Assembly (NCBI GenBank): GCA_903894975.1
Contig: CAITSE010000074.1
Coordinates: 1-60,058 of the forward strand
Direction of reading: 5' to 3'
From: an uncultured Lentisphaerota bacterium
GTDB taxonomy: Bacteria > Verrucomicrobiota > Lentisphaeria > Oligosphaerales > CAITYL01
DNA: 60,058 bases
The translations under genes and the position numbers were made by a program. Shown here piece by piece: positions 1 through 60,058 of this stretch (positions are counted from its first letter, which is position 1; every line of letters starts with the position of its first letter). Under the pieces are notes generated by a model, which ran no database searches, had not been told where the DNA came from, and saw nothing but the letters and a program-made list of their open reading frames with translations.

Positions 1-108
1 CGTCTCAAGAAAAAGCTCGACAAGGAAGGCACCCTCAAGGAACTGCGCAACCGCCGGCATTTTGAAAAGCCGAGCGAGAAGCGTCGTCGCACCCGCCGCC
101 GGAGCTGA
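1..108 (+). CDS. rpsU: 30S ribosomal protein S21, C-terminal part (5' end outside window)
   Basis: Frame-1 translation RLKKKLDKEGTLKELRNRRHFEKPSEKRRRTRRRS* resembles the basic C-terminus of bacterial S21 (..EKPS..RRR..). Stop TGA is at 106-108, followed by a hairpin plus T8. Confidence 0.75.
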   Translation, partial: RLKKKLDKEGTLKELRNRRHFEKPSEKRRRTRRRS

Positions 109-132
109 CCAAAATCAACTCTGTATCTTTTA

Positions 133-169
133 ACGACCCGGACCGGAAACGGCCCGGGTCGTTTTTTTT
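133..169. terminator. Rho-independent terminator between rpsU (+) and the convergent ORF 185..772 (-)
   Basis: ACGACCCGG (133-141) pairs with CCGGGTCGT (154-162), followed by T8 (162-169). An A-run at 175-181 lies on the far side. Confidence 0.6.
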
Positions 170-184
170 GCGGCAAAAAAACGA

Positions 185-772
185 TCAGCCGCGGTGGCGG
201 CGCGGGGCGGCGGCGGCGCCCTTGCGGAAATACTCGTCGTATTCCTTGCGGGCGAGGTCGTAACGGCGGCGGTCATCGCCGCTGAAGGTCTTGAGCCGGG
301 CGGCGGCATCCTTCTGGAGCAGCGGTTCGCCGAAGGTGAGCAGGCTCTCGATGCAGCCGAGCAGGCGACCTTCGCTGGCGCAAAAGCCTTCATCGATGTT
401 GTGGAGCTCGACAGAGGGGTCGGCAACAAGTTTGGAGAGGGCGCGGGTTTCTTTGTCCAGGGTCAGCTCATGCCGCAGGAGGACGAGGTTCAGGCCGAGG
501 GTGTCGCGCAGAAGCTGGAAATACCGCAGGAGCGGGCCTTCGGGATTGAGCTGGGCGTGACGGGTGGCGTGGATGGCTTCGTCGAGCAGGCGCTCGCAGA
601 CCGCATAGTGATCCACGCGGCGACTGTCGGAACAGGAGGGGATATCCTCGCGGAGAATCTGCATGGCCCGGGCGTGGGCGGCATCGCGCCGCGCCGTGTA
701 GACCGGGAAGTTCATCTCAATGAGAGTGTCCCGATGGTAGCGGGGAATCTTGGGGGCGTGGGAGGTGCTCAT
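185..772 (-). CDS. hypothetical protein (195 aa), last gene of the metX-metW transcription unit
   Basis: ORF 185..871. The internal ATG at 772 (MSTSHAPKIPRYH...) lies 14 nt after the metW stop at 786, whereas the longer start would overlap metW by 86 nt. No family recognised. Confidence 0.55.
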   Translation of the reverse strand: MSTSHAPKIPRYHRDTLIEMNFPVYTARRDAAHARAMQILREDIPSCSDSRRVDHYAVCERLLDEAIHATRHAQLNPEGPLLRYFQLLRDTLGLNLVLLRHELTLDKETRALSKLVADPSVELHNIDEGFCASEGRLLGCIESLLTFGEPLLQKDAAARLKTFSGDDRRRYDLARKEYDEYFRKGAAAAPRRHRG

Positions 773-785
773 AACGGGGGCGGTC

Positions 786-1448
786 TCACGCGTTGTGGCC
801 AAGGACGTACAGGGCGAAGCTGGCGGACCAGTTGGGGAAAAGCATGCTCTCCTGGACGCGGCCGCCGGCAAGGGTGCGGAAAAAGCCGCGGCGGTGGATG
901 ACCAGGTTGCGGCGGCCGCAGAACTCCTCGAAATCGCACACGGTGAGGTGATGGATGTTCGGGGTGTCGAACCACTGGTGCGGAATAATCGGATCCACCG
1001 GCATGCGGCCGAGGAAGAGCAGGCGCAGGCGGATGTGCCACTGGGCGAAATTGGGAAAACAGACCACAGCTTTTTTCCCCACCCGCAGCATTTCGTTCAA
1101 AACAAAATCGGGTTTGTGGACTTCGGGCAGGGTAAGGTTAAGGATGACGTAATCGAAAGACTGGTCCTCGAAATCGCGCAACCCTTCGTCCAGATTGCCC
1201 TGGAAGACGGAGAGTCCCTTTTCGATGCAGTCCATGATCCGGTTGGGATCGTGCTCGACGCCGTAGCCGAGGGCGCCTTTGTGTTTTTGGAGGAGTTTGA
1301 GCAGGGTGCCGTCGCCGCAGCCCAGGTCCAGGACGCGGACGCCCGGATCGACGAGTTCCACAATGGTGCGGAAATCGTTGCGGTTCAGGGCAGGGTCCGG
1401 AAGGACGGCCGGCGCGGAGGGGGCGGAATCCGGAGGAGTTGCGTTCAT
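786..1448 (-). CDS. metW: methionine biosynthesis protein MetW (SAM-MTase fold)
   Basis: RVLDLGCGDG motif and full-length resemblance to MetW (..NRNDFRTIVELV.., ..HIRLRLLFLGRMP..). ATGA overlap with the metX stop (1445-1448). Confidence 0.85.
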   Translation of the reverse strand: MNATPPDSAPSAPAVLPDPALNRNDFRTIVELVDPGVRVLDLGCGDGTLLKLLQKHKGALGYGVEHDPNRIMDCIEKGLSVFQGNLDEGLRDFEDQSFDYVILNLTLPEVHKPDFVLNEMLRVGKKAVVCFPNFAQWHIRLRLLFLGRMPVDPIIPHQWFDTPNIHHLTVCDFEEFCGRRNLVIHRRGFFRTLAGGRVQESMLFPNWSASFALYVLGHNA

Positions 1449-2686
1449 AGGACCGGCACCTCTCCGCCGGAGAGGGGGGGCGTCTCGTTGGCGCGATCGC
1501 GCCGATCGGCGACATGCCGCCGGGCATAGCGCAGGAAAGGGCGCAACGCCTTGGTCAATTCCTCGGTTTCCAGGAGAAACGCGTCGTGCCCGTAATCCGA
1601 TTGGATGACGAGGAAGGTCACGTCCGCGCCGTTGCTGCGGAGGGCGTTGGCGATTTCCTTCATGTCGTTGGGCGGAAAGAGCCAGTCACTGGAGAAGCCG
1701 ACGAGCAGGGTTTTGGCCTTGAGCCGCTTCAAGCTGGCGCGGAGCGAGGGGAACCCGGCGCCAAGGTCGAAGTAGTCCATGGCCTTGGTGATATAAAGAT
1801 AGGTATTGGCGTCAAAGCGCTGGATGAACTTCTTGCCCTGGTGGTGCAGGTAGCTTTCGACCTGGAACTCGGTCTCGAAGTTGTAGGCGTAGGTGTTGCG
1901 ATGGCGCAGGGCGCGACCGAACTTGCGGTGCATCGCCTTTTCGCTGAGGTAGGTGATGTGGCCGATCATGCGGGCAATGGCCAGGCCGGAATCGGGCGAA
2001 GGGCCGTTGTAATAGTCGCCGCAGTTCCAGTTCGGGTCGGCAAAAATGGCCTGACGTCCTACCTCGTTGAAGGCAATGCCCTGGGCCGACATGCGGTGGG
2101 TGCAGGCAACGGGGATGATGGTTTCGACCATGTCCGAATAGCTTACGGCCCATTCCAGGGCCTGCATGCCGCCCATGGAACCGCCGGACACCGCCAACAG
2201 GCGGCGGATGCCGAGGTGGTCGACCAGGGCCTTCTGCACCGCCACCATGTCCTGGATAGTGATCATGGGGAATTCAGTGCCCCACGGCCGGCCGGTGGCG
2301 GGGTTGGGGGACATGGCGCCGGTGGTGCCCTTGCAGCCGCCGAGGATGTTGGAGCAGATGACGAAATATTCGTTGGTGTCAAAGGCCTTTCCGGGGCCGA
2401 TGGCCACGTCCCACCAGCCCGGCTCCTTATCCTCGGGCGTCAGCCGGCCGGCGGCGTGCGCGTCGCCGGAAAGGGCATGGCAGACCAGGATGGCGTTGTC
2501 CTTTTCCGGGCTGAGCGTACCGTAGGTCTCGTACTGGACAGTCACCGGCCCGAACTCGGCGCCGCTGGCCAGCTTCAGCGTAGCCGGAGGCGCGAACAGC
2601 GTGACGTGCTGAGGCACGACCAGGCCCGCGGAACCGGCCGCGGACGCCGGCTTGTCTTCAGGAGGATGAGCGGAATGCGGAGTCAT
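1445..2686 (-). CDS. metX: homoserine O-acetyltransferase
   Basis: 413 aa alpha/beta hydrolase with MetX-typical blocks (NAILVCHALSGDAH, GGSMGGMQALEW, SDWLFPP, YGHDAFL). It is followed by metW as in canonical metXW operons. Confidence 0.9.
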   Translation of the reverse strand: MTPHSAHPPEDKPASAAGSAGLVVPQHVTLFAPPATLKLASGAEFGPVTVQYETYGTLSPEKDNAILVCHALSGDAHAAGRLTPEDKEPGWWDVAIGPGKAFDTNEYFVICSNILGGCKGTTGAMSPNPATGRPWGTEFPMITIQDMVAVQKALVDHLGIRRLLAVSGGSMGGMQALEWAVSYSDMVETIIPVACTHRMSAQGIAFNEVGRQAIFADPNWNCGDYYNGPSPDSGLAIARMIGHITYLSEKAMHRKFGRALRHRNTYAYNFETEFQVESYLHHQGKKFIQRFDANTYLYITKAMDYFDLGAGFPSLRASLKRLKAKTLLVGFSSDWLFPPNDMKEIANALRSNGADVTFLVIQSDYGHDAFLLETEELTKALRPFLRYARRHVADRRDRANETPPLSGGEVPVL

Positions 2687-2720
2687 AGCGCGAAACTATA
2701 CAGCCTTCCGCCGGACGCGC

Positions 2721-2740
2721 CTAGCCCGGCCAAGCCGGAA
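2721..2740. repeat. 20-nt motif CTAGCCCGGCCAAGCCGGAA, copy 1 (identical copy at 16099-16118)
   Basis: 20/20 identity with 16099-16118. Both copies sit in the 5' leader region of a minus-strand housekeeping gene (metX and infC). Confidence 0.6.
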
Positions 2741-2754
2741 CCGGGTTTGTGGTG

Positions 2755-3100
2755 CTAGCCTGATCTATTCATGAACACGGTGAAAACCCTTTTTGATCCC
2801 CAATCCGTTTTGCTCGCTAAATACGCGAAATTTCGCGAAAAAAGCCGAAATCGCAGTTCCCTCGGAAGCCCCGGCGGGCATGCGCGTCAACTTAAGGATT
2901 TGAGTCTCTTTGTACCGAGGCACAGCATCTTTGGAGTGCGGTGGCTTGACACCGCTTTCCCCGGCGGCGGAGCCGCCATCCCACGCATAGTTCAACTCCC
3001 ATGCCCTGACAGAAGCGGAGACGTCAGACAGGAGGCCGGTTCCACCGGCGGGAAAAAGCGGCGTCCAGCCGCCGACACTCCAAAGCGGCGCGGACGCCGC
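2755..3100. repeat. Composite structured repeat, copy 1: module A (2755-2890, starts with the six-frame-stop motif) plus module B foldback (2891-3100, stem 2929-2977 / 3034-3085)
   Basis: About 85% identical by eye to 13278-13675, with module A inverted there. Module B arms CTTTGGAGTGCGGTGGCTTGACACCGCTTTCCCCGGCGGCGG / CCACCGGCGGGAAAAAGCGGCGTCCAGCCGCCGACACTCCAAAG are complementary. Module A contains the palindrome CGCGAAATTTCGCG. Confidence 0.8.
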
Positions 3101-3115
3101 GGTCAAGGCAGAGAA

Positions 3116-4123
3116 TCAGAGCCCTTGCTTTCGTTTTACTTCCAATACCGCAATCTTGGTGGAATGATTGAATGGGCTGGGGTCGGTAATGGAAGTTCCG
3201 GCCTGGGTTTCAGGATACCCGATGAAATCCTCGGGAACGGGAATGAGTTCTTTGATTTTCAGATACCCGTCTCCGCATAAGACGTCGAGCGTTTTCGCAT
3301 AGTCGTTGCCGCTGACAAACAAAGCATTGTTCACGACGACCAAATAGCCGCCGTCGTTGATGAGAGGGCGGACTTTGTTGATGAGATTCGCGCTTTGGTT
3401 TTCCTGATCTACGCGGCCTTTTGCCGTGGTTGAAAAAAACGGGGGGTCGAGGATGACGCAGTCGAATAACGCGTTTGCCTGTTTCATCCGGCTTACCTGC
3501 TCAAAGAAATCCGCGGCGATCAAATGCCACTTGCGACGGGGGAAACCGTTCAGGGTGTATGATGTTTGGGCGAGCGCGAGGAATTCGCGGTTTAAATCAA
3601 TCTGCACCACCCCGGCGGCGCCCCCACTGAGCGCGGCGACGCCGAAGCTGCCGGTGTAGGCGAAGGTGTTCAGAACGGATTTGTCTTTCATGTTTTCAAT
3701 GAGCCACTTGCGCAGGTTGCGCGTGTCGAGATAAAGGCTTGAGTCGCGGTTCAGCATCAGGTCAATGGCGTACCAGACCCCATGTTCTTTGATTTTCCGG
3801 TCGAGTTCGGTTCCGAATAAAAACACCCCCCGTTTTTCTTCCGGCGTGGCGCCATAGCGGGTTTTTACCAGCCCCGCGCGCAGCCAGGGCAGCACGGATC
3901 GCACATACGCGGCCGCCTCTTGAACCCGGGTCGTTTGGGGGGCCGGATCCGCGGCATAATGGTGAATGACAAGTGTGCGCCCGTAAATATCGAGCACGAA
4001 ATCGGGGTCGCCTTCGGTGAAGCCGTTGAAGAGGCGAAAGGCGGCCACATGGTGCGGGTCTATCCAGGCCTGGCGGGATCTAATCGCGTTTTCGAGCCGG
4101 GAGGTCACGGGGGATAAAATCAT
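3116..4123 (-). CDS. class I SAM-dependent methyltransferase, RlmI/RlmK-like (rRNA m5C-type)
   Basis: 335 aa. N-terminal PUA-like/EEHEE region, then an MTase core with NTFAYTGSFGVAA (motif I-like) and ILDPPFF (motif IV). Confidence 0.75.
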   Translation of the reverse strand: MILSPVTSRLENAIRSRQAWIDPHHVAAFRLFNGFTEGDPDFVLDIYGRTLVIHHYAADPAPQTTRVQEAAAYVRSVLPWLRAGLVKTRYGATPEEKRGVFLFGTELDRKIKEHGVWYAIDLMLNRDSSLYLDTRNLRKWLIENMKDKSVLNTFAYTGSFGVAALSGGAAGVVQIDLNREFLALAQTSYTLNGFPRRKWHLIAADFFEQVSRMKQANALFDCVILDPPFFSTTAKGRVDQENQSANLINKVRPLINDGGYLVVVNNALFVSGNDYAKTLDVLCGDGYLKIKELIPVPEDFIGYPETQAGTSITDPSPFNHSTKIAVLEVKRKQGL

Positions 4124-4230
4124 ATCTTAAGGGGCCAGCCGCAGGTGATACACATTTTTCATTCAAGGAGATAGAGACTGTAGTCTTCAAACCGAAGGAT
4201 TACCAAGCACAAAAGCTATATAAAACATTC

Positions 4231-4318
4231 TCTCACGGAGGCACGGGGGCACGGTGAAGAGGATCGATATTTCGCAACGGATCCAAGGCCTTCCCCGTGC
4301 CTCCGTGTCTCCGTGAGA
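4231..4318. repeat. Word-arm foldback hairpin (CACGG words)
   Basis: TCTCACGGAGGCACGGGGGCACGGTGAAG ... CTTCCCCGTGCCTCCGTGTCTCCGTGAGA. The arms are imperfectly complementary. Intergenic between divergent genes. Confidence 0.7.
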
Positions 4319-4443
4319 AGCCAAACGCGGCGGAGCCCTGAACCGCAGGCCGGATTGCCTATGTCACATTCCCCGGACAAAAATTGCCGGGGCCATTGAC
4401 TCGCGCCTGGAATGCATGGATATTGAGGGAGGAGAATCTCATC

Positions 4444-4836
4444 ATGTCACACTCACGCCTCATTTGCAGTTCCCTCGTCTTCCTGGCCCTGCTTCCGGCC
4501 GGCGCCGCGGAAATCAAAATCGGCCCATCCGACAACGGCAAACCGCAGACCGTGGACAAGGGCGACGTCTTGGTCGTCGAACTCCCGACCAATCCGACTA
4601 CCGGGTTCATGTGGATCAAAAGCGGCACCACCATGCCGATGCTGAGAATCACGGGCCCGGCGGACTTCAAACCCGCGCCTGACGCGGAAGGCAAAGTCGG
4701 CGCCGGCGGCACGGAAATTTTCAAGTTCGACGCCTTGGAAGCCGGACAGACCGAAGTGACCCTGCTTTACCGCCGGCCATGGGAGGCGGAGGTGCCGCCC
4801 GCCCAGACCTTCGTCCTGCCCGTGACTGTGAAATGA
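4444..4836 (+). CDS. secreted chagasin-family peptidase inhibitor I42
   Basis: Signal peptide MSHSRLICSSLVFLALLPAGAA. Hallmark NPTTGFMW, GAGGTEIFKF and RRPWE motifs. GGAGGA RBS lies 6-10 nt upstream of the ATG at 4444. Confidence 0.7.
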   Translation: MSHSRLICSSLVFLALLPAGAAEIKIGPSDNGKPQTVDKGDVLVVELPTNPTTGFMWIKSGTTMPMLRITGPADFKPAPDAEGKVGAGGTEIFKFDALEAGQTEVTLLYRRPWEAEVPPAQTFVLPVTVK

Positions 4837-4863
4837 CCGGCCGTAACACACGCATTCATTGAA

Positions 4864-4938
4864 TTGAACAGAAGGCCGCAAAGGGCACAAAGCTGTTTAG
4901 GTTGAAGCGGGTTGAGATCTTTGCGAGCTTCTGTTCAA
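4864..4938. repeat. Word-arm foldback hairpin with conserved base TTGAACAGAAG...CTTCTGTTCAA (GCAAAG words)
   Basis: TTGAACAGAAGGCCGCAAAG (4864-4883) pairs with CTTTGCGAGCTTCTGTTCAA (4919-4938). Same base sequence as 12096-12171, with half copies at 23546-23574, 13680-13697 and 24655-24681. Confidence 0.75.
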
Positions 4939-4958
4939 AATCAAAAGAGGGTTTAATC

Positions 4959-5723
4959 ATGGCGGATCAACCGGCGGCGGTGGTGACGGGCGGCGCCCAA
5001 GGCATCGGCAAGGCGATCACGCAACTGTTGCGGCGACACGGCTGGCGCGTCGCGGTCCTGGATCGGGACGGCGAGGCCGGCGAAGCGCTGCTGGCCGAAG
5101 ACTCCGGAAAGAACGAACTACGCTTTTTCCAGGTTGACGTCGGCGAAGAGGCCGCGGTGATCGAGACTGCCGAGGAGGCGCTGGCGGCGCTCGGCCGGCT
5201 CGACGGCCTGGTCAACAACGCCGGCATCGGCGGCGCCGGCTGGGGCCGGCCGATCGAGGACCTGCAGCTAGCGGATTGGAACCGGGTGCTGGCCGTGAAC
5301 CTGACCTCGCATTTCCTCTGCGCCAAGCTGTTCGCCCCGGCCCTGCGCGCCGTTAACGGCGCCATCGTCAATATCGCCTCCACCCGCGCGTTCCAATCCG
5401 AGCCCAACTCCCTGGCGTACAGCGCGAGCAAGGGCGGCGTGGTGGCGCTGACCCATGCCCTGGCAGTGAGCCTGGGGCCGGCGGTCCGCGTCAACTGCGT
5501 CAGCCCCGGCTGGATCGAGTGCGGCCCGTGGCAGAAACCCGCGAAGCGCACACAGCCGGTGCACAGCGAAGCCGACTGCCTCCAACACCCCTGCGGCCGG
5601 GTCGGTACGCCAGAGGACATTGCGGAGCTGGCGGCCTTCCTGCTCTCGCCCGCCGCCGGGTTTGTCACCGGCCAGAATTTCGTCGCCGACGGTGGCATGA
5701 CGAAAAAAATGATCTACGCCTGA
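4959..5723 (+). CDS. SDR family oxidoreductase
   Basis: TGGAQGIGKA cofactor motif, NNAG, and the catalytic YSASK. RBS AAGAGGG precedes the ATG at 4959. Confidence 0.85.
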   Translation: MADQPAAVVTGGAQGIGKAITQLLRRHGWRVAVLDRDGEAGEALLAEDSGKNELRFFQVDVGEEAAVIETAEEALAALGRLDGLVNNAGIGGAGWGRPIEDLQLADWNRVLAVNLTSHFLCAKLFAPALRAVNGAIVNIASTRAFQSEPNSLAYSASKGGVVALTHALAVSLGPAVRVNCVSPGWIECGPWQKPAKRTQPVHSEADCLQHPCGRVGTPEDIAELAAFLLSPAAGFVTGQNFVADGGMTKKMIYA

Positions 5724-5766
5724 ACCCAACGCGGGTTCAGCACGAAAAGGTCTATGGCTCCTGGTT

Positions 5767-6735
5767 CTATCCGGCGACGATACGGCCGTGGCCGGCGAAG
5801 GGGTAATCAATGACGACCCGGCCTTCCTCGCAGTCGCCGATGCCGCTGTAGAGGTCAGCTTTGCCGTCGGGGCGCATGCCCAAACCGGAAGTGAAGGCGC
5901 AGTCTATCAACTCCGGACGCTTGCCGGGGCCGGACGGGTAGCAGGAGCGGGTGCCGATGATCTTGAGATCCAGCGCCTGGTGCCGGACGGGGTCGAAGAC
6001 GAAGGAAACGTTCAGATACGTCAGGATCGGCTGCCCGTCCGCGCCGGCGCGCTTGTAGCACTTGTGGCCGGCGACGCCGATGCGCCCGCTGTCCAGGAGG
6101 TAGGCCTGGTTGCAGCCACCCCATTCACCTTGGCCGAAGAGACCGGGGATGACGGGGGCATTTTCCACCACATCGGCCGACAGATCGTCCAAGCGGTCGA
6201 TCACGGCGAACCCGATCACCGATTCGCTGCCGTACTGCTTCCGGACCTGCTCGCTGCGCGGTCGTGAAAACACGCCGATCCGGCCGTCGGCCAGGCAGAC
6301 CAGACGGATGTCCTTCATATGCTCCGGGCCGGTGGTGAAATACACGAGGTCATGCAAGTCATTGCCGCGGTAGAAATAACCATAATAGGTGTCCAGCTTT
6401 CCCTGCCGGAAGCGGACGTGGGTGCCGCCGAGGACAAGTTCGTCGCCGATAAAGCTAACATAGGGATCTTCGAGCTGGTAGATCATGGACCCGGGGACTA
6501 GTGTCCAATCGTCCGTTCCCGTGCGCTCGAAAAGCCGCACCCAGGAACGGGTCCATTCGCGGCGCCGCTCGACCCGGCCGAAGATGTATTCCCGGCCACG
6601 CCAGGTGAAAGGGATGGACGTGTTGTAGACGTCAAAACCCTCAACCCCGTGGAAGGTCAATCTTGCGTGTTCGTAGATGCTTTTCGCGGCTTCAAAATCG
6701 GCGCGTTCGGCGGCCAAGTTCATGGCGAACTCCAT
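5767..6735 (-). CDS. DUF1861-like beta-propeller protein (GH130/GH43-like fold), function unknown
   Basis: Coherent ORF of about 320 aa (..YNTSIPFTWRGREYIFGRVERRREW.., ..GEWGGCNQAYLL..). The family name is from memory of DUF1861 sequences. An alternative start ATG at 6723 forms an ATGA overlap with the upstream stop. Confidence 0.55.
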   Translation of the reverse strand: MEFAMNLAAERADFEAAKSIYEHARLTFHGVEGFDVYNTSIPFTWRGREYIFGRVERRREWTRSWVRLFERTGTDDWTLVPGSMIYQLEDPYVSFIGDELVLGGTHVRFRQGKLDTYYGYFYRGNDLHDLVYFTTGPEHMKDIRLVCLADGRIGVFSRPRSEQVRKQYGSESVIGFAVIDRLDDLSADVVENAPVIPGLFGQGEWGGCNQAYLLDSGRIGVAGHKCYKRAGADGQPILTYLNVSFVFDPVRHQALDLKIIGTRSCYPSGPGKRPELIDCAFTSGLGMRPDGKADLYSGIGDCEEGRVVIDYPFAGHGRIVAG

Positions 6736-8849
6736 TGCCTCAGGTTCAGCGGGTTTTTCTTCAGGACCCGGAAGAGGTTGCTGTAATCGTCGGTCCACAG
6801 GACGCGGGACGCGGGCTTGACGTCCAGCGGCTCCGAGGCGGCCGCCACCTCGGGATTCGCGAGAAACACACGGTTATTCGTCAGCAGAACCCATTCCGAC
6901 AAATAGGCGCCCGGGTCTGAATCTTTGTCGGTGGAAACACCAATCGCGGCCAGGTGAAACTGGTCGGCCAGGGCGGCGATGACGGGATTGAGATTCAAAT
7001 GATGGTTGGTGATGTGGACGGCGAGGATGCCGTCCGGTTTCAGGTGCCGGAGATACACCACGAAGGCTTCACGGGTGAGAAGGTGGACGGGGATGGCGTC
7101 GCTGCTGAAGGCGTCGAGGGCAAGGATGTCGAACCGCTGATTCATGCCATCGCGGCTTTCCTCTTCCAGGGACAGCCGGGCATCGCCCATCTTGATTTCA
7201 ACGATGGCGTGGGAGTCTTTCAAATAGGTAAAGTATTCATTAGCCAGTTGCCGGACCTGCTCGTTAATCTCATAGAACCGGATGACGTCTTGCGCGCCGG
7301 GCCGGCCCCAGGCCGCGATGGTGCCGGCGCCGAGGCCGACGACCCCGATCCGGCGCGGTCCCTGCTGCGGGCAGTGCTGCACGGCCAGGCCGATGCCGGA
7401 GGATGGCGCGTAATAGGAAACCGGCAGTTGCCGCTTCGTTTCGTCCCGAAACTGCATGCCGTGATCGGTCGTGCCGTGGCAGAGGCGGATCTGGCGTTCG
7501 CGTCCGTCTTCCCCTTCCACGTCACAGAAATACACCCGCAACACCCCGAAGAAATTCCGCCGGACCGCGAGATTCCCCCCGAGAAAATCAGAAACCTGCC
7601 GGCTCAGGCCGACGCCCAACCCCAGCAGAGCGGCGATCAGGAGCGCGGCCACCCACCGCGGCCGGCCGCGGTACAGCCGGCAGGCGGGATCGGTGAACAG
7701 ACACGCCAGGGCCAGCGCGCCGCACAACAGCAGTCCCGCGTGCAGTTCCAGGTACATCGGAAAGAGCAGCGGCGCCGCCACTCCGGCCAGAATACCGCCC
7801 AGGGCGCTGCCACCCGAAGAAGTCAGGTAGAACGCGGTCAACCGGGCAGGTTCCGGCCGCAGCCGGTACAATTCGCCGTGACAGACCATGCAGCAAAAGA
7901 ACAACGCCGCCGTGTAATACAGCACCAACAGTCCCAGGTTCAGGGAATTGTCCTTGCTGAGCAACGCCACGACGAACAACATGCCGACCGCCATGTACGA
8001 GAGATGGAACGGCCGCCGGTAGAAGCGCTCCCCGCTGAAAGTCAGGATGTAGGAGAGCAGATACACGCCCAGCGGCAGGATCCAGAGGAACGGAATGGTC
8101 GCGATGTCCATGCACATCTGATTGGTAAACGCCAGGAGCATGATGCTCGACACCGCGGGGAAGCAGAACCAGAAAACGACCCGGCGCCCCCCAGCCATGC
8201 CTGCGGGCCGCGTCTCCGGTCCGGCCGCGGCCTCTGCGGCGGCGGGAACCGGCGCAAACCCCGTGTCAGTCCGGCTTTTTGCCGCCACCCAGACGCAGAC
8301 GCCGCAGAGCACGGCGAACCCCGCGTAACCCCACGACCAGGAGACGGCCTGAACGCGCAGGCGGAAAACCGGTTCGAACACAAAGGGATAGGAGACCAGG
8401 GCCAGGAGCGACCCGGCATTGGAAAGGGCGTACAGCGCGTAGGGTTTCCGGCCCGGACAGGCGCGCCCGAACCAGGCCTGGAGCAGCGGACTGGTGGCCG
8501 AAAGACAGAAATACGGCAGCCCCACGGCCCCGCCTAGGATGAGCAGAATCCGCAACACCGGATCTTCCGCGCCCTCGGGCTTCCACCCGGCGCCGGGAAT
8601 AATCGGCAGCACCAGCAGCGTGGCGCCCAGCAGCAGACCGTGCACCAGCGCCTGCCGCCGCCATGTCAGTTTTTGCAGGACATGCGCATACGCATACCCG
8701 GCGAAAAGCAGGACCTGGAAGAACAGCATGCAAGTCGTCCAGACCGCCGGCGTCCCGCCGAACCAGGGCAGAATCCACTTACCGATCAGCGGCTGGACCT
8801 GAAAAAGCAAAAACGCGCTGGTGAAAATGGTGAACGCATACAAAATCAT
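6720..8849 (-). CDS. fused polytopic membrane / spermidine synthase-like protein
   Basis: N-terminus MILYAFTIFTSAFLLFQVQPLIGKWILPWFGGTPAVWTTCMLFFQ plus many TM helices. The C-terminal SpeE-like domain has VVGLGAGT and LDAFSSD. The ATG at 8849 follows the upstream stop (TGAcATG). Confidence 0.8.
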   Translation of the reverse strand: MILYAFTIFTSAFLLFQVQPLIGKWILPWFGGTPAVWTTCMLFFQVLLFAGYAYAHVLQKLTWRRQALVHGLLLGATLLVLPIIPGAGWKPEGAEDPVLRILLILGGAVGLPYFCLSATSPLLQAWFGRACPGRKPYALYALSNAGSLLALVSYPFVFEPVFRLRVQAVSWSWGYAGFAVLCGVCVWVAAKSRTDTGFAPVPAAAEAAAGPETRPAGMAGGRRVVFWFCFPAVSSIMLLAFTNQMCMDIATIPFLWILPLGVYLLSYILTFSGERFYRRPFHLSYMAVGMLFVVALLSKDNSLNLGLLVLYYTAALFFCCMVCHGELYRLRPEPARLTAFYLTSSGGSALGGILAGVAAPLLFPMYLELHAGLLLCGALALACLFTDPACRLYRGRPRWVAALLIAALLGLGVGLSRQVSDFLGGNLAVRRNFFGVLRVYFCDVEGEDGRERQIRLCHGTTDHGMQFRDETKRQLPVSYYAPSSGIGLAVQHCPQQGPRRIGVVGLGAGTIAAWGRPGAQDVIRFYEINEQVRQLANEYFTYLKDSHAIVEIKMGDARLSLEEESRDGMNQRFDILALDAFSSDAIPVHLLTREAFVVYLRHLKPDGILAVHITNHHLNLNPVIAALADQFHLAAIGVSTDKDSDPGAYLSEWVLLTNNRVFLANPEVAAASEPLDVKPASRVLWTDDYSNLFRVLKKNPLNLRQWSSP

Positions 8850-8850
8850 G

Positions 8851-9345
8851 TCATCCGTTGCCTTCCAGGCCTGAATCATTCATCACAAAGACCTCGGCCT
8901 GGGTAGGCGGGAAAATCGGACTGTAGCTCCCGATCACGCCGATCTTTTGCCGGGGCGGAGGACGCAGGGAAGGGATCAGGCACGGGCTGGCGGGGGGCTC
9001 GGGAGCCGGGAGTTCATGCCCGTTGGCGAAGGAGGCGGGAAGGCAGCGGTAGAGAGCGTCATCATGACGGAGCAGAAGCGCGGCGAGCCAGTGGCGCATG
9101 AAAACATAGAGACTGTCACGGCCAAAAGTGTAATTAAAGTCGGAAGCCTCGGGGCCGAGGAGGATCGCGTGGAAGCGCGAGTCGTGCTTGTAGCGATTTC
9201 TCGCCTTCCGCGCGAGTTGAATGACCCAGGATTTCGGCAGGCTGACGCCAAGCCAGCGGCTGGCTTCCTCCCAGACGACTTGGGCCACGACTTCGGGAAG
9301 AACCCCGGTCTCGTCTTCAAAGACTGTATTGTCGTCTGTATTCAT
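8851..9345 (-). CDS. hypothetical protein (164 aa)
   Basis: ORF with host-like GC, ATG at 9345 (MNTDDNTVFEDE...). It is tightly coupled to the downstream speE-like gene. No motif recognised. Confidence 0.5.
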   Translation of the reverse strand: MNTDDNTVFEDETGVLPEVVAQVVWEEASRWLGVSLPKSWVIQLARKARNRYKHDSRFHAILLGPEASDFNYTFGRDSLYVFMRHWLAALLLRHDDALYRCLPASFANGHELPAPEPPASPCLIPSLRPPPRQKIGVIGSYSPIFPPTQAEVFVMNDSGLEGNG

Positions 9346-9362
9346 CACGCACACCCAAGCCG

Positions 9363-10304
9363 TTAATAAGGCCCCAAAAACCTTGAGCCGTTAAAATGGA
9401 TCATGTGCGTGGGGGATTCCGCCATCCAAACTTCCGTTTCCCAGGCAATTTCGGCAAGATACCGCCCCATAATAGAACGGTTCGGAAATGCTGTGACATA
9501 AACCAGTCCCGCCGTGGATGGCGAAAATAGCCGGGCAAGTTCATTATGCCGCTTACCATCCATCGGCCCGTGACTTGTCACCGATTCGATAAGCACCAGC
9601 CAATTCTTGGAGGGATGATGGACAACGACATCTGGCATTTTCCCATGCTCGTCCAACGCCACTCCTAAACGGGCAAGGGCGCTCCGGTCGAAGTAACCCC
9701 ATTTGTCGCCGGTATCACCGGCATAAACCAATATTCCGTTTGGGATGAAACGTGGGACAAATTGTTCGATGATCGCCTTAATAAGCTCATTGTGCTTCCC
9801 CGGCGAGAGCTGGATCTTCTGTCCCGTGGGAAGCAGGACTGGCATAACAGTCATCTTGCGTTCCATCGCGTAACGCTCTGCCAGTGGCTTATTATTTTTC
9901 AGGTATTCGGCAAGAGCGGTTCCCCATTCCAGCGTTCTATATATTTTTAGAAGCGCTAATGCCGCCGGGGCGATCTGGTAAACGGCATTCGGGCTGTTGG
10001 TTGGACGCGTCGGATCATCGGGATTGTAGAGCGCAATCCCCGCCTGAACCAACTGGTGCATGGAAAACCTTCGGAACGTTTCCCGGCTGTTAGGCGCGTA
10101 TTTTCGTGAGTATTGCGCTTTGGCAAATTCCATCATGGGCGTAATGCCAATGAGGGGCGAGGCGGCTTCAGACCAACTTTTCGCGTTGGTCACATCAACA
10201 AGTGCCAGCAGGCAAAGCGCACTACGGTCGTTGTGTTGCGCTTTTGGCATGCCCAATGCCTTCAAAATTGCCAAGGCTTCCGTGATGTGATTCTTCCGCT
10301 TCAT
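9363..10304 (-). CDS. BsuBI/PstI-family type II restriction endonuclease
   Basis: 313 aa. Overall resemblance to the BsuBI/PstI REase family, including the C-terminal block (..LVLIESVTSHGPMDGKRHNEL.., ..ETEVWMAESPTHMIHFNGSRFLGPY). Its ATG overlaps the stop of the adjacent methylase (ATGA at 10301-10304). Visibly lower GC than the flanks. Confidence 0.8.
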   Translation of the reverse strand: MKRKNHITEALAILKALGMPKAQHNDRSALCLLALVDVTNAKSWSEAASPLIGITPMMEFAKAQYSRKYAPNSRETFRRFSMHQLVQAGIALYNPDDPTRPTNSPNAVYQIAPAALALLKIYRTLEWGTALAEYLKNNKPLAERYAMERKMTVMPVLLPTGQKIQLSPGKHNELIKAIIEQFVPRFIPNGILVYAGDTGDKWGYFDRSALARLGVALDEHGKMPDVVVHHPSKNWLVLIESVTSHGPMDGKRHNELARLFSPSTAGLVYVTAFPNRSIMGRYLAEIAWETEVWMAESPTHMIHFNGSRFLGPY

Positions 10305-11800
10305 GCTATCGCCCGTATCCGTTCATCTATTTGTTCCTGAGTGACATCTTCCGCCTGCTTTAGCCAGCGACCGAGACGCATTAACGCCTGGCGGCTCGGG
10401 TATTTCAGGGAGCGCAGGTCGGTCGCATTAACTTGCGTATGGCCGCTGAACGCGCGGATGTTTTGGTCCAGCATGGCCGAGTTCAGATACGCGCAGAGCC
10501 CGTGGGCCAGCTCTTGCGGAAGGCCTTGTTTGCCGCTGTGGAAAACATTCAGATGATTTTCAAAACCAATCCACGCGCCGCCGGGAAGATCGTCCGGTTT
10601 CACCACGGTGGCCATCACGCGCCGCTTCTCCTCTTTGGACGAAAACCGGCGCACAATGGTATAACAGCCACTTGGGTACAACCACCGGCGCGTCTCGTCG
10701 TGCAACGCGATGGCGTTGGGTTTTTTGGATTTTTCCAGCGGCCACAAGAGGCGATTGCCGGTAAAATGGCAGGGGTAAAGCAAGGGTACGCTATCTGCTG
10801 TCGGCAACGCCCGGAGATAAGACTTCATCCGGAAATCCACCACCGGCCCGGTGGAAACTTCCACACCAAGGTCGGCCAGCGTGTGGCAGAATTGGCGGCC
10901 TAATCCAGCCGATGCGGTTTTTTCAATCGCTGGAATATGAATGAATCCCTCATGATCTCCGGGTTTGACGATCTCCGAAAAATCGCAGATGCGTTCCATA
11001 TAATCGCCAAAGGTATCGTCAGCGCAATGGGAAACGATGACCTGCCCCTGGGGCGTGCCCCGAACCAGTTTGAGGATGACATTCTCCTGCAATACCTCAT
11101 CATCCTTGAACGCCGTGTTGCGGGAGCCGAATAAATGGATGTGCTCGATAGAGGCAATGCCTCGTATGAATTCCCGGAACGGCTTGTAGTACGGGCCATT
11201 GCAGAAACTGCGCGGAATGATCGCCACCAACTCGCCGCCATCCATCAGCAGTTGCACGGAAAGCGCCACAAAGGCCGAGTAGAGATTGACGGTTTCAATC
11301 CCATTCGTTCGCAACCACTTCCGATGCATGGAATCGTTGCTGATTTTTTTGTAGGGGGGATTCAGGATGGCATGCGTGAAATCTGCCCGCGTTCCAAACT
11401 CAAGCGGATTGGCGGCGGCCTGGATGAAGTCATACGGCAGGATGGTTGTCCCCAATGTTCGCGCTTGCGTGACTACCTCGTCCCGGCAGGCCGCCATATG
11501 GCATTCCAAATGTTTGCGGAGTTCGCTATCAATCTCGTAGGCTGTGACGTCCAGTGCGGAGTCCGCACCGGCGCGCGGCTGCCAACTGTGAATGAATGCC
11601 GCCGACAGTGCCCCCAGTCCGGCTCCGGGATCAAGCAGGCGGATACGGCTGCCGGGCTGGATGGAAAACAGCGAGGCCATGTATCGGGCGACGCTGGCTG
11701 GCGTCATGAATTGTCCGAGCGCCGACCGCCGCTCCGCTTGGAGATTTGCGGAAATCCCCCTCCTGGCGGAGTCGATACTTTGGACTGCTGATCCAATCAT
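10301..11800 (-). CDS. N6-adenine DNA methyltransferase (M.PstI/M.BsuBI-like, gamma class)
   Basis: LLDPGAGLGALS (motif I) and ILNPPYKKI (motif IV). The ATG at 11800 is preceded by GGGAGAAG. An alternative upstream ATG at 11851 would overlap the methylase stump. Confidence 0.8.
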   Translation of the reverse strand: MIGSAVQSIDSARRGISANLQAERRSALGQFMTPASVARYMASLFSIQPGSRIRLLDPGAGLGALSAAFIHSWQPRAGADSALDVTAYEIDSELRKHLECHMAACRDEVVTQARTLGTTILPYDFIQAAANPLEFGTRADFTHAILNPPYKKISNDSMHRKWLRTNGIETVNLYSAFVALSVQLLMDGGELVAIIPRSFCNGPYYKPFREFIRGIASIEHIHLFGSRNTAFKDDEVLQENVILKLVRGTPQGQVIVSHCADDTFGDYMERICDFSEIVKPGDHEGFIHIPAIEKTASAGLGRQFCHTLADLGVEVSTGPVVDFRMKSYLRALPTADSVPLLYPCHFTGNRLLWPLEKSKKPNAIALHDETRRWLYPSGCYTIVRRFSSKEEKRRVMATVVKPDDLPGGAWIGFENHLNVFHSGKQGLPQELAHGLCAYLNSAMLDQNIRAFSGHTQVNATDLRSLKYPSRQALMRLGRWLKQAEDVTQEQIDERIRAIA

Positions 11801-11826
11801 GTCACTTCTCCCACTCGTCAAATACA

Positions 11827-11991
11827 CTAATAAAGATTTGGTAAAATGCAAGCGCGGAAAATGTTTTTCTTGAAAAACGGGTCAAGGAATTCGCGGCGGA
11901 GCTGGGTTTCGTTGTAGCCGTCGCCCTGGTAGGCCTCGCGCTGTTCCCGGAACCGTGCCACCAGTGCCAAAATGAGTGCCGGAGCCACCAT
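11827..11991 (-). pseudogene. N-terminal stump (about 40 codons) of a large Eco57I/PglX-type DNA methyltransferase
   Basis: MVAPALILALVARFREQREAYQGDGYNETQLRREFLDPFFK matches the conserved N-terminus (..Y.S..YNET..R.EF..PFF..) of type IIG/BREX-like methylases. Similarity ends abruptly about 30 nt before the R-M cassette and the frame stops at 11827. Confidence 0.55.
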
Positions 11992-12061
11992 GTTGCGTGT
12001 GCCCTTGGAGTTGCTTGGAGCAATATACATAGGCGGGGTAAGAAACCACTGCGCCAAGGCT

Positions 12062-12230
12062 CTACCCGGGATTATTCACACCCGGTTCGCATTCATTGAA
12101 CAGAAGACCGCAAAGATTAGGCAAGTGTCTGGATTGGAAAATCCTTCGTGCTCTTTGCGAGCTTCGGTTAAAAATGGGTTTGACAAAATCGGGGATCCAG
12201 ATGAATCTGTCCATGAATAGCTCAGACGAA
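12062..12230. repeat. Decayed miniature element: foldback 12096-12171 flanked by degenerate copies of the six-frame-stop motif
   Basis: TTGAACAGAAGACCGCAAAG (12096-12115) pairs with CTTTGCGAGCTTCGGTTAA (12153-12171). Flanks GGGATTATTCACAC (about 12068-12081) and CCATGAATAGCTCAG (12211-12225) resemble the motif ends seen at 48293-48435. Confidence 0.5.
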
Positions 12231-12274
12231 AGAGCCGGTAGAACAAGGCTTCCAACCGTGATAGGTTATTCCAC

Positions 12275-12631
12275 ATGAACTGGTTTCCCACCAAAATCGA
12301 AGGACTGAGCCCGGTGCGCATCGGCATCGCCATGGTGGTGGCGGCGCTTTCCGACGGACTTTCGCTCTGGCTGGAATTTCTGGTCCCGGCGCAATGGGCG
12401 GCGGATCTGGTGACGGCGCTGGTGCTGTTTGCCGTGCTCGGCCGGCGCTGGCTGCTGCTGCCCGCGTTGATCATCGAGGCCATTCCCGGCGCCATGCTCT
12501 TTCCCTCCTGGGTACTGGCCGTGGCCGCCATCGGCGCCGGGGCGCTGGGACTGCAACGGCCGCCGGCCTCCCCGCCGCCGGGGACTCTGCCGCCGGTCCT
12601 CCCCCCGGGCGGCAGTCCGCCGCCACCGTAG
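12275..12631 (+). CDS. small integral membrane protein with proline-rich C-terminal tail
   Basis: 118 aa with 3 predicted TM segments and a tail PPASPPPGTLPPVLPPGGSPPPP. High GC3 in this frame. The larger antisense ORF 12076..12669 looks like a shadow. Confidence 0.45.
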   Translation: MNWFPTKIEGLSPVRIGIAMVVAALSDGLSLWLEFLVPAQWAADLVTALVLFAVLGRRWLLLPALIIEAIPGAMLFPSWVLAVAAIGAGALGLQRPPASPPPGTLPPVLPPGGSPPPP

Positions 12632-12650
12632 CAGAGCTGTTTTGGATTGG

Positions 12651-12893
12651 AGCCCCGGAGGGGCGACATTGGGGGTGGGGGCTGGCGCGATTGCCAGTTA
12701 TGCCGCCCCCTCCGGGGGCTGAAAATCTTTATCTACTCCATGACCGGGGGCTCACGCCCCCGGCTACTTACTACCGCCCCGGCGGGCATGCGCGTAAAGT
12801 CAAGTACCACCGGCTAAGCCGGTGGCTTGTTGGACGCTTCGCTTGGGCCGCTCAAAGCGGCTATTCGTTGAGGTTTTGCCGTCTAAAGACGGC
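12651..12893. repeat. Array of five short GC-rich hairpins downstream of the tnpA remnant
   Basis: Hairpins: 12651-12720 (AGCCCCGGAGGGGCG/CGCCCCCTCCGGGGGCT), 12744-12763 (CCGGGGGC-tcac-GCCCCCGG), 12807-12825 (CCACCGG-CTAAG-CCGGTGG), 12847-12861 (GCCGC-TCAAA-GCGGC) and 12878-12893 (GCCGTC-TAAA-GACGGC). A module-A fragment CCCCGGCGGGCATGCGCGTAAA lies at 12777-12798. Confidence 0.55.
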
Positions 12894-12897
12894 GGTG

Positions 12898-13158
12898 TTA
12901 GTTACAGCCAGGCAACGCGAGTTGCTGATCCAATTGAGACTCCGAGTGCTTCGGGGGGATGCTCAGCAGCATATGCACATGGTCGATGCATAGGTTGCCT
13001 TCTTCGATCTTGCACTCCTTGTGGGATGCCAACTCGTGGAAAACCGAGCCGAGGGACTTGCGCACCTGCCCGTACAGCGTCTTCCGGCGATACTTGGGGA
13101 TGAACACGACGTGGCACTTGCATTCCCACCGGGTGTGCGCTAGACTTTTTTCTCTCAT
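12898..13158 (-). mobile_element. tnpA: IS200/IS605-family TnpA (Y1/HUH transposase), 3'-truncated remnant
   Basis: MREKSLAHTRWECKCHVVFIPKYRRKTLYGQVRKSLGSVFHELASHKECKIEEGNLCIDHVHMLLSIPPKHS matches the IS200 TnpA N-terminal half, including the HxH motif (HVHML). Similarity is lost after ..SIPPKHSESQ, so about half the protein, including the catalytic Tyr region, is missing. A CCCCGG-CTAA-GCCGGGG hairpin lies at 13248-13264 on the 5' side. Confidence 0.8.
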
Positions 13159-13277
13159 GGGTACTTCCTTCCGTTCTGAGCTTTGCTACGGCCCAAGCGA
13201 AGGAGTACCCTATTCTATTCCCGCAAATGTCGAACTTTGAGAGTCTCCCCGGCTAAGCCGGGGGGCTACCTGTTTTA

Positions 13278-13675
13278 CTTAAGGATTTGTGTTCCCCTAT
13301 ACCGATGCGGAGCATCCTTGGAGTGCCTGCGGCTTGACGCAGCTTTCCCCGGCGGCGGAGCCGCCTCTCCCACGCATGATCCAAACTCCCGCACCCAGAC
13401 AGAAGCGGAGAAATCAGACAAAGGCCGGTTCCACCGGCGGGAAAAAGCGGCGTCGAGCCGCCGGCACTCCAAAGCGGCGAGGACGCCGCAGTAAATACCC
13501 ATAACAATTTAAAGTATAATGCATAATGGTTCTTACGTTTACGCGCATGCCCGCCGGGGCTTCCGAGGAGAATGCGAGTTCGGCTTTATGTTCGCGAAAT
13601 TTCGCGTATTTAGCGGGCAAACCGGATTGGGGATCAAAAAGGATCTCCGTCTTGTTCATGAATAGATCAGGTTAG
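13278..13675. repeat. Composite structured repeat, copy 2: module B foldback (13278-13489, stem 13316-13365 / 13423-13473), AT-rich spacer, inverted module A (13531-13675) ending in the six-frame-stop motif
   Basis: Alignment by eye to 2755-3100. Module B has the same orientation and module A is the reverse complement. The motif GTTCATGAATAGATCAGGTTAG is at 13654-13675. Confidence 0.8.
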
Positions 13676-13808
13676 CGCCCTTCTGTTCAACGAATTCGAG
13701 GAGGTCGATTTTTCGCGAGCGGCATTTCCTTTGCCGCGGTCGGAATCATATTGTGGAATGAACGGCGGCCGCCCTCCTCCCGCCCGCCCTTCCACAAGGG
13801 AGTTTTTC

Positions 13809-14549
13809 ATGGCGAAAATCAAGACGTACAACCGCATCCTGCTTAAACTCAGCGGCGAAACCCTGGCCGGCAAGGACGGCTCCATCGACCCCAAGTCCGT
13901 GGCCACGGCCGCCGCCCAGATCGGGGCGGTGGTGAAAAGCGGCGTCCAGGTCGCCCTGGTCATCGGCGGCGGCAATATCTTCCGTGGCCTGCCGGCCAGC
14001 CGCAAGGGCGGCATCCAGCGCGCCACGGCCGACGCCATCGGCATGCTCGCCACGATCATGAACGCCCTGGCCATGCGCGACGGTCTGGAAGCCGCCGGTG
14101 TGCCTGCCGAAGTACTGGCCGCCATCCCCCTGGCCGGCGTCGCCGAAGGCTTTGACCGGCGCACCGCCATCCGTCACCTGGAAGCGGGCCGCGTCGTGCT
14201 CCTGGCCGGCGGCACCGGGCATCCGTACTTCACCACCGACACCACCGCGGCCTTGCGCGCCTGTGAAATCGGCGCCGACGCCGTACTCAAAGCGACCAAG
14301 GTCGACGGCGTCTACACTGCCGATCCGAAAAAAGACAAGAGCGCCCGCCGTTACCGCCAGCTCTCCTATGACGACGCCCTGGGTGGACGCCTGGAAGTCA
14401 TGGACGCCGCCGCGTTCTCCCTCTGCCGCGACAACAGCGTCCGCATCATCGTCTTCGATTTCTTCCAGAAGGACGCCTTGAAAAAGGCCGCCTGCGGCGA
14501 CCTCGCCATCGGCACCGTGATCGGCGATCTGCCCACCCAATTGGCCTGA
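13809..14549 (+). CDS. pyrH: UMP kinase
   Basis: MAKIKTYNRILLKLSGETLAG.., VIGGGNIFRG, TTDTTAALRA, KATKVDGVYTADP. These are canonical PyrH blocks. Confidence 0.9.
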   Translation: MAKIKTYNRILLKLSGETLAGKDGSIDPKSVATAAAQIGAVVKSGVQVALVIGGGNIFRGLPASRKGGIQRATADAIGMLATIMNALAMRDGLEAAGVPAEVLAAIPLAGVAEGFDRRTAIRHLEAGRVVLLAGGTGHPYFTTDTTAALRACEIGADAVLKATKVDGVYTADPKKDKSARRYRQLSYDDALGGRLEVMDAAAFSLCRDNSVRIIVFDFFQKDALKKAACGDLAIGTVIGDLPTQLA

Positions 14550-14644
14550 TCGTTCCGTCTTCCGCGGTTCCGTTCGGAACCGGAATCACAGACTCTCCGA
14601 TCAAGAAATCAGCGTCCCCGGGAGGGCGGTTCCGCCGCCGGGAA

Positions 14645-14687
14645 ACAAAAAAGGACGCGACCGCCGGAGCGGTTGCGTCCTTTTTTT
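14645..14687. terminator. Bidirectional Rho-independent terminator between pyrH (+) and rplT (-)
   Basis: A6-GGACGCGACC-gccggagc-GGTTGCGTCC-T7. There is an A-tract on one side and a T-tract on the other. Confidence 0.7.
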
Positions 14688-14715
14688 CTGCGTTGACGAA
14701 AATCCGGCGGGCGGG

Positions 14716-15069
14716 TTACGCCAGCGCTTTTTTCGCCATGCCGAGGATCATGGTGAAAGCCTCGGGGTCCTGGACGGCGAGATCAGCCAAGTGCTTGCGG
14801 TCGATGAGGACATTGGCCTTCTTCAGGCCATTGACCATGCGGCTGTAATTGAAACCGTCGGAGCGGCAGGCCGCATTGAGGCGGACCGTCCAGAGGGCAC
14901 GGTAATGGCGCTTCTTGGTGCGGCGGTCGCGGTAGGCCATGGCGCCGGCGCGATCCACGGCTTTGAACGCCTGGCGTATCCACTTGCTGCGGTTCCCGCG
15001 GAAACCTTTGGCGCGCGCCAACACCCGCTTGCGGCGGGCGCGGGAAGCAACGGCATTCGTAACTCTCAT
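14716..15069 (-). CDS. rplT: 50S ribosomal protein L20
   Basis: MRVTNAVASRARRKRVLARAKGFRG...YRDRRTKKRHYRALW is the canonical L20 sequence. Confidence 0.95.
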   Translation of the reverse strand: MRVTNAVASRARRKRVLARAKGFRGNRSKWIRQAFKAVDRAGAMAYRDRRTKKRHYRALWTVRLNAACRSDGFNYSRMVNGLKKANVLIDRKHLADLAVQDPEAFTMILGMAKKALA

Positions 15070-15116
15070 GGGGGTATCACTCCATCTTCAGTCGTCAGGG
15101 GGTGGCGCGGCCGGGG

Positions 15117-15317
15117 TCAGACGCCGTAGGGCAGCGAATTCTTGACCGCCTTCAGGTTGGTCTTATCGACCGCCTTGTCCTTAGTGAGCTGCCGCTTACG
15201 ATTGCGGCTCTTGCCCGTGCTCAGGTGGCGGACGTTGGCCTGCTTGCGGACGAACTTGCCGGTGCCCGTCTGCTTCACCCGCTTGGCCACACATTTCCGG
15301 GTTTTCTGCTTCGGCAT
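15117..15317 (-). CDS. rpmI: 50S ribosomal protein L35
   Basis: MPKQKTRKCVAKRVKQTGTGKFVRKQANVRHL.. is the canonical L35 sequence. It lies between infC and rplT. Confidence 0.95.
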   Translation of the reverse strand: MPKQKTRKCVAKRVKQTGTGKFVRKQANVRHLSTGKSRNRKRQLTKDKAVDKTNLKAVKNSLPYGV

Positions 15318-15396
15318 GGTGCAAAATCCTTACGTGGTTTCCGTGATTTCCGTCCTGCGCGCTCGCTTCAGGCATCCGTCCCGCAGCCGCCAGTTC

Positions 15397-16020
15397 TCAC
15401 ACACCCGTCTTACGGGCGCTGAGCACGGTCGTAATGCTGGGACCCATGCGGCGCAGCGGCGCATCCGGCGTGCCAACTTCCGCGACTTCGGCGATCAGCC
15501 GCTCCATCACCTTCATGCCGAGGTCGGAATGCGCCATCTCCCGGCCACGGAAAAACATGGAGATTTTTACTTTACAACCCTCTTTAAGAAAATCAAGCGC
15601 ATGGTTGCGCTTCACTTCATAATCATTCGTATTGATGTTGGGGTGGAACTTCAGTTCCTTCAACTTGATCTGGACCTGCTTCTTGCGGGCCACTTTCTGT
15701 TTTTTGGCTTCGGCGTACTGAAACTTGCCAAAGTCCATGATCCGGCAGACGGGAGGAACGGCGGTGGGAGCTACCTCCACCAGGTCAAGCCCGGCTACCT
15801 GGGCGCGCTGGGCCGCCTCCGTAAAGGTGACGACGCCGGCCGGCTGGTTGTCTTCGTCGATAAGACGCACCTGCTTGCCGCTCAAGTGCCTGTCATTGGG
15901 GTGGACAACGCGTGCGATGGCTGTATCCTCCTGCTGATGCCGGGTCCCGTTCCTGCCCGTTCTCCCGGCCTGACGGAGAATCCGCCGCGGCTGGAACGGG
16001 GCTTCCGGAACACCCGGCAT
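15397..16020 (-). CDS. infC: translation initiation factor IF-3
   Basis: ..VRLIDEDNQPAGVVTFTEAAQRAQVAGLDLVEVAP..PPVCRIMDFGKFQYE..KELKF..NIxxNDYEVK.. in infC-rpmI-rplT order. The true start may be an internal non-ATG codon, as is usual for infC. The ATG at 16020 is the longest option. Confidence 0.85.
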   Translation of the reverse strand: MPGVPEAPFQPRRILRQAGRTGRNGTRHQQEDTAIARVVHPNDRHLSGKQVRLIDEDNQPAGVVTFTEAAQRAQVAGLDLVEVAPTAVPPVCRIMDFGKFQYAEAKKQKVARKKQVQIKLKELKFHPNINTNDYEVKRNHALDFLKEGCKVKISMFFRGREMAHSDLGMKVMERLIAEVAEVGTPDAPLRRMGPSITTVLSARKTGV

Positions 16021-16098
16021 GCCTTTTGAATTACTCCGGGCAACTTTAAACCCGGTGGAGGGAAAATGTAGCCCCTCCGGTTGTCAAGACAAATCCCC

Positions 16099-16167
16099 CT
16101 AGCCCGGCCAAGCCGGAAACCAAGGTTATTGTGCTATACGAACATCGTGTCCGGCTTGCCCGGGCTA
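16099..16167. repeat. Hairpin built on the 20-nt motif CTAGCCCGGCCAAGCCGGAA (copy 2)
   Basis: TAGCCCGGCCAAGCCGGA (16100-16117) pairs with TCCGGCTTGCCCGGGCTA (16150-16167) with 1 mismatch and a 32-nt loop. It lies about 80 nt upstream of infC on the coding strand. Confidence 0.5.
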
Positions 16168-16272
16168 TTGTTTATACTGATTCACGGATAAATCTTTACC
16201 GGAAAACAACCGGGATGGACAATGCGATGGGCGGCATTACACTTTCCGGCAAATCGTAAGGAGCCCGCCTTC

Positions 16273-17271
16273 ATGAACAGGCTATTTATCTTTGCCGCCG
16301 CGGCGGCGATACTTTTCTTTAACGGCCTAACCGCGCCGATCTCGGCCCAGGCCCCGCCCACCGGCGCCGTCGTCACCAGTTACAAGGACGCCATAGTTGC
16401 CGCGGTCGGAGATGAAACCATCACCATCTACGACCTGGACAAAGAGGTCGCACCCCAGCTTCAGGCACTGGCCCGGCTGCCCCGCGGCAAGAACACCGAC
16501 GTCAAGGTCGAAGAACTCCGCAAAGACGTGGCCAACCACCTCATTGAAACCGAACTGCTCTGGCAGGAATTCAAAACCCGCGGCTTCAAGCTTCCCCTGG
16601 ACCTCCTGCAAAAACGGATCGACGGCATTGTCTTCACCCAGGCCGGTGGCAGCCGCGAGCGCTTTGAAAAACAGCTCTTCGACCAAGGCCTCTCCTGGTC
16701 CGAATTCGAAGAGAAACTCCGCAAAAATATGGCCGCCGACCTGCTCGTGGACGAATTTATCCGCCGCCCCGTGCATGTCAGCCCCGAATCCGTGCGCGCC
16801 TGGTATGACACACATGCGCCGGAATTCACCATCCCCGCCCGCATCCAGCTCTCCCTGATCCTGCTCAAGCTCGATGGCAAGTATGCCGGCAAACTGGACG
16901 AAACCGTCGCCAAAATTCAGGCCCAGCTCGCGGAAAAAGCCGACTTTGGCTGGCTTGCCAAGCAATATTCCGAAGTGCCGGAAACCGCCAACGGCGGCGA
17001 TCTCGGCTGGATGGACGAAGCCTCCGTCCAGAAAGAATTTGCCGAAGCCGTGCGCGGCCTCAAACGCGGCGAAACCGCCAAGCCCTTCCAGGCGCCGGCC
17101 GGGCGGGTCCTGCTCAAGGTTACCGACCGTGAAGACACGCGTCTGGAACCCTTCAATACCGCCACCGCCCAGCGCATCGAAGCCCTGCTTCGGAGCGACG
17201 CCGAAAAGGTGCGCTACGACGCCTTCATCGGGCAGCTCAAGCAGCGCTACCCCGTCACGATCTTCTTCTGA
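16273..17271 (+). CDS. periplasmic peptidyl-prolyl isomerase, SurA/PpiD-like (parvulin domain)
   Basis: Signal peptide MNRLFIFAAAAAILFFNGLTAPISAQA, a SurA-like N-terminal domain, and a parvulin block ..ANGGDLGWMDEASVQKEFAEAV.. Confidence 0.8.
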   Translation: MNRLFIFAAAAAILFFNGLTAPISAQAPPTGAVVTSYKDAIVAAVGDETITIYDLDKEVAPQLQALARLPRGKNTDVKVEELRKDVANHLIETELLWQEFKTRGFKLPLDLLQKRIDGIVFTQAGGSRERFEKQLFDQGLSWSEFEEKLRKNMAADLLVDEFIRRPVHVSPESVRAWYDTHAPEFTIPARIQLSLILLKLDGKYAGKLDETVAKIQAQLAEKADFGWLAKQYSEVPETANGGDLGWMDEASVQKEFAEAVRGLKRGETAKPFQAPAGRVLLKVTDREDTRLEPFNTATAQRIEALLRSDAEKVRYDAFIGQLKQRYPVTIFF

Positions 17272-17466
17272 GAGCCGGCCCGTGGCCGACATCCACGCAC
17301 ACGGCTCCGTACTCCTGCAGGTCGCGCGCCACGACCAGGCCGCCATGGGAAAGCCCCAACCGCGACACCTCCACGGACGGATCGAGTGTAGCACGGCGGC
17401 CTCGGGGAGTCCGTCGCGCCAGCCACCGTCGGTTCAGGCCGCGGGCGGCGGCAAAGAAGCGTCGCA

Positions 17467-20274
17467 TCAGGGCATCTCCAGTTCATACCACAGGGTTTTG
17501 AAGGCGGGGCCGATCTCCAGAATGGTCGCGCCCGGTTCTGTCCGCACCGGCACTTCCGTTTTGCGCTGCCCCTGTCCGTCGAGCGCCCAGGCCCGGGCGC
17601 CAGGCCGGAGCGGAAAGGTGATCGTCGCGCCAACACCTTCGACCACGGCGGGCGCCTTCCCCCAGTCCTTGCCGAGGGTCACATTCGGGGCCTCTTTGGG
17701 ATCCTTGAACAACATGCCCGTGTTGGCCACGTATCCCGTGGCGACGACGATGACGCGCCGGGCTTTTGCAAAATCCGCGCCCTCGAGCACCGTCAGGTTC
17801 ACCGTTGCCCAGTTCTGGCGGTTGGCGTGCGGCGTGATGCTCACCTGCATGAAGCGAAAGGTCGTGCCCGTGACATACCCGATCACGCCCGCCGACCTGG
17901 CCGTGTCGACGGTGACCAGCCCCACCCCCGGCTGGCGATCCCAGCGCAGGTCCAGGGTGTCCGACGTCACGCCGGGCAAGGCGGACGGCTGGGGCGCCGC
18001 GCCGGGAACGGCCGCGCCGCCCAGCGTGATCTGAAGCGGATGCCGCAGGGTTTCCTCCTGCCGCGCGCCGAATTGCGCCGCGCTCAAAACCGGGCCGGTC
18101 CTGCGGATCTGCTCCAGCACCTGCTCGGGCGTCACGGCGACAACGTGCGGGTTGCCCGGAGCGACGTCGCCGCGGACAAACAGCGCCGCAACCGTTGGCA
18201 GCGTCGCCATCTTGGCCGGATGCTGGGCGATATCGAAAAAGTCGCGGAACATGCCCGACTTCATCGCCGCGAGGTCACTGGCATAGGCGTTGGCGAAGAT
18301 CGCGTCCCAGTCCTGCAGGGCCGCATAGGCGCCGAGCAGCAGGAACGCTTCGGACGAATAGGTGTTGGGCGCCGCGGCATTGAACTCGCTGCAGATGTAG
18401 GGCTTGCCGGCGACGCGCTGCGCGCCCATCCGCCCGATCGCGCCGCCGTCGCCCTCGCGGATCAGTGAGCTATTACGGACCGCCCAGTCGGCCGGGTTCC
18501 CCGGCACATGCCGGAAGCGCGGGAGCTGCCAGCCGCCATGCACGTCCACGACATCCAGCTGCGCCTGAACAGGAAACGGGCTGCGGTTGACCTGGGTGCC
18601 GATCACCAGGCTGCGCGCCCGCAGTTCCTCCTTAAGAAACCGCTGCATGCCGGCCCAGTAATTCGTCTCCGTCTCCAGCAGGAACGACACCCAGTCGCGC
18701 TGCGCCTCCGCCGTGCGGGCGTGAAACTCGCGCTTACGGAAAAGGTCCACCGTGCCCAACCCTTCGCTTTCGTGCAGCCCCTGCCGGGCGGCGGGCTTGA
18801 GCGACAAGTCCGCAAATTCCCAGTCGCTGACGTCGCGGCCCAGTTCCGTGAACCCGAACTGCGCCTCCCCGACGCTCCGTGCGGGGACAAACGTGACGCG
18901 ATACGTCTGCCATTCGGGCGTGACTTGGACCCGCGTCGCGGAAACCTCGTTGTCTTTGTAATTCTGCCCCAGGTCCTTCACGGAAACTGTGAGCCGCCGC
19001 GGGCGGGCGCTTCTGGCCTCAAACGCGAAGGTGTACGCTTTGGTCGCGTCCACGGCAACCTTCTGCCGCACATACTGCGCGTCCCGGGTGTCCTTGCCCG
19101 GCTTGACGTGAAGCCGGGTTCCGGGGATGTCGCCCATGGTCTTGGGTTTAGGTTTATCCCCGGCCGACGCGGGGGACGGCGCCGGTCCCGGGTCCGGGGA
19201 TCCGCCCTTCGCCCTGGCCGCCTTGGCGGCGTTCTTGACCTCCGTTTCCACCTTCTTGCGCTCAATCTCGGCGCCTTGGGCCACCGCCTGCTCCGCAGCA
19301 TCCCGACAGAACAGGCGCTTCTCCTCAATCCGTTCCAGCTTGACCTCGGTGGGATATTGCGGATGCTCGGACCACCAGCCCCAGGTCGGGTCGCCGAGCA
19401 TCTCTTTTCCCGCCGGCTCCTCGTGGGCGTTCCAGGCCGCGCGCAGCTTCTCCGCGGTGCCGTATCTGGCCGAAAGCCAGCGGTTCCATTGCGCCCGCAA
19501 CCCGTCGGCATAAGGCGCGGGCATGGCGTCAAGAGTGCCGTTCCACCATTCGTACAGCAGCGAACTTTCGTGGTTGATCTCGATAAAGGCCACGGCCGGC
19601 TCGTTGACGTACGCGGCCTGGGTATAGGCGTTTACATGAGTGAGCAGGGCGCGGGCGAAGGCGCGTTGCGACTCGATCAGGCGCGGCTCGAAGTTGTCCA
19701 CACCCTTGAAATATTCGGGCATCCCCTCCCATTCCGGCAGCCCCGGATAGGTGCGGGCGGCGTGCAGGCAGAGATCCGCGTAAATGCCGTTTTTCTTGAG
19801 GACGGAAAAGAAATAGTCCAATTTTTCCAGCTGCGCCGGATCCGGCGTGTTCCGGTCGGCCTGCAACAATCCTTCCGGCGCCGGCGCGTCCAGACCGCGA
19901 AACCGTACACAGCCGACGCCGAATTTCGCCAGGCGCGCCGCCATTTTGTCGGCCTCCTCGTGCGCCGGAAACCCCGCGGCGCCGACGACATTGACGCCGA
20001 ACATCCGGAGACGCTTGTTGCCGACGGACAGATGCCCGTCCTTCGCCGTGACAAAGCCCCGCCCGCCGGCCGGCGCGTCAAGCCACGCGGCGAGGTTGGC
20101 GGGGGAGGCCGCGGCATCATCCCAGGGCAGCACGAACGGAAACAGCGCGGCCGGAGGCGCCTCGACGGTTTTGGGACCCGTCGGCGGCGGCGTTGCGGGC
20201 GCCGGGGCGTTTTGCGCCAAGACGCTGGCGGCGGCAAAGGCGAAGAGGCCGATGATCGTCACAAGCATGGGCAT
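17467..20274 (-). CDS. large secreted glycoside-hydrolase-like protein (clan GH-A TIM barrel, GH5-like)
   Basis: Signal peptide MPMLVTIIGLFAFAAASVLAQ. Cellulase-superfamily blocks include ..RMFGVNVV.., ..KLDYFFSVLKKNGIYADLCLH.. and ..VAFIEINHESSL.. (putative acid/base Glu). The precise GH family was not determined. Confidence 0.65.
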   Translation of the reverse strand: MPMLVTIIGLFAFAAASVLAQNAPAPATPPPTGPKTVEAPPAALFPFVLPWDDAAASPANLAAWLDAPAGGRGFVTAKDGHLSVGNKRLRMFGVNVVGAAGFPAHEEADKMAARLAKFGVGCVRFRGLDAPAPEGLLQADRNTPDPAQLEKLDYFFSVLKKNGIYADLCLHAARTYPGLPEWEGMPEYFKGVDNFEPRLIESQRAFARALLTHVNAYTQAAYVNEPAVAFIEINHESSLLYEWWNGTLDAMPAPYADGLRAQWNRWLSARYGTAEKLRAAWNAHEEPAGKEMLGDPTWGWWSEHPQYPTEVKLERIEEKRLFCRDAAEQAVAQGAEIERKKVETEVKNAAKAARAKGGSPDPGPAPSPASAGDKPKPKTMGDIPGTRLHVKPGKDTRDAQYVRQKVAVDATKAYTFAFEARSARPRRLTVSVKDLGQNYKDNEVSATRVQVTPEWQTYRVTFVPARSVGEAQFGFTELGRDVSDWEFADLSLKPAARQGLHESEGLGTVDLFRKREFHARTAEAQRDWVSFLLETETNYWAGMQRFLKEELRARSLVIGTQVNRSPFPVQAQLDVVDVHGGWQLPRFRHVPGNPADWAVRNSSLIREGDGGAIGRMGAQRVAGKPYICSEFNAAAPNTYSSEAFLLLGAYAALQDWDAIFANAYASDLAAMKSGMFRDFFDIAQHPAKMATLPTVAALFVRGDVAPGNPHVVAVTPEQVLEQIRRTGPVLSAAQFGARQEETLRHPLQITLGGAAVPGAAPQPSALPGVTSDTLDLRWDRQPGVGLVTVDTARSAGVIGYVTGTTFRFMQVSITPHANRQNWATVNLTVLEGADFAKARRVIVVATGYVANTGMLFKDPKEAPNVTLGKDWGKAPAVVEGVGATITFPLRPGARAWALDGQGQRKTEVPVRTEPGATILEIGPAFKTLWYELEMP

Positions 20275-20296
20275 GGAACGGGTTCCCGTGGTCAGA

Positions 20297-21301
20297 CTAC
20301 GGTTCCAGGGTGATGCCACCAGCGTTGGGCATGGCCTCGAATTGCACGGTTCCGTTCACCGGCATGACGGTGACCTTGCGGGCGTCCTGCATGACCTGGC
20401 ACTGCGCCCACGCCGCCGGCACTTGGGTGACCAGAGTCAGCGGCGCATCATACAGTTGCGGATCCGCCTGACTCGTCAGCGTGAGCCGGATCTTCCGCGA
20501 ACCGGCCTCCACGACCCGAACTGTTCCGCCGGCGCGCTCGGCTTCATACTTGTGCGCGGAAATCTGGTCGGTGATCCAGAGACGGTCATGCCGGGCCTCG
20601 AGCTTGTCCAGAAACTCCAGGAACAACGGGACCGGCGTCGGGATCGTCCCCGGACCGACGGAATGGAACACCAGGTATTCCACCCCGCCCTTGTCCAGCG
20701 CGCTTTCCGCCAGCCCCACCATTTCGTCGGCGGTCCGTTCATGGAACATGGCGCCGTGCCCCGCGAAATCGCCGCGGTCGATCAGGTGATGTTCCGCAAG
20801 AATCTGCGCTTTTTCGGCGCCGGTGATGGGCCAGCGTCCCGGCGGAACGCCAGGCGTGGCAAAGCCGAGCAACCGCAGGCGCTTGCCGGGAACCATGTCC
20901 AGAACGATCTCCTGCGAACGGCCGATCTCCTCCTCGGCGCCGGCGAGATCCTTGAAGCCTCCGTGGGTCATGGTGTGCGCGCCCAGGACGGCGGCGCCCG
21001 TGTCCGGCGCCTTCTTCCATTGATCGAGAAGGATTTTCTGTTCCGCCTTGGCCGGGTTCAGGTAGAACGTCCCGACCATCTTCCGTTTCTGCAGTTCCGG
21101 GATGACGATGCTCAGGTGGTTGGCGATGCCGTCGTCAAACTCCATCGTGAACGCCGCTTTTTTGTCGTCCTTCCACTGGGCAATGCGCGTGATGCCAACG
21201 GCCGGCGCATGCTCGGCCCGGGCCGCGCCGGCGAAACCGCAGAGAACGCAGGTGAAAATCGCCACGGCCGACGGCAGGCGGCCACTCTTGAATTGCTTCA
21301 T
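20297..21301 (-). CDS. secreted polysaccharide deacetylase (CE4/NodB-like)
   Basis: Signal peptide, then FTMEFDDG (Asp-Asp motif) and GAHTMTHG (His-x-x-x-His). Confidence 0.7.
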   Translation of the reverse strand: MKQFKSGRLPSAVAIFTCVLCGFAGAARAEHAPAVGITRIAQWKDDKKAAFTMEFDDGIANHLSIVIPELQKRKMVGTFYLNPAKAEQKILLDQWKKAPDTGAAVLGAHTMTHGGFKDLAGAEEEIGRSQEIVLDMVPGKRLRLLGFATPGVPPGRWPITGAEKAQILAEHHLIDRGDFAGHGAMFHERTADEMVGLAESALDKGGVEYLVFHSVGPGTIPTPVPLFLEFLDKLEARHDRLWITDQISAHKYEAERAGGTVRVVEAGSRKIRLTLTSQADPQLYDAPLTLVTQVPAAWAQCQVMQDARKVTVMPVNGTVQFEAMPNAGGITLEP

Positions 21302-21401
21302 CTGAAATTCCTTGCCTCTGCCGCCCCTGTCCGGACAAGACGCGGGCCGCGGGGTTCCGTTCCATGATCCGGAACACCATATACGGAAATTGGTTTTTGT
21401 C

Positions 21402-22280
21402 TCAGCCGAACAACCGGCGGAGCTTGCCGGCGGTGTCCCGGGCCAGGTCCAGGTCGGGCAGGCGCAGGTCGGGCAGACGCGAGAACGGGATCATCTCGGC
21501 GGTGACCGGCCCGCGGTAGCGGATCTTGCGGAGGGCGCGGCGGACCGCCGGCCAGTCGGCGGCGCCGGACTCCAGGTCGTCGCCGAACCCGTGCAGGGTG
21601 CCGCCGCAGTCGTCGCGCCGGAAGTTCTTGACGTGCACGGCGAAAATCCGCCGGTCCAGCATCTCGATCCAATGTTCGGGATAGCCGTTGACCAAACAGT
21701 TGCCGGCGTCGAAATACACACCCACCAGCTCGGCGGGAAACTGGTCCACAAAAGCACGCATGGCCACCGGATCAGCCAGGAACCAGTTCCAGACATTCTC
21801 CACCGCCAGCCGGACGCCCAAACGCCGTGCGGCCGGCAGACAGGCCTTTAGGCCGGCCGTGGCCCGTTCCCACGCCTGGGCATAGGACACCACCGGCTGG
21901 GACGGATCCCATGGCACGGCCACCGCCCCGGGCAGCACCAGCACGGTGTCGATCCCCAACCAGGACGCCACCTGCAGGTAGTTCTCGGTAAATTCCACGG
22001 CCTGACGCCGGACCGCCGCCCGCGGATGGGTGAACGGCGCCGCCCAGTAACTGCCGGTGGCCATGGTGCCCAAACGCAGGCCGGTTTTATCCGCGCATGC
22101 GCGCAGGCGCCGACACTCTTCCTGAGTCACCCCCGGGGCCAAACATCCCGCGCCAAAGACCGGCTCCAGGCCGTCATAACCCATGGCGCGGGCCTCGGCC
22201 ATGGCCTGCGGCAATGGTTTTTCGCTGGCAAAACCGCCAAGCGTGATGTAATTGATTTGAAGAAGATTGCCCATGATCAT
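21402..22280 (-). CDS. sugar phosphate isomerase/epimerase family protein (xylose-isomerase-like TIM barrel)
   Basis: MIMGNLLQINYITLGGF.. through ..RLAVENVWNWF.., ..VYFDAGN.. and ..HVKNF.. The ATG at 22280 overlaps the upstream stop (ATGA). The upstream 123 codons of ORF 21402..22649 overlap the Gfo/Idh/MocA gene and are not protein-like. Confidence 0.8.
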   Translation of the reverse strand: MIMGNLLQINYITLGGFASEKPLPQAMAEARAMGYDGLEPVFGAGCLAPGVTQEECRRLRACADKTGLRLGTMATGSYWAAPFTHPRAAVRRQAVEFTENYLQVASWLGIDTVLVLPGAVAVPWDPSQPVVSYAQAWERATAGLKACLPAARRLGVRLAVENVWNWFLADPVAMRAFVDQFPAELVGVYFDAGNCLVNGYPEHWIEMLDRRIFAVHVKNFRRDDCGGTLHGFGDDLESGAADWPAVRRALRKIRYRGPVTAEMIPFSRLPDLRLPDLDLARDTAGKLRRLFG

Positions 22281-23446
22281 GACCTCGGGTTGCCGCCGGC
22301 GGTGGGAAGGGGTGGAATGTCCTGCGGCTGGCCGCCGTTCCGCAGGGATTCCGTAGCCTGACAGCCGACCGCCACCGCCATGCGCGCCGCTTCCGGCGTG
22401 GCCGTGGTGACCGTGATCCGGCCGCTGGCAAAATCCAGAAATTCCTTCACAATCACCGGATCCGCGCCGCCATGCTCCCCGCCGACGGTTTCCTCGCCCC
22501 GGTGAACTTGGTCGGGGAACAACCGGTAGCTGTCGGTGCGCCGGTTCCAGACGGCAATCGGCGAGTCCGGGCTGTCCCCGAGATTCTCGATCCGCCCCTC
22601 CGTCCCGATCACCGTATAGTTCCGGCAGGCGTCCGGGGTGAAATGACACTGGAGATAGGCGCCGAGGATACCGCGCTCCATCTGGAGGATGACCACGTTC
22701 TGATCCTCGATGTCGATCACCGGGTTGAACCCGGACTGGGCCGGGGGCGGCCAGTGGGCGGCGTTAAACTTCGCCTGGGCCGGCTCCTCCGGATTGCGCC
22801 GGGGCAGTCCCCCGTACACCGCCAGGTTGCCGAACGCGCTGACCCGCGTGGTATAGGCGCCGCTGAGCCAGTGGATGACGTCCAGATCGTGCGCCCCCTT
22901 CTGCAAGAGCAGCCCGGTGGTGTTCTTCCGCTCGGCATGCCAGTCGCGGAAATAGGCGTCGCCGCCGTAACTGATGAAATGACGGCACCAGACAGACTTC
23001 ACTTCCCCGACCGTCCCGGCGTCAATCAGCACCTTCATCTTCCGGATAATGCCCATGTAGCGCATGTTGTGGCCGACGAAAAGCCGGCCGCCCCCCGCGG
23101 CCGCGGCCGCCAGGACGCGGTCGCAACCGGCCACGGTGATGGCCATCGGCTTCTCCAGGTACACGGTCTTCCCCGCGGCCAAAGCCGCCACCGCCTGTTC
23201 CTCGTGCAGAAAATCCGGGGTGCAGATAAAGATGGCGTCCAGTGACTGCGCCAGCAATTCCCGCCAGTCGGCGGTAGTGAACAGCTCCGCGCCATAGAGC
23301 TCGCGGCAGGCCGCCAGCGTCTCCGGATTGGTGTCGCAGCAGGCCGTGACGCGGCTGCCCTTACCGGGAAGATGCGCATGCGCGGCGACCCGGCCGCGGC
23401 CGCCGGCGCCGATGACACCGATCCGGAGTTCTTGTTCCTTGAGCAT
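22277..23446 (-). CDS. Gfo/Idh/MocA family oxidoreductase
   Basis: LRIGVIGAGGRGR Rossmann motif and EKPMA motif. ATG at 23446 (the track start at 23491 is TTG). Confidence 0.85.
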   Translation of the reverse strand: MLKEQELRIGVIGAGGRGRVAAHAHLPGKGSRVTACCDTNPETLAACRELYGAELFTTADWRELLAQSLDAIFICTPDFLHEEQAVAALAAGKTVYLEKPMAITVAGCDRVLAAAAAGGGRLFVGHNMRYMGIIRKMKVLIDAGTVGEVKSVWCRHFISYGGDAYFRDWHAERKNTTGLLLQKGAHDLDVIHWLSGAYTTRVSAFGNLAVYGGLPRRNPEEPAQAKFNAAHWPPPAQSGFNPVIDIEDQNVVILQMERGILGAYLQCHFTPDACRNYTVIGTEGRIENLGDSPDSPIAVWNRRTDSYRLFPDQVHRGEETVGGEHGGADPVIVKEFLDFASGRITVTTATPEAARMAVAVGCQATESLRNGGQPQDIPPLPTAGGNPRS

Positions 23447-23484
23447 GAATGTTTCTCTTATATGCTTAATTTTACCAAGCGTTA

Positions 23485-23513
23485 TTGACAATAACTAACA
23501 TATACGTTATTTT
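23485..23513 (+). promoter_or_regulatory. Putative sigma70-type promoter for the Gfo/Idh/MocA gene at 23588, with overlapping palindrome TTATTGaCAATAA (23482-23494)
   Basis: TTGACA (23485-23490), a 17-nt spacer, then TATTTT (23508-23513). The 6-1-6 palindrome spans the -35 box. Confidence 0.4.
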
Positions 23514-23587
23514 TATCTCCGTCAAGAAAAGACCGAAACCGTTTTTTGAACAGAAGCCCGCAAAGAACACAAAGGGATCGATCTCTT

Positions 23588-24625
23588 ATGACGCTCCAAA
23601 TCGGCATCATCGGCCTCGGCTTCATGGGCCGCTGCCATTTCGAAACCTGGGCGAAAGTTCGCGGCGCGCGCCTCGCCGCCGTCTGCGACATCGACCCGCG
23701 CAAGCGCGCCGGCGACTGGTCCGGCACCGCCGGCAATCTAGGCGGCAGCGCCGCCCGGACCGATCTTTCCGGCCTCCGGATCTATGCCCGGGCGGAGGAG
23801 ATGTTCGCGGATCCGGACCTGGATGTGGTGGACATCACCCTGCCCACATACCTGCACGCCGAGTATGCCGTGGCAGCCCTGCGCGCCGGCAAACATGTAA
23901 TCTGCGAGAAACCGATGGCCCGCACCTCGACCGAGGCGCGCCGGATGCAGGCGGCGGCGAAAGCGGCCAATCGCCAGCTCTGCGTGGCCCAGTGCATCCG
24001 CTTTTGGCCGGCCTATGCTGTCGCGGCGGAACAGGTCCGGACCGGCAAGCTCGGCCTCGTCGTCTCCGCTACCTTCCGTCGGGTGTCGCCGAAGCCGACT
24101 TGGAGCTGGAAAAACTGGCTGATGGACGAAACGAAAAGCGGGGGCTGCGTCCTCGACCTGCACATCCACGACGCCGATTTCGTCCTTTCCCTGTTCGGGC
24201 CGCCCCAGGCGGTGTCGAGCCAAGGCAGCGCCGCCGGCCCGGGCGGCGTCGACCATGTCATCACCTCCTACCGTTATGCCGATGGCAAACTGGTGACGGC
24301 CGAAGGCGCCTGGGAGCACACCGCGGGCTTCCCCTTCAGCATGACCTTCGTCCTCGCCGGCGAAAAGGCGAGCCTGACCCTGGCGGAAGACGGCAAGCTG
24401 CGGCGACATGACGCCAAGGGCACGAACGTCCTCCCGGTCCCGGAGGGCGACGGGTACCTGCACGAGCTGCAACATTTCGCCGGCTGCCTCGCCCGGAACC
24501 GGCCGTCCTCCGTGGTGCCGCCAGGCGCCGCGGCGGCCAGCGTGGCGCTCATCGCCGCCGAAATGACCTCCCTGAAACGCGGCCGCGAAGTCCGGATGAA
24601 ACTGTCGGATCCCAGGGGGTACTAG
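23588..24625 (+). CDS. Gfo/Idh/MocA family oxidoreductase
   Basis: MTLQIGIIGLGFMGRCH.. and CEKPMA motif. The TAG stop (24623-24625) lies inside the six-frame-stop motif. Confidence 0.85.
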   Translation: MTLQIGIIGLGFMGRCHFETWAKVRGARLAAVCDIDPRKRAGDWSGTAGNLGGSAARTDLSGLRIYARAEEMFADPDLDVVDITLPTYLHAEYAVAALRAGKHVICEKPMARTSTEARRMQAAAKAANRQLCVAQCIRFWPAYAVAAEQVRTGKLGLVVSATFRRVSPKPTWSWKNWLMDETKSGGCVLDLHIHDADFVLSLFGPPQAVSSQGSAAGPGGVDHVITSYRYADGKLVTAEGAWEHTAGFPFSMTFVLAGEKASLTLAEDGKLRRHDAKGTNVLPVPEGDGYLHELQHFAGCLARNRPSSVVPPGAAAASVALIAAEMTSLKRGREVRMKLSDPRGY

Positions 24626-24681
24626 CCTGAACTATTCATGAACCACTTCGTGAGCTTTGTGACCTTCTGTTCAACGAATTC
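24622..24681. repeat. Six-frame-stop motif (24622-24643) plus half foldback arm (24655-24681)
   Basis: CTAGCCTGAACTATTCATGAAC followed by CTTTGTGACCTTCTGTTCAACGAATTC. The last 18 nt are identical to 13680-13697. Confidence 0.8.
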
Positions 24682-25799
24682 TGCCGCGGATGTGCGATGC
24701 AATCGGCGTAGAGCGCATTGATTTTTCGGATCTCTTCAGCGCCATCGGCAAAGGATTTCACATACGCCAAACCAGCCGCCACAGCACCATCTCGCAGCCG
24801 TGGGTTAGTAACCACATCCAAGAGGACGCCTGCCAAGCCGTCAACATCGTTCAAACACACTTTCCCGGTCACGGCCCCATTGTCGATCGCTTCCTGGTAC
24901 TGAGGAAGATCCCCGTGAATCAAGAAAGAGCCGCAAGCCAAAGCTTCATAAAGCGTTTGGGGAAACCCTTCAGAACTGGGCACGACGACCGTTGCCACGG
25001 CTAAATTGTAGCAATCTGCCATTCCTGCCGGTGGAAGCTTGGGCAAAAACCTCACCCGGTCGGCAATCTGAAGTTCCTGCGCCAACGTTTTCAAGCGCTT
25101 AAGATACGCAGGATCTGCGGCAAACTCGCTGGCCAACAGGTACAACGGCAACTCCGGTCGTTCGCGCCGGACCTTGGCAAACGCCATCATAATCACATGC
25201 TTATTGTAGAGGGGTTGGGCCGCGCGCGGGTCAAACACCACCAGGGCCGCCTCCGGAAGACGCAGTTCCTCCCGCAACGTTGACACCTGCCGACCGGCAT
25301 GGAAAATAGCGGAATTCACCCCCCAGGAGATCCGCACAATCCGTCGAACATCAGGAACCAATCGCCGGACGGCCTGATCGAGAAATGCCGTTTTTGAAGT
25401 CACGGCGTCAGCGCGAGACAACAATTGCTTCGTCAGGTATTTATACAGGAAACGGCACCCCTGCTCAGGCAGAACGTCGCCTCCCATTACCGTAACCACC
25501 AAGGGCTTCTTCTGCCGCACCAACAAAAACGGCATCAATCCCTGAAAGGCATAATGCACATGGATCAGATCAGGTTGGAATGATCGAAGGGCGTTATGCA
25601 GGACAAATGGCATGCACAGCGTCCGCATAATCACCGACGAACGCGCCCAAGACTTGGGAACATACAACGGCACCTCCGCGGGAAGCTCTCCGGCATGCGG
25701 GGAAACCCAGCCCACGGAATGCCCGCCCGCCAAACCCGCCAACCCGCGAGTTGCTCCCAAGGGACTGCGCGCATTGGCAACTACCAAGATCTTCGCCAT
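24636..25799 (-). CDS. glycosyltransferase family 4
   Basis: 387 aa GT-B fold. The C-terminal domain has ..VVVPSSEGFPQTLYEALACGSFLIHGDLP.. (EX7E-like). The last ~14 codons (NSLNRRSQSSRSGS*) are read from the repeat. Confidence 0.8.
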   Translation of the reverse strand: MAKILVVANARSPLGATRGLAGLAGGHSVGWVSPHAGELPAEVPLYVPKSWARSSVIMRTLCMPFVLHNALRSFQPDLIHVHYAFQGLMPFLLVRQKKPLVVTVMGGDVLPEQGCRFLYKYLTKQLLSRADAVTSKTAFLDQAVRRLVPDVRRIVRISWGVNSAIFHAGRQVSTLREELRLPEAALVVFDPRAAQPLYNKHVIMMAFAKVRRERPELPLYLLASEFAADPAYLKRLKTLAQELQIADRVRFLPKLPPAGMADCYNLAVATVVVPSSEGFPQTLYEALACGSFLIHGDLPQYQEAIDNGAVTGKVCLNDVDGLAGVLLDVVTNPRLRDGAVAAGLAYVKSFADGAEEIRKINALYADCIAHPRQNSLNRRSQSSRSGS

Positions 25800-25874
25800 G
25801 CCAAAAGCCTCTGAAGTTTCCGTGCCCTGTTCCGTGGTTCTGAATGGAACGTCCCCACCCGCGGGGCGGGGTCG

Positions 25875-27347
25875 TCAGGCCGCATTCCCGCCTTGGTTTT
25901 TGCCCGCCCGCACCATCTGCCACAAAACCTGCCATTCCCGCGGGCTTACGGCGCGAAGCAGCAGCATCCCCGCGCCATAGGCCGCGACGCCGCAAAGGAC
26001 ATCCGTCATGAGCCAGAACGGCGTCGGCGCTTTGGGTAGAAACCAAACCACCACGCCCATTCCTGCTGTCGCGGCCAAGACCTTGCCGAAAAACCGCCAA
26101 TCGAAAGGGAACGGCATGCATGCACGACCCACAAACAGGACGATCGCAAACTGCAAGGCGAACCCTGTCAGTTTTGCGAAGGCCGCCCCCGTGATGCCAT
26201 AGCGCGGAATCCACCATAAATTCACGCCCAGATTAAAAGTCGCCGCCACGCAAACGGCAACGGTTGTCCACGCCTGTTTCCCGGCCAACCCCAAGGCCAC
26301 GTCGAAATAGGCCGCCAGCATCAGAAACATGTACCCGAGCGCAACCACGGGCATGATCGCACTTTCGGCGGCAAACTCGGCGGTGGCGAACAGGCGCAAG
26401 ATCGGATCACTGATCAGCGCCATCCCGGCGACGGCCGGAATGAATCCGCCCAACGCCAGCCGGGTCGATTGGCGGAACAGATTTCCTAGATCCCCGTGTT
26501 GCCCACGATTGTACAATTCCGCGGCCATGCTCGGGTACATCAGCCAGATCGGATTGAAGCAGAGTTGGATCACCATGCATCCCAGGCTGTAGATACAGCT
26601 GTATACCCCGACCTCGGCCACCCCGCAATACTTCGAGAGCACCATCCGGTCCGACAGATTCAGCATCCAGGCGGCATACCCGGCTGGAACCAACGGCAAA
26701 CCGTATTTCACAAAACGCTTCAGCAACGACCAGTCGGGGAGATAAAATCCATATTTGATTCCGGTATAAAGCAGAACTCCTCCGGCGACCAGCAGATCAC
26801 AGGAAAATTCGATGAAGATAAGCGTTGCGATCGACCCCTTCATCAGCACGACTCCGACGGCAATCCCAATCGAGTAGGCGGACTGGAGCAGATTCATGAC
26901 CGCATAAGACTTCGTCCTGCCGGTGATCTGGAAGTAATTATGACATAACCCCGTAAGCAGTCCGGAAGCGAGTACCCCGCTGCACAACATCACGAAAGAC
27001 GCCTGCTCCCTGCCGCCGAAAAAACTATCCGCAAGGGGCCGGGACAAGCTCCAAAGCAGGAGCGTCGCCGCGGCGGCAACGATCAGATAATAGGCGCCAA
27101 GGGTAAATATCCCGCGAAGCTGCCGGTCAAGCCCCTCGCCCGGCAGGGCGCGCAAAGAAGCCGTATTCGTCCCCAGCAGGGCGATCGGCAGGAGCATGCT
27201 GGCAATGACGGATACCTGTGCCCCGAGCCCGTAGTTCAGCGTTCCGAGATATTGGGCCAGGACCGGGATCAGAATCACGCCCTTGAAACGCAGGATAACT
27301 TCCGTTATCCCAATCACTCCAATGGAATGAAGATATTTTCTAAGCAT
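25875..27347 (-). CDS. wzx: oligosaccharide flippase (Wzx, MOP superfamily)
   Basis: 490 aa with about 12-14 TM helices and a typical polysaccharide-biosynthesis-protein N-terminus (..GVILIPVLAQYLGTLNYGLGAQVSV..). It sits in a glycan operon. Confidence 0.75.
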   Translation of the reverse strand: MLRKYLHSIGVIGITEVILRFKGVILIPVLAQYLGTLNYGLGAQVSVIASMLLPIALLGTNTASLRALPGEGLDRQLRGIFTLGAYYLIVAAAATLLLWSLSRPLADSFFGGREQASFVMLCSGVLASGLLTGLCHNYFQITGRTKSYAVMNLLQSAYSIGIAVGVVLMKGSIATLIFIEFSCDLLVAGGVLLYTGIKYGFYLPDWSLLKRFVKYGLPLVPAGYAAWMLNLSDRMVLSKYCGVAEVGVYSCIYSLGCMVIQLCFNPIWLMYPSMAAELYNRGQHGDLGNLFRQSTRLALGGFIPAVAGMALISDPILRLFATAEFAAESAIMPVVALGYMFLMLAAYFDVALGLAGKQAWTTVAVCVAATFNLGVNLWWIPRYGITGAAFAKLTGFALQFAIVLFVGRACMPFPFDWRFFGKVLAATAGMGVVVWFLPKAPTPFWLMTDVLCGVAAYGAGMLLLRAVSPREWQVLWQMVRAGKNQGGNAA

Positions 27348-28823
27348 TCACGACTCACCATCCGGAGGACTTGAACCGGCGGGTGTGCAATCCCGCTCCG
27401 CCAAACCGCTCCGGAGACCGGATGCGTGAGCGTTCTTTGCGAACGACCAGGCATCTTCCAGCAAAAGTCGTTCCTGACGGCCAATAGTCGCCGCAGAGAA
27501 CAGCACATTGGCAAGCTCGCTCCCCCGCAACGCCTGTTGCGCGGCCTGGTCCGGATGGTCAAGGATGCGACAGCACCCGTCGAACGCATCGTCAATGTTA
27601 CGGAACCGGGCCAGGTGCCCCGTGTAGCCTTCGATCACGACTTCCGACATCCACTCGACATCATAGGCGACCACCGGGACTCTACATAAGAGTTTTTCCG
27701 CCAGTGCCGATCCGGAATAGGTTTCAAAAGCCAAAGACGCATGTTGAGTCCAACGGAGAACCTCATTCGAGGGAAGGGAGCCCGTCAAGAGCACCCGTTC
27801 CCGACACGACATGGTTTCACGCATCCGTTTGACGGCGGCAAATTCCGTTCCGTCTCCGATCATCACCAGGCGGAGATCCTCATACCGCCCGGCCAGTTTC
27901 TGGAAAACTTTTAAGACATCCAGCGGGAATTTTTCCGGCGCCATTCTGGCCACAAAGAGCATATAACGCCCCTCCAGCGGCCTCTGCCCGCTCTTCTCCG
28001 GAGAGTTGTAGCAGGAGGTCATCCGGATCCGGATCAGGGTAAGCCGTTCGACCGGAGCTCCCAGCGCAAAAGCGTGCTCATAGTTGTTCTTGTTCCGGCC
28101 AATGACATAGAAGGCGCGGCGCATCGGCCAACCCAGCAGCCAATCATTCCCCAGGCGGATCAAGGTTCTAAGCCCATATAACCGGCTGATCAAAGAAAAA
28201 TAGATGGTTCGCCCCTTGATCCGGCGCAGCATTTCATAGTTCCCTGCGACTTCGATGATAAGCGGCAGGCGCAGCAGCGCCCCGACGATGCCGCCCCGGA
28301 GGGCGCTGTGCTCATGCTGCATGGTACGGATGCAGTAAATCCCCCGCCGGGCCACAAAAATCGCCAGGCGCGGAACCACCACCAGTTCGCGCAGGAAAGC
28401 GGATGTCTCGCGAAGCCCCATCGCGAACAGCAGCTCACACAGTTTCGGAGTCGCCCAGGAGAGAATGCTCGTGCCGTCTTTCGCCGTGCAATTCATCTCC
28501 CGTGTTCCCGCGGGATCGAGCAGAATCAATTCCTGCGGCAACTCCGAGGTGAAACACCCCAGGATGTCATCTTTATGCAGGGTGTACGCTTCGGCAAGAC
28601 CAGGTTGAAGGCAGAGGAGGATTGGCGGCTTCGCCAGACGGAATGTGCGCCTCAAGCCCAACCAACCATAAAGAGCGAGGAACGGCAGAACCGGCACCGC
28701 AAGAATCATGACAAAGAGGAGGACAAGAGTGAAAGTCACCAAATCCACGAGCGCGGCACAGGCACAGGCGTAGGGAAGAATCCGCTCAGGTAGCCCGAAC
28801 GTTGTAGCAACACCAGACGGCAT
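27348..28823 (-). CDS. glycosyltransferase (GT4-like C-terminal domain) with N-terminal membrane segment
   Basis: ..LFVARMAPEKFPLDVLKVF..LVMIGDGTE.. and ..ETYSGSALAEKLLCRVPVVAYDV.. The first ATG is at 28823 (the track start at 28904 is TTG). Confidence 0.7.
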   Translation of the reverse strand: MPSGVATTFGLPERILPYACACAALVDLVTFTLVLLFVMILAVPVLPFLALYGWLGLRRTFRLAKPPILLCLQPGLAEAYTLHKDDILGCFTSELPQELILLDPAGTREMNCTAKDGTSILSWATPKLCELLFAMGLRETSAFLRELVVVPRLAIFVARRGIYCIRTMQHEHSALRGGIVGALLRLPLIIEVAGNYEMLRRIKGRTIYFSLISRLYGLRTLIRLGNDWLLGWPMRRAFYVIGRNKNNYEHAFALGAPVERLTLIRIRMTSCYNSPEKSGQRPLEGRYMLFVARMAPEKFPLDVLKVFQKLAGRYEDLRLVMIGDGTEFAAVKRMRETMSCRERVLLTGSLPSNEVLRWTQHASLAFETYSGSALAEKLLCRVPVVAYDVEWMSEVVIEGYTGHLARFRNIDDAFDGCCRILDHPDQAAQQALRGSELANVLFSAATIGRQERLLLEDAWSFAKNAHASGLRSGLAERDCTPAGSSPPDGES

Positions 28824-30276
28824 TCTCCGCCACCTTTTCGTACACGGACAATTTATAAGCCCATCCCGTAATTTGGGAAAACCGCTCCAACTGCGCCTTG
28901 TCAACGATGATATGGGTCACTTTGAACTCGGTCAACAGCGGGACAATTTCAGGCTTAAACAACGGGTATTCGCCAATATATCGTTCGAAGATCCAATTCC
29001 CATACACCCCCGGGTAGCAGACGACCCGGCAACGGGTTCTGGCGGAAATTGTTTGGCCGAAGTTGATCGGCAGCGGCAGCACCGTACTCTCCGGCCCCAC
29101 GCCGGTGTCCTGCAAGAAGGAGTTCAGGGAATCGTTCCCGTGGTGCACCCGGTTACGATCAAGCCAAAACCCGGCACCGCAAATCGCGAAGGTCACGGCC
29201 AGATACGCACAGAACAAGAGCGGGCAGAGAGGCGCAATCTTAACCGCCGCCAGGGGAAGAAGAAAAATCAGATTGTAATCCACGTAGCGCTCGGCTTCTC
29301 CGAAGTAATTGAGAAGCGGAGTCGAGGTCAGAAAATAGATTACGCCGGTGGCAATGAACAAATGCGTCAGCGGCGCTGACCACAGTTTTGACCCGGCGAA
29401 AACGAGCAGCACTTCCGGGTGCCTGACCAGCATATAGAAGGGTTCACGAGAGGTAATCTCGAAAAAATAATCTTTGCCGAAAAGCGCGCGAAGACTGGCG
29501 AATCGGCTCAGGACCGAACTGAACAATCGGCTTTTTGAAGTATACCGTCGGTAGGAATGCGAGAATCCACACTGGTCGATGAGGCCGGCAAGAAAGAACC
29601 GCCCGTTAAGCAGCACCGCAACTGAAAAACCCGCGGCTAAAGGGAGCAGATATTTTGCATTCATTCCCACCAATGCCCAGGCCGCAGAAGAAAAGAAAAT
29701 CGCCTGTCGCGCAAACATCGACGTGATTAACCCGATCCCCCCCAGAATCGCGCTCATGCCGAGAAACTCGAGTCTCCCCGTTTCCGCCCACATGACCGCA
29801 GAGAGAAAAAATCCCCCGGTTGACAGCCGGGCCAGAAGCCGTTCGGAGAGAGAAAGAAACAGAATCGCGTCTTTTTGCAGGAGAACATTCGCGGCGCAAA
29901 CCACGAACAACAAACCGGCGCCGAGGCCGATACCCGGGGAATACACCTCGGCACACAGGCAATACCAAACCGCAAAGAACACGAATATCACCATATTAGG
30001 CAGGTACGGAGATCGCCGTACGCGCTCAATGCCAAAGAGGCTGGCAAACCGATGAAACGCGATCGGATAAGTATCCACCCCGTTCTTGATAAGGAATTCC
30101 GGAATGCCGGTATAGGGCCGCTTACCGTTGGCCAGAGCCCGGACGATACAGAAATGATACCCGGCGTCCCCCATGAGCCCGCGGGTCAAGACCTGACGGT
30201 AAAACCGGAGAAGCGCAAACCGGCACCCCCAGGCCACCACCCCGACGATTCCTGCTGCTATCGCTAATTTGAGCAT
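28786..30276 (-). CDS. polytopic membrane protein, candidate O-antigen/EPS polymerase (Wzy-like)
   Basis: 496 aa with more than 10 TM helices and no recognisable motif. It occupies the wzy position between the hisF-like gene and a glycosyltransferase, next to wzx. Confidence 0.5.
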   Translation of the reverse strand: MLKLAIAAGIVGVVAWGCRFALLRFYRQVLTRGLMGDAGYHFCIVRALANGKRPYTGIPEFLIKNGVDTYPIAFHRFASLFGIERVRRSPYLPNMVIFVFFAVWYCLCAEVYSPGIGLGAGLLFVVCAANVLLQKDAILFLSLSERLLARLSTGGFFLSAVMWAETGRLEFLGMSAILGGIGLITSMFARQAIFFSSAAWALVGMNAKYLLPLAAGFSVAVLLNGRFFLAGLIDQCGFSHSYRRYTSKSRLFSSVLSRFASLRALFGKDYFFEITSREPFYMLVRHPEVLLVFAGSKLWSAPLTHLFIATGVIYFLTSTPLLNYFGEAERYVDYNLIFLLPLAAVKIAPLCPLLFCAYLAVTFAICGAGFWLDRNRVHHGNDSLNSFLQDTGVGPESTVLPLPINFGQTISARTRCRVVCYPGVYGNWIFERYIGEYPLFKPEIVPLLTEFKVTHIIVDKAQLERFSQITGWAYKLSVYEKVAENAVWCCYNVRAT

Positions 30277-31037
30277 CCCGCCAACACCCGTCGTCTTTCG
30301 ATTTTCGATGGAAAATTCACCAGAACCCCGCGATTCCGGCCCTGGTAAACAAAAATACTGCCAGCCGCGACAGCCGCCGCGCCGCCCTCCTTGGCCGCGG
30401 CACCCAAATCCTCAAGGGAACCCGCTCCACCACAGGCAATCACCGGAATCTTGACGCTGTTGACCACCGCCTTGATCAAGTTGAGGTCAAACCCGGAGAA
30501 CGTGCCGTCCCGATCAATGGAGGTCAAGAGGATTTCCCCGGCTCCCAACGCCTCTACTTTCCGGGCGTGGGACACGGGATCCAGACGCGTCCGGCTGCGC
30601 CCGCCCCGCACCCAAACCTCGTATCGTCCCCACCAGTCACGCCGAACATCCATGGAAACAATCACGCTCTGCCTCCCGAATGCCACGGAGGCCGCCGTGA
30701 CCAATTCCGGGTTTTCAAATGCCGCCGTATTCAACGCGACCTTTTCAACTCCGAGGGAGAAGATCCGGCGCATTTGATCCAAGTCACGAACTCCTCCGCC
30801 ATAAGCAAACGGCATGAAGCATTCGCTGGCGATCTCCTGGATCAGTTCGTATTGCGGCGGGCGGCCATCACGGGTGGCCAGAATATCGAGGAAAATTAGC
30901 TCATCGACCTCTTTTTCGTTGAAGATCCGCACCGTGTTGATCGGATCCCCAACATAGACCATCTTGTCAAAACGAACGGTCTTTACCAGCCCGCGATTAC
31001 GCAACAACAAACACGGGATGACTCGGACATTTAACAT
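30264..31037 (-). CDS. hisF: HisF-like cyclase subunit of the acetamidino-sugar module (AglZ/HisF2/WbuZ type)
   Basis: MLNVRVIPCLLL..GLVKTVRF.., ..DELIFLDI.., ..GGGVR.., ..IACGGAGS.. HisF fold in a glycan-operon context next to a HisH-like gene and a WbuX-like gene. Confidence 0.85.
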   Translation of the reverse strand: MLNVRVIPCLLLRNRGLVKTVRFDKMVYVGDPINTVRIFNEKEVDELIFLDILATRDGRPPQYELIQEIASECFMPFAYGGGVRDLDQMRRIFSLGVEKVALNTAAFENPELVTAASVAFGRQSVIVSMDVRRDWWGRYEVWVRGGRSRTRLDPVSHARKVEALGAGEILLTSIDRDGTFSGFDLNLIKAVVNSVKIPVIACGGAGSLEDLGAAAKEGGAAAVAAGSIFVYQGRNRGVLVNFPSKIERRRVLAGCSN

Positions 31038-31654
31038 GGGGACTTCATTTCCACGAATCTCTGAAAAAGATTCATGCCGTGTTTGTGACTTTTTTCCGGG
31101 TGGAACTGCACGCCCATGATATTGCCCCGCTGGACGGCGGAAACAAATTCACAACCATAGTCCGTTGTCGCTAAAATATCATTCCCATCCTGACAAGTGA
31201 CATGGTAGGAATGGACAAAGTAAAAGCCATGATCCTCGTCAAGATTTTGAAACAGCGACTTGTCGCGGCAAGGCCTGACGCGGCTCCACCCCATATGAGG
31301 AATGGGCAGGGAAACCGCTTCCGGAAAACGGAACCGGATGGCTCGCCCTGAGATCCAACCCAAGCCTTGGCTAACTCCCTCTTCGCTTGAGTTCATCAAC
31401 AATTGCATGCCCAGGCAGATGCCGAGTAACGGCTTGCGTTTTTGAAAGATTTCCGTTTCCAGCGAGGGGATCCAGTTCCCGCCCCGCAGCCGCCCCATGC
31501 CTTCGTCAAAAGCGCCAACTCCCGGCAAAATGATGGCATCGGCATTGGCCAGCAACTCGGGCGAGGTGACAATCGACGCTGCGGCCCCTACGCGTTTGAG
31601 CATATTGGCAATGGAACCAAGATTGCCAAGACCATAGTCCACAACCGCAATCAT
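31031..31654 (-). CDS. hisH: HisH-like glutamine amidotransferase subunit (HisH2/WbuY type)
   Basis: MIAVVDYGLGNLGSI.., ILPGVGAF, GICLGMQLL (catalytic Cys), FHPEKS. Confidence 0.85.
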   Translation of the reverse strand: MIAVVDYGLGNLGSIANMLKRVGAAASIVTSPELLANADAIILPGVGAFDEGMGRLRGGNWIPSLETEIFQKRKPLLGICLGMQLLMNSSEEGVSQGLGWISGRAIRFRFPEAVSLPIPHMGWSRVRPCRDKSLFQNLDEDHGFYFVHSYHVTCQDGNDILATTDYGCEFVSAVQRGNIMGVQFHPEKSHKHGMNLFQRFVEMKSPC

Positions 31655-32892
31655 GAAATGGATTCCTGATTTCGCGCCGTGTATTTGATATAAAAGCTCT
31701 GAGGAACAAGCTCCAACTTGTACATCAGCCAGAAAAACGGCCGCATCCGCTCAAAAGTCCGCTTATAGGTTTTATAATCGCGATACGAGCGAAAAGGAAG
31801 AGTCATGAGGCGAACGAACTCTTCATCCGAAAACCCGAGCCGTTTCTTGACAAGATCAATCAGCCCCGGTTCCACCGTTGGCGGAGCCTCCAGCTGAGAA
31901 ATGGCATCCGCGCGGGTCATCTGTCCGGAGCGAATCAAAGCTGAAAATCCATTAGCCCGCCCGTCAATCCTCCACCGGCGCGGGAGAAAATAGCCATGGT
32001 AAAACGCCGTAAAGCGGTTTTCCAGGTGATGGCCGCCATACCACTTCCAGCCGAACTCGGCGGTCAGCTTTTTCTTGGTCTCCTCCTTGTTGTACTCCAT
32101 CCAATAAAGCGGGCGGATCTTCTTTACCCGGCTGATCAGCATGAATCGCAAAAACCGGGCCATGGTCAGATTGGGATAGGTGCGCATTCCGTGCTCATGA
32201 AAATGGCCGTGCTGACGGACGACACTTTCGATATATTTCCCATCCATATACATCCAGCCGAGCGGAGAGACCCCCTCGGTTCGAAACGAATGCCCCTCAA
32301 ACTGATAAGGGATTCCGTACTTTAACGACGGCAGATACAGCGTCGTCGCCAGGCCAATATCGGTCGGGGCTTCAATATCGGGAACCCCGGACAGCAAAAA
32401 GGATCGGTAGATGTCATCATAGACTTCATTGTCCACAACATGCGTATACAATTCGACGCCGAGCTTATCCAGCACGGTATGGATGTTTTCAACCGCGATC
32501 TGAGAATTCCAAGTATTGTCAAAATGCACGGCCAATGGGCGCAACCCCCACTGTTTGGCCATCCAAACCAAGGCTGAACTGTCACAGCCACCGCTGACTC
32601 CGACCACCACATCAAACGCTTTTCCGCGGCCGGCCTTCCGGACTTTTTCGATGACCTGTTCCAGTTGTTTCTGTCCGTCTTCACCCGCCGGATATTGGGT
32701 GTCAAGATAATTATGGAGGCGACAATAAGAGCAAACCCCATGTTCGTCAAAAACGATGCCGGGAACCTCATCGGTATAGACACACCGCGTACACCGCTGC
32801 CGCTCCCGTTGTGCGCTTACTCTTTCGGCCCACTCCTGCATCCAGGCGGACTCATCGGAAAAAATTTCCGGTTTGGGAATAACTGCCCACAT
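31651..32892 (-). CDS. N-acetyl sugar amidotransferase (WbpG/WbuX/PseA-like PP-loop ATPase)
   Basis: N-terminal Cys-rich segment CTRCVYTD..GVCSYC, then the PP-loop VGVSGGCDSS. ATGA overlap with the hisH-like start. Confidence 0.8.
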   Translation of the reverse strand: MWAVIPKPEIFSDESAWMQEWAERVSAQRERQRCTRCVYTDEVPGIVFDEHGVCSYCRLHNYLDTQYPAGEDGQKQLEQVIEKVRKAGRGKAFDVVVGVSGGCDSSALVWMAKQWGLRPLAVHFDNTWNSQIAVENIHTVLDKLGVELYTHVVDNEVYDDIYRSFLLSGVPDIEAPTDIGLATTLYLPSLKYGIPYQFEGHSFRTEGVSPLGWMYMDGKYIESVVRQHGHFHEHGMRTYPNLTMARFLRFMLISRVKKIRPLYWMEYNKEETKKKLTAEFGWKWYGGHHLENRFTAFYHGYFLPRRWRIDGRANGFSALIRSGQMTRADAISQLEAPPTVEPGLIDLVKKRLGFSDEEFVRLMTLPFRSYRDYKTYKRTFERMRPFFWLMYKLELVPQSFYIKYTARNQESIS

Positions 32893-33075
32893 TTGCGACT
32901 CTCCTAAACGTGATGTAATGATAGGTATTTCACTTGAAAAGGCAGATCGCGCGTCCCTCGACTGCGCCTCTTCCGGCGCAGAAATCGCGCCGTCTGGTCA
33001 GCATACGCAGCACAGCATTGGGATTAGCGGTCTTGGAGAACCCGGGAGACCTGGGGTGCATGATGAAATTTCGCC

Positions 33076-34950
33076 TTACCCGCCGATAAACACACGCAGC
33101 CAGCGGTCGACGTTGAGGAGAGACCAGATGAGCAGTCGCCGATTACGCACGCCGTGCAAATGCTCTTGGATCAACCGGGAAACCGCCGCATAGTCCAGCC
33201 ACTCATAAAGCGGCGAGCGCGGAGTCAGCAAGGTGGCTTTTACATATTCAATACTGTCGCCCTTGAACCAACTGGCGTCGGGAGCGGAGAATCCCTGTTT
33301 GACGCCGCCGGAGACGGACGCGGGAATGTAGCGCTCCATCACTTTGCGCAAAATCAGTTTGCCATCCCGCGTCTGATCAAAAAATTTCCGGTTCTTGTCA
33401 ACATCATTTTCATTCATCTTGGCAACTTCGCCCAAATTCCCGAGCTTGAGCGAAACCGGGAGGTGCGTGGTGAATTCCACCAGATCGTTGTCCAGGAAGG
33501 GCACGCGTCCCTCCAAGCTATGGGCCATGCTCAGCTTGTCCTCGACAATCAGCAGGCCATGAAGGAAGGTTTTGGCCTCGAAATAGAGGGAGTGATTAAC
33601 GTAATCAGCCGGGGTGCGCAGATTGTGTTCGTGTTTTTTAAAGACATTATGGAAAATGTCCCGGGTCCAGACATGTTTCACATCCGGCCAGATGGGCGCG
33701 AAAACCTGGCGGATCTCCTGATTCACGATAAGGCGCTGCCAGAACCCATAGTACTTGTCGACGTAGTCCTCGAAATTATCGTTGACCACCGCGCGATAGT
33801 AGCGCCAGGGATACCCGCCGAAAAGCTCATCGCCGCCTGTCCCGGAAAGCACCACTTTGACGAACTTGGAGGCGAGTTTGGCCGCATAATAGTTGGGATA
33901 GCTCTGCCCGACCCGCGGCTCTTCCAGATGTTTAACCACCGCCGGGAGGCAGCGCTCCATATCCCCGGACTTGAGCACCATTTCGTAATGCTCGGTCTTG
34001 AACAGGTAGGACATGTATTCGGCGGTCTGTCGCTCATCGAAGGTCAATTCGAGACCGCTGGCGGAGCGCAGATCGAAGCCGCAGGTGAAGCTTTTCAGAA
34101 ACGGGATCTCGCGCGCCGCGATCGCGGTAATGGAACCGGAGTCCATACCGCCGGAGAGGTAGGATCCGACATCAACGTCACTGACGAGCTGCCGCCGCAC
34201 AGCTTGACGGAACAGGCGGTCCAATTCTTCCTCATATTCCGCCGGGGACGCGGGGCGCTCCGGCTCCTGAAAATCAAAATCCCAATACTGCTGGAGGTGC
34301 AACTCCGGCTGGTCCGCCGAGATGGTGGCCCAGTGGCCGGCGGGAAAGGTGCGCGCATCTTTAAACAGGGTGCGGTCGGTGAAGAAATTCTGAAAGGTGA
34401 AGTATTCGAGAAGCGCTTCCGGGTCAAGCCGGGTCCGGTAATGGCCGCTGGCCACAAACGCTTTGATTTCCGAAGCGAACAGGAACGTGTGCCCCTGCAT
34501 GGTGTAGTACAAGGGTTTGATCCCGTACCGATCACGAGCCAGAAAGAGCCGCCGTTCGCGGCTGTCCCAGATCGCAAAGGCGAACATGCCGTTAAATTTT
34601 TCGACGCAGGCCGGCCCCCATTGCACAAACGCGCGCAGAACCACTTCCGTATCCGTACGGGAATGGAAGGCATGACCCAATGCCTCCAGTTGCCCCCGGA
34701 GTTCCTGAAAGTTGTAGACTTCCCCGTTATAGGTGATGACAAAGCGACTGTCAGCGGTCATCATGGGCTGATGTCCGGCCGGTGACAGGTCGAGAATGGC
34801 CAGGCGACGATGGCCGAGGCCGAGATTCCCGACGGCATAGTGTCCCTCGCCGTCCGGCCCGCGATGCGCCAAGGAATCCGTCATGCGGCGCAACGCCACC
34901 GCCGATACGGGTTCCCTGTCAAGGTTGAAGATTCCTGCGATTCCGCACAT
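33076..34950 (-). CDS. asnB: asparagine synthase (glutamine-hydrolysing) family amidotransferase (WbpS-like in context)
   Basis: N-terminal MCGIAGIF (Ntn Cys2), ..GPDG.., a synthetase domain with SGGMDSG, 624 aa. Confidence 0.85.
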   Translation of the reverse strand: MCGIAGIFNLDREPVSAVALRRMTDSLAHRGPDGEGHYAVGNLGLGHRRLAILDLSPAGHQPMMTADSRFVITYNGEVYNFQELRGQLEALGHAFHSRTDTEVVLRAFVQWGPACVEKFNGMFAFAIWDSRERRLFLARDRYGIKPLYYTMQGHTFLFASEIKAFVASGHYRTRLDPEALLEYFTFQNFFTDRTLFKDARTFPAGHWATISADQPELHLQQYWDFDFQEPERPASPAEYEEELDRLFRQAVRRQLVSDVDVGSYLSGGMDSGSITAIAAREIPFLKSFTCGFDLRSASGLELTFDERQTAEYMSYLFKTEHYEMVLKSGDMERCLPAVVKHLEEPRVGQSYPNYYAAKLASKFVKVVLSGTGGDELFGGYPWRYYRAVVNDNFEDYVDKYYGFWQRLIVNQEIRQVFAPIWPDVKHVWTRDIFHNVFKKHEHNLRTPADYVNHSLYFEAKTFLHGLLIVEDKLSMAHSLEGRVPFLDNDLVEFTTHLPVSLKLGNLGEVAKMNENDVDKNRKFFDQTRDGKLILRKVMERYIPASVSGGVKQGFSAPDASWFKGDSIEYVKATLLTPRSPLYEWLDYAAVSRLIQEHLHGVRNRRLLIWSLLNVDRWLRVFIGG

Positions 34951-34986
34951 GGGTCAACGCTCTTTCGCTACCGGGTCAGACTCGCA

Positions 34987-36099
34987 TTATCCACCGCTGA
35001 CGACTTTCAGCAACGCAACCACGACACGCCCCTGCTCGGCCTCCGTCATTTCATGATAGAGCGGCAGCGCCAGGCAGTGGTCAAAGCCATGGCGACTGCC
35101 CTTAAACGGTCCGTTCAAGCGGTATGCGGGTTCTTTCTGAAAGACCGGCTGCAAGTGGAGCGCATAAGTGCCGATCTGGGCTTCAATACCCATGTCCCTG
35201 AGCGTTTGCATGACCGCATTACGCCGCTCCACAAACACCGAGAACGTCTGATAAGAGTGGCTGCCGCCGGGGGTGGTTTTCGGCAGTGTGATGCCGGGTT
35301 TATCGGCCAGGAGGCGCACATAATTTGCCGCCAGTTCCTGACGCCGTTGGAGCAACGCGTCCGCCTGCTGCATCTGCCCCAGGGCCACCGCCGCCAGAAT
35401 ATTGCTGAGCTTGTAATTCGTGCCGGTCCGCTCAAAAGAGGCGCCCAGCCGCGAATCCGTAACCCCCATGCCAAAGTGTTTATAGGAGTTCATCCAATCA
35501 GCCCAAGCGTTATTGTCGGTGGTGACAATGCCACCCTCGCCCGACGTGATAAACTTGCGGGGATGCAGGCTGAACACGGAAATGTCGGCCCAGGCCCCGA
35601 CGCGACGCCCCTGATACGCGGCGCCAATGGCGCAGGCGGCATCTTCAAGGATAAACAGCCGATGCTGTTTCTTGATGGTATTCAGCCGCCCATAATCCAA
35701 GGGGTTGCCAAATATCGACACGGGCATGATCGCCTTGGTGCGCGGGGTGATGGCGGCTTCCAGGCGATCATAATCCATCAGCATGGATATCGGATCCGTA
35801 TCCACGATAACCGCAGTTGCCCCGACAATGGCCACCACCTGAGCCGTCACCGGATATGTATAGTCCGGAACGATTACTTCATCTCCGGGGCCGACGCCCA
35901 GCGCCCGCAACGCCAATTCCAATCCCGTGGAGCAGGAAGTGACGGCCAGAGCATGCCTGACGCCGACAAAGGCGGCCGCCGCGACTTCAAGCTCGCGGGT
36001 GACTGGACCTTCCGTGAGATATCCGCTGTCCAAGACCGCCGCCACGCGTTCTTTGGTGCCAGGGGGAAGATACGGTTTGATCAGGGGGATGTCAAACAT
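34987..36099 (-). CDS. DegT/DnrJ/EryC1/StrS aminotransferase (WbpE-like)
   Basis: 370 aa PLP sugar aminotransferase (..IPLIKPYL.., ..VTSCSTGLELALRAL.., ..FSLHPRKFITSGEGG..). Confidence 0.85.
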   Translation of the reverse strand: MFDIPLIKPYLPPGTKERVAAVLDSGYLTEGPVTRELEVAAAAFVGVRHALAVTSCSTGLELALRALGVGPGDEVIVPDYTYPVTAQVVAIVGATAVIVDTDPISMLMDYDRLEAAITPRTKAIMPVSIFGNPLDYGRLNTIKKQHRLFILEDAACAIGAAYQGRRVGAWADISVFSLHPRKFITSGEGGIVTTDNNAWADWMNSYKHFGMGVTDSRLGASFERTGTNYKLSNILAAVALGQMQQADALLQRRQELAANYVRLLADKPGITLPKTTPGGSHSYQTFSVFVERRNAVMQTLRDMGIEAQIGTYALHLQPVFQKEPAYRLNGPFKGSRHGFDHCLALPLYHEMTEAEQGRVVVALLKVVSGG

Positions 36100-37090
36100 G
36101 GCTTGCCTCAGCTTGGCGACGCGCGAGCTCGGTTCGGTGATTGCGGCGCCATGCGATCAGCGAGCGCATGCCGGCATCCAGGTCGATGGTCCACTCAAAG
36201 CCAAGTTGGGTTTTTGCCGCCTTGGGGCAGCCAACGCGATTCGTCACAAAGGTTTGCCCTGCCGGTTCAAAGCGGATTCCAAGGTCGGAGCGGTTATTCA
36301 GGCGCAGGAGCAGTTCCGCCAACTCTTTAATGCTGGTCTTGATGCCGCGGCCGACATTAAAGAACCCAAAGTTGCAGTCCGACTTAAGGGCGCAGACGTT
36401 GGCGCGCGCCACATCCGTGACATGCACAAAATCATAGGCCTGGGAGCCGTCGCCGAAAGCGACCGGTTGCTGATTGCTGTCGATGCAATCAAGGATTTTC
36501 ATCATCACGGCAATATAGGCGCCCTTGTAGTCCTGCCGCGGGCCGTACACGTTCATGTAGCGCAACCCGATCCCATTCAATCCGTACCGCTTGTGATAGG
36601 CCTTCATCATGTGTTCGCTGGCAATTTTAGTGGCGCCATAAAAGGTCCAGTTGTTGTAGGGATGGTCTTCCGTCATGGGCTCCATAACGGCATCGCCATA
36701 CACGCTGGCACTGGAAGAGTACACCAGTTTCTGGATCTTGTGTTTGCGGCAGGCTTCAAGGACGTTAAAGGTGCCACGGACATTGGTCTCAAAGGCGGAT
36801 TCGGGGAATTCATGGCAGTGCAGCAGCCAGAGGGCGGCGAGATGCACCACGGCATCGGCGCCTTCAACGGCGCGATCCAGAATGTCCCGCTCCAACACAT
36901 TGCCGCCGAGGGGGAAAATGGAAACCCGCGGATCTTTCAACGCCTCGGCCAGGTTTTCACGACAGCCTCGGCTAAAGTTGTCATAAACCACAATCTCCTT
37001 GACCGATTCCTTCAGCAGTTCCTCGACCACATGGGAACCGATCAGGCCGGCGCCGCCAATGACAAGGATTCGTTTGTTGCGGATATCCAT
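36092..37090 (-). CDS. NAD-dependent epimerase/dehydratase (extended SDR)
   Basis: MDIRNKRILVIGGAGLIGSH.. (GxxGxxG) and YGATK (YxxxK). The ATG at 37090 was verified in sequence. The upstream part of ORF 36092..37297 is Pro/Arg-rich and not protein-like. Confidence 0.85.
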   Translation of the reverse strand: MDIRNKRILVIGGAGLIGSHVVEELLKESVKEIVVYDNFSRGCRENLAEALKDPRVSIFPLGGNVLERDILDRAVEGADAVVHLAALWLLHCHEFPESAFETNVRGTFNVLEACRKHKIQKLVYSSSASVYGDAVMEPMTEDHPYNNWTFYGATKIASEHMMKAYHKRYGLNGIGLRYMNVYGPRQDYKGAYIAVMMKILDCIDSNQQPVAFGDGSQAYDFVHVTDVARANVCALKSDCNFGFFNVGRGIKTSIKELAELLLRLNNRSDLGIRFEPAGQTFVTNRVGCPKAAKTQLGFEWTIDLDAGMRSLIAWRRNHRTELARRQAEASHV

Positions 37091-37127
37091 GGTGTTTAGG
37101 TGTCCTTTGTGTAGAAAATCAGGGTTG

Positions 37128-38195
37128 TTACTGACGGAGAAGCGAGGCCATCGCCTCCGCCACATGGCCGGTGCCAAAAAGCGGGGGGCGGGGGGGGGGC
37201 GAAACGGGGGTGCGGGCAGCGGTGAGAATACCTGCGAAGTCCGCGCCGGCGAGGACGTTCCACCCTGTGGCCACAGTTTCGACCCACTCGGTTTCATCGC
37301 GCAGGGTGATGCAGGGGACGCCGAAATCGTAGGCCTCCTTTTGCACGCCGCCAGAATCAGTGAGGATCAGGCGCGCCGACTGCTCCAGCATGAGCATGTC
37401 CAGATATCCGACCGGCTCGAGGATCTTGAGATTGCCTCCCTGCGGGGGAAGTCCTCCCTGGGCGGCAAGGAGCTTCCGTGTGCGCGGATGCAGCGGCACG
37501 ACCACCGGCTCTGCCGTGGCAAGCTCCGCCAGGGCCGCCATGATGCCGGCGAGGCGGGCGGGAGCGTCCGTATTCTCCGCCCGATGCACGGTGGCCAGCA
37601 GGAACCGCCCCGGTTGCAGGCCGAGGGAGGAAAGCATGGTGGAGTTCGCACGCGCCACGGGCGCCATTTTCCGCAACACATCAATCATCAGATCCCCGGT
37701 CCGATGCACACCCTTGGTGATGCCTTCCCGCGCCAGATTTTCCACGGCCGTCTGCGTGGGACAAAAGAGCAGGTCGGAGCAGTGGTCCGTCAGTACGCGG
37801 TTGTGCTCTTCGGGCATGGCGCGGTTGAAGGAGCGCAACCCGGCCTCGACATGCGCCAGCGGAATCCGCATCTTGGCTGCCGTCAGGGCGCCGGCCAGCG
37901 TCGAATTGGTGTCGCCATACACCAGAATCATGTCCGGTTTCTGCTCGCGCACCACCGGCTCCAGGGCGATCAGCATCCGCCCGGTCTGTTCCCCGTGTGA
38001 TCCGGAGCCAATCTCCAGATTCACCTCCGGCGCGGGAATCTCCAGCTCGCGGAAAAACACCTCCGACATATGGAAATCATAATGCTGGCCGGTATGCACC
38101 AGGCACTCCCGCAGCCCCGCGGCCCGCAGGGCGCGGGACAGAAGCGCCGCCTTCACAAACTGCGGCCGGGCTCCAACCACCGTGAGAATTTTCAT
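37128..38195 (-). CDS. wecB: UDP-N-acetylglucosamine 2-epimerase, non-hydrolysing (WecB/WbpI-like)
   Basis: MKILTVVGARPQFVKAA.., ..HTGQHYD.., ..VYGDTNSTLAGALTAAK..IPLAHVEAGLRS.. Confidence 0.9.
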   Translation of the reverse strand: MKILTVVGARPQFVKAALLSRALRAAGLRECLVHTGQHYDFHMSEVFFRELEIPAPEVNLEIGSGSHGEQTGRMLIALEPVVREQKPDMILVYGDTNSTLAGALTAAKMRIPLAHVEAGLRSFNRAMPEEHNRVLTDHCSDLLFCPTQTAVENLAREGITKGVHRTGDLMIDVLRKMAPVARANSTMLSSLGLQPGRFLLATVHRAENTDAPARLAGIMAALAELATAEPVVVPLHPRTRKLLAAQGGLPPQGGNLKILEPVGYLDMLMLEQSARLILTDSGGVQKEAYDFGVPCITLRDETEWVETVATGWNVLAGADFAGILTAARTPVSPPPRPPLFGTGHVAEAMASLLRQ

Positions 38196-38209
38196 CGCTT
38201 GCGGCATTT

Positions 38210-38878
38210 TCACCCCGGCTCGGGCTGGCACGGTTTGAATTCGTCGTAAAAGCGCGTTCCTTGGGAAAGGCCGGCCGGCAGCGGAGAATCCTCGTCAAGA
38301 TCAAGGCAGCACAACACGCCGGGCGCCGTCTCGCGGTAACGGAAACCGCTCTCGGGACAGAGCATGAGGCCGTCAGCGCCGGGCCGGGGAAGCTTCACGC
38401 CGTGGCGGCTCATCCAGCCGGCCTGCCGCCCGGGGACGCCTTGAATCAGCGCATAGTCCGGCACGCTCTTCGTCACCACCGCGCCCGCCGCGATGAAGGC
38501 ATAACGCCCGATTTCCACGCCGCAGACAATGGTGGCATTGGCGCCGACGGTCGCGCCGCGCCGCAACACGGTTTTTTCGTACAACGAATGGCGGTTGACC
38601 TGCGAGCGCGGATTCGTCACATTCGTCAACACGCAGCTAGGTCCGAGGAACACATCGTCCTCCAGCACCGTGCCGGTGTACACCGAGACGTTGTTCTGAA
38701 TCTTGACGTTGTTGCCGATCACCACACCATCGGCAATGAACACGTTCTGCCCGAAGATGCAGCGGCCGCCGATCCGGGCGCCAGCGCAGACGTGGCAGAA
38801 ATGCCACACCTTCGTGCCGGGACCGAGCTCCGCACCAGCGTCCACATACGCGGATTCATGCTTGAAATAATCGGCCAT
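38210..38878 (-). CDS. left-handed beta-helix N-acetyltransferase (WbpD-like)
   Basis: Hexapeptide repeats (..IGGRCIFGQNVFIADGVVIGNNVKIQNNVSVY..). ATG at 38878 (MADYFKHESAYVD..). The track start at 38884 is GTG. Confidence 0.8.
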   Translation of the reverse strand: MADYFKHESAYVDAGAELGPGTKVWHFCHVCAGARIGGRCIFGQNVFIADGVVIGNNVKIQNNVSVYTGTVLEDDVFLGPSCVLTNVTNPRSQVNRHSLYEKTVLRRGATVGANATIVCGVEIGRYAFIAAGAVVTKSVPDYALIQGVPGRQAGWMSRHGVKLPRPGADGLMLCPESGFRYRETAPGVLCCLDLDEDSPLPAGLSQGTRFYDEFKPCQPEPG

Positions 38879-38933
38879 TGCCACCGGTGTCCGTTTTTAT
38901 GCATCTGGCTGCGGAAGATTTGGATCAGACCTG

Positions 38934-39980
38934 CTACAGAGGCAACGCCACCTGCTGGCGATCCCGGGCCGACTTGTAGACGGCCAGGATCAATTCCAGG
39001 CTCTTGCGCCCCGAACGCCCGTCTGTGTTCGCCTCGCCCCGGCCCCGCAAGACATCCAGCACATTCTTGTAATAGGCGGTGTGCCCGAAGCCGTAGACGT
39101 TGGGCGGCTCGTAATTCGACTCCATCACCAGCTTGTCATCGTCGTCGTATTCGGCGAACTCCCATTTCTCGAACTTGTTCACCGCAATGCCGCCGAGCTT
39201 CACCGTGCCCTTTTCTCCGATGATGGTAATCGAGCCTTCCATATTTTTCGGATAGGTCAGCATGGAAACATTCATGGAGCCGATGGCGCCGTTGCGGAAC
39301 CGGAAGATGGCAGAACCGCTGTCCTCCGCCTCAATCCGGCGGGCCAGGGTGCCGGTGAAGGCCATCACGCTGTCCACCTCGCCGATCAGCCAGTGCAACG
39401 CGTCCACATAATGGCTGGCCTGATTCATGAAAGCGCCGCCGTCAAATTCCCAGGTGCCGCGCCATTTGGCCTGGTCATAATAACTCTGGGGCCGCTGCCA
39501 GAAAACGTTGACGTAGGCCCCGTAGATGCGTCCGAACCGTTCCTTGTCGATGGCGCGCTTCAGCAACTGCATGGTCGTGTTCAGACGGTTCTGCTTGACC
39601 ACCAACAACTGCACCTGGTTCCGGTCGCAGGCCTGAATCAGGCTGTCGCACTGCTCCAGCGTGATCGCCATCGGCTTTTCGGTGACGACATGAAGACCGG
39701 CGTTCGCCGCCATAATGCCATGCGCGGCGTGCATGCCGGAAGGGGTGCAAACCGAGATCGCATCCAGCTTCTCCACCTTCAGCATCTCGGCGTAATCCGT
39801 GTACGGCGTCACCGGATGGCCGCCCGCTTCCCCGACCGCCTCGGCCGCGGCCCGGACGCGGTCTGGAACTGAGTCGCAAACCGCCACCAGTTCGCATTCA
39901 CCGTGATGATCCTTGAAGGCCCGGATGTGATTTTCGGAAATCCGCCCGCAACCGACCAATCCAAAACGAAATTTCTTCAC
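38934..39980 (-). CDS. Gfo/Idh/MocA oxidoreductase (WbpB-like UDP-GlcNAcA 3-dehydrogenase)
   Basis: (M)KKFRFGLVGCGRISENH.., ..VVTEKPMA.., ..KQNRLN.. GTG start at 39980 preceded by AGGAA. First gene of the operon. Confidence 0.8.
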   Translation of the reverse strand: MKKFRFGLVGCGRISENHIRAFKDHHGECELVAVCDSVPDRVRAAAEAVGEAGGHPVTPYTDYAEMLKVEKLDAISVCTPSGMHAAHGIMAANAGLHVVTEKPMAITLEQCDSLIQACDRNQVQLLVVKQNRLNTTMQLLKRAIDKERFGRIYGAYVNVFWQRPQSYYDQAKWRGTWEFDGGAFMNQASHYVDALHWLIGEVDSVMAFTGTLARRIEAEDSGSAIFRFRNGAIGSMNVSMLTYPKNMEGSITIIGEKGTVKLGGIAVNKFEKWEFAEYDDDDKLVMESNYEPPNVYGFGHTAYYKNVLDVLRGRGEANTDGRSGRKSLELILAVYKSARDRQQVALPL

Positions 39981-40175
39981 GGTTCCCGTTCCTGTCCTAC
40001 TCGCTCCACCATTACTTCAAAGACACTTTTGAATTAATTTACCCACGCCGCCTGAGATTACCAGATTGCGCATCAAGAGTTCTGCAACCCGTACCCGGCG
40101 ACCGTTCGGGCCGGGCTTATAGTAGCCGCCATCCCGGCCGCCACCGCGCTCGGGGAAGGAGCGCCCCGACCAAAC

Positions 40176-41099
40176 ATGACCGCGTCCACCCTCCAACCGG
40201 CGCCCATGGCCGCGCCTCATCCCCTGCTGCTGTCCGTCGACCTGGAAGAATGGTTTCACGCCCGCTGGGCCACCGGCTACGAAAAGTCGCGCTGGCGCAC
40301 GCCGGCCGCGTTCTTTGCCGAGTTTTACCGCAGCGACGGCCCGCGCGGCGATGTCGTTCCCGCCGTGGAATGGCTCCTGGAATGCTTTGCCGCAGAAGGG
40401 GTTCAAACCACGTTTTTTATTCTTGGAGAAATCGCGGCCTGGTATCCGGAACTGGTCAAAAAAGTCGCCGCGGCCGGGCATGAAATCGCCTGCCACGGCC
40501 TGCTTCACTGCGACATGAGCGGGTATTCCCGCGCAGACTTCCGCCGCGACCTGGGCCAGGCCAAAGACCGCCTCGAACAGCTTACCGGCCAACCCGTCAC
40601 GGGCTTCCGCGCCCCGAACCTGGTGGTCCAACCCTGGCTCGCGGACGTTCTGCGCGAAAGCGGTTTCCTCTACGACTCCAGCGTCTGCCCCGCCCGCGCC
40701 TTCCGCGGCAAATACGCCGACATGAGCCGCTGCCCCCAACACCCCTACCGCATCGGCGCCACCGTCCAGGAACCGGGGGCGGGCCCGCTCTGGGAATTGC
40801 CACTCAACTCCATGCCGCTCCTGAAAATCCCCGCCGGCACCGCCATCGCCACCCGGCTCTTCGGCCTGACCTGGGCGCGCTTCGGCCTCTGGTGGTGGCG
40901 CCGCACCGGCCCTGTCCATTATTACCTGCACCCGTATGAAATCTGGACGGACCGCCTGCCGGACGACCTGCGCCCCTGGCCCCGTTTCATGACCCGCCGC
41001 CGCGGACCATGGATGCAGGACGCCCTGCGCCGCATCCTGGCCGCCCATCGCGGCCGCGTCCTCTCCTGCCGCGACTGGCTCCGGGAAGCCGGGGGATAG
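40176..41099 (+). CDS. polysaccharide deacetylase, DUF3473-containing (PEP-CTERM/EPS-locus type)
   Basis: ..LLLSVDLEEWFH.., ..TTFFILGEIAAWYPELVKKVAAAGHEIACHGLLH.. Divergent from the glycan operon. The antisense ORF 40017..41105 is a shadow. Confidence 0.75.
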   Translation: MTASTLQPAPMAAPHPLLLSVDLEEWFHARWATGYEKSRWRTPAAFFAEFYRSDGPRGDVVPAVEWLLECFAAEGVQTTFFILGEIAAWYPELVKKVAAAGHEIACHGLLHCDMSGYSRADFRRDLGQAKDRLEQLTGQPVTGFRAPNLVVQPWLADVLRESGFLYDSSVCPARAFRGKYADMSRCPQHPYRIGATVQEPGAGPLWELPLNSMPLLKIPAGTAIATRLFGLTWARFGLWWWRRTGPVHYYLHPYEIWTDRLPDDLRPWPRFMTRRRGPWMQDALRRILAAHRGRVLSCRDWLREAGG

Positions 41100-41122
41100 G
41101 GTCAAGAGGCGCCGGTTTCAGC

Positions 41123-42439
41123 TTATCCGCCGCGGTCGCGGCGGCGATCCTCGACGCGCCGAGCCTTACCCTCGGCCCGGGGCATGGTTCCGGGTTCGAC
41201 CAGGTGGACGGACGGCGTCACCAGCACCTCATCCCGCACTTCGTGGATAATCCGCTTCCGCACCTGCGCCAGCACCGCCAGATCGCCAGTGAAATGCTCC
41301 TGACTGACCTCGACCTGGATGATAAGCTCATCGCCGTCCCCGACCGTGTCCAGCACGATCAACCAGTCGCTGCCGATCTCCGGAATGTTCATCAGGATCT
41401 TCTCGATCTGGATCGGGAACACATTGCAGCCCTTGATAATGAACATGTCATCGCTGCGCCCGGTGATGCGGGCGATACGACGGTGGGTGCGGCCGCAAGC
41501 GCAGGAACCGGGGATCAGGCTGGTGAGGTCGCGCGTCCGGTAGCGCAGGAGCGGCATCGCCTCGCGGTCAAGGGAGGTCAGGACCAGCTCGCCCCGGGCG
41601 CCCTCTGGCACCGGTTCCAGCGTCTCCGGATCCACCAGTTCCAGGATAAAGCTGTCCTCCCAGAGGTGCATGCCGTCCTGGCGTTCACATTCAAAGGCGA
41701 CACCGGGTCCGCTCATCTCGCTGAGCCCGAATGAATTGTAGGCCTTGCACTTAAACATGGCCTCGATGCGTCCGCGCGCCGCCTCGGAGTGAGGTTCGGC
41801 GCCGGTGAGAATGATCCGCAGCTTCGTGTCCCGGGCCGGATCCAAACCGAGTTCAACGAACTCGTCATAGAGCCGGGGCAGATAGCTCGGGATGGCGTGA
41901 ATGGCGGTGGTGCCGAAATCTTGCATGAGCTTGACCTGCCGCCGGCTGTTGCCGGCCCCGGCAGGAATGGTCAGCGCGCCAAGCTTTTCCGCGCCGTACT
42001 GGAAGCCCAGGCCGCCCGTGAACAGGCCGTAGCCGCAGATGTTCTGGAACACGTCGGCATCGCGCACCCCGGCGCAGTACATAGAGCGGGCGACCAGGTT
42101 CGCCCAGGAATCCAGGTCGTGACGGTTGTGGAAGATGACGGTCGGATTGCCGGTGGTGCCGCTGGAACAGTGCAGACGCACCGTTTCCCGCAACGGCATG
42201 GTGAGAAAGCCGAAGGGATAGTGGGCGCGCAGGTCGGCCTTGGTGGTAAAGGGCAGACGCCGGATGTCCGCCGGGGTGCGGATGTCCGCCGGCGTCACCT
42301 TCGCCCGCCGCAGCGCTTCGCCGTAATAGGGCGAGCGCAGGGCGCGCTCCATGGTGGCGCGGAGCCGCTGCACTTGCAGCGCGGCCAGATCGGCAGCGGA
42401 CAGGGTTTCGAGTTCAGGCTGCCAGAAAGGGGATTGCAC
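41123..42439 (-). CDS. paaK: phenylacetate--CoA ligase family protein
   Basis: ..FWQPELETLSAADLAALQVQRL.., ..LPFTTKADLR.., the AMP motif SSGTTGNPT, ..GYGLFTGGLG.. GTG start at 42439. Confidence 0.8.
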   Translation of the reverse strand: MQSPFWQPELETLSAADLAALQVQRLRATMERALRSPYYGEALRRAKVTPADIRTPADIRRLPFTTKADLRAHYPFGFLTMPLRETVRLHCSSGTTGNPTVIFHNRHDLDSWANLVARSMYCAGVRDADVFQNICGYGLFTGGLGFQYGAEKLGALTIPAGAGNSRRQVKLMQDFGTTAIHAIPSYLPRLYDEFVELGLDPARDTKLRIILTGAEPHSEAARGRIEAMFKCKAYNSFGLSEMSGPGVAFECERQDGMHLWEDSFILELVDPETLEPVPEGARGELVLTSLDREAMPLLRYRTRDLTSLIPGSCACGRTHRRIARITGRSDDMFIIKGCNVFPIQIEKILMNIPEIGSDWLIVLDTVGDGDELIIQVEVSQEHFTGDLAVLAQVRKRIIHEVRDEVLVTPSVHLVEPGTMPRAEGKARRVEDRRRDRGG

Positions 42440-42562
42440 GGATCAGACTCCGGGGAGAGCGCGACAATCCGCCCAGTTTAGCCCCGGAAACCGCTCTGTC
42501 AACGAAATCCCCGCCGCGTTCAGCGATGCCGTGAAGCCCGTTCCGTTCTTCCGTTTTTTCGT

Positions 42563-43597
42563 TCACGGGGCTTTCCGCCGGCATTCCCCGAGCGGGCCGA
42601 TCAGTCCCGCCAGCGATGCCGCGCCCTGCCCGTCCAGCCAGGCCCTGGCCGGTTTGTCCTCCAGAAGAAATGCCTGCAAAAACGCCAAGGAGGTTTGCTG
42701 GATCGCCGGTTGCAGGCGCGCGTCCAACTCCCGCCTTTTTGCCGGCTGGGATCCGGTGCCGGCGCGGCCGCTGAACACCATGTGGTCGCCGCCGGTGAAA
42801 ATCACCAGGTACTCCGGCACGCCGGCGATCCGTTCATAGGGCTCCAGCCGTTGCGCCGGCGTCACATCGCGGATCGGGCTGTGATCCTCCGTTCCCGTCA
42901 TGTGCAGGCAGGGAATCCGAATGCTCCGGTACACGGCGTCCGGCCCCACCGGCGCCGGGCTGAGGATCACCGCCGCCTTGATCTCCGGCAGGACCGGCAC
43001 GCCGGGGACCGGGAATCCGCCGGCTACCGCCGCCGTCCACAGACTGGTGTTCGCCCCGAACGAATGCCCGGCGATGCCGATCCGTTCCAGGTCCAGCCGG
43101 CCCCGGAATCGGGGATCCTCCCGGACCAGGCGCTTCAGTTCCGCCACCGCAAAGGCCACATCTTCAATCCGCGCCCGGGCCTGCTCCAGGTTCGCCGCGA
43201 GCCGCAAGTCCACCAGCGCCCCGAGCCCCTTCCCGCGCCAGACCGACTCGTCGCTGCCCGGGTGCTGAAGATGCACCACGGCCAGGCCGTGCTCCGCCCA
43301 ATACCGCCCGAGAAATTCATAGCCGTCGCGGCTCCCGCCCAGGCCATGGGAGAACAGGACCACCGGCACAGGCGTTACCGCGGCGCCGGGCCGGACCGCC
43401 GGCAGGTACCACTTCACCGGAATCGTCCGCTGCCGGGCCGCGTCCCGCCAGTCCATGGAGAACTCTTCCACGGCACCGGAGGACGCGATGGACATTATGG
43501 ACTCTGTGGACGCAATGGACGCCGCGGCGGAGACTTCCGGCATGGGGGTGGTCACAGCGGTCAGCATTCCGGCCAGCATCAGCGGTCTCAGGTTCAT
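42563..43597 (-). CDS. secreted alpha/beta hydrolase (PAF-acetylhydrolase / lipase-like)
   Basis: Signal peptide, ..VVLFSHGLGGSRDGY.., and the nucleophile elbow GHSFG. Confidence 0.7.
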   Translation of the reverse strand: MNLRPLMLAGMLTAVTTPMPEVSAAASIASTESIMSIASSGAVEEFSMDWRDAARQRTIPVKWYLPAVRPGAAVTPVPVVLFSHGLGGSRDGYEFLGRYWAEHGLAVVHLQHPGSDESVWRGKGLGALVDLRLAANLEQARARIEDVAFAVAELKRLVREDPRFRGRLDLERIGIAGHSFGANTSLWTAAVAGGFPVPGVPVLPEIKAAVILSPAPVGPDAVYRSIRIPCLHMTGTEDHSPIRDVTPAQRLEPYERIAGVPEYLVIFTGGDHMVFSGRAGTGSQPAKRRELDARLQPAIQQTSLAFLQAFLLEDKPARAWLDGQGAASLAGLIGPLGECRRKAP

Positions 43598-43695
43598 GAT
43601 GGAATTTCCTTTCTCTTCTAGTCAGAAAAACGAAAAATTCCGCGTTTTGTTGTGTAGGAACGTGGTTATACCAATTAAAAATCAAACTGGGATAC

Positions 43696-43810
43696 TATTC
43701 GCGTTCATTCGCGTTTATTAGCGGTTCAAGAAGAAGGAACATATTTTTACCGCATAATTATATAACATTCTCTTTTTTAACCGCTAATGAACGCTAATGG
43801 ACGCTAATGA
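43696..43810. repeat. Word-arm foldback hairpin (10-nt CGCTAATGRA words)
   Basis: TATTCGCGTTCATTCGCGTTTATTAGCGGTT (43696-43726) pairs with AACCGCTAATGAACGCTAATGGACGCTAATGA (43779-43810), with an AT-rich 52-nt loop. A decayed module-A-like stretch of TTCGCG words follows at about 43925-43981. Confidence 0.75.
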
Positions 43811-43975
43811 ATTTTGAATTGAAAATGCGGCTTTGTGACTAGTATATGATCAATTTGATCTGTAATTGGGATTACACCACGTTTCCGCGGCGTTGTCAGG
43901 GGCCGCGACATGGAACGCTCCGATCACTTTCGCGCTTTTTCGCGTGTTTCGCGGGCAAATCGGCTCGCGCACCGA

Positions 43976-45214
43976 TCAGGCGACCGGCTTCACCAGGGCG
44001 GGGTCGAGCAGGCCGCGCTGGCGGCGGAGCTGGTCCTGCAGGCGGCGGATGTCCACTCCGGCCACCGCGCCGGCGGCGCCTTGCGCGGCCAGGGCCGCGG
44101 CAGTGCCGGCAGCCTCGCCGGTCACGGCGCACCCGGGAATGGCGCGGGTGACGTCCCAAACCGCCGCCTCCGCCGAGATGCAGCGGCCGGCGGCGAGCAG
44201 GTTCCGGTTGCGGACCCCGCAGAGCGTGCGCAACGGCAGCGCGTAAACCGGGCCGGCTTGACGCCAGTCGCCGGTGAGCCCGACGGTGTCATCGAACCAT
44301 TCATGCACCTGCGTTTCGGCAAGAGACAACGCGCCGACCAGACGGCGGGAGGCGCGGAAGCAGGCAATGGTGGTCGGGGCGAACAACTGCACTTCCTCCC
44401 CGGGATGCCGGGCGCGGATCGCGGCCAGATCGCGGCGGACCAGTTCGCGGCTGCCGAGGATCATGTCGGTCACCTGCCGGCCGTCGTCGCCGCGGAAAAA
44501 CGGGCCGGCGCCGCCTTCGCGGGTCAGGCGCGGACTGTAGGGATGGGTGCACTGCTTGAGGTGCAGCTTGCCCTCGCGGAGATAATAGTACCAGCCGCAC
44601 AACACGTTGGAATCCAAAGATTCCGTCGCCTCCCCGGCGAAATGGCAGAGATCGGCGTCGCCGGTGGCGTCGACAAAGGTCTTGCCGGCGATCGCCGTGC
44701 GCCCGCTCTTGTTCTCGACCAGGACATGGGTGAGGACGTCGTTCTCGCGGCGGACGTCGCAAACCCGGGTGTCATAGGACAGCGTGACGCCGGCGGCGGT
44801 CACCCATTTTTCCAGCGCGAAAAAATAAGACGCGGGATTGAACTCGGCCTGAAACCGTTTGTGCCGGCGCTCCGCCGGGTCGCCGCCGGGTTCCCAGCAG
44901 GCGGGAACGCGCCGGAAGTAGGCCGCCGGATCATCCTTGCCGAGCTCCTGCACGGACAGACGCAGCAGTTCCTCGCCCAGCCCGCCGATGACCTGACGGC
45001 CACGGCCGTCGCAGATGGGCAGCCAGATGATGACGTTGCCGAGCGTGGCCAGACCACCGAGCGCGCTCTCCTTGTCCAGCAGGCAGACCGTGGCGCCATT
45101 ACGCGCTGCGGCCACGGCGGCGGCAACGCCGGCGATGCCACCGCCGGCCACCACCACGTCAAACTCGCCGGTGACCGGCACCTCGCGGGCAGGTTCGTGA
45201 ATGGAAAGAGTCAT
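43976..45214 (-). CDS. FAD-dependent oxidoreductase
   Basis: FDVVVAGGGIAGVAAAVAAARNG dinucleotide-binding motif, 412 aa. The antisense ORF 43910..45232 is a shadow. Confidence 0.8.
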   Translation of the reverse strand: MTLSIHEPAREVPVTGEFDVVVAGGGIAGVAAAVAAARNGATVCLLDKESALGGLATLGNVIIWLPICDGRGRQVIGGLGEELLRLSVQELGKDDPAAYFRRVPACWEPGGDPAERRHKRFQAEFNPASYFFALEKWVTAAGVTLSYDTRVCDVRRENDVLTHVLVENKSGRTAIAGKTFVDATGDADLCHFAGEATESLDSNVLCGWYYYLREGKLHLKQCTHPYSPRLTREGGAGPFFRGDDGRQVTDMILGSRELVRRDLAAIRARHPGEEVQLFAPTTIACFRASRRLVGALSLAETQVHEWFDDTVGLTGDWRQAGPVYALPLRTLCGVRNRNLLAAGRCISAEAAVWDVTRAIPGCAVTGEAAGTAAALAAQGAAGAVAGVDIRRLQDQLRRQRGLLDPALVKPVA

Positions 45215-45321
45215 AACAAATCACCCTCGTAAAAAAGCATCCTCGCCAATGAGGCTGACTGGTCAGCGGATCGTGGCGGTTTTTGCGGCCGTCTTTTGTG
45301 GTGAATTGCGCCCCCGCCGAA

Positions 45322-46692
45322 TCATAGCCCAAAGAGGTCGCGAGGACGTTGGTAACAAAGGTGACGAACCAGGCGTTCGGCGAGAGTCGTGGGAATCTGG
45401 CCGTGCTCGACCATGCCGCCGACCACGTCGCAGAGGACGCGCCGGAACATTTCATGCCGCGAGCCGTAACTCATGAGCTTGCGCGAGTCGGAAACCATGC
45501 CGGCGGAGTTCCAGAGCAGGTCCACGGAACCGATGTATTCGAGCTGACGTTTCATGCCGATGGGCGAGTCGTTGAGCCACCAGGCCGAACCCAGGCTGAC
45601 CTTAACGCCAAAGGCGCGGGTGAGCGCGGCCAGCGTGGCCTGGTGCCCGGGCTCGAGGCAGTAGATCACGACCTTGAGCCGGTCGTCGAAGCGGTTGAGG
45701 AAATCGCGGAGCGGCACGACGATGTCGATGGTGTGGTTTGAGATGTCGCCGCCGGAGTCGGGCCCGACATTCTTAAACAGGCTGCCACGGATGTCGCGGA
45801 CACAGCCGAGATGGAGCTGGAAGACCCAGCCCTTCTCGGCGTCCATGGCGCCGAAAGAATGGAGGAGGAAGGACATGTACGCCTGCTGTTCCGCCGCGGT
45901 GAGCGGCTTGCCGGCGCGGGCCTTGCGGAAAAGCGCGTCGGCATCGTCATAGGGCACGTCCAGAGCCCAGGGCGTTTCCACGCCATGGTCGCTGGCCACA
46001 CAGCCGTTGGCGGCGAAGTAATCATGCCGTTCCTTGAGGAAGGTCAGGAGTTCGGCGAGGTTGCGGAACTTGGCGCCGGCGACCGTTTCGCAGCGGCCGA
46101 TGTAGTCGTTCCAGTCGGGCTTGAAAATGTTCATCGCCTTGTCCGGACGGTAGGTCGGGCGGACCACGCCGGCGATGGGGCTGGCGGCCAGGGCGCGGTG
46201 GTGCTCCAGGGTGTCCAGCGGATCGTCCGTGGAACACATCCGTTCGACCTTCTGCGCCTGAAGCAGGGCCTGCGGCTTCATGGCCGGGGTCTTGAGCTGC
46301 TTGAGGGCGGCGTCCCAGATCTTGCGGCCGGTGGCGGGGCTGATGACTTCCTCGATGCCGAAGCGGCGGCGCAGGTCCAGGTGTACCCATTCAAAGGTGG
46401 GGCTGCCGGCAAATTCCTCGAAGACATTGCTTAAGGACAGCCATTTCTCCTCGTTGGAGACTTCGGTGCCGGTGATGTATTTCTCCGGCACGCCGCGCTT
46501 GCGCAGCATTTCCCAGACGTAATGGTCGGTGGCGGCCTCGGCCTCCCAGAGATCGGCGCTGGCGTGATTTTCGGCGATGGCCTTGACGTCGGCGTGGTTG
46601 TGGGCGTCAATGATCGGCAGGCCGGCGACGGTCTCATAAAGCGCCCGCGCCGTGGCGTTGCCGAGCAGATAGTTTTCGTCCAGGAAGCTCAT
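45322..46692 (-). CDS. uxaC: glucuronate isomerase
   Basis: MSFLDENYLLGNATARALYE..LPIIDAHNH.. and full-length UxaC-like organisation, 456 aa. Confidence 0.9.
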   Translation of the reverse strand: MSFLDENYLLGNATARALYETVAGLPIIDAHNHADVKAIAENHASADLWEAEAATDHYVWEMLRKRGVPEKYITGTEVSNEEKWLSLSNVFEEFAGSPTFEWVHLDLRRRFGIEEVISPATGRKIWDAALKQLKTPAMKPQALLQAQKVERMCSTDDPLDTLEHHRALAASPIAGVVRPTYRPDKAMNIFKPDWNDYIGRCETVAGAKFRNLAELLTFLKERHDYFAANGCVASDHGVETPWALDVPYDDADALFRKARAGKPLTAAEQQAYMSFLLHSFGAMDAEKGWVFQLHLGCVRDIRGSLFKNVGPDSGGDISNHTIDIVVPLRDFLNRFDDRLKVVIYCLEPGHQATLAALTRAFGVKVSLGSAWWLNDSPIGMKRQLEYIGSVDLLWNSAGMVSDSRKLMSYGSRHEMFRRVLCDVVGGMVEHGQIPTTLAERLVRHLCYQRPRDLFGL

Positions 46693-46937
46693 GAATTTTC
46701 ACTCTCCGAAGAAAAGTTTTTGGCCGGCGGCCGAACTAGTTTTGTACTATATCCTCTTACCGGCCGGCGTGTTCCTCACGGCTCTGGCAGGAACGAATCT
46801 TCGCGAGCATCCCATTGATCCCGACCGGGTGGTAGCAATCACGAAGCCAAAGTCGCCTTGTTGGAAAAAAGGACCATGCCCAAGCCCGACCTCCAAAAAT
46901 TGATCCAAGAGGCAAAAGAAAAAGAAGGGAAATAGGG

Positions 46938-47136
46938 CAAAAAATGGATTGGTGTAACAGCGGAGTGGCGTGAGAGGATCATCCGAACTAAAAAACCATG
47001 TAACCGTGCCTTAAAAGACAGGTTTGACACCAATGACGCACCAATGACGCTTTGAAAAAGCAGGCGGGGCGAAATTCGCTGGCGGCACCTGACGAGATCC
47101 TCTCGCCAACGTTCTCTTCCGCCAGCGGATTTCGCC
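46938..47136. repeat. Two adjacent foldbacks: a decayed CACCAATGACG-word hairpin (about 46938-47054) and the GGCGAAAT hairpin (47068-47136)
   Basis: GACACCAATGACGCACCAATGACGC (47026-47050) is a tandem word pair. GGCGAAATTCGCTGGCGG (47068-47085) pairs with CCGCCAGCGGATTTCGCC (47119-47136). Confidence 0.6.
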
Positions 47137-47229
47137 ACGTCCGGCTGTTGTCAAATGGAAACGTGGCCACTGCCACCCTCCAGGGGGTGTCGGGGGATGG
47201 GAGGATGCCATCCCCTGACTCTTAACCGC

Positions 47230-48165
47230 TTACGGCGACGGTGCGGTGCCGAGGGCGGCGCGGAGGGCGGGGAGGGTTTGGAGTACGCGCGGGCCGGGCT
47301 TGAGCAGGAGGTTGGTGTCGAAGCCGCCGAACACCCGGTTGTCGCGCACGGCCCGGAGCTGGTTCCAGCCGGTGCGTTCGCGAAAGGCCGCGGTCTGGGA
47401 CGGTGCTTTGGCGGCGTCGTTCAGGCAGAGCACAACTTCGGGATCGCGGACCAGAACCCATTCGGCGGAGACCGCGGCGTAATCGCGGTCAAAATCATCG
47501 GCAAGATTGCGGCCGCCGGCCAGGCGCACAAGTTCAGCGACAAAAGAGCTTTTCCCGGCGGTCATCAGCGGGTCCGGCCAGATTTCAATGAAGACGCCTG
47601 GCGCGCGGCCGGACGCCGGCAACGCCCGGCGGCAACGGGCGAGTTCGGCGGTGAATTCCGCCGCCATTTTCGTCGCGGCGGTTTCACAACCGATAGCGCG
47701 CCCGACTTCCAGGATGGCGGTCGGGATCTCCGTCAGGGTGCGGCAGGAAATGATTTTGCGAGTGATGCCGAGTTCTTCCACGCGCCGATCCAGGGCGGGA
47801 TCGGAAGAGTCCACCTGCAGGACCAGGTCCGGCCGCACCGCCACCAGTTTTTCCAGGGACGGCCGACAGAAGTCGCCGACGACAGGTACGCGCCCAATGA
47901 TCTCCGGAGGATACTCGCAGACCCGGCTGCGTCCCGCCAGGCGATCGCCGGCGCCGAGGGCGCAGATGATTTCAGTCAGGTTGGGCGAGAGCGAGACAAT
48001 GCGCCGGGCCGGCGCCGGCGGAACGGAGTCCGCAGCGGCGATCCGTCCACAACCGGCGGCCAGCCACACGCCGGAAAAGAGCAGAAAACGGAAGAGCAAA
48101 AGCCACGCCGCCCCCGGGGAACGCTTCCCGGGCCGACAGCGATCAGGATCAAGTCGGTTACTCAT
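47230..48165 (-). CDS. ABC-transporter periplasmic binding lipoprotein, BtuF/siderophore-binding family
   Basis: Lipobox ..VWLAAGC.., then ..RRIVSLSPNLTEIICALGAGDRLAG.., ..PDLVL.. The ATG at 48165 was verified. The longer track ORF extends into the hairpin repeat. No partner permease or ATPase in the window. Confidence 0.75.
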   Translation of the reverse strand: MSNRLDPDRCRPGKRSPGAAWLLLFRFLLFSGVWLAAGCGRIAAADSVPPAPARRIVSLSPNLTEIICALGAGDRLAGRSRVCEYPPEIIGRVPVVGDFCRPSLEKLVAVRPDLVLQVDSSDPALDRRVEELGITRKIISCRTLTEIPTAILEVGRAIGCETAATKMAAEFTAELARCRRALPASGRAPGVFIEIWPDPLMTAGKSSFVAELVRLAGGRNLADDFDRDYAAVSAEWVLVRDPEVVLCLNDAAKAPSQTAAFRERTGWNQLRAVRDNRVFGGFDTNLLLKPGPRVLQTLPALRAALGTAPSP

Positions 48166-48177
48166 TGAATACGAACG

Positions 48178-48280
48178 TCCAACATTCAACATTGAACATC
48201 CAACATCGAATCCAGAGCGACCCTGTGAATTCATGCGGGATTCAAGGTTGAAGGTTGGATGTTGAATGTTCAATATTTGG
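48178..48280. repeat. Word-arm foldback hairpin (CAACAT words)
   Basis: TCCAACATTCAACATTGAACATCCAACATCGAATCC pairs imperfectly with GGATTCAAGGTTGAAGGTTGGATGTTGAATGTTCAATATTTGG. It starts 13 nt upstream of the BtuF-like start codon. Confidence 0.75.
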
Positions 48281-48292
48281 GAATCATTCATG

Positions 48293-48435
48293 CTAACCTG
48301 AATTATTCACGAACCTGCCGGAATAGCCACAAAAGATCACAAGGGTACACAAAAAAATGCGCCATCCACCTTTGTGTTTCTTTGTGCTCTTTTGTGGCAG
48401 AAACGGTTTTCATCTCATGAATAGATCAGGCTAAG
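48293..48435. mobile_element. 143-bp MITE-like element: 22-nt terminal inverted repeats (six-frame-stop motif) around a CACAAA-word foldback
   Basis: Left end CTAACCTGAATTATTCACGAAC (48293-48314). Right end CTCATGAATAGATCAGGCTAAG (48413-48435) is its imperfect reverse complement. The internal hairpin is GCCACAAAAGATCACAAGGGTACACAAA / TTTGTGTTTCTTTGTGCTCTTTTGTGGC (48326-48398). No coding capacity. Confidence 0.6.
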
Positions 48436-49282
48436 GCAGCCAGTGTTCCGCCGTGGCGGCCAGGGCTTCGGCCAGTTCCGGCAGGTGCGGCTCCCACTTC
48501 TTTTCCCACTCCAGCGACACCGGGCCGCGGAACTTTTCGCGGCGGAGCATGGCAAGCAACTCGGGAATGGGCACGTCGCCCCGGCCCGACAGGACGCCGG
48601 CGCGTTTCCCGTCGGGGCCGACGGCGCTGTCTTTGACGTGGAGATGCACGATGCTGCCGTCCTCCAGCAGGCCAAAGGTCTGGTCAAAGCGCTCGCCGGC
48701 CACGCACCAGGTGTGATGCGCATCCCAGACGATGGGGAAACTCCGTCCCCACAGGGTGGCCAGTTCCCGGCAGCGCGCGAGCGATGACATCCCGTCATGG
48801 GTCTCCACGGCCAACTCGCAGGCGAAGCCGTCCCGCGCCCGCATTTCCTGCCAGCGCTGCAGGGTTTCCGCCGCTTGTTTCAATTTGTCCGCGAGGTTGT
48901 TACACTGGAAATCGAAGCCGCCGAAAACCCGCAGGTACGGGCTGGCCAAACGGTCCGCCCAGCCGGCGAGGCGGCGGAAATCCTCCCAGTTCTGCGGCGT
49001 GCCGCCGACCAGGGCAAAGCTGGTATCGAGCGCCTTGATCCGGCCGGACGCCGCAAGTGCCGCGAACGCTTCCGGCTGTTCCCGATGATAAGCCTCCAGT
49101 CCCCCGGCCAGATCCAGCCCGCCGTTAAGCGTGCGCAGTTCCAGGTACGGAATGTGCCAACGGTCGGCGAGCGCCAGCAGTTCGGGCAGGGTGGCCTCCG
49201 GGATGCCCAGGGAAGAAAAGCACCAGACCAGCGTATCCCGGCGGAAATCCATGCCGGACTCGGAGCGGGTCTGTTTCATCAT
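48431..49282 (-). CDS. sugar phosphate isomerase/epimerase family protein (xylose-isomerase-like TIM barrel)
   Basis: ..IPYLELR.., ..ELAVETHD.., ..VHLHVKD.., ..VSLEWE.. Start at the MM pair 49282/49279 (the track start is TTG at 49372). The TAG stop lies inside the repeat motif. Confidence 0.75.
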   Translation of the reverse strand: MMKQTRSESGMDFRRDTLVWCFSSLGIPEATLPELLALADRWHIPYLELRTLNGGLDLAGGLEAYHREQPEAFAALAASGRIKALDTSFALVGGTPQNWEDFRRLAGWADRLASPYLRVFGGFDFQCNNLADKLKQAAETLQRWQEMRARDGFACELAVETHDGMSSLARCRELATLWGRSFPIVWDAHHTWCVAGERFDQTFGLLEDGSIVHLHVKDSAVGPDGKRAGVLSGRGDVPIPELLAMLRREKFRGPVSLEWEKKWEPHLPELAEALAATAEHWLP

Positions 49283-49390
49283 GTGAATTCCCAATATATG
49301 CTGGAGATCACGACTCCCCCACACTTTTGTGAAAGGCACACGATAGGATAGCGCGGCCCGCCGGGATGCCAAGCTTTTTCGCCACCACAG

Positions 49391-49427
49391 ATCAACCGGT
49401 TGACAAACCGCGGGGGCACGGTATGAT
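49391..49427 (+). promoter_or_regulatory. LacI-type operator ATCAACCGGTTGAc overlapping a sigma70-like promoter (TTGACA-16-TATGAT)
   Basis: Operator at 49391-49404. -35 TTGACA at 49400-49405 and -10 TATGAT at 49422-49427. It lies 38 nt upstream of the lacI-family ATG and in the divergent intergenic region shared with the TIM-barrel gene. Confidence 0.6.
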
Positions 49428-49464
49428 CCTGCTATATTATTACGTTATTGAAAAAGGTTCGGGT

Positions 49465-50519
49465 ATGAACAAGCCCAAAGCGTCACCACGACGGGCGGTC
49501 GGCCTCCGGCGTATCGCGGAAGATCTTGGCATTTCCGTTTCACTGGCCAGCAAAGTGTTGAGCGGAAAACTCGGCACCACCGGCGCGCAGGAATCCACCA
49601 TCCGCGCCATCCACGAAAAAGCCCGGGAACTGAATTACCGCAAGAACCAGTTGGCCGCGGCGTTTCGAACCGGCCGCCAGCACGTCATTGCCGTCTGCGT
49701 TCACCGCCATGGTGCGGAGGGCAGCGAGATCGTCGAGGAAATGGTGGCCGGCATCGCCGCGGAGGCTGCGGAGTTCCATCAACGGCTGATGATCCTGTAT
49801 TACCAGACGCCGGAGGAGTTCCACGCCTTCGTTCCGGAAGTCCATTGCAACGCCGTGGACGGAGTGATCATGGGCGGTCTGCCGCATACGGAACTGCTCG
49901 GGGATCTGACGGAGATGCGCGAACGCGGCCTGCCGGGGTCACCATCCATGACAGACAGATCGACCCAGACTTCCCCAACATGGGAATGAACCAGATTGAC
50001 GTGGGCCGGTTGGCCACCCGGCACCTGTTTGACCGGGGATGCCGCCGGATCGTTCACCTGCGGATGCCCCGGGGAATGCCCGGAAGTGCGCCCGTCCTGC
50101 GCTTCGAAGGCTATTGCCAAGCCTTGCGGGAGGTCGGCCTGCCGTATGAGCCAACACTCGTGGCGGACCTCCGCCACCTCAACTACGACGAAGGCAGAAA
50201 AGGTATCCAGGCGCTACTTGACAGCGGGGTTGCATTTGACGGCATCGTCGGTCTTTCTGACCAGCATGCCGCCGCGGCGCTGAACCTACTCATGGAAAAT
50301 GGAAGAAAGGTGCCGCAGGAAGTGAAACTCATCGGCATTGACAATGCCCCGTTCTGCCGATACACCATCATTCCGCTCAGTTCGGTTTCACAAGAGTTTG
50401 TCCTTCGCGGACATCAGGCCATGCGGATGCTGATGAGCGGGCTCCAGGGGGAGCCGACCGCTTCGATCAACGTCGAACCGGTGATCCATGCCCGGAAATC
50501 CTCCGCAGGCATCCCCTGA
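49465..50519 (+). pseudogene. LacI-family transcriptional regulator, disrupted by a 1-nt frameshift near 49931-49937
   Basis: Frame 1: MNKPKASPRRAVGLRRIAEDLGISVSLASKVLSG.. (HTH) through ..MRERGLP. Frame 3 continues (V)VTIHDRQIDPDFPNMGMNQIDVGRLATRHL..GIDNAPF.. to the stop at 50519. Restoring one base in CTGCCGGGGTCACC rejoins a normal protein of about 350 aa. Confidence 0.75.
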
Positions 50520-50597
50520 TCACAGCCAGCCGGCGCGCGAACCGTCATCCCAACTCAGGCAGCGAATTTTATCTTTTTTTGACTAGGAAAATCCGCC

Positions 50598-51794
50598 ATG
50601 AAACTGCCTTTCGTACGATTCCTGCTGGTCATGGCTTGCCCGGGGGCGATGGCGTATGCGGCCGGCGACAATCTTACGCGAGTCGAGCCCCTGCCGACAC
50701 CATCCCTGAAGTGGCAGAATCTTGCACTCCCGCCCGGAAAACCACGGTTCCCACTGACAGACCGGGTTTGGCCCGCCACGTCAGGCGAGGCGACAGTGTG
50801 CCTGTGGGAGGATGACAAACTTGCCGCGATCAGCCTCACGATCGATGACAACGAAGCTCAGGACGTTCCGTTCTGGCTCGCCCTGGCGCAAAAACACGAC
50901 GTCAAGCTTACCTGGTTCCTGGTCACCGGTGGCATCGGCAAGAAAGACTCCGGCCTTGCCGGCACCTGGGAACTGTGGAAGCAGGTGAAGGCTCAAGGGC
51001 ATTCGCTCCAGTCGCACACCGTGACACATTTGGGCGGCATGCGTTCGCCGGACTGGAAGGGAATTGCGTGGGAGTATGCGGAATCGCCGCGAACTCTTGA
51101 CGAAATGCTGCCCGGCCAAAGGACTAGAGCCCTCGCCTACCCCGGCACCGGAGACGAACGCCAGAAAGCCAACAGCAAAGACGTCGCCGCCGGACAATAC
51201 GCCGCGGCGCGGGGTGTCCAGGGCTATCTTAATCAGGCCAACAAGATCGCTTATATGGCCGTCAACTGCTGCTTCAGCATCAACCTCGGCGATTCCGAAA
51301 AGTCCCCCTGGAACGACATCACCCTGATCATCAATCCGGACTCGACCAAGCCCTACCAGAAAACCTACTACCGCGGCTGGTGCGTACTGGGATTCCACCA
51401 CCTCGACAACAAACCCGGCGCGACGACCACTCACACCCCGGCAAACGTGACCCGGCTGTTCGACTGGATCACGGCAAACCGCCAAGACCTGTGGCCCGCG
51501 CCGTTCCTCGACGCGGCGCTTTACGGGCAGGAGCGCGACACCGCCACGGTCAAAACCCTCCGCGCCGACGAACAGCGAATCTCCCTGATGCTGACCAGCG
51601 AGATGGATCCGAAGCGATTCGACTACCCGCTGACAGTCAAGATCCGCCTGCCAAGCCGTTGGGAAACGGTTCGCGCCAGCCAGGCGGGCGGCGCCATCCC
51701 GGCCGAGCGCATTACACATGCAGGCATCCCTTTCGCGCTCGTCAAGGCCAAGCCGGACTGCGGCCCCATCGACCTGACGCCGGCCAACCCGTGA
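50598..51794 (+). CDS. secreted polysaccharide deacetylase (CE4/NodB-like)
   Basis: Signal peptide MKLPFVRFLLVMACPGAMAYA, ..AISLTIDDN.., ..LQSHTVTHLGG.. The antisense ORF 50781..51719 is a shadow. Confidence 0.7.
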   Translation: MKLPFVRFLLVMACPGAMAYAAGDNLTRVEPLPTPSLKWQNLALPPGKPRFPLTDRVWPATSGEATVCLWEDDKLAAISLTIDDNEAQDVPFWLALAQKHDVKLTWFLVTGGIGKKDSGLAGTWELWKQVKAQGHSLQSHTVTHLGGMRSPDWKGIAWEYAESPRTLDEMLPGQRTRALAYPGTGDERQKANSKDVAAGQYAAARGVQGYLNQANKIAYMAVNCCFSINLGDSEKSPWNDITLIINPDSTKPYQKTYYRGWCVLGFHHLDNKPGATTTHTPANVTRLFDWITANRQDLWPAPFLDAALYGQERDTATVKTLRADEQRISLMLTSEMDPKRFDYPLTVKIRLPSRWETVRASQAGGAIPAERITHAGIPFALVKAKPDCGPIDLTPANP

Positions 51795-51822
51795 GCGTCA
51801 TTAGAAAAAACGCCCGGCATCC

Positions 51823-51869
51823 TTGACAATCCCTGCCCTTATGGTATTTTCTCTCATCAACCGGTTGAT
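51823..51869 (+). promoter_or_regulatory. sigma70-like promoter (TTGACA-16-TATTTT) followed by the perfect operator ATCAACCGGTTGAT
   Basis: -35 at 51823-51828 and -10 at 51845-51850. The operator at 51856-51869 sits at the expected transcription start, upstream of the DUF1559 gene. Confidence 0.6.
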
Positions 51870-51916
51870 TGAAGCAGGGAAGTCTCTTTTCAAGATAAAC
51901 CTGAAAATGCTTGGGC

Positions 51917-52615
51917 ATGGCCAATTTCAACCAATTTTACGCCGCTGCGGGGTCCCGGGCCGGTCTCCGGCCGGGGCTGGGCGCGCCCGGAGGAAAGCCG
52001 TTCACGCTGCTCGAACTGCTGGTGGTGATCACGATCGTCGCCGTTTTAGCCTCCCTGCTGCTGCCGGCGCTCCAGCAGGCCAAACGGACGGCCAAGGAAG
52101 CTTCCTGCGTTGCCAATCTGAGACAGGTAGGGATTGCCTTCTTCGACTATGCCGGCGACAACGATGGCGAATTCCCTCCGGCCAGAATGACGGTAAATGG
52201 CTCAACCTCGTATTGGCCCACCCTGCTCCTGGCGCACATGAAGGGCGGGACGCCGATCAGCTATGGCAACACGGCCTTTCTCAACTCCATTTTCGATTGT
52301 CCGGTGACACCGGGATGGAATAGTTCGCTCTGCTGGCGCAATTATGGCATCAACGAACTGCTGCCGCCGGGCAATGGCGGACAGGAGGGTGAAATGTGGC
52401 GATGCGTCAACATCGGCATCCTGCGCGGCCCGAGCCAAACCCGGCTTGCCTGTGACACCACCTCCTGGTATATCGGTCGCGGCGGTTTTCAAGAATTCAG
52501 ACCTCATTACACCGTGTTGGGAAAAATGCTTTTTTGTGACGGACATGTTGAGGCGGTTACCGCCGCCCAGGCCGATGTGTTTGCTTACAAGGAACGGGAC
52601 GAATTTGGGTTGTGA
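51917..52615 (+). CDS. DUF1559 / H-X9-DG prepilin-type N-terminal cleavage-methylation domain protein (pseudopilin-like)
   Basis: ..[32 protein letters not shown].. (prepilin motif) and C-terminal ..[11 protein letters not shown].. ATG at 51917 (the track start at 51911 is TTG). Confidence 0.8.
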
Positions 52616-52660
52616 TCCCATGTCTCGGCAGTCCTTTGGACACGATGTTTTTGCCACCCT

Positions 52661-52674
52661 ATCAACCGGTTGAT
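52661..52674 (+). promoter_or_regulatory. Third copy of the perfect palindrome ATCAACCGGTTGAT
   Basis: Identical to 51856-51869. It lies 112 nt upstream of the PEP-CTERM protein start. Confidence 0.55.
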
Positions 52675-52785
52675 GAAAAGCCCCAAAAACCCGCTGAAAT
52701 TCGAACCAGCCCGTACCCGATCATGCCTATCTTCAGACACCACCCGCAATCATAAGATCCCACACGAAAAAGGAGCAAGGCGCAC

Positions 52786-55443
52786 ATGACCACAACCCGA
52801 ACCACCACCGCCCGATTGCTGGCGCTGACCGCAATCGCTGCCGCCATGTACGCGGAAGTCACCCAGGCCGGGGTTTTTACCTGGACCAACAATATCAAGA
52901 ACAACTGGACCAGCGCCAACTGGAGCGGAAGTTCCGCCGGGTATCCCACCGCCATGGATGACAGTGCTAAATATGTCAGCAACAGTTTCGTTGCCACGAC
53001 TACGCTGAACATCGCCACCGCGACCGTGGGCGTCATCAGCAACAGCGGCAACAAAGTCTGGACAATTGCCGCGGACAGCAATAATTATTCGCTGACCCTG
53101 AACGGCACGGGCGGCGCCCAGATCCTGAACAACAATGTCGGCGGGTTGGTGATCAATCCGAATGTCATCATGGGAAGCAACTTGGCGGTCACAAGCTCCG
53201 CTGCCGGGACGCTCACTCTTGCCGGTGCGATCGACATGGCCGGGCATGACTTGACCGTGCTTGCGGATAAATCGGGCGCAACTTTGGGTGGCGCCATCAC
53301 CGGTGCGGGCAACGTTTCCCTGATTACTAACAATCAAACTACGGCTGCCAGCACCATCACCGTGACATCGTTGAACCATCAGGGTACCCTCACGGTTGAC
53401 GGCACCAAGGGCTCATCCGGAGCCAGCACGGTCACCATCGCCACCCTTGGCGCCAATGTCACAAACGTGACCAAGAACGGCGTCAACGCCTTAGTTCTCA
53501 GCGGCAACAACGGGTACACCGGCGCGATCACCGTTAACGGTGGTTCACTCACCATCAGTGGCAGCAATACCTACACCGGCGCGACCACCGTTAGCGGCGC
53601 CACGCTCACAATCAACAGCGCAAGCGGTGCGATCAACAACTCTCCCCGCATCTCGCTCAATACCAGCACGTTAAATTTGGACTACACCGCGGCAAATATC
53701 GATCGCCTGAAAGACACCGGCACGGTGACACTCAGCCGCAGCACGCTCACACTGACCGCCAACGCCTCCGCGAATACGACCGAAACCATTGGCACGTTTG
53801 GAATTGGCGAAGGCCCCTCGATCGTAACTATTACCTCTGCGTCAGATCGCTTGACCACCTTGGCCGCAGGAGTGTTTTCCCGGGCGAATAACGGCACCAC
53901 GCTCATCCGGGGCTCAAACCTCACCATGGCGACAAGCGCCAGCGCCAGTCGCGTCACCTTTACGGATGGCGGTGCGTCGCTGGGGCTTGTGGGAACCAAT
54001 GTTCTGAACAACGGGGCCGGCAACGATACCACCCAAGGTCTCAAGATTGTTCCCTACCTCACCGGCGACACGTCCCTCTCCGGCGTTGGCGCCAGTTTCC
54101 TCACCTACGACACGACCTTGGGTTTGCGCCAACTCATCGCTGGCGAGTCTACTTCGTTGACCAGCGGGTACACCACCGCGGCCGCCCCAGACAACGCCAG
54201 GGTCGCCTCGACTCTCACGCTGACCAATGCCGCGGGAATTACTGTGAATTCACTCCAGTTTTCTGGGGGAACGAACGCCACCCTCAACAGCACCAACGCC
54301 AATCCCCTGACGGTCAACAGCGGCGCGATCGCCAGCTTTTCCAGTAACGTGAATATGAGTCACACCATCGGCAGCGGGTTTTCGAGCCTTATCCTGGGCA
54401 ACGGAGAAGGAATCGTGACGGTGGCGTACTCCTCAGGCACCATCACGATTGCCGCGCCAATCAATGTGACAAACGGCGGCGGCTTGACTAAAACCGGTTC
54501 CGGCACACTGGCTCTCACCGCGGCCAACCTCTACACGGGTACCACGACGATCAACCAGGGCACGCTCCAGATCGGCAAGGGCGGAACCACCGGTGCGGTT
54601 TCCTCCAATGTCACCAATTTTGCGACATTGTCCTTCAACCGGTCCGATGATGTCCTCTTCAGCAACACCATCAGCGGCATCGGCCAGGTCACACAGATCG
54701 GCACCGGCACTCTAACCTTGTCGGCCAACAACCGTTACAGCGGCGCCACCACAGTCAGCAGCGGCGGCCTGAAAGCCGGAAACGCTGGCGCTTTCGGCAC
54801 GGGCACGGTGACGGTGTCAGGGGGTATCCTGGACCTGACCGCCTACGACATCGCCAACGTGATCAATATCACCGGCACCGCCGCAAGTGTGCGGCTGCGG
54901 GCTTCCACCGGCGCGCTGACGTCCAACTTCGCCGCCGGCAGCAGCTTCCGCGGCTGGCAGCGTGCCGGCACCGGTGCCATCGGACTCTCCACCGCCAGCC
55001 TGCTTTCCGGCACCGCGGTCGGAGCCAGCGCCGTAATCAGTTCCTGGACCAACGACAGGCATGGCAACAGCCAGGTGGTCACGGACGTTTTGGACCTGGC
55101 CGGCACCGGCGCCGCCAACCTGTATGTCCTGCAGATGACCTATGCCGACAGCACACTCAATGATGCCAATGCCAGGCTGATGTACTGGATGTCCGGCTCC
55201 AACCAGTGGGTAAACGCCATCTACGGCAACGGATATACCGGCCCCGAAGGTTCGCCAATCTTGGGCGGGTATGACAACAATCTGACGTTAGGCAACTGGG
55301 GACGGGATACGAACGCCAACACGGTCTGGGCCGTGGTCGACCACAACAGCGAATTCGCTGTGGCCGTGCCCGAACCCGCGGCCCTGGCCCTGCTCGGCCT
55401 GGGCAGCGCCGTCTTGCTTCTGCGACGGCGCAAGAACGGATAA
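52786..55443 (+). CDS. autotransporter-associated beta-strand repeat protein with C-terminal PEP-CTERM sorting signal
   Basis: AAAGGAG RBS. There are many ..G.LTL.G.NTYTG.TTV..G.L.. repeats. The C-terminus is VPEPAALALLGLGSAVLLLRRRKNG* (PEP, TM helix, basic tail). Confidence 0.85.
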   Translation: MTTTRTTTARLLALTAIAAAMYAEVTQAGVFTWTNNIKNNWTSANWSGSSAGYPTAMDDSAKYVSNSFVATTTLNIATATVGVISNSGNKVWTIAADSNNYSLTLNGTGGAQILNNNVGGLVINPNVIMGSNLAVTSSAAGTLTLAGAIDMAGHDLTVLADKSGATLGGAITGAGNVSLITNNQTTAASTITVTSLNHQGTLTVDGTKGSSGASTVTIATLGANVTNVTKNGVNALVLSGNNGYTGAITVNGGSLTISGSNTYTGATTVSGATLTINSASGAINNSPRISLNTSTLNLDYTAANIDRLKDTGTVTLSRSTLTLTANASANTTETIGTFGIGEGPSIVTITSASDRLTTLAAGVFSRANNGTTLIRGSNLTMATSASASRVTFTDGGASLGLVGTNVLNNGAGNDTTQGLKIVPYLTGDTSLSGVGASFLTYDTTLGLRQLIAGESTSLTSGYTTAAAPDNARVASTLTLTNAAGITVNSLQFSGGTNATLNSTNANPLTVNSGAIASFSSNVNMSHTIGSGFSSLILGNGEGIVTVAYSSGTITIAAPINVTNGGGLTKTGSGTLALTAANLYTGTTTINQGTLQIGKGGTTGAVSSNVTNFATLSFNRSDDVLFSNTISGIGQVTQIGTGTLTLSANNRYSGATTVSSGGLKAGNAGAFGTGTVTVSGGILDLTAYDIANVINITGTAASVRLRASTGALTSNFAAGSSFRGWQRAGTGAIGLSTASLLSGTAVGASAVISSWTNDRHGNSQVVTDVLDLAGTGAANLYVLQMTYADSTLNDANARLMYWMSGSNQWVNAIYGNGYTGPEGSPILGGYDNNLTLGNWGRDTNANTVWAVVDHNSEFAVAVPEPAALALLGLGSAVLLLRRRKNG

Positions 55444-55629
55444 CCCACTCCGTGGCAGAGCCCGCGGGCGACGGTCGGTGGGCGCATTCTCAGCGAAAAT
55501 GATCCTCGCGGCCGCCGCTCCGGACTCTGTCGGAAAGCGGCGACGGTGAGTTGTTGCCACCTGGATGACACCGCCGGCTCTTTGTCTAGAGTAAAAGCGC
55601 CTCCATCACCACACCCCGAGTGTTCAGCC

Positions 55630-58600
55630 ATGCGCCCGTTCCTGCTCCTCTCCCTGCTGACCCTGATCACCGTCTCCGCCATGGCCGCCGAGCCGGCGGA
55701 CGATCGCACCCGCCTGAGCTGGATCCACATCGACGGAACGGTCGTGGCGCGCGAACTGGTCGAAGGCCAACCCTTTGAAGTGACGGTGGAATACGAGCTT
55801 ACCGCCGGCCCGGACGCCGTGCTCAGCCTGCAGGGACATGGGCCCTGGATTGATTTGCCCGATGGCAAGTACGAGACCACCCGCCACCATGTGGACTACC
55901 CGGGGCTCAACGCCCAGGTGACGGTGCAACCCGGCCGCGGCCGGCAAGTCTTCAAATTCACAACGCCCAAGCTGTTCGCCCATAACAGCATCCTCTGGCT
56001 AGCCCAGTTCCGCGAGGCCGGCGGCAAGACCTGGCCCTGGCATGTGCGCCAGGGCGGCGGCCCCCTGCGCCGCGCCAACCCGTGGTTCACGCTCGAAAGC
56101 GGCGTGCCCGGCAATCTCTTCACCTACGACCAACCCGTGCGCTTCACCCTGACCCCGGGCACCCGTATCCCCCAGGGCACGGCCATGACCGCCGCCTGGC
56201 GCGTGTTGGGCCGCGATGGCGCGGCGGTCGCGACCGGCACCGCGGCCTTCACCGTGACCGGAACCGGACAGCAGGTGCCGCTGGACCTCGACGTCAAAGC
56301 CCGCGGCGTCTTCGGCCTGGAAGTTGCCATCGCCGGCGGGGAAACCGTAAACACCACCTTCGGCCGCATTCCCGACGTCCTGGCGGCAACCCGGGGCGAA
56401 CCCACCCGTTTCGGGATGCATCACATTGTCCGGCCGGCCATGCCGGAACGGCTTGACCAGAGCATGGACATGGCCCGCCGGATGGGCCTGACCACCTGCC
56501 GCATGTTCGTCTCCTGGAACAACCTCCAGCCGGCCCGGGGCGAATGGCGGCTCGAAGGCTGGGACCGCGCCCTTGACCAGGCCAAAGCCCACGGCATCAT
56601 CTCGTGGTTCTGCCTCGTCGACCCGCCGCCCTGGGTCATGCGCGAGGGGACCTCCGTCCGTTTCCAGCCGTTCACCTTTGACGAGGCCGCCTGGCGCGAC
56701 ACCGTCACCACCCTGACCCGCCGCTGGCGCGGGCGCGTGGCCGGCTGGGAATGGCTCAACGAAATCGTCCCCGGCGATGCCAAGGATCCGGTGAACACCT
56801 ATCTAGCGTTCTGCCGCATCGGCACCGAGGCGGCCAAGGCCGAAGATCCGGCGATACAGACCGCCCTGGCCGGCGGGCTATGGCCACGCAATTTCCGCCT
56901 GGGCCTGCTGGCCGCGGGCGTGGCCAAACAGGTCGACGTGCTGCCCATCCATTACGGCAGCGGCAGCGGCATTCTGGAGGCACGCGCCGATCTTGAGGCC
57001 GCCGGAATCAAAGCCGGCATCGTCTGGGACAACGAAACCGCGCATGGGATCAGTACCTGGAAGATGCCGCTCACGGAAGCTCTGGCCTACCGCGGACAGC
57101 GCGACTGGATCATGGAACACTGGCCGGACGAACTGGCGGCGGGCGCCGCATGCATCCTCTACTTCGGCGGCAGCGGCGATCCGGCCGGCAACTGGGACTA
57201 CGCTTATGAGGATCTCACACCGCGCCCGGTGGCCGCCACCCTCGCCGTGATGGCGGCAAAGTTGCACCGGGCCGTGCCCCAGGGCAGTTTCCGCCTCGGC
57301 GACGACGGCCCCTTCCATCTTTTTGCCGTGGGCGACCACGCCGTGCTGGTGGCGCCCAAGGCCCGCACCGCCGGCGCCTCGGTCCCCCTGATGGCGGGCG
57401 CCAACGCTCTGGTCGTGACCGACGATCAGGGCGAGGAAAACCGCGTGACGGCCAACGGCCCCGCCGTCGCCCTGCCCTTGGGCGAACAGGCCGAATGGGT
57501 CGAAGGTGGAGATCTTGACGTGCTGCGGACTTATACCGTCCCGGAACTGCTGACCCGTCAGGTGGCCTTGCTCGCGGGCCGGGAAGACCAGTTGCGCCTG
57601 CACCTGAACAACCGCTCCGACCACCCCTTGACCGGCACCTTAACCGCCACCCTGCCGGCCGGTTGGCCGGCGGCGGCGCCTGTGCCGTTCACCCTCGCCG
57701 CCGGTGAAACCCAATGGGTGGAAATCCCCTTCCGCGCGGCCGCGGACACTCCGGCGGCGGAACACCGCCTGCAAGTCGTCTGCCGTTTCGAAAACACCCG
57801 CTTGCCCGAAGTCATCCTCCCGTTCACCCTCGCCGTCAGCGATCCCCTTACACTGGGCAACCTCCTGGCCAACAGCGGCTTCGAAATGGTGGACGCGACC
57901 GGCCGGCCCCAGGCCTGGAGCCTGGATAAAAACTCTCAGGCTGTGGCCCCGGAAAATTTTCAGGAAGGCCTGGGCCGCCGGGTCCTGCGCATGAACGGCA
58001 GCACCGGCTGGCAACGGGCCGCCCAGACCCTGGATCTGGCCGGTGGCAAATCCTACCTGTACACCGCCTGGATCAAAAACCGCGACAAGGCGGCAGGCAG
58101 CAACATCGACCAGAAATTCACCCACGGCCCCGCCAAATCACTTTTCACGCCCCAGGTCTTTTCCGCCGGCTCCAACTCCCCGGACTGGCAGTTTGTTTCC
58201 TGCGTCTACCGCGCCCCGGAAAATCTGGCCAAGGCCAGTTTTGTCCCGGTGGCCAAGGGCAACGGCGAAGCGCTCTACGACAACCTGCGGGTGACGCTCT
58301 ACGAGGGCACGGCGTATGCGGCTGAAGCGATGCAGGTCGTCAGGGCCCCGGTCATCGACGGCGATCTTTCCGACTGGGCGGCGGACGCGCCCATCCCGCT
58401 GCTGGGCCCCGGCCAGACCACGATCCACGACCCCGCCTGGAAATGGGCGGCGGAAAACCTGCGCGGCGTAGTGCGCTTTGCCTGGGATGACCGGAACTTA
58501 TACCTGGCCGCCTGGGTGACCGATGACGTGCTCAACGCCCCGGCCACCGGCGACCGCACCCCGGAAAGCGACAGCCTGGTCCTGGCCCTGCATCCCGGCA

Positions 58601-58977
58601 ACCGCGCCGCCGGTGATGATGCCCGCGCTTACGCCTACTACCTTTCTCCGGCCGCGCCCGGCGGCGGCAGCGGCAAGCATACGCTCTACCGGCCGGCAAC
58701 CCATTGCGGCGGATTGAGTTCCGGACAACTGGCGAAAGATTCATCCGTCTACGAACTGGCGATCCGCCGCGACGGTACCCGCACCTTCTATGAAGCCCGC
58801 CTGCCCTGGAGTGAACTTGGCCTCACCGGCCGTACCGGGACCAAACTGGGCTGCTCGCTCCAGCTCAACGACAACGACGGCCGGGGCCGCGCCGCGCATC
58901 TCTCCTGGGGCAGCGGCCTGGATCCGGTCTGGCGCCCCACCGCCTTCGGCGTGCTGACACTGCTGCCCGCTCCGTGA
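55630..58977 (+). CDS. large secreted glycoside-hydrolase-like protein with carbohydrate-binding modules (CBM4/9-like and CBM9/DOMON-like)
   Basis: Signal peptide MRPFLLLSLLTLITVSAMA. TIM-barrel block ..GLTTCRMFVSWNNLQPARGEWRLEGWDRALDQAKAHGI.. CBM-like ..NLLANSGFEMVD..WS.. C-terminal ..IDGDLSDWA..FAWDDRNLYLAAWVTDD.. Confidence 0.65.
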   Translation: MRPFLLLSLLTLITVSAMAAEPADDRTRLSWIHIDGTVVARELVEGQPFEVTVEYELTAGPDAVLSLQGHGPWIDLPDGKYETTRHHVDYPGLNAQVTVQPGRGRQVFKFTTPKLFAHNSILWLAQFREAGGKTWPWHVRQGGGPLRRANPWFTLESGVPGNLFTYDQPVRFTLTPGTRIPQGTAMTAAWRVLGRDGAAVATGTAAFTVTGTGQQVPLDLDVKARGVFGLEVAIAGGETVNTTFGRIPDVLAATRGEPTRFGMHHIVRPAMPERLDQSMDMARRMGLTTCRMFVSWNNLQPARGEWRLEGWDRALDQAKAHGIISWFCLVDPPPWVMREGTSVRFQPFTFDEAAWRDTVTTLTRRWRGRVAGWEWLNEIVPGDAKDPVNTYLAFCRIGTEAAKAEDPAIQTALAGGLWPRNFRLGLLAAGVAKQVDVLPIHYGSGSGILEARADLEAAGIKAGIVWDNETAHGISTWKMPLTEALAYRGQRDWIMEHWPDELAAGAACILYFGGSGDPAGNWDYAYEDLTPRPVAATLAVMAAKLHRAVPQGSFRLGDDGPFHLFAVGDHAVLVAPKARTAGASVPLMAGANALVVTDDQGEENRVTANGPAVALPLGEQAEWVEGGDLDVLRTYTVPELLTRQVALLAGREDQLRLHLNNRSDHPLTGTLTATLPAGWPAAAPVPFTLAAGETQWVEIPFRAAADTPAAEHRLQVVCRFENTRLPEVILPFTLAVSDPLTLGNLLANSGFEMVDATGRPQAWSLDKNSQAVAPENFQEGLGRRVLRMNGSTGWQRAAQTLDLAGGKSYLYTAWIKNRDKAAGSNIDQKFTHGPAKSLFTPQVFSAGSNSPDWQFVSCVYRAPENLAKASFVPVAKGNGEALYDNLRVTLYEGTAYAAEAMQVVRAPVIDGDLSDWAADAPIPLLGPGQTTIHDPAWKWAAENLRGVVRFAWDDRNLYLAAWVTDDVLNAPATGDRTPESDSLVLALHPGNRAAGDDARAYAYYLSPAAPGGGSGKHTLYRPATHCGGLSSGQLAKDSSVYELAIRRDGTRTFYEARLPWSELGLTGRTGTKLGCSLQLNDNDGRGRAAHLSWGSGLDPVWRPTAFGVLTLLPAP

Positions 58978-59055
58978 GGCCGGCTCCCGACGGCCCGCGC
59001 CGGGAGTTCCCGCTTTCGCGGCAAGCTTTCTTTCTCACGCGGAGGCGCGGAACCG

Positions 59056-59895
59056 TCACCCGGAACGGAACCGGGCGGGCGGAACGCCGAAGCGGCGGCT
59101 GAAAGCACGGCTGAAATGAAACGCGCTGGAGTAGCCGAGGTCCGCCGCGATTTCCGCCAGCTTGGCCGGGGCGCCGCCCTGCAGCCATTCCGCGGCCCGG
59201 GCCAGGCGCAGGTTTTCGTAATGCGCCTTGGGCGTGCAGCCAAGCCCCTGCCGGAACAGCAGCCGGAAACGGTGCGCGCCAACGTGCAGGCCGGCCGCCA
59301 AACGGGGCACGGGCAAAGGCCGGGCCGCGGTCTCCTGCATGAGCCGGAGAACCGGCGCCAACCGTTCCGCCGCGGCCGGGCCACACCGGCGACCGGCACG
59401 GTCGGTCGAGGTCCGCCGCCAACGATGACAGAGCAGGAGCAGACGCGCGGACGCCTCCGCTGCGGTTCCCCGGCCGCCGCGCAGCAACCCGGCGCATTCG
59501 TCCAGTTCCCCGGCCTCGCCGGGCGCGACCGGGATACGGAACACGCCGCCCGGGGCAAAGAGCGGGGTACTGCCGGGCTCGCATTCGCACCACCAGAACC
59601 TCCAGTCCGGTTCGCGGCAGCCATAATACCGCACCTTCGATCCCGCAAACAGCGCCAAGGTGCCGGCGCCGCAACTCAGACGCCGGCCGCCGGCCAGTTC
59701 AACCTCCCCTGCCCCGGCCAGGGTCCGCAGCAGAATCAGGCTGTCATCCGTCATGCCGCCGGGGCGGCGGTTGGCATAGGCACCGCCGGCGCGCACCGCC
59801 CAGATCCGACGCAGCAGCAGCGCCCCCGCCGGCGCCGGCGCCGCCGGCTGGTGAAGTTCATTTCTTTTAGTCTTTTTTATATATGTAGAAGTCAT
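59056..59895 (-). CDS. AraC-family transcriptional regulator
   Basis: C-terminal dual HTH ..VPRLAAGLHVGAHRFRLLFRQGLGCTPKAHYENLRLARAAEWL..LAEIAADLGYSSAFHFSRAFSRRFGVPPARFR. First ATG at 59895 (the track start is TTG at 59901). An alternative internal ATG lies at 59754. Confidence 0.75.
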   Translation of the reverse strand: MTSTYIKKTKRNELHQPAAPAPAGALLLRRIWAVRAGGAYANRRPGGMTDDSLILLRTLAGAGEVELAGGRRLSCGAGTLALFAGSKVRYYGCREPDWRFWWCECEPGSTPLFAPGGVFRIPVAPGEAGELDECAGLLRGGRGTAAEASARLLLLCHRWRRTSTDRAGRRCGPAAAERLAPVLRLMQETAARPLPVPRLAAGLHVGAHRFRLLFRQGLGCTPKAHYENLRLARAAEWLQGGAPAKLAEIAADLGYSSAFHFSRAFSRRFGVPPARFRSG

Positions 59896-59973
59896 TTTCA
59901 AGCATGGACGAATCGGGTTAATAACCTATCTTTATTATATAAGGCTCTTGCAGAAGTGCCGCAAGGCAAAAGC

Positions 59974-60058
59974 GGGGTTCAGGGTTCAGGGCCGTGAAAG
60001 CAACTGTCAGATTGTGAAAGTGTTGTACATCCAGCAGACTCTGCCTCCTGAACCCTGA
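59974..60058. repeat. Word-arm foldback hairpin (TTCAGGG words), cut by the window end
   Basis: GGGGTTCAGGGTTCAGGGC (59974-59992) pairs with GCCTCCTGAACCCTGA (60043-60058). The loop contains repeated GTGAAAG words. Confidence 0.55.

Follow-up and report, generated by a model that had tools for sequence, protein, structure and literature searches.

Genes and repeat copies in the window

The window (the whole stretch of 60,058 nucleotides analyzed here) contains five clear copies of a dispersed 22-nt motif. At 24622-24643 (plus strand, one mismatch to the 22-mer), a single copy supplies the stop codons of two convergent genes: TAG 24623-24625, within the first four bases CTAG (24622-24625), terminates a Gfo/Idh/MocA oxidoreductase, and TGA 24636-24638, read on the minus strand within the remaining 18 bases (24626-24643), terminates a GT4. 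A TIM-barrel gene (AP_endonuc_2; 48431-49282 or 48431-49372, minus strand) ends with TAG 48431-48433, supplied by the duplication of another copy, at the right-hand end of the complete MITE described below. All three are real genes, and the three ORF ends are as given in the preliminary description.

Each copy consists of a four-base target-site duplication and an 18-bp terminal inverted repeat (TIR) of IS1380 type, as argued below. The copy at 2755-2776 (plus strand) matches the 22-mer without mismatch, comprises CTAG (2755-2758) and the TIR (2759-2776), and precedes the start of an alpha/beta hydrolase gene (1445-2686, minus strand) by 69 nt. The copy at 13654-13675 (minus strand, one mismatch) comprises the TIR (13654-13671) and a flanking CTAA (TTAG on the plus strand, 13672-13675); it is located upstream of an amino-acid kinase gene (13809-14549, plus strand) and adjoins the end of an older hairpin-type MITE (13676-13697). 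The remaining two copies face each other at 48293-48314 (plus strand, 21 of 22 positions matching) and 48413-48434 (minus strand); the latter had been described as one nucleotide longer, but spans 22 nt with three inner mismatches. Allowing up to three mismatches, the 22-mer has four matches in the window versus none expected (100 shuffles), and likewise none of the five clear copies is expected.

Counting a relic at 12209-12230 (minus strand, 18/22 match), the window holds five to six copies of the end. Of the other relics proposed earlier, the one at 3105-3121, thought to contain the stop of an RlmI-like gene (3116), has TCAG alone in common with the motif (below 16/22) and was rejected. The match at 43970-43981 spans 8 bases and, taken alone, is at chance level. 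It gains some support from an adjoining subterminal GCGGGCAAATCGG that matches the right end of a related MITE (L162), whose interior is also matched nearby at 43673-43820. The segment 43950-43985 (plus strand, GCGGGCAAATCGG...GATCAGGC) is listed as a possible, weak relic of a right end; the TGA stop of an FAD oxidoreductase (43976-43978) does lie inside it, as had been claimed.

The two facing copies delimit a complete MITE (48293-48434, plus strand, 142 bp), consisting of CTAA, a TIR (48297-48314), a hairpin with a 28-bp stem (48326-48398), a second TIR (48413-48430), and again CTAA. The two TIRs are inverted copies of CCTGAnnTATTCA(C/T)GA, and the direct duplication CTAA...CTAA borders 48297-48430. 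The element folds very stably as RNA (-53 kcal/mol, z = -7.2). It is shorter than 600 bp, has no coding capacity of its own, and its end occurs in several copies, the criteria we applied to MITEs. The other repeats are less complete. Copy 2755-2776 is followed by the subterminal part of an 'A-type' MITE left end (2777-2868, plus strand; about 88% identical to 13561-13653), whose first ~55 nt are common to two MITEs of the same metagenome (L162 and L144) and which then passes into an unrelated repeat unit. Copy 24622-24643 continues into the remainder of a truncated hairpin-type MITE (24644-24692, plus strand; an arm at 24644-24674 and a degenerate second end, about 70 bp as a whole). A decayed MITE (12062-12230) retains a left TIR-like CTACCCGGGATTATTCACACCC (12062-12083), a hairpin (12096-12172), and the right TIR at 12209-12230. 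A hairpin-type ('B') repeat (4844-4940), in which the outer half of the TIR is decayed, carries an arm TTGAACAGAAGG... that comes after the TIR in MITEs from other genomes (L018, L082), and a solo arm of this type is found just upstream of the oxidoreductase start codon (23544-23574, plus strand).

A tblastn search with two IS1380 transposases detected no IS1380 transposase gene in the window. The window thus contains non-autonomous IS1380 derivatives only: one complete MITE (48293-48434), one truncated MITE of about 70 bp (24622-24692), and decayed copies; copies 2755 and 13654 represent left ends of a different MITE type, fused in both cases to an unrelated repeat unit. A clean partner end exists for one of the five copies; the other four need secondary events such as truncation, nesting, or one-ended capture. 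Rfam families (at gathering thresholds), tRNA, and tmRNA were sought across the entire window without a match; the motif therefore does not belong to any known RNA or tRNA-linked element.

The motif as the end of IS1380-family elements

We consider it very likely that the 22-mer marks where host DNA meets an element of the IS1380 family, that is, a 4-base target-site duplication followed by a terminal inverted repeat. Bases 1-4 (YTAR: CTAG, CTAA/TTAG or TTAA) are the duplication, and bases 5-22 (CCTGAnnTATTCATGAAC; CCTGA-nn-TATTCATGAAC) are the inverted repeat of an IS1380-family transposon. Ends of this family begin with CC and are accompanied by a duplication of 4-5 bp, as also seen in annotated plasmid elements.

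The assignment is based on elements in other genomes, where the exact 22-mer bounds elements of 1.4-1.7 kb coding for IS1380-family DDE transposases as well as dozens of MITEs of 50-270 bp in many phyla. Transposase genes were called with the curated models PF13701 and NF033539 (cutoff 180 bits). Inverted pairs of the motif surround such genes at four loci (L117, L089, L173, L192; PF13701 E-values of 1e-103 to 7e-148), transposases of motif-bounded elements score 265 and 317 bits with NF033539, and at a further 15 loci a homologous transposase adjoins the motif. The 22-mer of copy 2755-2776 occurs identically at the ends of three IS1380-family elements (L173, L170, L206), where it bounds a 1590-bp element flanked by CTAG/CTAG. 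Two plasmid elements annotated in RefSeq as 'IS1380 family transposase' have ends of the same build, namely TTAG|CCCATCTTATTCACGG in Komagataeibacter (1628 bp, TTAG/TTAG) and CTAG|CCGCTCTTATTCACGG in Methylocystis.

Other loci yielded 61 paired ends. Their 4-bp flanks are identical on the same strand (CTAG/CTAG, CTAA/CTAA, TTAG/TTAG, TTAA/TTAA), with CTAG being the commonest duplication, followed by CTAA/TTAG and TTAA. At least 10 of the paired-end cases have the non-palindromic flanks CTAA/CTAA; identity of the CTAA/CTAA and TTAG/TTAG flanks therefore leaves a direct duplication as the sole explanation. Among the papers covered by our literature search, none connects IS1380 with CTAG targets.

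The motif matches more than 119 loci in genomes, and 90 exact matches were found in metagenomes versus about one by chance. Short inverted pairs with a spacing of 50-270 bp are frequent, as are copies at contig ends. Common to different genomes is only the end of about 20 nt, and the interiors vary by lineage. That the motif tips a dispersed repeat family is borne out; the suggestion of an undescribed element class is not, as the motif marks the ends of known IS1380-family insertion sequences and MITEs and bounds IS1380 transposase genes elsewhere.

An IS1380-family DDE transposase would recognize bases 5-22 as its terminal inverted repeat, and the MITEs in the window would depend for their mobilization on such an enzyme, supplied in trans from elsewhere in the genome. 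None of the window copies proved to have an empty site or to be polymorphic for presence among same-species contigs. Exact protein matches to the GT4, the amino-acid kinase, and the TIM-barrel gene led only to contigs that do not differ from the window across the copies. Past 48138, one contig (L221) no longer follows the window and contains another repeat end and a different gene; it was rejected as an empty site and represents a structural variant or an assembly break. A variant at the oxidoreductase (P0029/L223) departs at 24542 into unrelated sequence and is probably chimeric.

Association with gene ends

The preliminary description stated that genes terminate inside the motif. This holds for the oxidoreductase, the GT4, and the TIM-barrel gene, but copies 2755 and 13654 sit away from gene stops, upstream of gene starts. 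The ORFs that end in these two copies (1514-2758, plus strand; 13667-14170, minus strand) match no Pfam family and lie antisense to the real genes, with which they overlap.

Across phyla, flanking genes end in the motif far beyond chance. In a sample of 192 ends, evaluated for ORFs of at least 200 codons with other YTAR sites as control, the duplication provides the stop of such an ORF at 25% of the ends; the corresponding shares are 2.2% for all remaining YTAR sites and 3.3% if these are restricted to sites outside long ORFs, so that the ends are enriched about 8-11 fold at gene stops. Long ORFs that run into an end terminate mostly at the duplicated TAR (47 ORFs), less often at position 7 (18), and rarely at position 18 (2).

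TAG and TAA stops that follow a pyrimidine are YTAR targets, and insertion there would duplicate the stop and leave the gene intact, so that such insertions survive; the oxidoreductase and the TIM-barrel gene fit this pattern. Insertion slightly within a 3' end, as may have happened in the GT4, would allow a TGA in the repeat to close the frame within a few codons. As had been noted, the C-terminal tail of the GT4 (NSLNRRSQSSRSGS, followed by the stop; about 14 residues) is read from the adjoining repeat arm, on the minus strand of the remainder 24644-24692. As to the further proposal that the repeat replaced or created this C-terminus, replacement is plausible: homologues are at most 45% identical, their conserved part stops at ...YADCI, and their tails differ. 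Homologues of the oxidoreductase (50-59% identical) are mostly about 6 residues shorter at the C-terminus, and their tails vary as well, such that the comparison of C-termini suggested in the preliminary description finds variable tails in both families.

Stop codons in all six frames

As had been observed, every frame is closed on both strands in four of the five clear copies, and the remaining copy has stops in five of the six frames. Such 22-mers are rare, with a frequency of 0.04-0.08% in random sequence and of about 0.9% if CTAG is fixed and the TIR is shuffled; in the window, the property is found in these copies and at one other site (43776). Its origin can be traced to the parts of the end. 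The palindromic YTAR target supplies one stop per strand, the core TATTCA of the whole family (TGAATA in reverse complement) two reverse stops, and the subgroup-specific CCTGA and CATGA two forward stops. Because these parts jointly supply the six stops, the six-frame property would be a by-product.

In other genomes, six stops are present in 81 of 125 ascertained ends, for which the search pattern fixed most stop positions, and in 12 of the 61 partner ends, which were unconstrained by the pattern. The pattern leaves two positions free, which are strongly biased (A 62%, T 67%); the flanks, too, show structure. It had been proposed as a test that stop triplets should be better conserved than neighboring bases. 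This was not borne out: in partner ends, the stop positions 9, 18, and 19 are conserved at 62-70% and the non-stop positions 5, 6, and 14 at 90-98%, a contrast of low power both ways since 16 of the 22 positions belong to some stop triplet. CCTG and TATTCA are conserved at 87-98%, whereas the third base of the first TGA (position 9) reaches 62%; a CACGA variant that loses a stop occurs in 25-30% of ends, and a common G-to-A variant at position 19 turns TGA into TAA and keeps the stop. Full-length, functional-looking elements (L089, L093b, L088) have ends with four or five stops, and annotated IS1380 relatives share the end architecture but have stops in only four of six frames. Judged from these sequences, the conservation is a binding-site pattern, not a codon pattern.

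Alternative explanations

We note that an adaptive explanation would read part of these data differently: ends of the subgroup would be selected for six-frame stops within about 20 nt, a 'safe landing' device in which a target preference for stop codons combines with capped ORFs and blocked translation into and out of the element, rendering insertions harmless. The rarity of six-frame 22-mers even with CTAG and TIR composition given, the 81 of 125 ascertained ends (within the constraint of the search pattern), the stop-preserving variant at position 19, and the enrichment at gene stops are in line with this explanation, which we nevertheless regard as quite unlikely, given the 12 of 61 unconstrained partner ends, the variability at position 9 and in CACGA against the near-invariant non-stop positions, and the apparently functional elements and annotated relatives that do with fewer stops; the low power of the conservation contrast applies to either side. 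We found no evidence of a selected function for the six-frame property, and the rarity of such 22-mers leaves room for some selection for compact stops in the subgroup. A broader version, in which a pan-phylum IS1380 subgroup and its MITEs practice 'stop-codon landing', with YTAR targets preferred at TAG/TAA and a repeat honed to close frames within 20 nt, is likewise unlikely. If it were true, these elements could settle at gene 3' ends nearly free of cost in Verrucomicrobia, Lentisphaerae, Aminicenantes, Firmicutes, and other groups, and the enrichment would reflect active site choice, for example via terminating ribosomes or the DNA structure of 3' ends, and not survivorship alone.

Readings without transposition of an IS1380-type element fare worse. 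A host-encoded site, for example a REP/REPIN mobilized by a RAYT, a terminator module, or a protein-binding site, might be suggested by a truncated IS200-like Y1 transposase gene between two copies (12898-13158), by the plentiful long hairpin repeats in the window, and by the stable fold of the complete MITE. We hold this to be highly improbable: the motif shows 4-bp direct duplications and TIRs and bounds DDE and not Y1 transposase genes, the inverted repeats around the Y1 fragment (12776-12809 and 13527-13560) differ from it (GCCCCGGCGGGCATGCGCG), and the window is without Rfam families or tRNAs. One 20-nt end with unrelated interiors in many phyla fits the recognition end of a transposase and not a regulatory site of the host. 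Target duplications, DDE partners, and cross-phylum spread also led us to reject REP/RAYT, integron attC-like, and terminator readings. A reading in which an AT-rich intergenic 22-mer recurs by chance, without biological meaning, describes only the weak relics at chance level (8 nt at 43970, TCAG at 3105); for the motif as such its probability is close to nil in view of the window and metagenome matches far above expectation, the biased free positions of the search pattern, and the structured flanks.

Implications and relation to known systems

As the end of IS1380-family elements, the motif is ordinary mobile DNA with a neat side effect, and current concepts are unchanged; MITEs with stops in all frames and MITE fusions to gene 3' ends are already described. 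For annotation, the motif flags MITE insertions in PVC-type metagenomic genomes, accounts for unusual C-termini (the final ~14 residues of the GT4 being an example) and for assembly breaks at such repeats, and indicates that ORFs ending in it, as 1514-2758 and 13667-14170, may be ghosts. For transposon biology, it provides a well-supported 4-bp YTAR target for a broad IS1380 subgroup, echoing the TTAA of piggyBac, many MITE families derived from this subgroup, and a quantified association with gene stop codons.

Among known repeats, REP/REPIN sequences with their RAYT (Y1) resemble the motif in being short, abundant, hairpin-forming, and intergenic, and a Y1 fragment is present in the window. 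REPs, however, lack a target duplication, are imperfect palindromes that flank a Y1 (RAYT) gene in inverted orientation and not TIRs of DDE elements, and are lineage-specific; the 22-mer, with its target duplications, DDE partners, and occurrence in many phyla, was rejected as a member. A likeness is also found in bacterial MITEs noted for six-frame stops, namely RUP (pneumococcus, IS630-Spn1), the 155-bp Correia/NEMIS, CIR, and MITEAba12, which are non-autonomous and mostly intergenic elements with TIRs, target duplications, and hairpins. They differ in their parent transposases (IS630, ISAba12/IS5), in their targets (TA or AT-rich 9-mers versus YTAR), and in the spread of stops over 107-155 bp versus 22 nt here. 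Stops in all six frames have been remarked on earlier for other bacterial MITEs (PMC6382973, PMC2229807).

The IS1380 family itself (IS1380, ISEcp1, ISPme1; NF033539, PF13701) shares with the elements described here a single DDE transposase of ~430-480 aa, a length of 1.4-1.7 kb, imperfect inverted repeats (~15-20 bp) starting with 5'-CC, a 4-bp duplication, and the core TTATTCA. ISEcp1 and ISPme1 mobilize adjoining DNA through surrogate ends (PMC9330008), which by analogy could explain the solo ends in the window. Differences are that the window derivatives have no transposase, that the subgroup repeat CCTGAnnTATTCATGAAC carries two forward TGA stops absent from annotated relatives, that the subgroup yields many MITE families (in Verrucomicrobia-like, Lentisphaerae, Aminicenantes, and other lineages), and that its transposases are only ~27-45% identical to the named plasmid-borne members. 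The eukaryotic piggyBac inserts at TTAA with a 4-bp duplication and has repeats beginning with CCC. The target YTAR includes TTAA, and the repeat described here begins with CC; the elements differ from piggyBac in being prokaryotic, in their much smaller transposase, and in their relaxed target. IS1380 transposases serve as the prokaryotic outgroup of piggyBac (PMC10813416).

Identity of the motif

The 22-nt motif is very probably the end of an IS1380-family element and consists of a target-site duplication (bases 1-4) followed by the terminal inverted repeat (TIR, bases 5-22). The preliminary description had proposed an undescribed class of element, a view that is not borne out. A scan of one genome per species (GTDB, ~1.2e12 bases) with the pattern TARCCTGANNTATTCAYGA returned at least 119 loci; the matches listed come from Aminicenantes, Verrucomicrobia, Lentisphaerae, Chthonomonadaceae, Firmicutes, Bacteroidales, Proteobacteria and others. 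By our estimate ~280 matches are expected by chance in this number of bases. The matches are nonetheless not chance, because the two free positions of the pattern are strongly skewed (A 62%, T 67%) and, among the matches listed, many are no more than 100 nt away from a contig end and many form short inverted pairs. In two loci the inverted pairs are 1.4 and 1.7 kb apart and enclose a single long ORF, in both cases encoding an IS1380-family DDE transposase (PF13701, E ~1e-103; NF033539, 265 and 317 bits at a cutoff of 180). A homologous transposase adjoins the motif in 10 of the 119 loci listed, including these two. In metagenome contigs, YTARCCTGAWCTATTCATGAAC has exact matches at 90 loci, compared to ~1 expected by chance, and IS1380 transposases are found in 9 of them. 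The exact 22-mer of the window is located on a 1590-bp element in three loci (L170, L173 and L206), whose transposase of 442 aa matches PF13701 with an E-value of 7e-148.

The four bases outside the repeat are identical, and on the same strand, in 61 paired ends from the genome loci and in many more from the metagenome loci. CTAG/CTAG is the most common pair, CTAA/CTAA occurs at least ten times, TTAG/TTAG and TTAA/TTAA several times each. Since the non-palindromic pairs can be explained only as direct duplications, the first four bases of the motif are a target-site duplication of 4 bp with the target YTAR. The L173 protein shares 43-46% identity with the products of plasmid genes annotated as 'IS1380 family transposase', and the same end design is present in annotated elements of Komagataeibacter (TTAG followed by CCCATCTTATTCACGG, with TTAG at the far end) and Methylocystis (CTAG followed by CCGCTCTTATTCACGG). 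All properties of an IS1380-family end, or of a short transposase-less derivative (MITE), that were tested were found, mobility itself apart.

Copies in the window

Allowing up to three mismatches, the consensus CTAGCCTGATCTATTCATGAAC matches the window four times, at 2755 (+), 13654 (-), 24622 (+) and 48413 (-), and has no match in 100 dinucleotide-preserving shuffles at the same tolerance. A scan with a degenerate consensus, in which a score of 16/22 is at chance level (~1.75 expected), adds a copy scoring 21/22 at 48293 (+) and, at 12209-12230 (-), a relic scoring 18/22. All five clear copies described previously are recovered, and the observation as such largely holds. A relic suggested near 3105-3121 is not, as nothing scores 16/22 there, and another at the stop of the FAD oxidoreductase (43976) is weakly supported by adjoining MITE pieces of the L162 type: an interior at 43673-43820 and, at 43950-43985, a 13-nt subterminal match adjoining GATCAGGC, a possible relic.

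What the copies have in common with other genomes is limited to ~20 nt, and each lineage has interiors of its own. The copies at 2755 and 13654 have ~145 nt in common, the first ~55 nt of which also occur in MITEs of 243 bp and longer from the same metagenome as the window (L162, L144). Their distal part, GCCCCGGCGGGCATGCGCG, is a different unit that also flanks a truncated Y1 transposase gene. In the copy at 24622, an intact end leads into a single hairpin-repeat arm (TTGAACAGAAGG...CAAAG), after which comes a second, degenerate end. Because the same arm directly follows the TIR in the Lentisphaerae-type MITEs L018 and L082, the 'B' hairpins of the window (4864-4938, 12096-12172 and 23546-23574) are interior segments of older MITEs from this superfamily; at 12062-12230 both ends survive as well, in decayed form. 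The complete MITE at 48293-48434 consists of CTAA, CCTGAATTATTCACGAAC, a 98-nt interior (48315-48412), TCTCATGAATAGATCAGG and CTAA, and thus also shows the duplication at its outer flanks. Its interior contains a hairpin with a 28-bp stem, and as RNA the MITE has a predicted fold of -53 kcal/mol (z = -7.2).

Immediately to the left, a hairpin at 48181-48270 with 33-nt arms (82% complementary) is probably another decayed MITE. It occupies the nominal N-terminus of ORF 47230-48291, and the true start of this periplasmic-binding-protein gene is therefore probably further downstream. A metagenome scaffold (L221, ERZ18624653 scaffold_5675) is 99.8% identical to the window from 50781 to 48138 and then continues with a further repeat end (GCTTGATGAATAGATCAGG, followed by TTCG) and a different downstream gene, which indicates structural variation or, alternatively, an assembly that breaks at the MITE cluster.

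Other repeats and features

The truncated Y1 gene at 12898-13158 (-) is IS200-like (PF01797, E 1.7e-19, profile positions 2-70 of 121) and is flanked by 34-nt inverted repeats (12776-12809 and 13527-13560, 88% complementary) as well as small CCGGCTAAGCCGG hairpins. A repeat of ~235 nt, found at 2871-3106 and 13258-13495 with pieces at 13927-13949 and 14620-14645 (copies 72-94% identical), forms a long hairpin (GGAGTGCGGTGGCTTGAC...AGCCGCCGACACTCC), lies in opposite orientation, relative to the motif copy beside it, at these two sites, and could be a REPIN-like unit connected with the Y1 gene. The long ORF 52786-55443 is rich in the repeat SGNNGYTGAITVNGGSLT and contains a tandem 57-nt repeat (53498-53611, 75% identity); its repeats resemble the autotransporter-type beta-strand repeats common in Verrucomicrobia. 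A stretch of ~100 nt at 23440-23545 is markedly AT-rich for a window of 62% GC. It has the divergent gene 22277-23491 (-) on one side and the hairpin arm in front of the oxidoreductase gene on the other, and probably acts as a common promoter region.

Genes ending in the motif

The ORF ends quoted in the preliminary description are correct, and real genes account for three of them: a Gfo/Idh/MocA oxidoreductase (stop TAG 24623-24625) and a GT4 glycosyltransferase (stop TGA 24636-24638), both ending in the copy at 24622, and an AP_endonuc_2 TIM-barrel protein (stop TAG 48431-48433). The claim that genes terminate in the motif fails for the copies at 2755 and 13654, which, unlike the others, are located upstream of gene starts; the ORFs ending in them have no match in a Pfam search and overlap real genes on the opposite strand. 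The best-named homologues come from MAGs of Verrucomicrobia, Lentisphaerae and Kiritimatiellae, which suggests a PVC-group bacterium as the source. The conserved GT4 domain ends with ...YADCI, and the final ~14 codons of the gene lie in the MITE, up to the TGA in the repeat; in homologues, none more than 45% identical, the tail is short and variable. A variant of the oxidoreductase (P0029, locus L223) is identical to the window over 22694-24542, then continues in unrelated sequence, so that its tail is a different one, of 20 residues; the contig is probably chimeric.

Stops in the motif and stops of genes

As described, all six frames contain a stop in four of the five clear copies, and five frames do so in the remaining copy. 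22-mers with six-frame stops make up 0.04% of uniform random sequences, 0.08% of motif shuffles and 0.006% at window composition; in the window they are confined to these copies and one other site, 43776. Conservation was assessed on partner ends (n=61), which were found solely via pairing with an ascertained end. Conservation is highest at positions 5-8 (CCTG, 89-93%) and 12-17 (TATTCA, 87-98%). It drops to 62% at position 9, where the first TGA has its A, and to 64-70% at positions 18 and 19, and only 12 of the 61 ends keep six stops. The stop triplets are thus no better conserved than their neighbours, in a test of limited power because 16 of the 22 positions fall in some stop triplet, and it lends no support to a selected stop cassette. 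The ends of full-length elements contain 4, 5 or 6 stops. In the annotated elements of Komagataeibacter and Methylocystis the number is 4, comprising the three outward-reading frames and the duplication. The six stops are composed of one on each strand from the palindromic target, two from the family-wide core, which reads TGAATA(A/G) on the opposite strand, and two subgroup-specific forward TGAs that vary freely. With CTAG fixed and the repeat shuffled, ~0.9% of sequences yield six stops, which is unusual, though the observation is post hoc.

For 226 non-redundant element ends, drawn from the window and loci L001-L212, open frames that enter the end and span at least 200 codons stop at the duplicated TAR 47 times, at the TGA of CCTGA (positions 7-9) 18 times and at the TGA of CATGA (18-20) twice. 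The ninefold difference between the two TGAs compares with equal counts expected under random insertion near the 3' end. The duplication doubles as the stop of such an ORF in 48 of the 192 ends with enough upstream sequence (25%). The proportion falls to 2.2% when the remaining YTAR sites of these loci are taken together (odds ratio 15, p = 4e-34) and to 3.3% when only those lying outside long open frames are counted (odds ratio 10, p = 3e-23). This excess may reflect active targeting of stop codons or survivorship, either of which fits the data; that the elements have evolved landing on stop codons as a strategy seems improbable. The simplest reading is survivorship of harmless insertions. 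A TAG or TAA stop after a pyrimidine would itself be a YTAR target, and the duplication would regenerate the stop on insertion. Insertions at stops would persist because the gene is left untouched, and those inside genes or promoters would be purged. The oxidoreductase and the TIM-barrel gene fit a regenerated stop; GT4 is another kind of case, its tail continuing through the MITE until the repeat TGA.

Comparison with known systems

PiggyBac duplicates TTAA and its repeats begin with CCC. IS1380 transposases are its accepted prokaryotic outgroup (PMC10813416). Six-frame stops have already been noted for RUP, CIR and the 155-bp Correia element (PMC2229807), and for MITEAba12, together with fusion to the 3' end of a neighbouring gene (PMC6382973). 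The IS1380 members ISEcp1 and ISPme1 use surrogate ends and carry adjacent DNA along (PMC9330008), which by analogy offers a possible route to the solo ends in the window. A REP/RAYT element was rejected, as the motif lacks the defining features, and the motif element matched no family in an Rfam search. A literature search returned no paper on IS1380 with CTAG targets. We note that the clear YTAR target of this IS1380 subgroup, the breadth of its MITE progeny and the measured link of these ends to stop codons are modestly new.

Follow-up and report, generated by a model that had tools for sequence, protein, structure and literature searches.

The window analyzed here is a whole contig of 60,058 nucleotides. 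UxaC, encoded on the minus strand (45322-46692), reaches no more than 73% identity to proteins from Lentisphaeria and Victivallales MAGs, and the genes present are those typical of this group, with GFO/MocA oxidoreductases, xylose-isomerase-like barrels, and PEP-CTERM and DUF1559 proteins. Ordinary U-tract terminators follow rpsU (134-168) and, in bidirectional form, occur at 14647-14686. Between the genes lie foldback hairpins whose arms are built of tandem short words. An inverted-repeat search combined with TRF recovered both the arms flagged in a preliminary description of this DNA and their internal periods (Table 1).

Table 1. Foldbacks, solitary arms and direct word arrays of the window.
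Feature	Position	Strand	Remark
TTCGCG/TTCGCG/TTAGCG direct array in repeat "module A" (2751-2896)	2815-2850	-	
Foldback, CACGG x3 per arm, period 8, 30-nt loop	4231-4318	+	repeat scans, RNA fold
Foldback, ACAGAAG/CGCAAAG/CACAAAG arms	4864-4938	+	z = -5.05
Decayed copy of 4864-type foldback	12096-12172	+	z = -2.5
Same TTCGCG direct array, inverted module A copy (13532-13679, 89% identical)	13575-13610	+	
Solo terminal fragment CTTCTGTTCAACGAATTC	13680-13697	-	18 nt identical to 24657-24674 and flank
Left arm TTGAACAGAAGCCCGCAAAGAACACAAAG	23546-23574	+	13 nt upstream of GFO/MocA oxidoreductase ATG
Right arm of the pair bracketing the GFO/MocA gene	24646-24674	-	within last 13 codons of convergent GT4 gene
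Solo direct array GAACGAAA/AAACGGAA/GAACGGAA, period 8	42540-42564	-	starts at hydrolase stop codon
Right-arm-type CGCNAATGRA array (ATTCGCG, ATTCGCG, ATTAGCG, then GCGG)	43697-43734	+	orientation relative to metagenome consensus
Left-arm-type array TTAACCGCTAATGAACGCTAATGGACGCTAATGAA	43771-43808	+	pairs with 43697-43734
Right-arm-type direct array CTTTCGCG/CTTTTTCGCG/TGTTTCGCGG (CGCGAAA words)	43925-43955	+	abuts FAD-oxidoreductase stop codon
Hairpin, 21 bp, 33-nt loop, without tandem words	47065-47139	-	z = -6.3
Foldback, AACATNN x4, period 7	48181-48270	-	z = -4.8
Foldback, CACAAA(G) x3	48326-48398	-	z = -5.6
Foldback, GGGTTCA words, cut by contig end	59974-60058	.	z = -2.8

The foldback arms are 20 to 38 nt long and 81 to 90% complementary (z = -4.8 to -9.5), forming stems of the kind known from the intervening sequences (IVSs) of rRNA genes. 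At 4231-4318, 29-nt arms that are 90% complementary fold with -60.3 kcal/mol (z = -9.5), at a site where a methyltransferase gene on the minus strand and a chagasin-like gene on the plus strand diverge. The arm at 4864-4938 reads TTGA-ACAGAAG-GCCGCAAAG-GGCACAAAG, that is, three related words with a period of 9 nt, and the 3' edge of this foldback lies 20 nt upstream of the ATG of an SDR gene. The foldback at 48181-48270 ends about 15 nt from the probable ATG (near 48165) of a periplasmic-binding-protein gene, and the one at 59974-60058 stands 110 nt upstream from an AraC-family gene. Inverted copies of a six-frame-stop motif stand on either side of the 48326 foldback (48289-48314 and 48414-48433). 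In the foldbacks at 4231, 4864, 12096 and 48326 the words point toward the loop, the canonical orientation. At the flagged locus, 43697-43808, the word is repeated three times with a period of 10 nt in 38-nt arms that are 84% complementary (z = -5.2). This is an "inside-out" pair, right arm first and left arm second, resembling the junction between two tandem foldbacks in the Lentisphaerae MAG L006.

The preliminary description had proposed a family of foldbacks that share one design, use different words in different copies, lack U-tracts, and sit at gene boundaries, and all of this holds for the window. Of the loci it listed, seven are genuine foldbacks. The entry at 46938-47054 is a direct 11-mer present twice with no real inverted partner (z = +0.21), and the TTCGCG sites of module A (taken there to include 43925-43955) are direct arrays only. 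The entry given as 47068-47136 is a good hairpin, but its arms are not tandem words; its core, GCGAAATCCGC, is shared with a 23-bp hairpin of the Lentisphaerae MAG L002. The half arms that had been listed are present, as is the 18-mer that two of them share. The array at 42540-42564 was absent from that list. Foldbacks are also more frequent than in shuffled sequence: the window has 8 strong hairpins, whereas 30 dinucleotide shuffles average 0.03; 3 to 4 of the window hairpins have at least three tandem words in both arms, compared with 0 in the shuffles.

The concern that the foldbacks might be assembly artifacts was addressed with independent contigs of sample ERZ27313164. The hairpin at 47065-47139 is identical in one of them (L230), and 43697-43808 recurs in another (L081) with one SNP, which is the sole difference in 11.7 kb. 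Since both recur in independent contigs, the foldbacks are not assembly artifacts. Contig ends fall inside foldbacks in four other contigs, as well as in the window itself. The assemblies available for a strain-level check of slippage are 99.99 to 100% identical, and templated foldback or slippage is a possible origin of the arms. When orthologous regions were compared, the nearest homologues of the hydrolase shared 73 to 74% identity with it and were located on short contigs. In one of these, from another species (L086), a CACAAAG/CCGCAAAAGGCACAAAGG array is found upstream where the window has CGCTAATGRA, which points to elements that turn over between species.

Across genomes and metagenomes, the words fall into recurrent families of about three tandem words of 7 to 10 nt. 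The CACAAAG/CGCAAAG type occupies five to six window loci and occurs in L086, L097, L089 and L120. Words of the 4864 type form foldbacks in L120 and in the IMG/VR contig L097, where the foldback is built of CACAAAG. Within the window, TTGAACAGAAG accompanied by CGCAAAG/CACAAAG words is found at 4864, 4938, 12096, 13690, 23546 and 24674, so that arms of this type number 6 copies in 60 kb against 0.5 expected, a multiplicity like that of MITEs. The CGCNAATGRA word of the flagged locus is found in L006, whose two tandem foldbacks lie between convergent genes, in IMG/VR phage contigs, and in at least 120 metagenome contigs. Foldbacks of the same design with other words were detected in the Lentisphaerae genomes L002, L005, L032, L050 and L054, and the IMG/VR contig L101 carries three foldbacks with three different words within 6 kb. 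Lentisphaerae loci are rich in short tandem arrays with periods of 7 to 12 nt.

To characterize the CGCNAATGRA family, metagenomes were scanned with the pattern CCGCNAATGNACGCNAATGNACGC, which matched at least 120 stretches with GC contents of 0.44 to 0.72; these loci were chosen by the word itself, which biases comparisons of gene density. Among the matches listed, an inverted partner was present for 66 of 137 arrays, several loci carried two to three CGCNAATGRA arrays, and the consensus was CCGC.AATG.ACGC.AAT..ACGC.AAT, with CGC.AAT invariant over the whole range of GC content. The outer 4 nt of the arms (TTAA, TTAG/CTAA, TTGT/ACAA) are inverted rather than direct and therefore belong to the stem; no clear target-site duplication was seen at the metagenome arms. 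Foldbacks among the matches listed mostly begin 0 to 30 nt past a stop codon. Both flanking genes were identified for 28 of these, of which 12 lie between convergent, 15 between tandem and 1 between divergent genes (P = 0.003).

Because complementary arms whose words differ between copies had been taken as family-level covariation, we compared the variable positions of the two arms in the CGCNAATGRA family. Taking all words together, 143 variable positions were complementary where 124 were expected. The excess comes from the outer word, in which a given lineage favors A or G throughout, and it fits a lineage effect. Within the two inner words, variable positions were complementary no more often than chance. 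Mismatches of the G.U and A.C types on the sense strand numbered 18 and 23, respectively, in 17 oriented metagenome foldbacks, showing no bias, and 11 and 5 in the window foldbacks, a difference that is not significant. The apparent covariation arises mostly because one conserved word makes up the arrays of both arms. The pattern is that of a conserved sequence rather than of a stem maintained by compensation, and neither G.U bias nor inner-word covariation lends support to selection on RNA pairing. The companion claim, that structure matters rather than primary sequence, fares no better: the words recur as families, and CGC.AAT is invariant.

These data bear on the possibility that the foldbacks are non-canonical terminators or 3'-end stabilizers that arose in place, with stem stability under selection and the words a by-product of slippage. 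The stems are very stable, the metagenome set lies just past stop codons with nearly no divergent members, and the pair in L006 separates convergent genes, all of which would suit such a role. However, the foldbacks lack U-tracts. The organism uses canonical U-tract terminators in this same window, and for this reason we treat the foldbacks as a class apart from terminators. The window foldbacks have loops of 17 to 36 nt and no T-run, and none was called by a terminator scan; overall, scans of the window for sigma-70 promoters and terminators were uninformative. Elsewhere, loops extend to 165 nt or contain whole genes, and several copies lie directly upstream of start codons or in divergent regions. 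The invariance of the primary sequence across GC contents of 0.44 to 0.72, with no compensatory changes, also argues against this explanation, which we judge unlikely.

The foldbacks with whole genes in their loops are informative. Loop lengths in the 66 foldbacks among the matches listed were mostly 5 to 165 nt, with a separate class of 352 to 522 nt. All but one of these long loops contain a complete gene encoding a GxxExxY protein (TIGR04256/PF13366, E = 1e-37 to 1e-43; L211, L159, L148 and L165), the exception being a 419-nt loop in L166 without a recognized ORF; three further loci (L121, L213 and L203) are similar to these. The GxxExxY gene starts at an ATG within the left arm (MNANE...) and has its stop codon next to the right arm, and in L211 the database gene call (P0121) begins at the in-arm ATG. 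The proteins have a PD-(D/E)XK nuclease fold with conserved D...(E/D)xK residues, and their named relatives are from Bryobacteraceae. Remnants of cargo genes in medium loops were seen in L148 and L219 only; in L219, an N-terminal GxxExxY remnant occupies a short loop.

The reverse test gave the same arrangement: loci fetched by similarity to GxxExxY proteins only (L224, L225, L226, L227 and L229) have inverted tandem-word arms. Their words are CACGGAT, CGCGAAAAG, CACGAAAA and CACGAAT, in the arrays CCACGGATGAACACGGAA, TAACCGCAAAAGACGCGAAAAG, CACGAAAA and CACGAATG. CACGGAT-type arms, which are related to the words at 4231, bracket the gene in L224, and CGCGAAAAG-type arms, related to the array at 43925, bracket the gene in L225. 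The window words CACAAAG, CGCTAATG and CACGG fall within the continuum C[AG]C[GA][GA]A[AT]G, as do the arms of gene-bearing cassettes. Genes for four-helix-bundle proteins (TIGR02436, TIGR04258) are bracketed in the same way, with three in L163, each with different words, and one in the Lentisphaerae MAG L002 between TCGACCGCAA arms (4867-5722). GxxExxY (PF13366) and four-helix-bundle (PF05635, TIGR02436) proteins have been called functionally unknown (PMC3424549, PMC11270868). Arm words and the GxxExxY phylogeny show no codivergence, with CGCNAATGRA arms bracketing proteins that are 38 to 46% identical. Because the words do not track this phylogeny, the cargo protein may not be their reader, and the sequence comparison argues against each protein recognizing its own arms.

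No GxxExxY or four-helix-bundle gene is present in the window. The GFO/MocA gene is bracketed exactly like cassette cargo: the whole gene lies between the arms at 23546-23574 and 24646-24674, which are 79% complementary. The right arm begins 21 nt past the GFO/MocA stop codon and provides the final 13 codons of the convergent GT4 gene. The left arm is identical at 27 of 29 nt to an array in an IMG/VR phage contig (L089), where the 29-mer directly precedes a Shine-Dalgarno sequence and an ATG.

Of the known systems, rRNA IVSs (Salmonella, Leptospira, Coxiella) have much in common with these elements. They have terminal inverted repeats that form a stem of 20 to 30 bp, and, as with the cassettes, ORF-bearing and ORF-less forms both exist. 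Some encode the S23p four-helix-bundle protein, whose family, TIGR02436, is also found between tandem-word arms in L163 and L002. In Coxiella, the terminal stem of the 23S IVS measures 28 bp, and three tandem GACAGAT heptamers precede the ATG of S23p; heptamer copy number varies among strains, so slippage occurs, and excision by RNase III has been demonstrated experimentally (PMC4990558). In contrast, the window copies have no ORF and all lie between protein-coding genes rather than in rRNA helices 25 or 45, a search with Rfam detecting no rRNA gene in the window. The cassettes have a second cargo family, GxxExxY, and RNase III cleavage is known from rRNA copies alone, being a prediction for the window stems.

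MITEs are small, as are the elements described here at 70 to 115 bp, and likewise have terminal inverted repeats and several related copies per genome, cluster in nested or tandem fashion, and have longer same-ended relatives that carry a gene. When such autonomous relatives were considered, the same-ended gene-bearing loci proved to encode the PD-(D/E)XK-fold GxxExxY protein. Unlike in MITEs, no target-site duplication was seen for the elements here, their cargo is not a recognized transposase, and their ends are short tandem-word arrays conserved across phyla. Inspection of the arm ends revealed no GTTRRRY cores of the integron attC type, and arms stand on both sides of the ORF. No bacterial Rfam family matched any foldback at the gathering score or at E <= 5; spurious matches to microRNA precursors were obtained for 4228-4321 only. 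Tandem intergenic words of 7 nt are also known as cyanobacterial STRR and Beggiatoaceae TAACTGA repeats, often in 2 to 6 copies and often by start codons, with function unresolved (PMC4679880; bioRxiv 10.1101/2022.06.06.494920). Those, however, are described as direct arrays, with one inverted case reported and no linked bracketed genes. Our literature search found no paper containing the arm sequences, and GxxExxY was rarely mentioned. Drosophila foldback (FB) transposons have long inverted arms of tandem short repeats; they are eukaryotic, with arms at the kilobase scale, and no relationship is implied. We place the window foldbacks among the IVS-like or MITE-like palindromic elements.

REP/BIME/REPIN elements of Proteobacteria are also intergenic imperfect palindromes that prefer gene 3' ends and form mosaic clusters with short motifs, a part played here by the six-frame-stop motif; such elements can stabilize upstream mRNA. 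If the foldbacks were of this type, they would have been moved by a RAYT, a domesticated IS200-like Y1 transposase. The window does hold a Y1 transposase fragment (12898-13158, PF01797, E = 1.7e-19), which is flanked by inverted TTGAACAGAAG arms at 12096 and 13690, and the foldbacks are intergenic, palindromic and clustered, as REPs are. This fragment, however, is a truncated classical IS200 TnpA (residues 2-70 only), 0.5 to 0.7 kb from the arms, and no RAYT flanked by repeats was found in the window. GT[AG]G heads followed by a short palindrome are also lacking, the arms being internally repetitive tandem arrays that begin with CCGC, CCAC or TTGA. REP families are specific to a species, whereas the words described here cross phyla. 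In 631 kb of metagenome loci with 137 arrays, none of the arrays has a Y1 gene nearby, the single match being a distant one 7.7 kb away, and on this ground we rejected the RAYT/REP reading, which has very little probability left.

The conserved, uncompensated words would also fit protein binding, as in double-stranded DNA operator arrays of the ribbon-helix-helix, OmpR or AraC type, or integrase arm-type sites, placed symmetrically around promoters. Direct and inverted arrays of short words with periods of 7 to 11 bp are what such sites typically look like, two of the arrays (4212-4233 and 43755-43775) have a TATATAA-ACATTCTCT motif next to them, and the 59974 foldback lies upstream of the AraC-family gene. 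Against these points, the bias toward gene 3' ends, with 1 of 28 in a divergent position among the matches listed, is the opposite of what operators would show. The many words would need many regulators, none of which is adjacent, the promoter scan found nothing at the arms, and the same arms bracket small genes that look selfish. Three AAATGAACGC arrays from IMG/VR adjoin integrase genes, and arm-type sites do fit these three phage contigs; the CCGC terminal word is missing from these arrays, which look like a class of their own and do not carry the reading over to the chromosomal foldbacks. We consider operators or arm-type sites an improbable account of the window.

A further alternative is neutral mutation, in which slippage would generate the arrays and intrastrand template switching the inverted arms, with no function or mobility. 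The abundance of tandem arrays in Lentisphaerae loci is in keeping with this, as are the frequent homogenization of word variants within one arm, the position of the sole SNP between two assemblies inside a foldback, and the strain differences in Coxiella heptamer copy number (PMC4990558). However, a local origin cannot account for 30-nt arms that are nearly the same in at least 120 unrelated contigs and in phages, and the precise bracketing of two gene families is left unexplained, so we give this alternative little credence. Each of the rivals explains part of the data and fails on other parts.

Our preferred reading, which we hold to be probable, is that the window foldbacks are gene-less, MITE-like copies of small palindromic cassettes. 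It builds on four observations: how the arms are designed, that the same word families recur from genome to genome, that two gene families are bracketed, and that gene 3' ends are preferred; the likely link between window foldbacks and cassettes rests on the arm design and words that they share. In this model, each cassette end would consist of about three tandem words of 7 to 10 nt, with the two ends mutually inverted, and a full-length cassette would carry one small gene, GxxExxY or four-helix-bundle, between its arms, its start codon falling within the left arm or shortly behind it and its stop codon shortly ahead of the right arm. The classic 23S rRNA IVSs appear to be cassettes of this kind inside rRNA genes, and the class as a whole, which looks widespread and selfish, is apparently undescribed. 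The window copies would have lost the internal gene or spread as gene-less copies. Once transcribed, the arms would pair into a long stem that RNase III may cut, as published for the rRNA copies. Where host transcription runs through them, such hairpins could then act as RNase III processing or stabilizing sites, making the insertion harmless. The conserved words may be recognition sites for the machinery that moves the cassettes, and a candidate mover is the GxxExxY nuclease, which might work in trans, either at the arms or at an extruded cruciform. Some findings weigh against the cassette reading: no gene-bearing counterpart of the AACATNN or GGGTTCA words occurs in the loci sampled, and two window copies lie in divergent promoter regions, unlike the metagenome set. 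As to signs of mobility, neither target-site duplication nor presence/absence polymorphism was found.

A wider hypothesis is possible, and we put it forward tentatively. The foldbacks may be the non-autonomous form of mobile hairpin-bracketed cassettes that cross phyla, insert into transcribed DNA, neutralize the insertion through an RNase III-cleavable stem, and use the arm words as recognition sites for mobility. Insertion targets would include operon spacers, gene ends, phage genomes and rRNA genes, and the cargo PD-(D/E)XK nuclease, GxxExxY, may cut the extruded cruciform. In rRNA genes, such cassettes would be those known as IVSs, and the class would be one not yet described as such.

Two gene families, the IVSs, and gene-less intergenic hairpins are joined here by one common end design of tandem words. 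In practical terms, such elements interrupt short-read assemblies, and neighboring genes can acquire stop codons, start codons and new C termini from them. The GxxExxY and four-helix-bundle protein families are very abundant but uncharacterized, and the origin and mobility of IVSs have been open questions since 1990. With one 30-nt arm nearly invariant across contigs that range in GC content from 0.44 to 0.72, the question is directly testable. If the foldbacks do belong to mobile hairpin-bracketed cassettes, two large orphan protein families would gain a function, and the intervening sequences of rRNA an origin.

In the window, every copy of the motif TTCATGAATAGATCAGGCTAG was found within 60 nt of an arm of a foldback, the intergenic hairpins whose arms are tandem short words. 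The motif carries stop codons in all six frames, and at least three window genes take their stop codons from it. The foldback at 48326-48398 has an inverted copy on each side. We did not find the motif among 80 related Lentisphaerae loci. A second motif, TATATAA(A)ACATTCTCT, lies immediately 5' of the word array at both of its sites, placed outside the hairpin at one and in the loop at the other; it may represent a -10 element with its transcription start.

Features of the window and of comparison loci (L-numbers)
Feature	Locus	Coordinates	Strand	Remarks
Motif TTCATGAATAGATCAGGCTAG	window	2756-2775, 13655-13674, 24623-24642, 48414-48433, 48289-48314		
TATATAA(A)ACATTCTCT	window	4212-4233 and 43755-43775		common to both sites
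Module A, inverted repeat	window	2751-2896 vs 13532-13679		
Module B, direct repeat of ~240 nt	window	2871-3106 and 13258-13495		copies 72-94% identical
BsuBI/PstI-type restriction endonuclease and Eco57I-like methylase genes, neighbours	window	9363-11851	-	
IS200-type Y1 transposase, truncated	window	12898-13158	-	PF01797, E = 1.7e-19
Distinct element type	L051; L071; L076	4455-4577; 17570-17694; 21074-21191		
(ATCCGTACCC)x7 and inverse x8	L063	6728-6808 and 8149-8235		
Long heptamer arrays (TATGAAT)n, (CAGCATT)n, (GAGCATT)n	L017; L019; L094	12422-12526; 2405-2534; several		

Module B, possibly a structured RNA or the end of an IS, holds a hairpin with 36-nt arms (13318-13353 pairing with 13437-13472); module A sits on opposite sides of module B at the two loci. 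The truncated transposase matches only profile positions 2-70 of PF01797, the catalytic C-terminal half being absent. Adjoining this fragment, within a repeat-rich stretch, we observed a match just short of threshold to the Acido-Lenti-1 RNA (RF01687; 12744-12788, plus strand; 34.5 bits, gathering score 37; E = 4e-4 with the whole window searched).

The foldbacks also left a mark on assembly. Five contigs (L081 to L084 and the window itself, at 60058) stop inside foldbacks, which therefore fragment short-read assemblies. When two assemblies were compared over 11.7 kb, the sole SNP (43731 region) fell within a foldback arm.

Repeats of other kinds were seen in the comparison loci. The elements of L051, L071 and L076 combine a conserved "loop" of ~73 nt with 25-nt complementary flanking arms that differ in sequence at each locus. 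The long heptamer arrays, found in Lentisphaerae and phage contigs, resemble cyanobacterial STRR repeats. Arrays of (AAATGAACGC)3-5 adjoining tyrosine integrase genes (L098, L099, L103; IMG/VR) are probably arm-type att sites that do no more than resemble the foldback words.

Word arms can also stand apart and enclose genes. At 23546-24674 of the window, complementary word arms enclose a complete GFO/MocA oxidoreductase gene, and the C-terminal 13 residues of the convergent glycosyltransferase are encoded within the right arm. This bracketing matches the arrangement of small cargo genes (GxxExxY or four-helix-bundle genes) between word arms in other genomes. In L063, the (ATCCGTACCC)x7 array and its inverse enclose two phage-like ORFs on a segment of 1.3 kb, in what looks like a scaled-up version of the bracketing design.

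Follow-up and report, generated by a model that had tools for sequence, protein, structure and literature searches.

Insertion sequences (ISs) of the IS1380 family, whose members include IS1380, ISEcp1, ISPme1 and IS1247, are represented by the protein models NF033539 and PF13701. Miniature non-autonomous elements, or MITEs, are familiar in bacteria from the Correia elements of Neisseria, RUP of Streptococcus pneumoniae and Nezha of cyanobacteria. Other abundant repeats, the REP/REPIN sequences associated with RAYT and the palindrome-associated transposable elements (PATEs), are to our knowledge Y1-dependent and carry neither terminal inverted repeats nor target duplications, and we know of no such features in IS200/IS605 elements either. 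For IS1247, a member of the IS1380 family, the length is 1,672 bp, the inverted repeats are of 16/13 and the direct repeat is of 5 bp (PMC3281130).

The element considered here occupies positions 48293-48435 of the window, i.e., the whole stretch of 60,058 nucleotides analysed from an uncultured Lentisphaerota bacterium. These 143 bases are a genuine gene-less MITE bearing the ends of the IS1380 family and not those of IS200/IS605 elements. Reading along the plus strand, a CTAA tetranucleotide at 48293-48296 recurs identically at 48431-48434, and the two copies are the left and right target-site duplications. The left inverted repeat lies at 48297-48312 (CCTGAATTATTCACGA, 31.6 bits against a position weight matrix of the end motif), is of IRL type and has the AATT variant. 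Its right counterpart at 48415-48430 reads CCTGATCTATTCATGA on the minus strand (38.2 bits) and is of IRR type, with the ATCT variant; the two repeats match at 13 of 16 positions. The element proper, measured from inverted repeat to inverted repeat, spans 48297-48430 (134 bp). Inside it, a left linker (48313-48325), conserved in part among the family copies, joins the left repeat to a foldback of CACAAAG-like words, called b-type (48326-48398, arms 48326-48353 and 48371-48398), which is followed by the right linker (48399-48414, AGAAACGGTTTTCATC).

A sequence-only reading of this locus had described terminal inverted repeats of 22 nt around a 73-nt imperfect hairpin, with no identifiable target-site duplication. 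The hairpin was recovered at the same coordinates, 48326-48398, with 28-nt arms of 86% complementarity and a 17-nt loop. Inverted ends are indeed present, and the 19-nt end arms (48294-48312 and 48415-48433) are 79% complementary, but the four outermost bases form a direct repeat, CTAA/CTAA. Because these four bases are the target duplication, the 22-nt repeat breaks down into 4 plus 16 bases and a chance extension: the duplication said to be missing had been counted within the repeat. When folded as RNA, the whole element is predicted to form an end-to-end rod (-57.3 kcal/mol, z = -7.5, with 0 of 200 shuffles as good), while its DNA fold gives z = -4.1. The only coding capacity is that of a chance 53-aa ORF overlapping the element, and an Rfam search returned no family at the gathering score, the best match being a miRNA (E = 0.32).

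An autonomous partner with the same kind of ends is found elsewhere in the genome. Contig C58 carries, at positions 153-1782, a 1,622-bp IS with perfect CCTGAATTATTCATGA inverted repeats at both ends and CTAG on both flanks, in which a convergent motif pair encloses an intact 446-aa ORF. This ORF aligns with positions 4-434 of 435 of PF13701 (481.6 bits), and a 387-aa excerpt of it scores 335 bits against NF033539, the model of IS1380 family transposases (cut-off 180). A shorter locus of 656 bp, C32:5803-6458, retains the first ~100 codons of a related transposase between CTAG/CTAG flanks and is an internally deleted IS derivative. Eighty relatives of the transposase, with ORFs of 441-447 aa, were fetched from other genomes. 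Identity reaches 72-77% in a Lentisphaerae MAG, 53-58% in Verrucomicrobiota, Kiritimatiellae, Victivallaceae, Auribacterota and Planctomycetota, and ~47% in Alphaproteobacteria. The same kind of inverted repeats accompanies 62 of the 80 and delimits ISs of 1,613-1,654 bp. Identical 4-bp flanks are present in 51 of these 62 full-length relatives (CTAG 33, TTAG 8, ATAG 3, CTAA 3, TTAA 2, ATAA 1 and CGTG 1). Since identical flanks include non-palindromic tetranucleotides, the four bases are directly repeated, as a target-site duplication is, and do not continue the inverted repeat. The transposase sharing the ends of the element, for which an intact IS200/IS605 tnpA had been put forward among the candidates, is an IS1380-family DDE gene, in C58 as in the 62 relatives, and not a Y1 gene.

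The correspondence extends to the two ends individually. The left inverted repeat of the window element equals the repeats of the intact C58 IS at 15 of 16 positions, and its AATT variant lies upstream of the transposase gene in the relatives L021, L022, L034 and L038. The ATCT variant of the right repeat is the one found downstream of the transposase gene in IS relatives, and the right repeat is identical to the downstream repeat of L022 and L025. Only the ends are shared, the interior of the element having no similarity to the sequence beside the IS ends. The resident C58 IS carries AATT at both ends, as against AATT/ATCT in the window element, so the true parent may be a sister IS absent from the 89%-complete assembly.

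The end motif is plentiful in this genome. In the window, the 19-mer TAGCCTGATCTATTCATGA and its variant occur 3-4 times (0.00 expected), and the 4.46-Mb draft genome, of 63% G+C, contains 147 copies of the motif at no more than 4 mismatches. With the position weight matrix at a threshold of at least 12 bits, about 270-275 copies are detected, compared with 4 in a reversed-sequence control. In 77 of 86 copies, TAG is preceded by C or T, and no base further out is conserved, a sharp onset that defines the motif as Y-T-A-R followed by CCTGA(W)(Y)TATTCATGA. When neighbouring copies lie at most 3 kb apart, 52 are arranged convergently, and the other three configurations account for 9, 9 and 6. The ends of small pairs are asymmetric, in that 26 of 38 combine an AATT-type with an ATCT-type end (18.5 expected, P = 0.008), the same asymmetry as between IRL and IRR in the IS relatives. 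Of the unpaired ends, 31 lie within 400 nt of a contig end on their element side. The further motif copies of the window, at 2756-2774 (39.5 bits), 13656-13674 (38.2 bits), 24623-24641 (38.7 bits) and 8867-8885 (13.1 bits), have no above-threshold convergent partner within 3 kb. At the other extreme are minimal 'elements' made of two overlapping inverted repeats alone, for example C20:6035-6066, C156:4226-4257, C205:8510-8530 and C225:10402-10422. Eight such pairs measure 32 nt from outer end to outer end and overlap at the palindromic TCATGA, and two measure 21 nt; these pairs might be footprints or the final products of deletion. Among relatives the motif is patchy: four genomes of the order have 67, 82, 58 and 83 near-exact copies and the remaining 37 have 0-14, a pattern that agrees with bursts of mobile-element activity and not with conservation of a signal. 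The count of 83 belongs to G023, a genome of ~2.0 Mb (68% complete) from the same order and a different family, which has the highest motif density among the 41 genomes searched.

Target preference follows from the bases outside the motif. In the window's genome, 11 of 14 YTAR/YTAR pairs have identical direct 4-mers, and all pairs longer than 40 bp yield 12 identical flanks where 3.7 are expected (P = 0.0002). The insertion target is YTAR, often a stop codon. A conserved target of 4-5 nt, which the sequence-only reading had suggested looking for at the left end, is indeed found in this tetranucleotide, duplicated here as CTAA. The TAG stop of the upstream gene (gene A, described below) occupies 48433-48431 on the minus strand, inside the right CTAA duplication; the insertion coincides precisely with this stop codon and leaves the gene unbroken. 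Across the genome, the duplication contains TAG or TAA at 134 inverted repeats, and at 56 of these the triplet is the stop of an open frame 100 codons or more in length, compared with 18 and 25 for the other two frames. In its simplest reading, this bias would arise because YTAR is rare outside stop codons at 63% G+C and because insertion regenerates the stop. A YTAR target would allow insertion at TAG and TAA stops, which are regenerated, and very short intergenic spaces would be filled without damage to genes.

The window element belongs to a family of ~15 copies identified by BLAST at 80-97% identity. In the family alignment, similarity is confined to the stretch bounded by the two inverted repeats, and the flanks are unrelated. 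Conservation is highest in the hairpin arms and the right linker, and the loops vary between copies; the linker AGAAACGGTTTTCATC is retained in nearly all of them, including some that have no inverted repeats. As had been anticipated for a transposable unit, both ends are shared by copies at different places in the genome: at least eight, at unrelated loci, have their parts in one common order, with a linker and an inverted repeat on either side of the foldback. Most of the family copies are old, at 80-89% identity with decayed duplications, which suggests that its activity may be past, and the duplication of the window copy is perfect. Clustering of the 70 nt inside each inverted repeat gave at least 12 end types with five or more copies, which correspond to at least six miniature families with common ends. 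One of these other families is represented in the window at 12062-12230 (plus strand), where a decayed second example had been proposed: its ends are of the same kind, and it belongs to the GAACAGAAG-hairpin family, a different one from that of the 143-base element. It reads CTAC + CCGGGATTATTCACAC ... CCATGAATAGCTCAGA + CGAA around a GAACAGAAG-type hairpin, with a right inverted repeat of 17.5 bits and a left one that matches the consensus at 13 of 16 positions.

Two alternative readings place a tyrosine transposase behind the element. The truncated IS200-type Y1 gene reported at 12898-13158 is there on the minus strand (positions 2-70 of 121 of PF01797; 85.9 bits against NF033573), and five full-length Y1_Tnp genes occur elsewhere in the genome, so that, given its strong hairpin, the element might be a PATE-like, hairpin-ended unit moved as a single strand by an IS200/IS605 Y1 transposase. 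This is scarcely credible for an element with 16-bp terminal inverted repeats and a 4-bp target duplication, in which the hairpin is central and not subterminal. Moreover, none of the five full-length Y1 genes is flanked by the end motif, and the one match to it within 800 nt of these genes, at ~300 nt from the gene on C48, scores a weak 15.3 bits, whereas the same ends flank IS1380-family DDE genes at 62 loci. The proposal of a Y1 enzyme as driver in trans is accordingly not supported. The other reading takes the foldback for the mobile part, a REP/REPIN-like doublet spread by a RAYT-type tyrosine transposase, and the outer repeats for incidental. Among the 556 long hairpins of the genome (stem score of at least 16), 57 have an inverted repeat within 90 nt and 499 have none, and CACAAAG-like word hairpins are found inside inverted-repeat pairs as well as without any inverted repeat. 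Word-repeat hairpins also occur across the order, the GTTGAAT type being present in several of its other genera, and one Y1 gene, on C38, has two flanking hairpins. Against this stand the joint conservation of inverted repeats, linkers and foldback across the family loci, a flanking duplication typical of DDE insertion and the lack of such hairpins around four of the five full-length Y1 genes, which make a RAYT-type origin very improbable.

The remaining alternatives concern whether the element moves, or is a unit, at all. The motif contains stop codons in several frames, the hairpin is very stable, and the excess of motifs that end a long frame exactly at their TAG or TAA would also be expected of a host-selected module, a six-frame-stop insulator coupled to a terminator or stabiliser hairpin after genes. 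Such a role sits poorly with a motif that forms the ends of transposase-bearing ISs in many phyla, is absent from most genomes of the same order and is also found at gene starts and inside other repeats; in addition, no T-tract follows the hairpin, and a scan for promoter and terminator consensus sequences predicted none within the element. We consider an immobile regulatory module to be most unlikely, and the six-frame-stop motif, being a target duplication plus a transposon end, is not to be annotated as a regulatory signal. It could also be argued that an independent hairpin came by chance to lie between two solo inverted repeats of unrelated origin, each left by its own insertion, since 171 motif copies have no convergent partner within 3 kb, several b-type family copies are without the left inverted repeat, and one repeat has been lost from the c-type neighbour. 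A coincidence of this kind would have to be repeated in the full order of parts shared by at least eight unrelated loci and to produce the exact CTAA/CTAA duplication around the window copy, and it can be given almost no weight.

By a wide measure, the most probable reading is of a MITE: a miniature element that derives from an IS1380-family insertion sequence and is not autonomous. It is non-coding, has inverted repeats and a duplication, exists in multiple copies with unrelated flanks and has a same-ended autonomous IS in its genome, which bears out the earlier description of it as a miniature non-autonomous transposable element. In the corresponding model, an IS1380-family DDE transposase supplied in trans would bind both inverted repeats; it could come from the 446-aa transposase of C58 or from a lost relative with AATT/ATCT ends. 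The enzyme would insert the 134-bp unit at a YTAR tetranucleotide and duplicate this target. In the present case, the target would have been TTAG, holding the TAG stop of the upstream isomerase gene, and its duplication, CTAA on the plus strand, would have kept the stop intact. The foldback would be a passenger, and inverted repeats, linkers and foldback would then have been amplified as one unit to ~15 copies. That the C58 transposase actually moves this element is a presumption, as would be any influence of the foldback on the gene downstream or on the 3' end of the upstream transcript.

Because the same hairpins are common without inverted repeats, the foldback in the element's family looks like co-amplified cargo. 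Many of the long hairpins consist of tandem 7-nt-like words, for example GTTGAAT, CACAAAG, GGATTTT and GAACAGAAG..TCGCAAAG. IS1380 members use surrogate inverted repeats and carry along adjacent foreign DNA (PMC9330008). By analogy, surrogate-repeat use could be a route by which foldbacks were captured and by which unrelated interiors came to share the same ends. A bolder view, which we regard as rather unlikely, is that the foldbacks are separate selfish palindromic modules, captured as MITE cargo and offering their loops as preferred landing sites, so that both systems jointly rebuild intergenic regions. If this were true, hairpin modules and IS1380-type elements would donate stop codons, start codons and transcript ends in Lentisphaerae and other PVC bacteria.

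The surroundings of the element may record more than one insertion. It lies in the spacer (48166-48430) between two minus-strand genes. Gene A (48431-49282) encodes a 283-aa sugar-phosphate isomerase/epimerase-like TIM-barrel protein (PF01261), and gene B (47230-48165) a 311-aa Peripla_BP_2 binding lipoprotein whose called ATG falls in c-type sequence. This c-type miniature element, of a different family, occupies 48140-48292 on the plus strand and contains a hairpin of GTTGAAT words (48173-48277). Of its inverted repeats, the left is missing and the right (TTGGGAATCATTCATG, 48277-48292) is degenerate; it aligns with complete two-repeat copies such as C178:12695-12858. The CTAA at 48293-48296 is at once the right flank of the c-type neighbour and the left duplication of the 143-base element, which suggests that two insertions followed one another into a single regenerated target. 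In gene B, the called ATG and the first 9 codons (MSNRLDPDR..., 48139-48165, minus strand) lie in sequence that every c-type element conserves. In complete c-type copies, the short frame exits through the inverted repeat and stops at the target TAG or TAA; at gene B the inverted repeat is gone and the frame runs on into the gene, so the element may have donated its start codon.

Direct evidence of movement was sought in filled and empty sites. The comparison of the two, advised at the outset, showed filled sites throughout: no empty-site allele was present in metagenome contigs (ENA, Logan and JGI), and all those reading into the intergenic region show element sequence. Contigs were reached in part through exact matches to the proteins of genes A and B, and samples in which the organism occurs include the ENA BUCK21-1 series, ERZ27313066, Logan ERR4195937 and JGI Ga0114951. 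A scan of JGI metagenomes with the last 25 nt of gene A found one contig, identical and filled, and two other young insertions, checked through their adjacent genes in other samples, were filled too. Young copies elsewhere in the genome include C137:7822-8064, C149:30865-31104, C178:12695-12858 and C198:4962-5183. The genomes compared, none of them from the same genus, contained no orthologous site, DNA matches in relatives being limited to the repeats. Gene A has no ortholog in the family, its nearest homolog having 73% identity and no synteny, and a search for presence or absence between G002 and G004, two relatives that share a genus with each other, found them too divergent, with genes at 69-81% identity and again no synteny. 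With no empty allele, the case for mobility is indirect but good and rests on the duplications, on nested insertions and on the patchy distribution. Nested insertions were searched for by joining the flanks of each pair and looking for the product in the genome. Four elements, at C70:1932-2157, C140:1721-1988, C113:3999-4220 and C225:10402-10422, lie within loops that belong to other hairpin repeats, and the repeats that host them have dozens of other copies that are uninterrupted. Flanking inverted repeats scoring at least 16 surround 3 of 52 pairs, compared with 1 of 260 control placements; C70 scores 14 and C225 scores 11. Two metagenome contigs, L014:3806-4300 and L012:1-445, join the element and its c-type neighbour to different outer flanks: L014 runs on into the flank of C349 in G000, and L012 has another gene upstream. 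They are read as chimeric assemblies, or as other copies or recombinants between copies, and not as empty sites. Several metagenome contigs stop or change partner inside the repeats, which probably break assemblies.

Altogether, the element represents a common type of mobile DNA, which this Lentisphaerae genome contains in unusual abundance and in which a large MITE expansion, with ~270 ends and at least six inner-sequence families, is tied to the IS1380 family. No description of IS1380-derived MITEs was found in the searchable literature. Likeness to the IS1380 family lies in 16-bp inverted repeats starting with CC, a 4-bp direct repeat and a 1.62-kb partner IS with one DDE ORF; unlike an IS of this family, the element is without a transposase and is 134 bp long. 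The present clade targets YTAR/NTAG tetranucleotides, mostly CTAG, and no statement of such a target for the named IS1380 members was found in the literature searched. A further parallel is offered by piggyBac, a eukaryotic superfamily with much larger enzymes and precise excision at TTAA. Both duplicate a 4-bp TA-centred target, TTAA in piggyBac and YTAR, which includes TTAA, here, a likeness that we would treat as resemblance only. The transposases of the IS1380 family and of the piggyBac superfamily are distantly related (PMC10140906).

Among bacterial MITEs, the element resembles Correia, RUP and Nezha in being short, gene-less and intergenic, with terminal inverted repeats, a short target duplication and a rod-like fold, and in reaching tens to hundreds of copies that have the ends alone in common with an autonomous IS. 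Those elements, however, are tied to other transposase families, such as IS630-type enzymes with a TA duplication, and the present system differs from them in displaying at least six inner-sequence families on one pair of ends. With REP/REPIN-RAYT repeats and PATEs, the element shares its nature as an abundant extragenic palindromic repeat, but unlike them it has both terminal inverted repeats and a target duplication, and it matches a DDE element.
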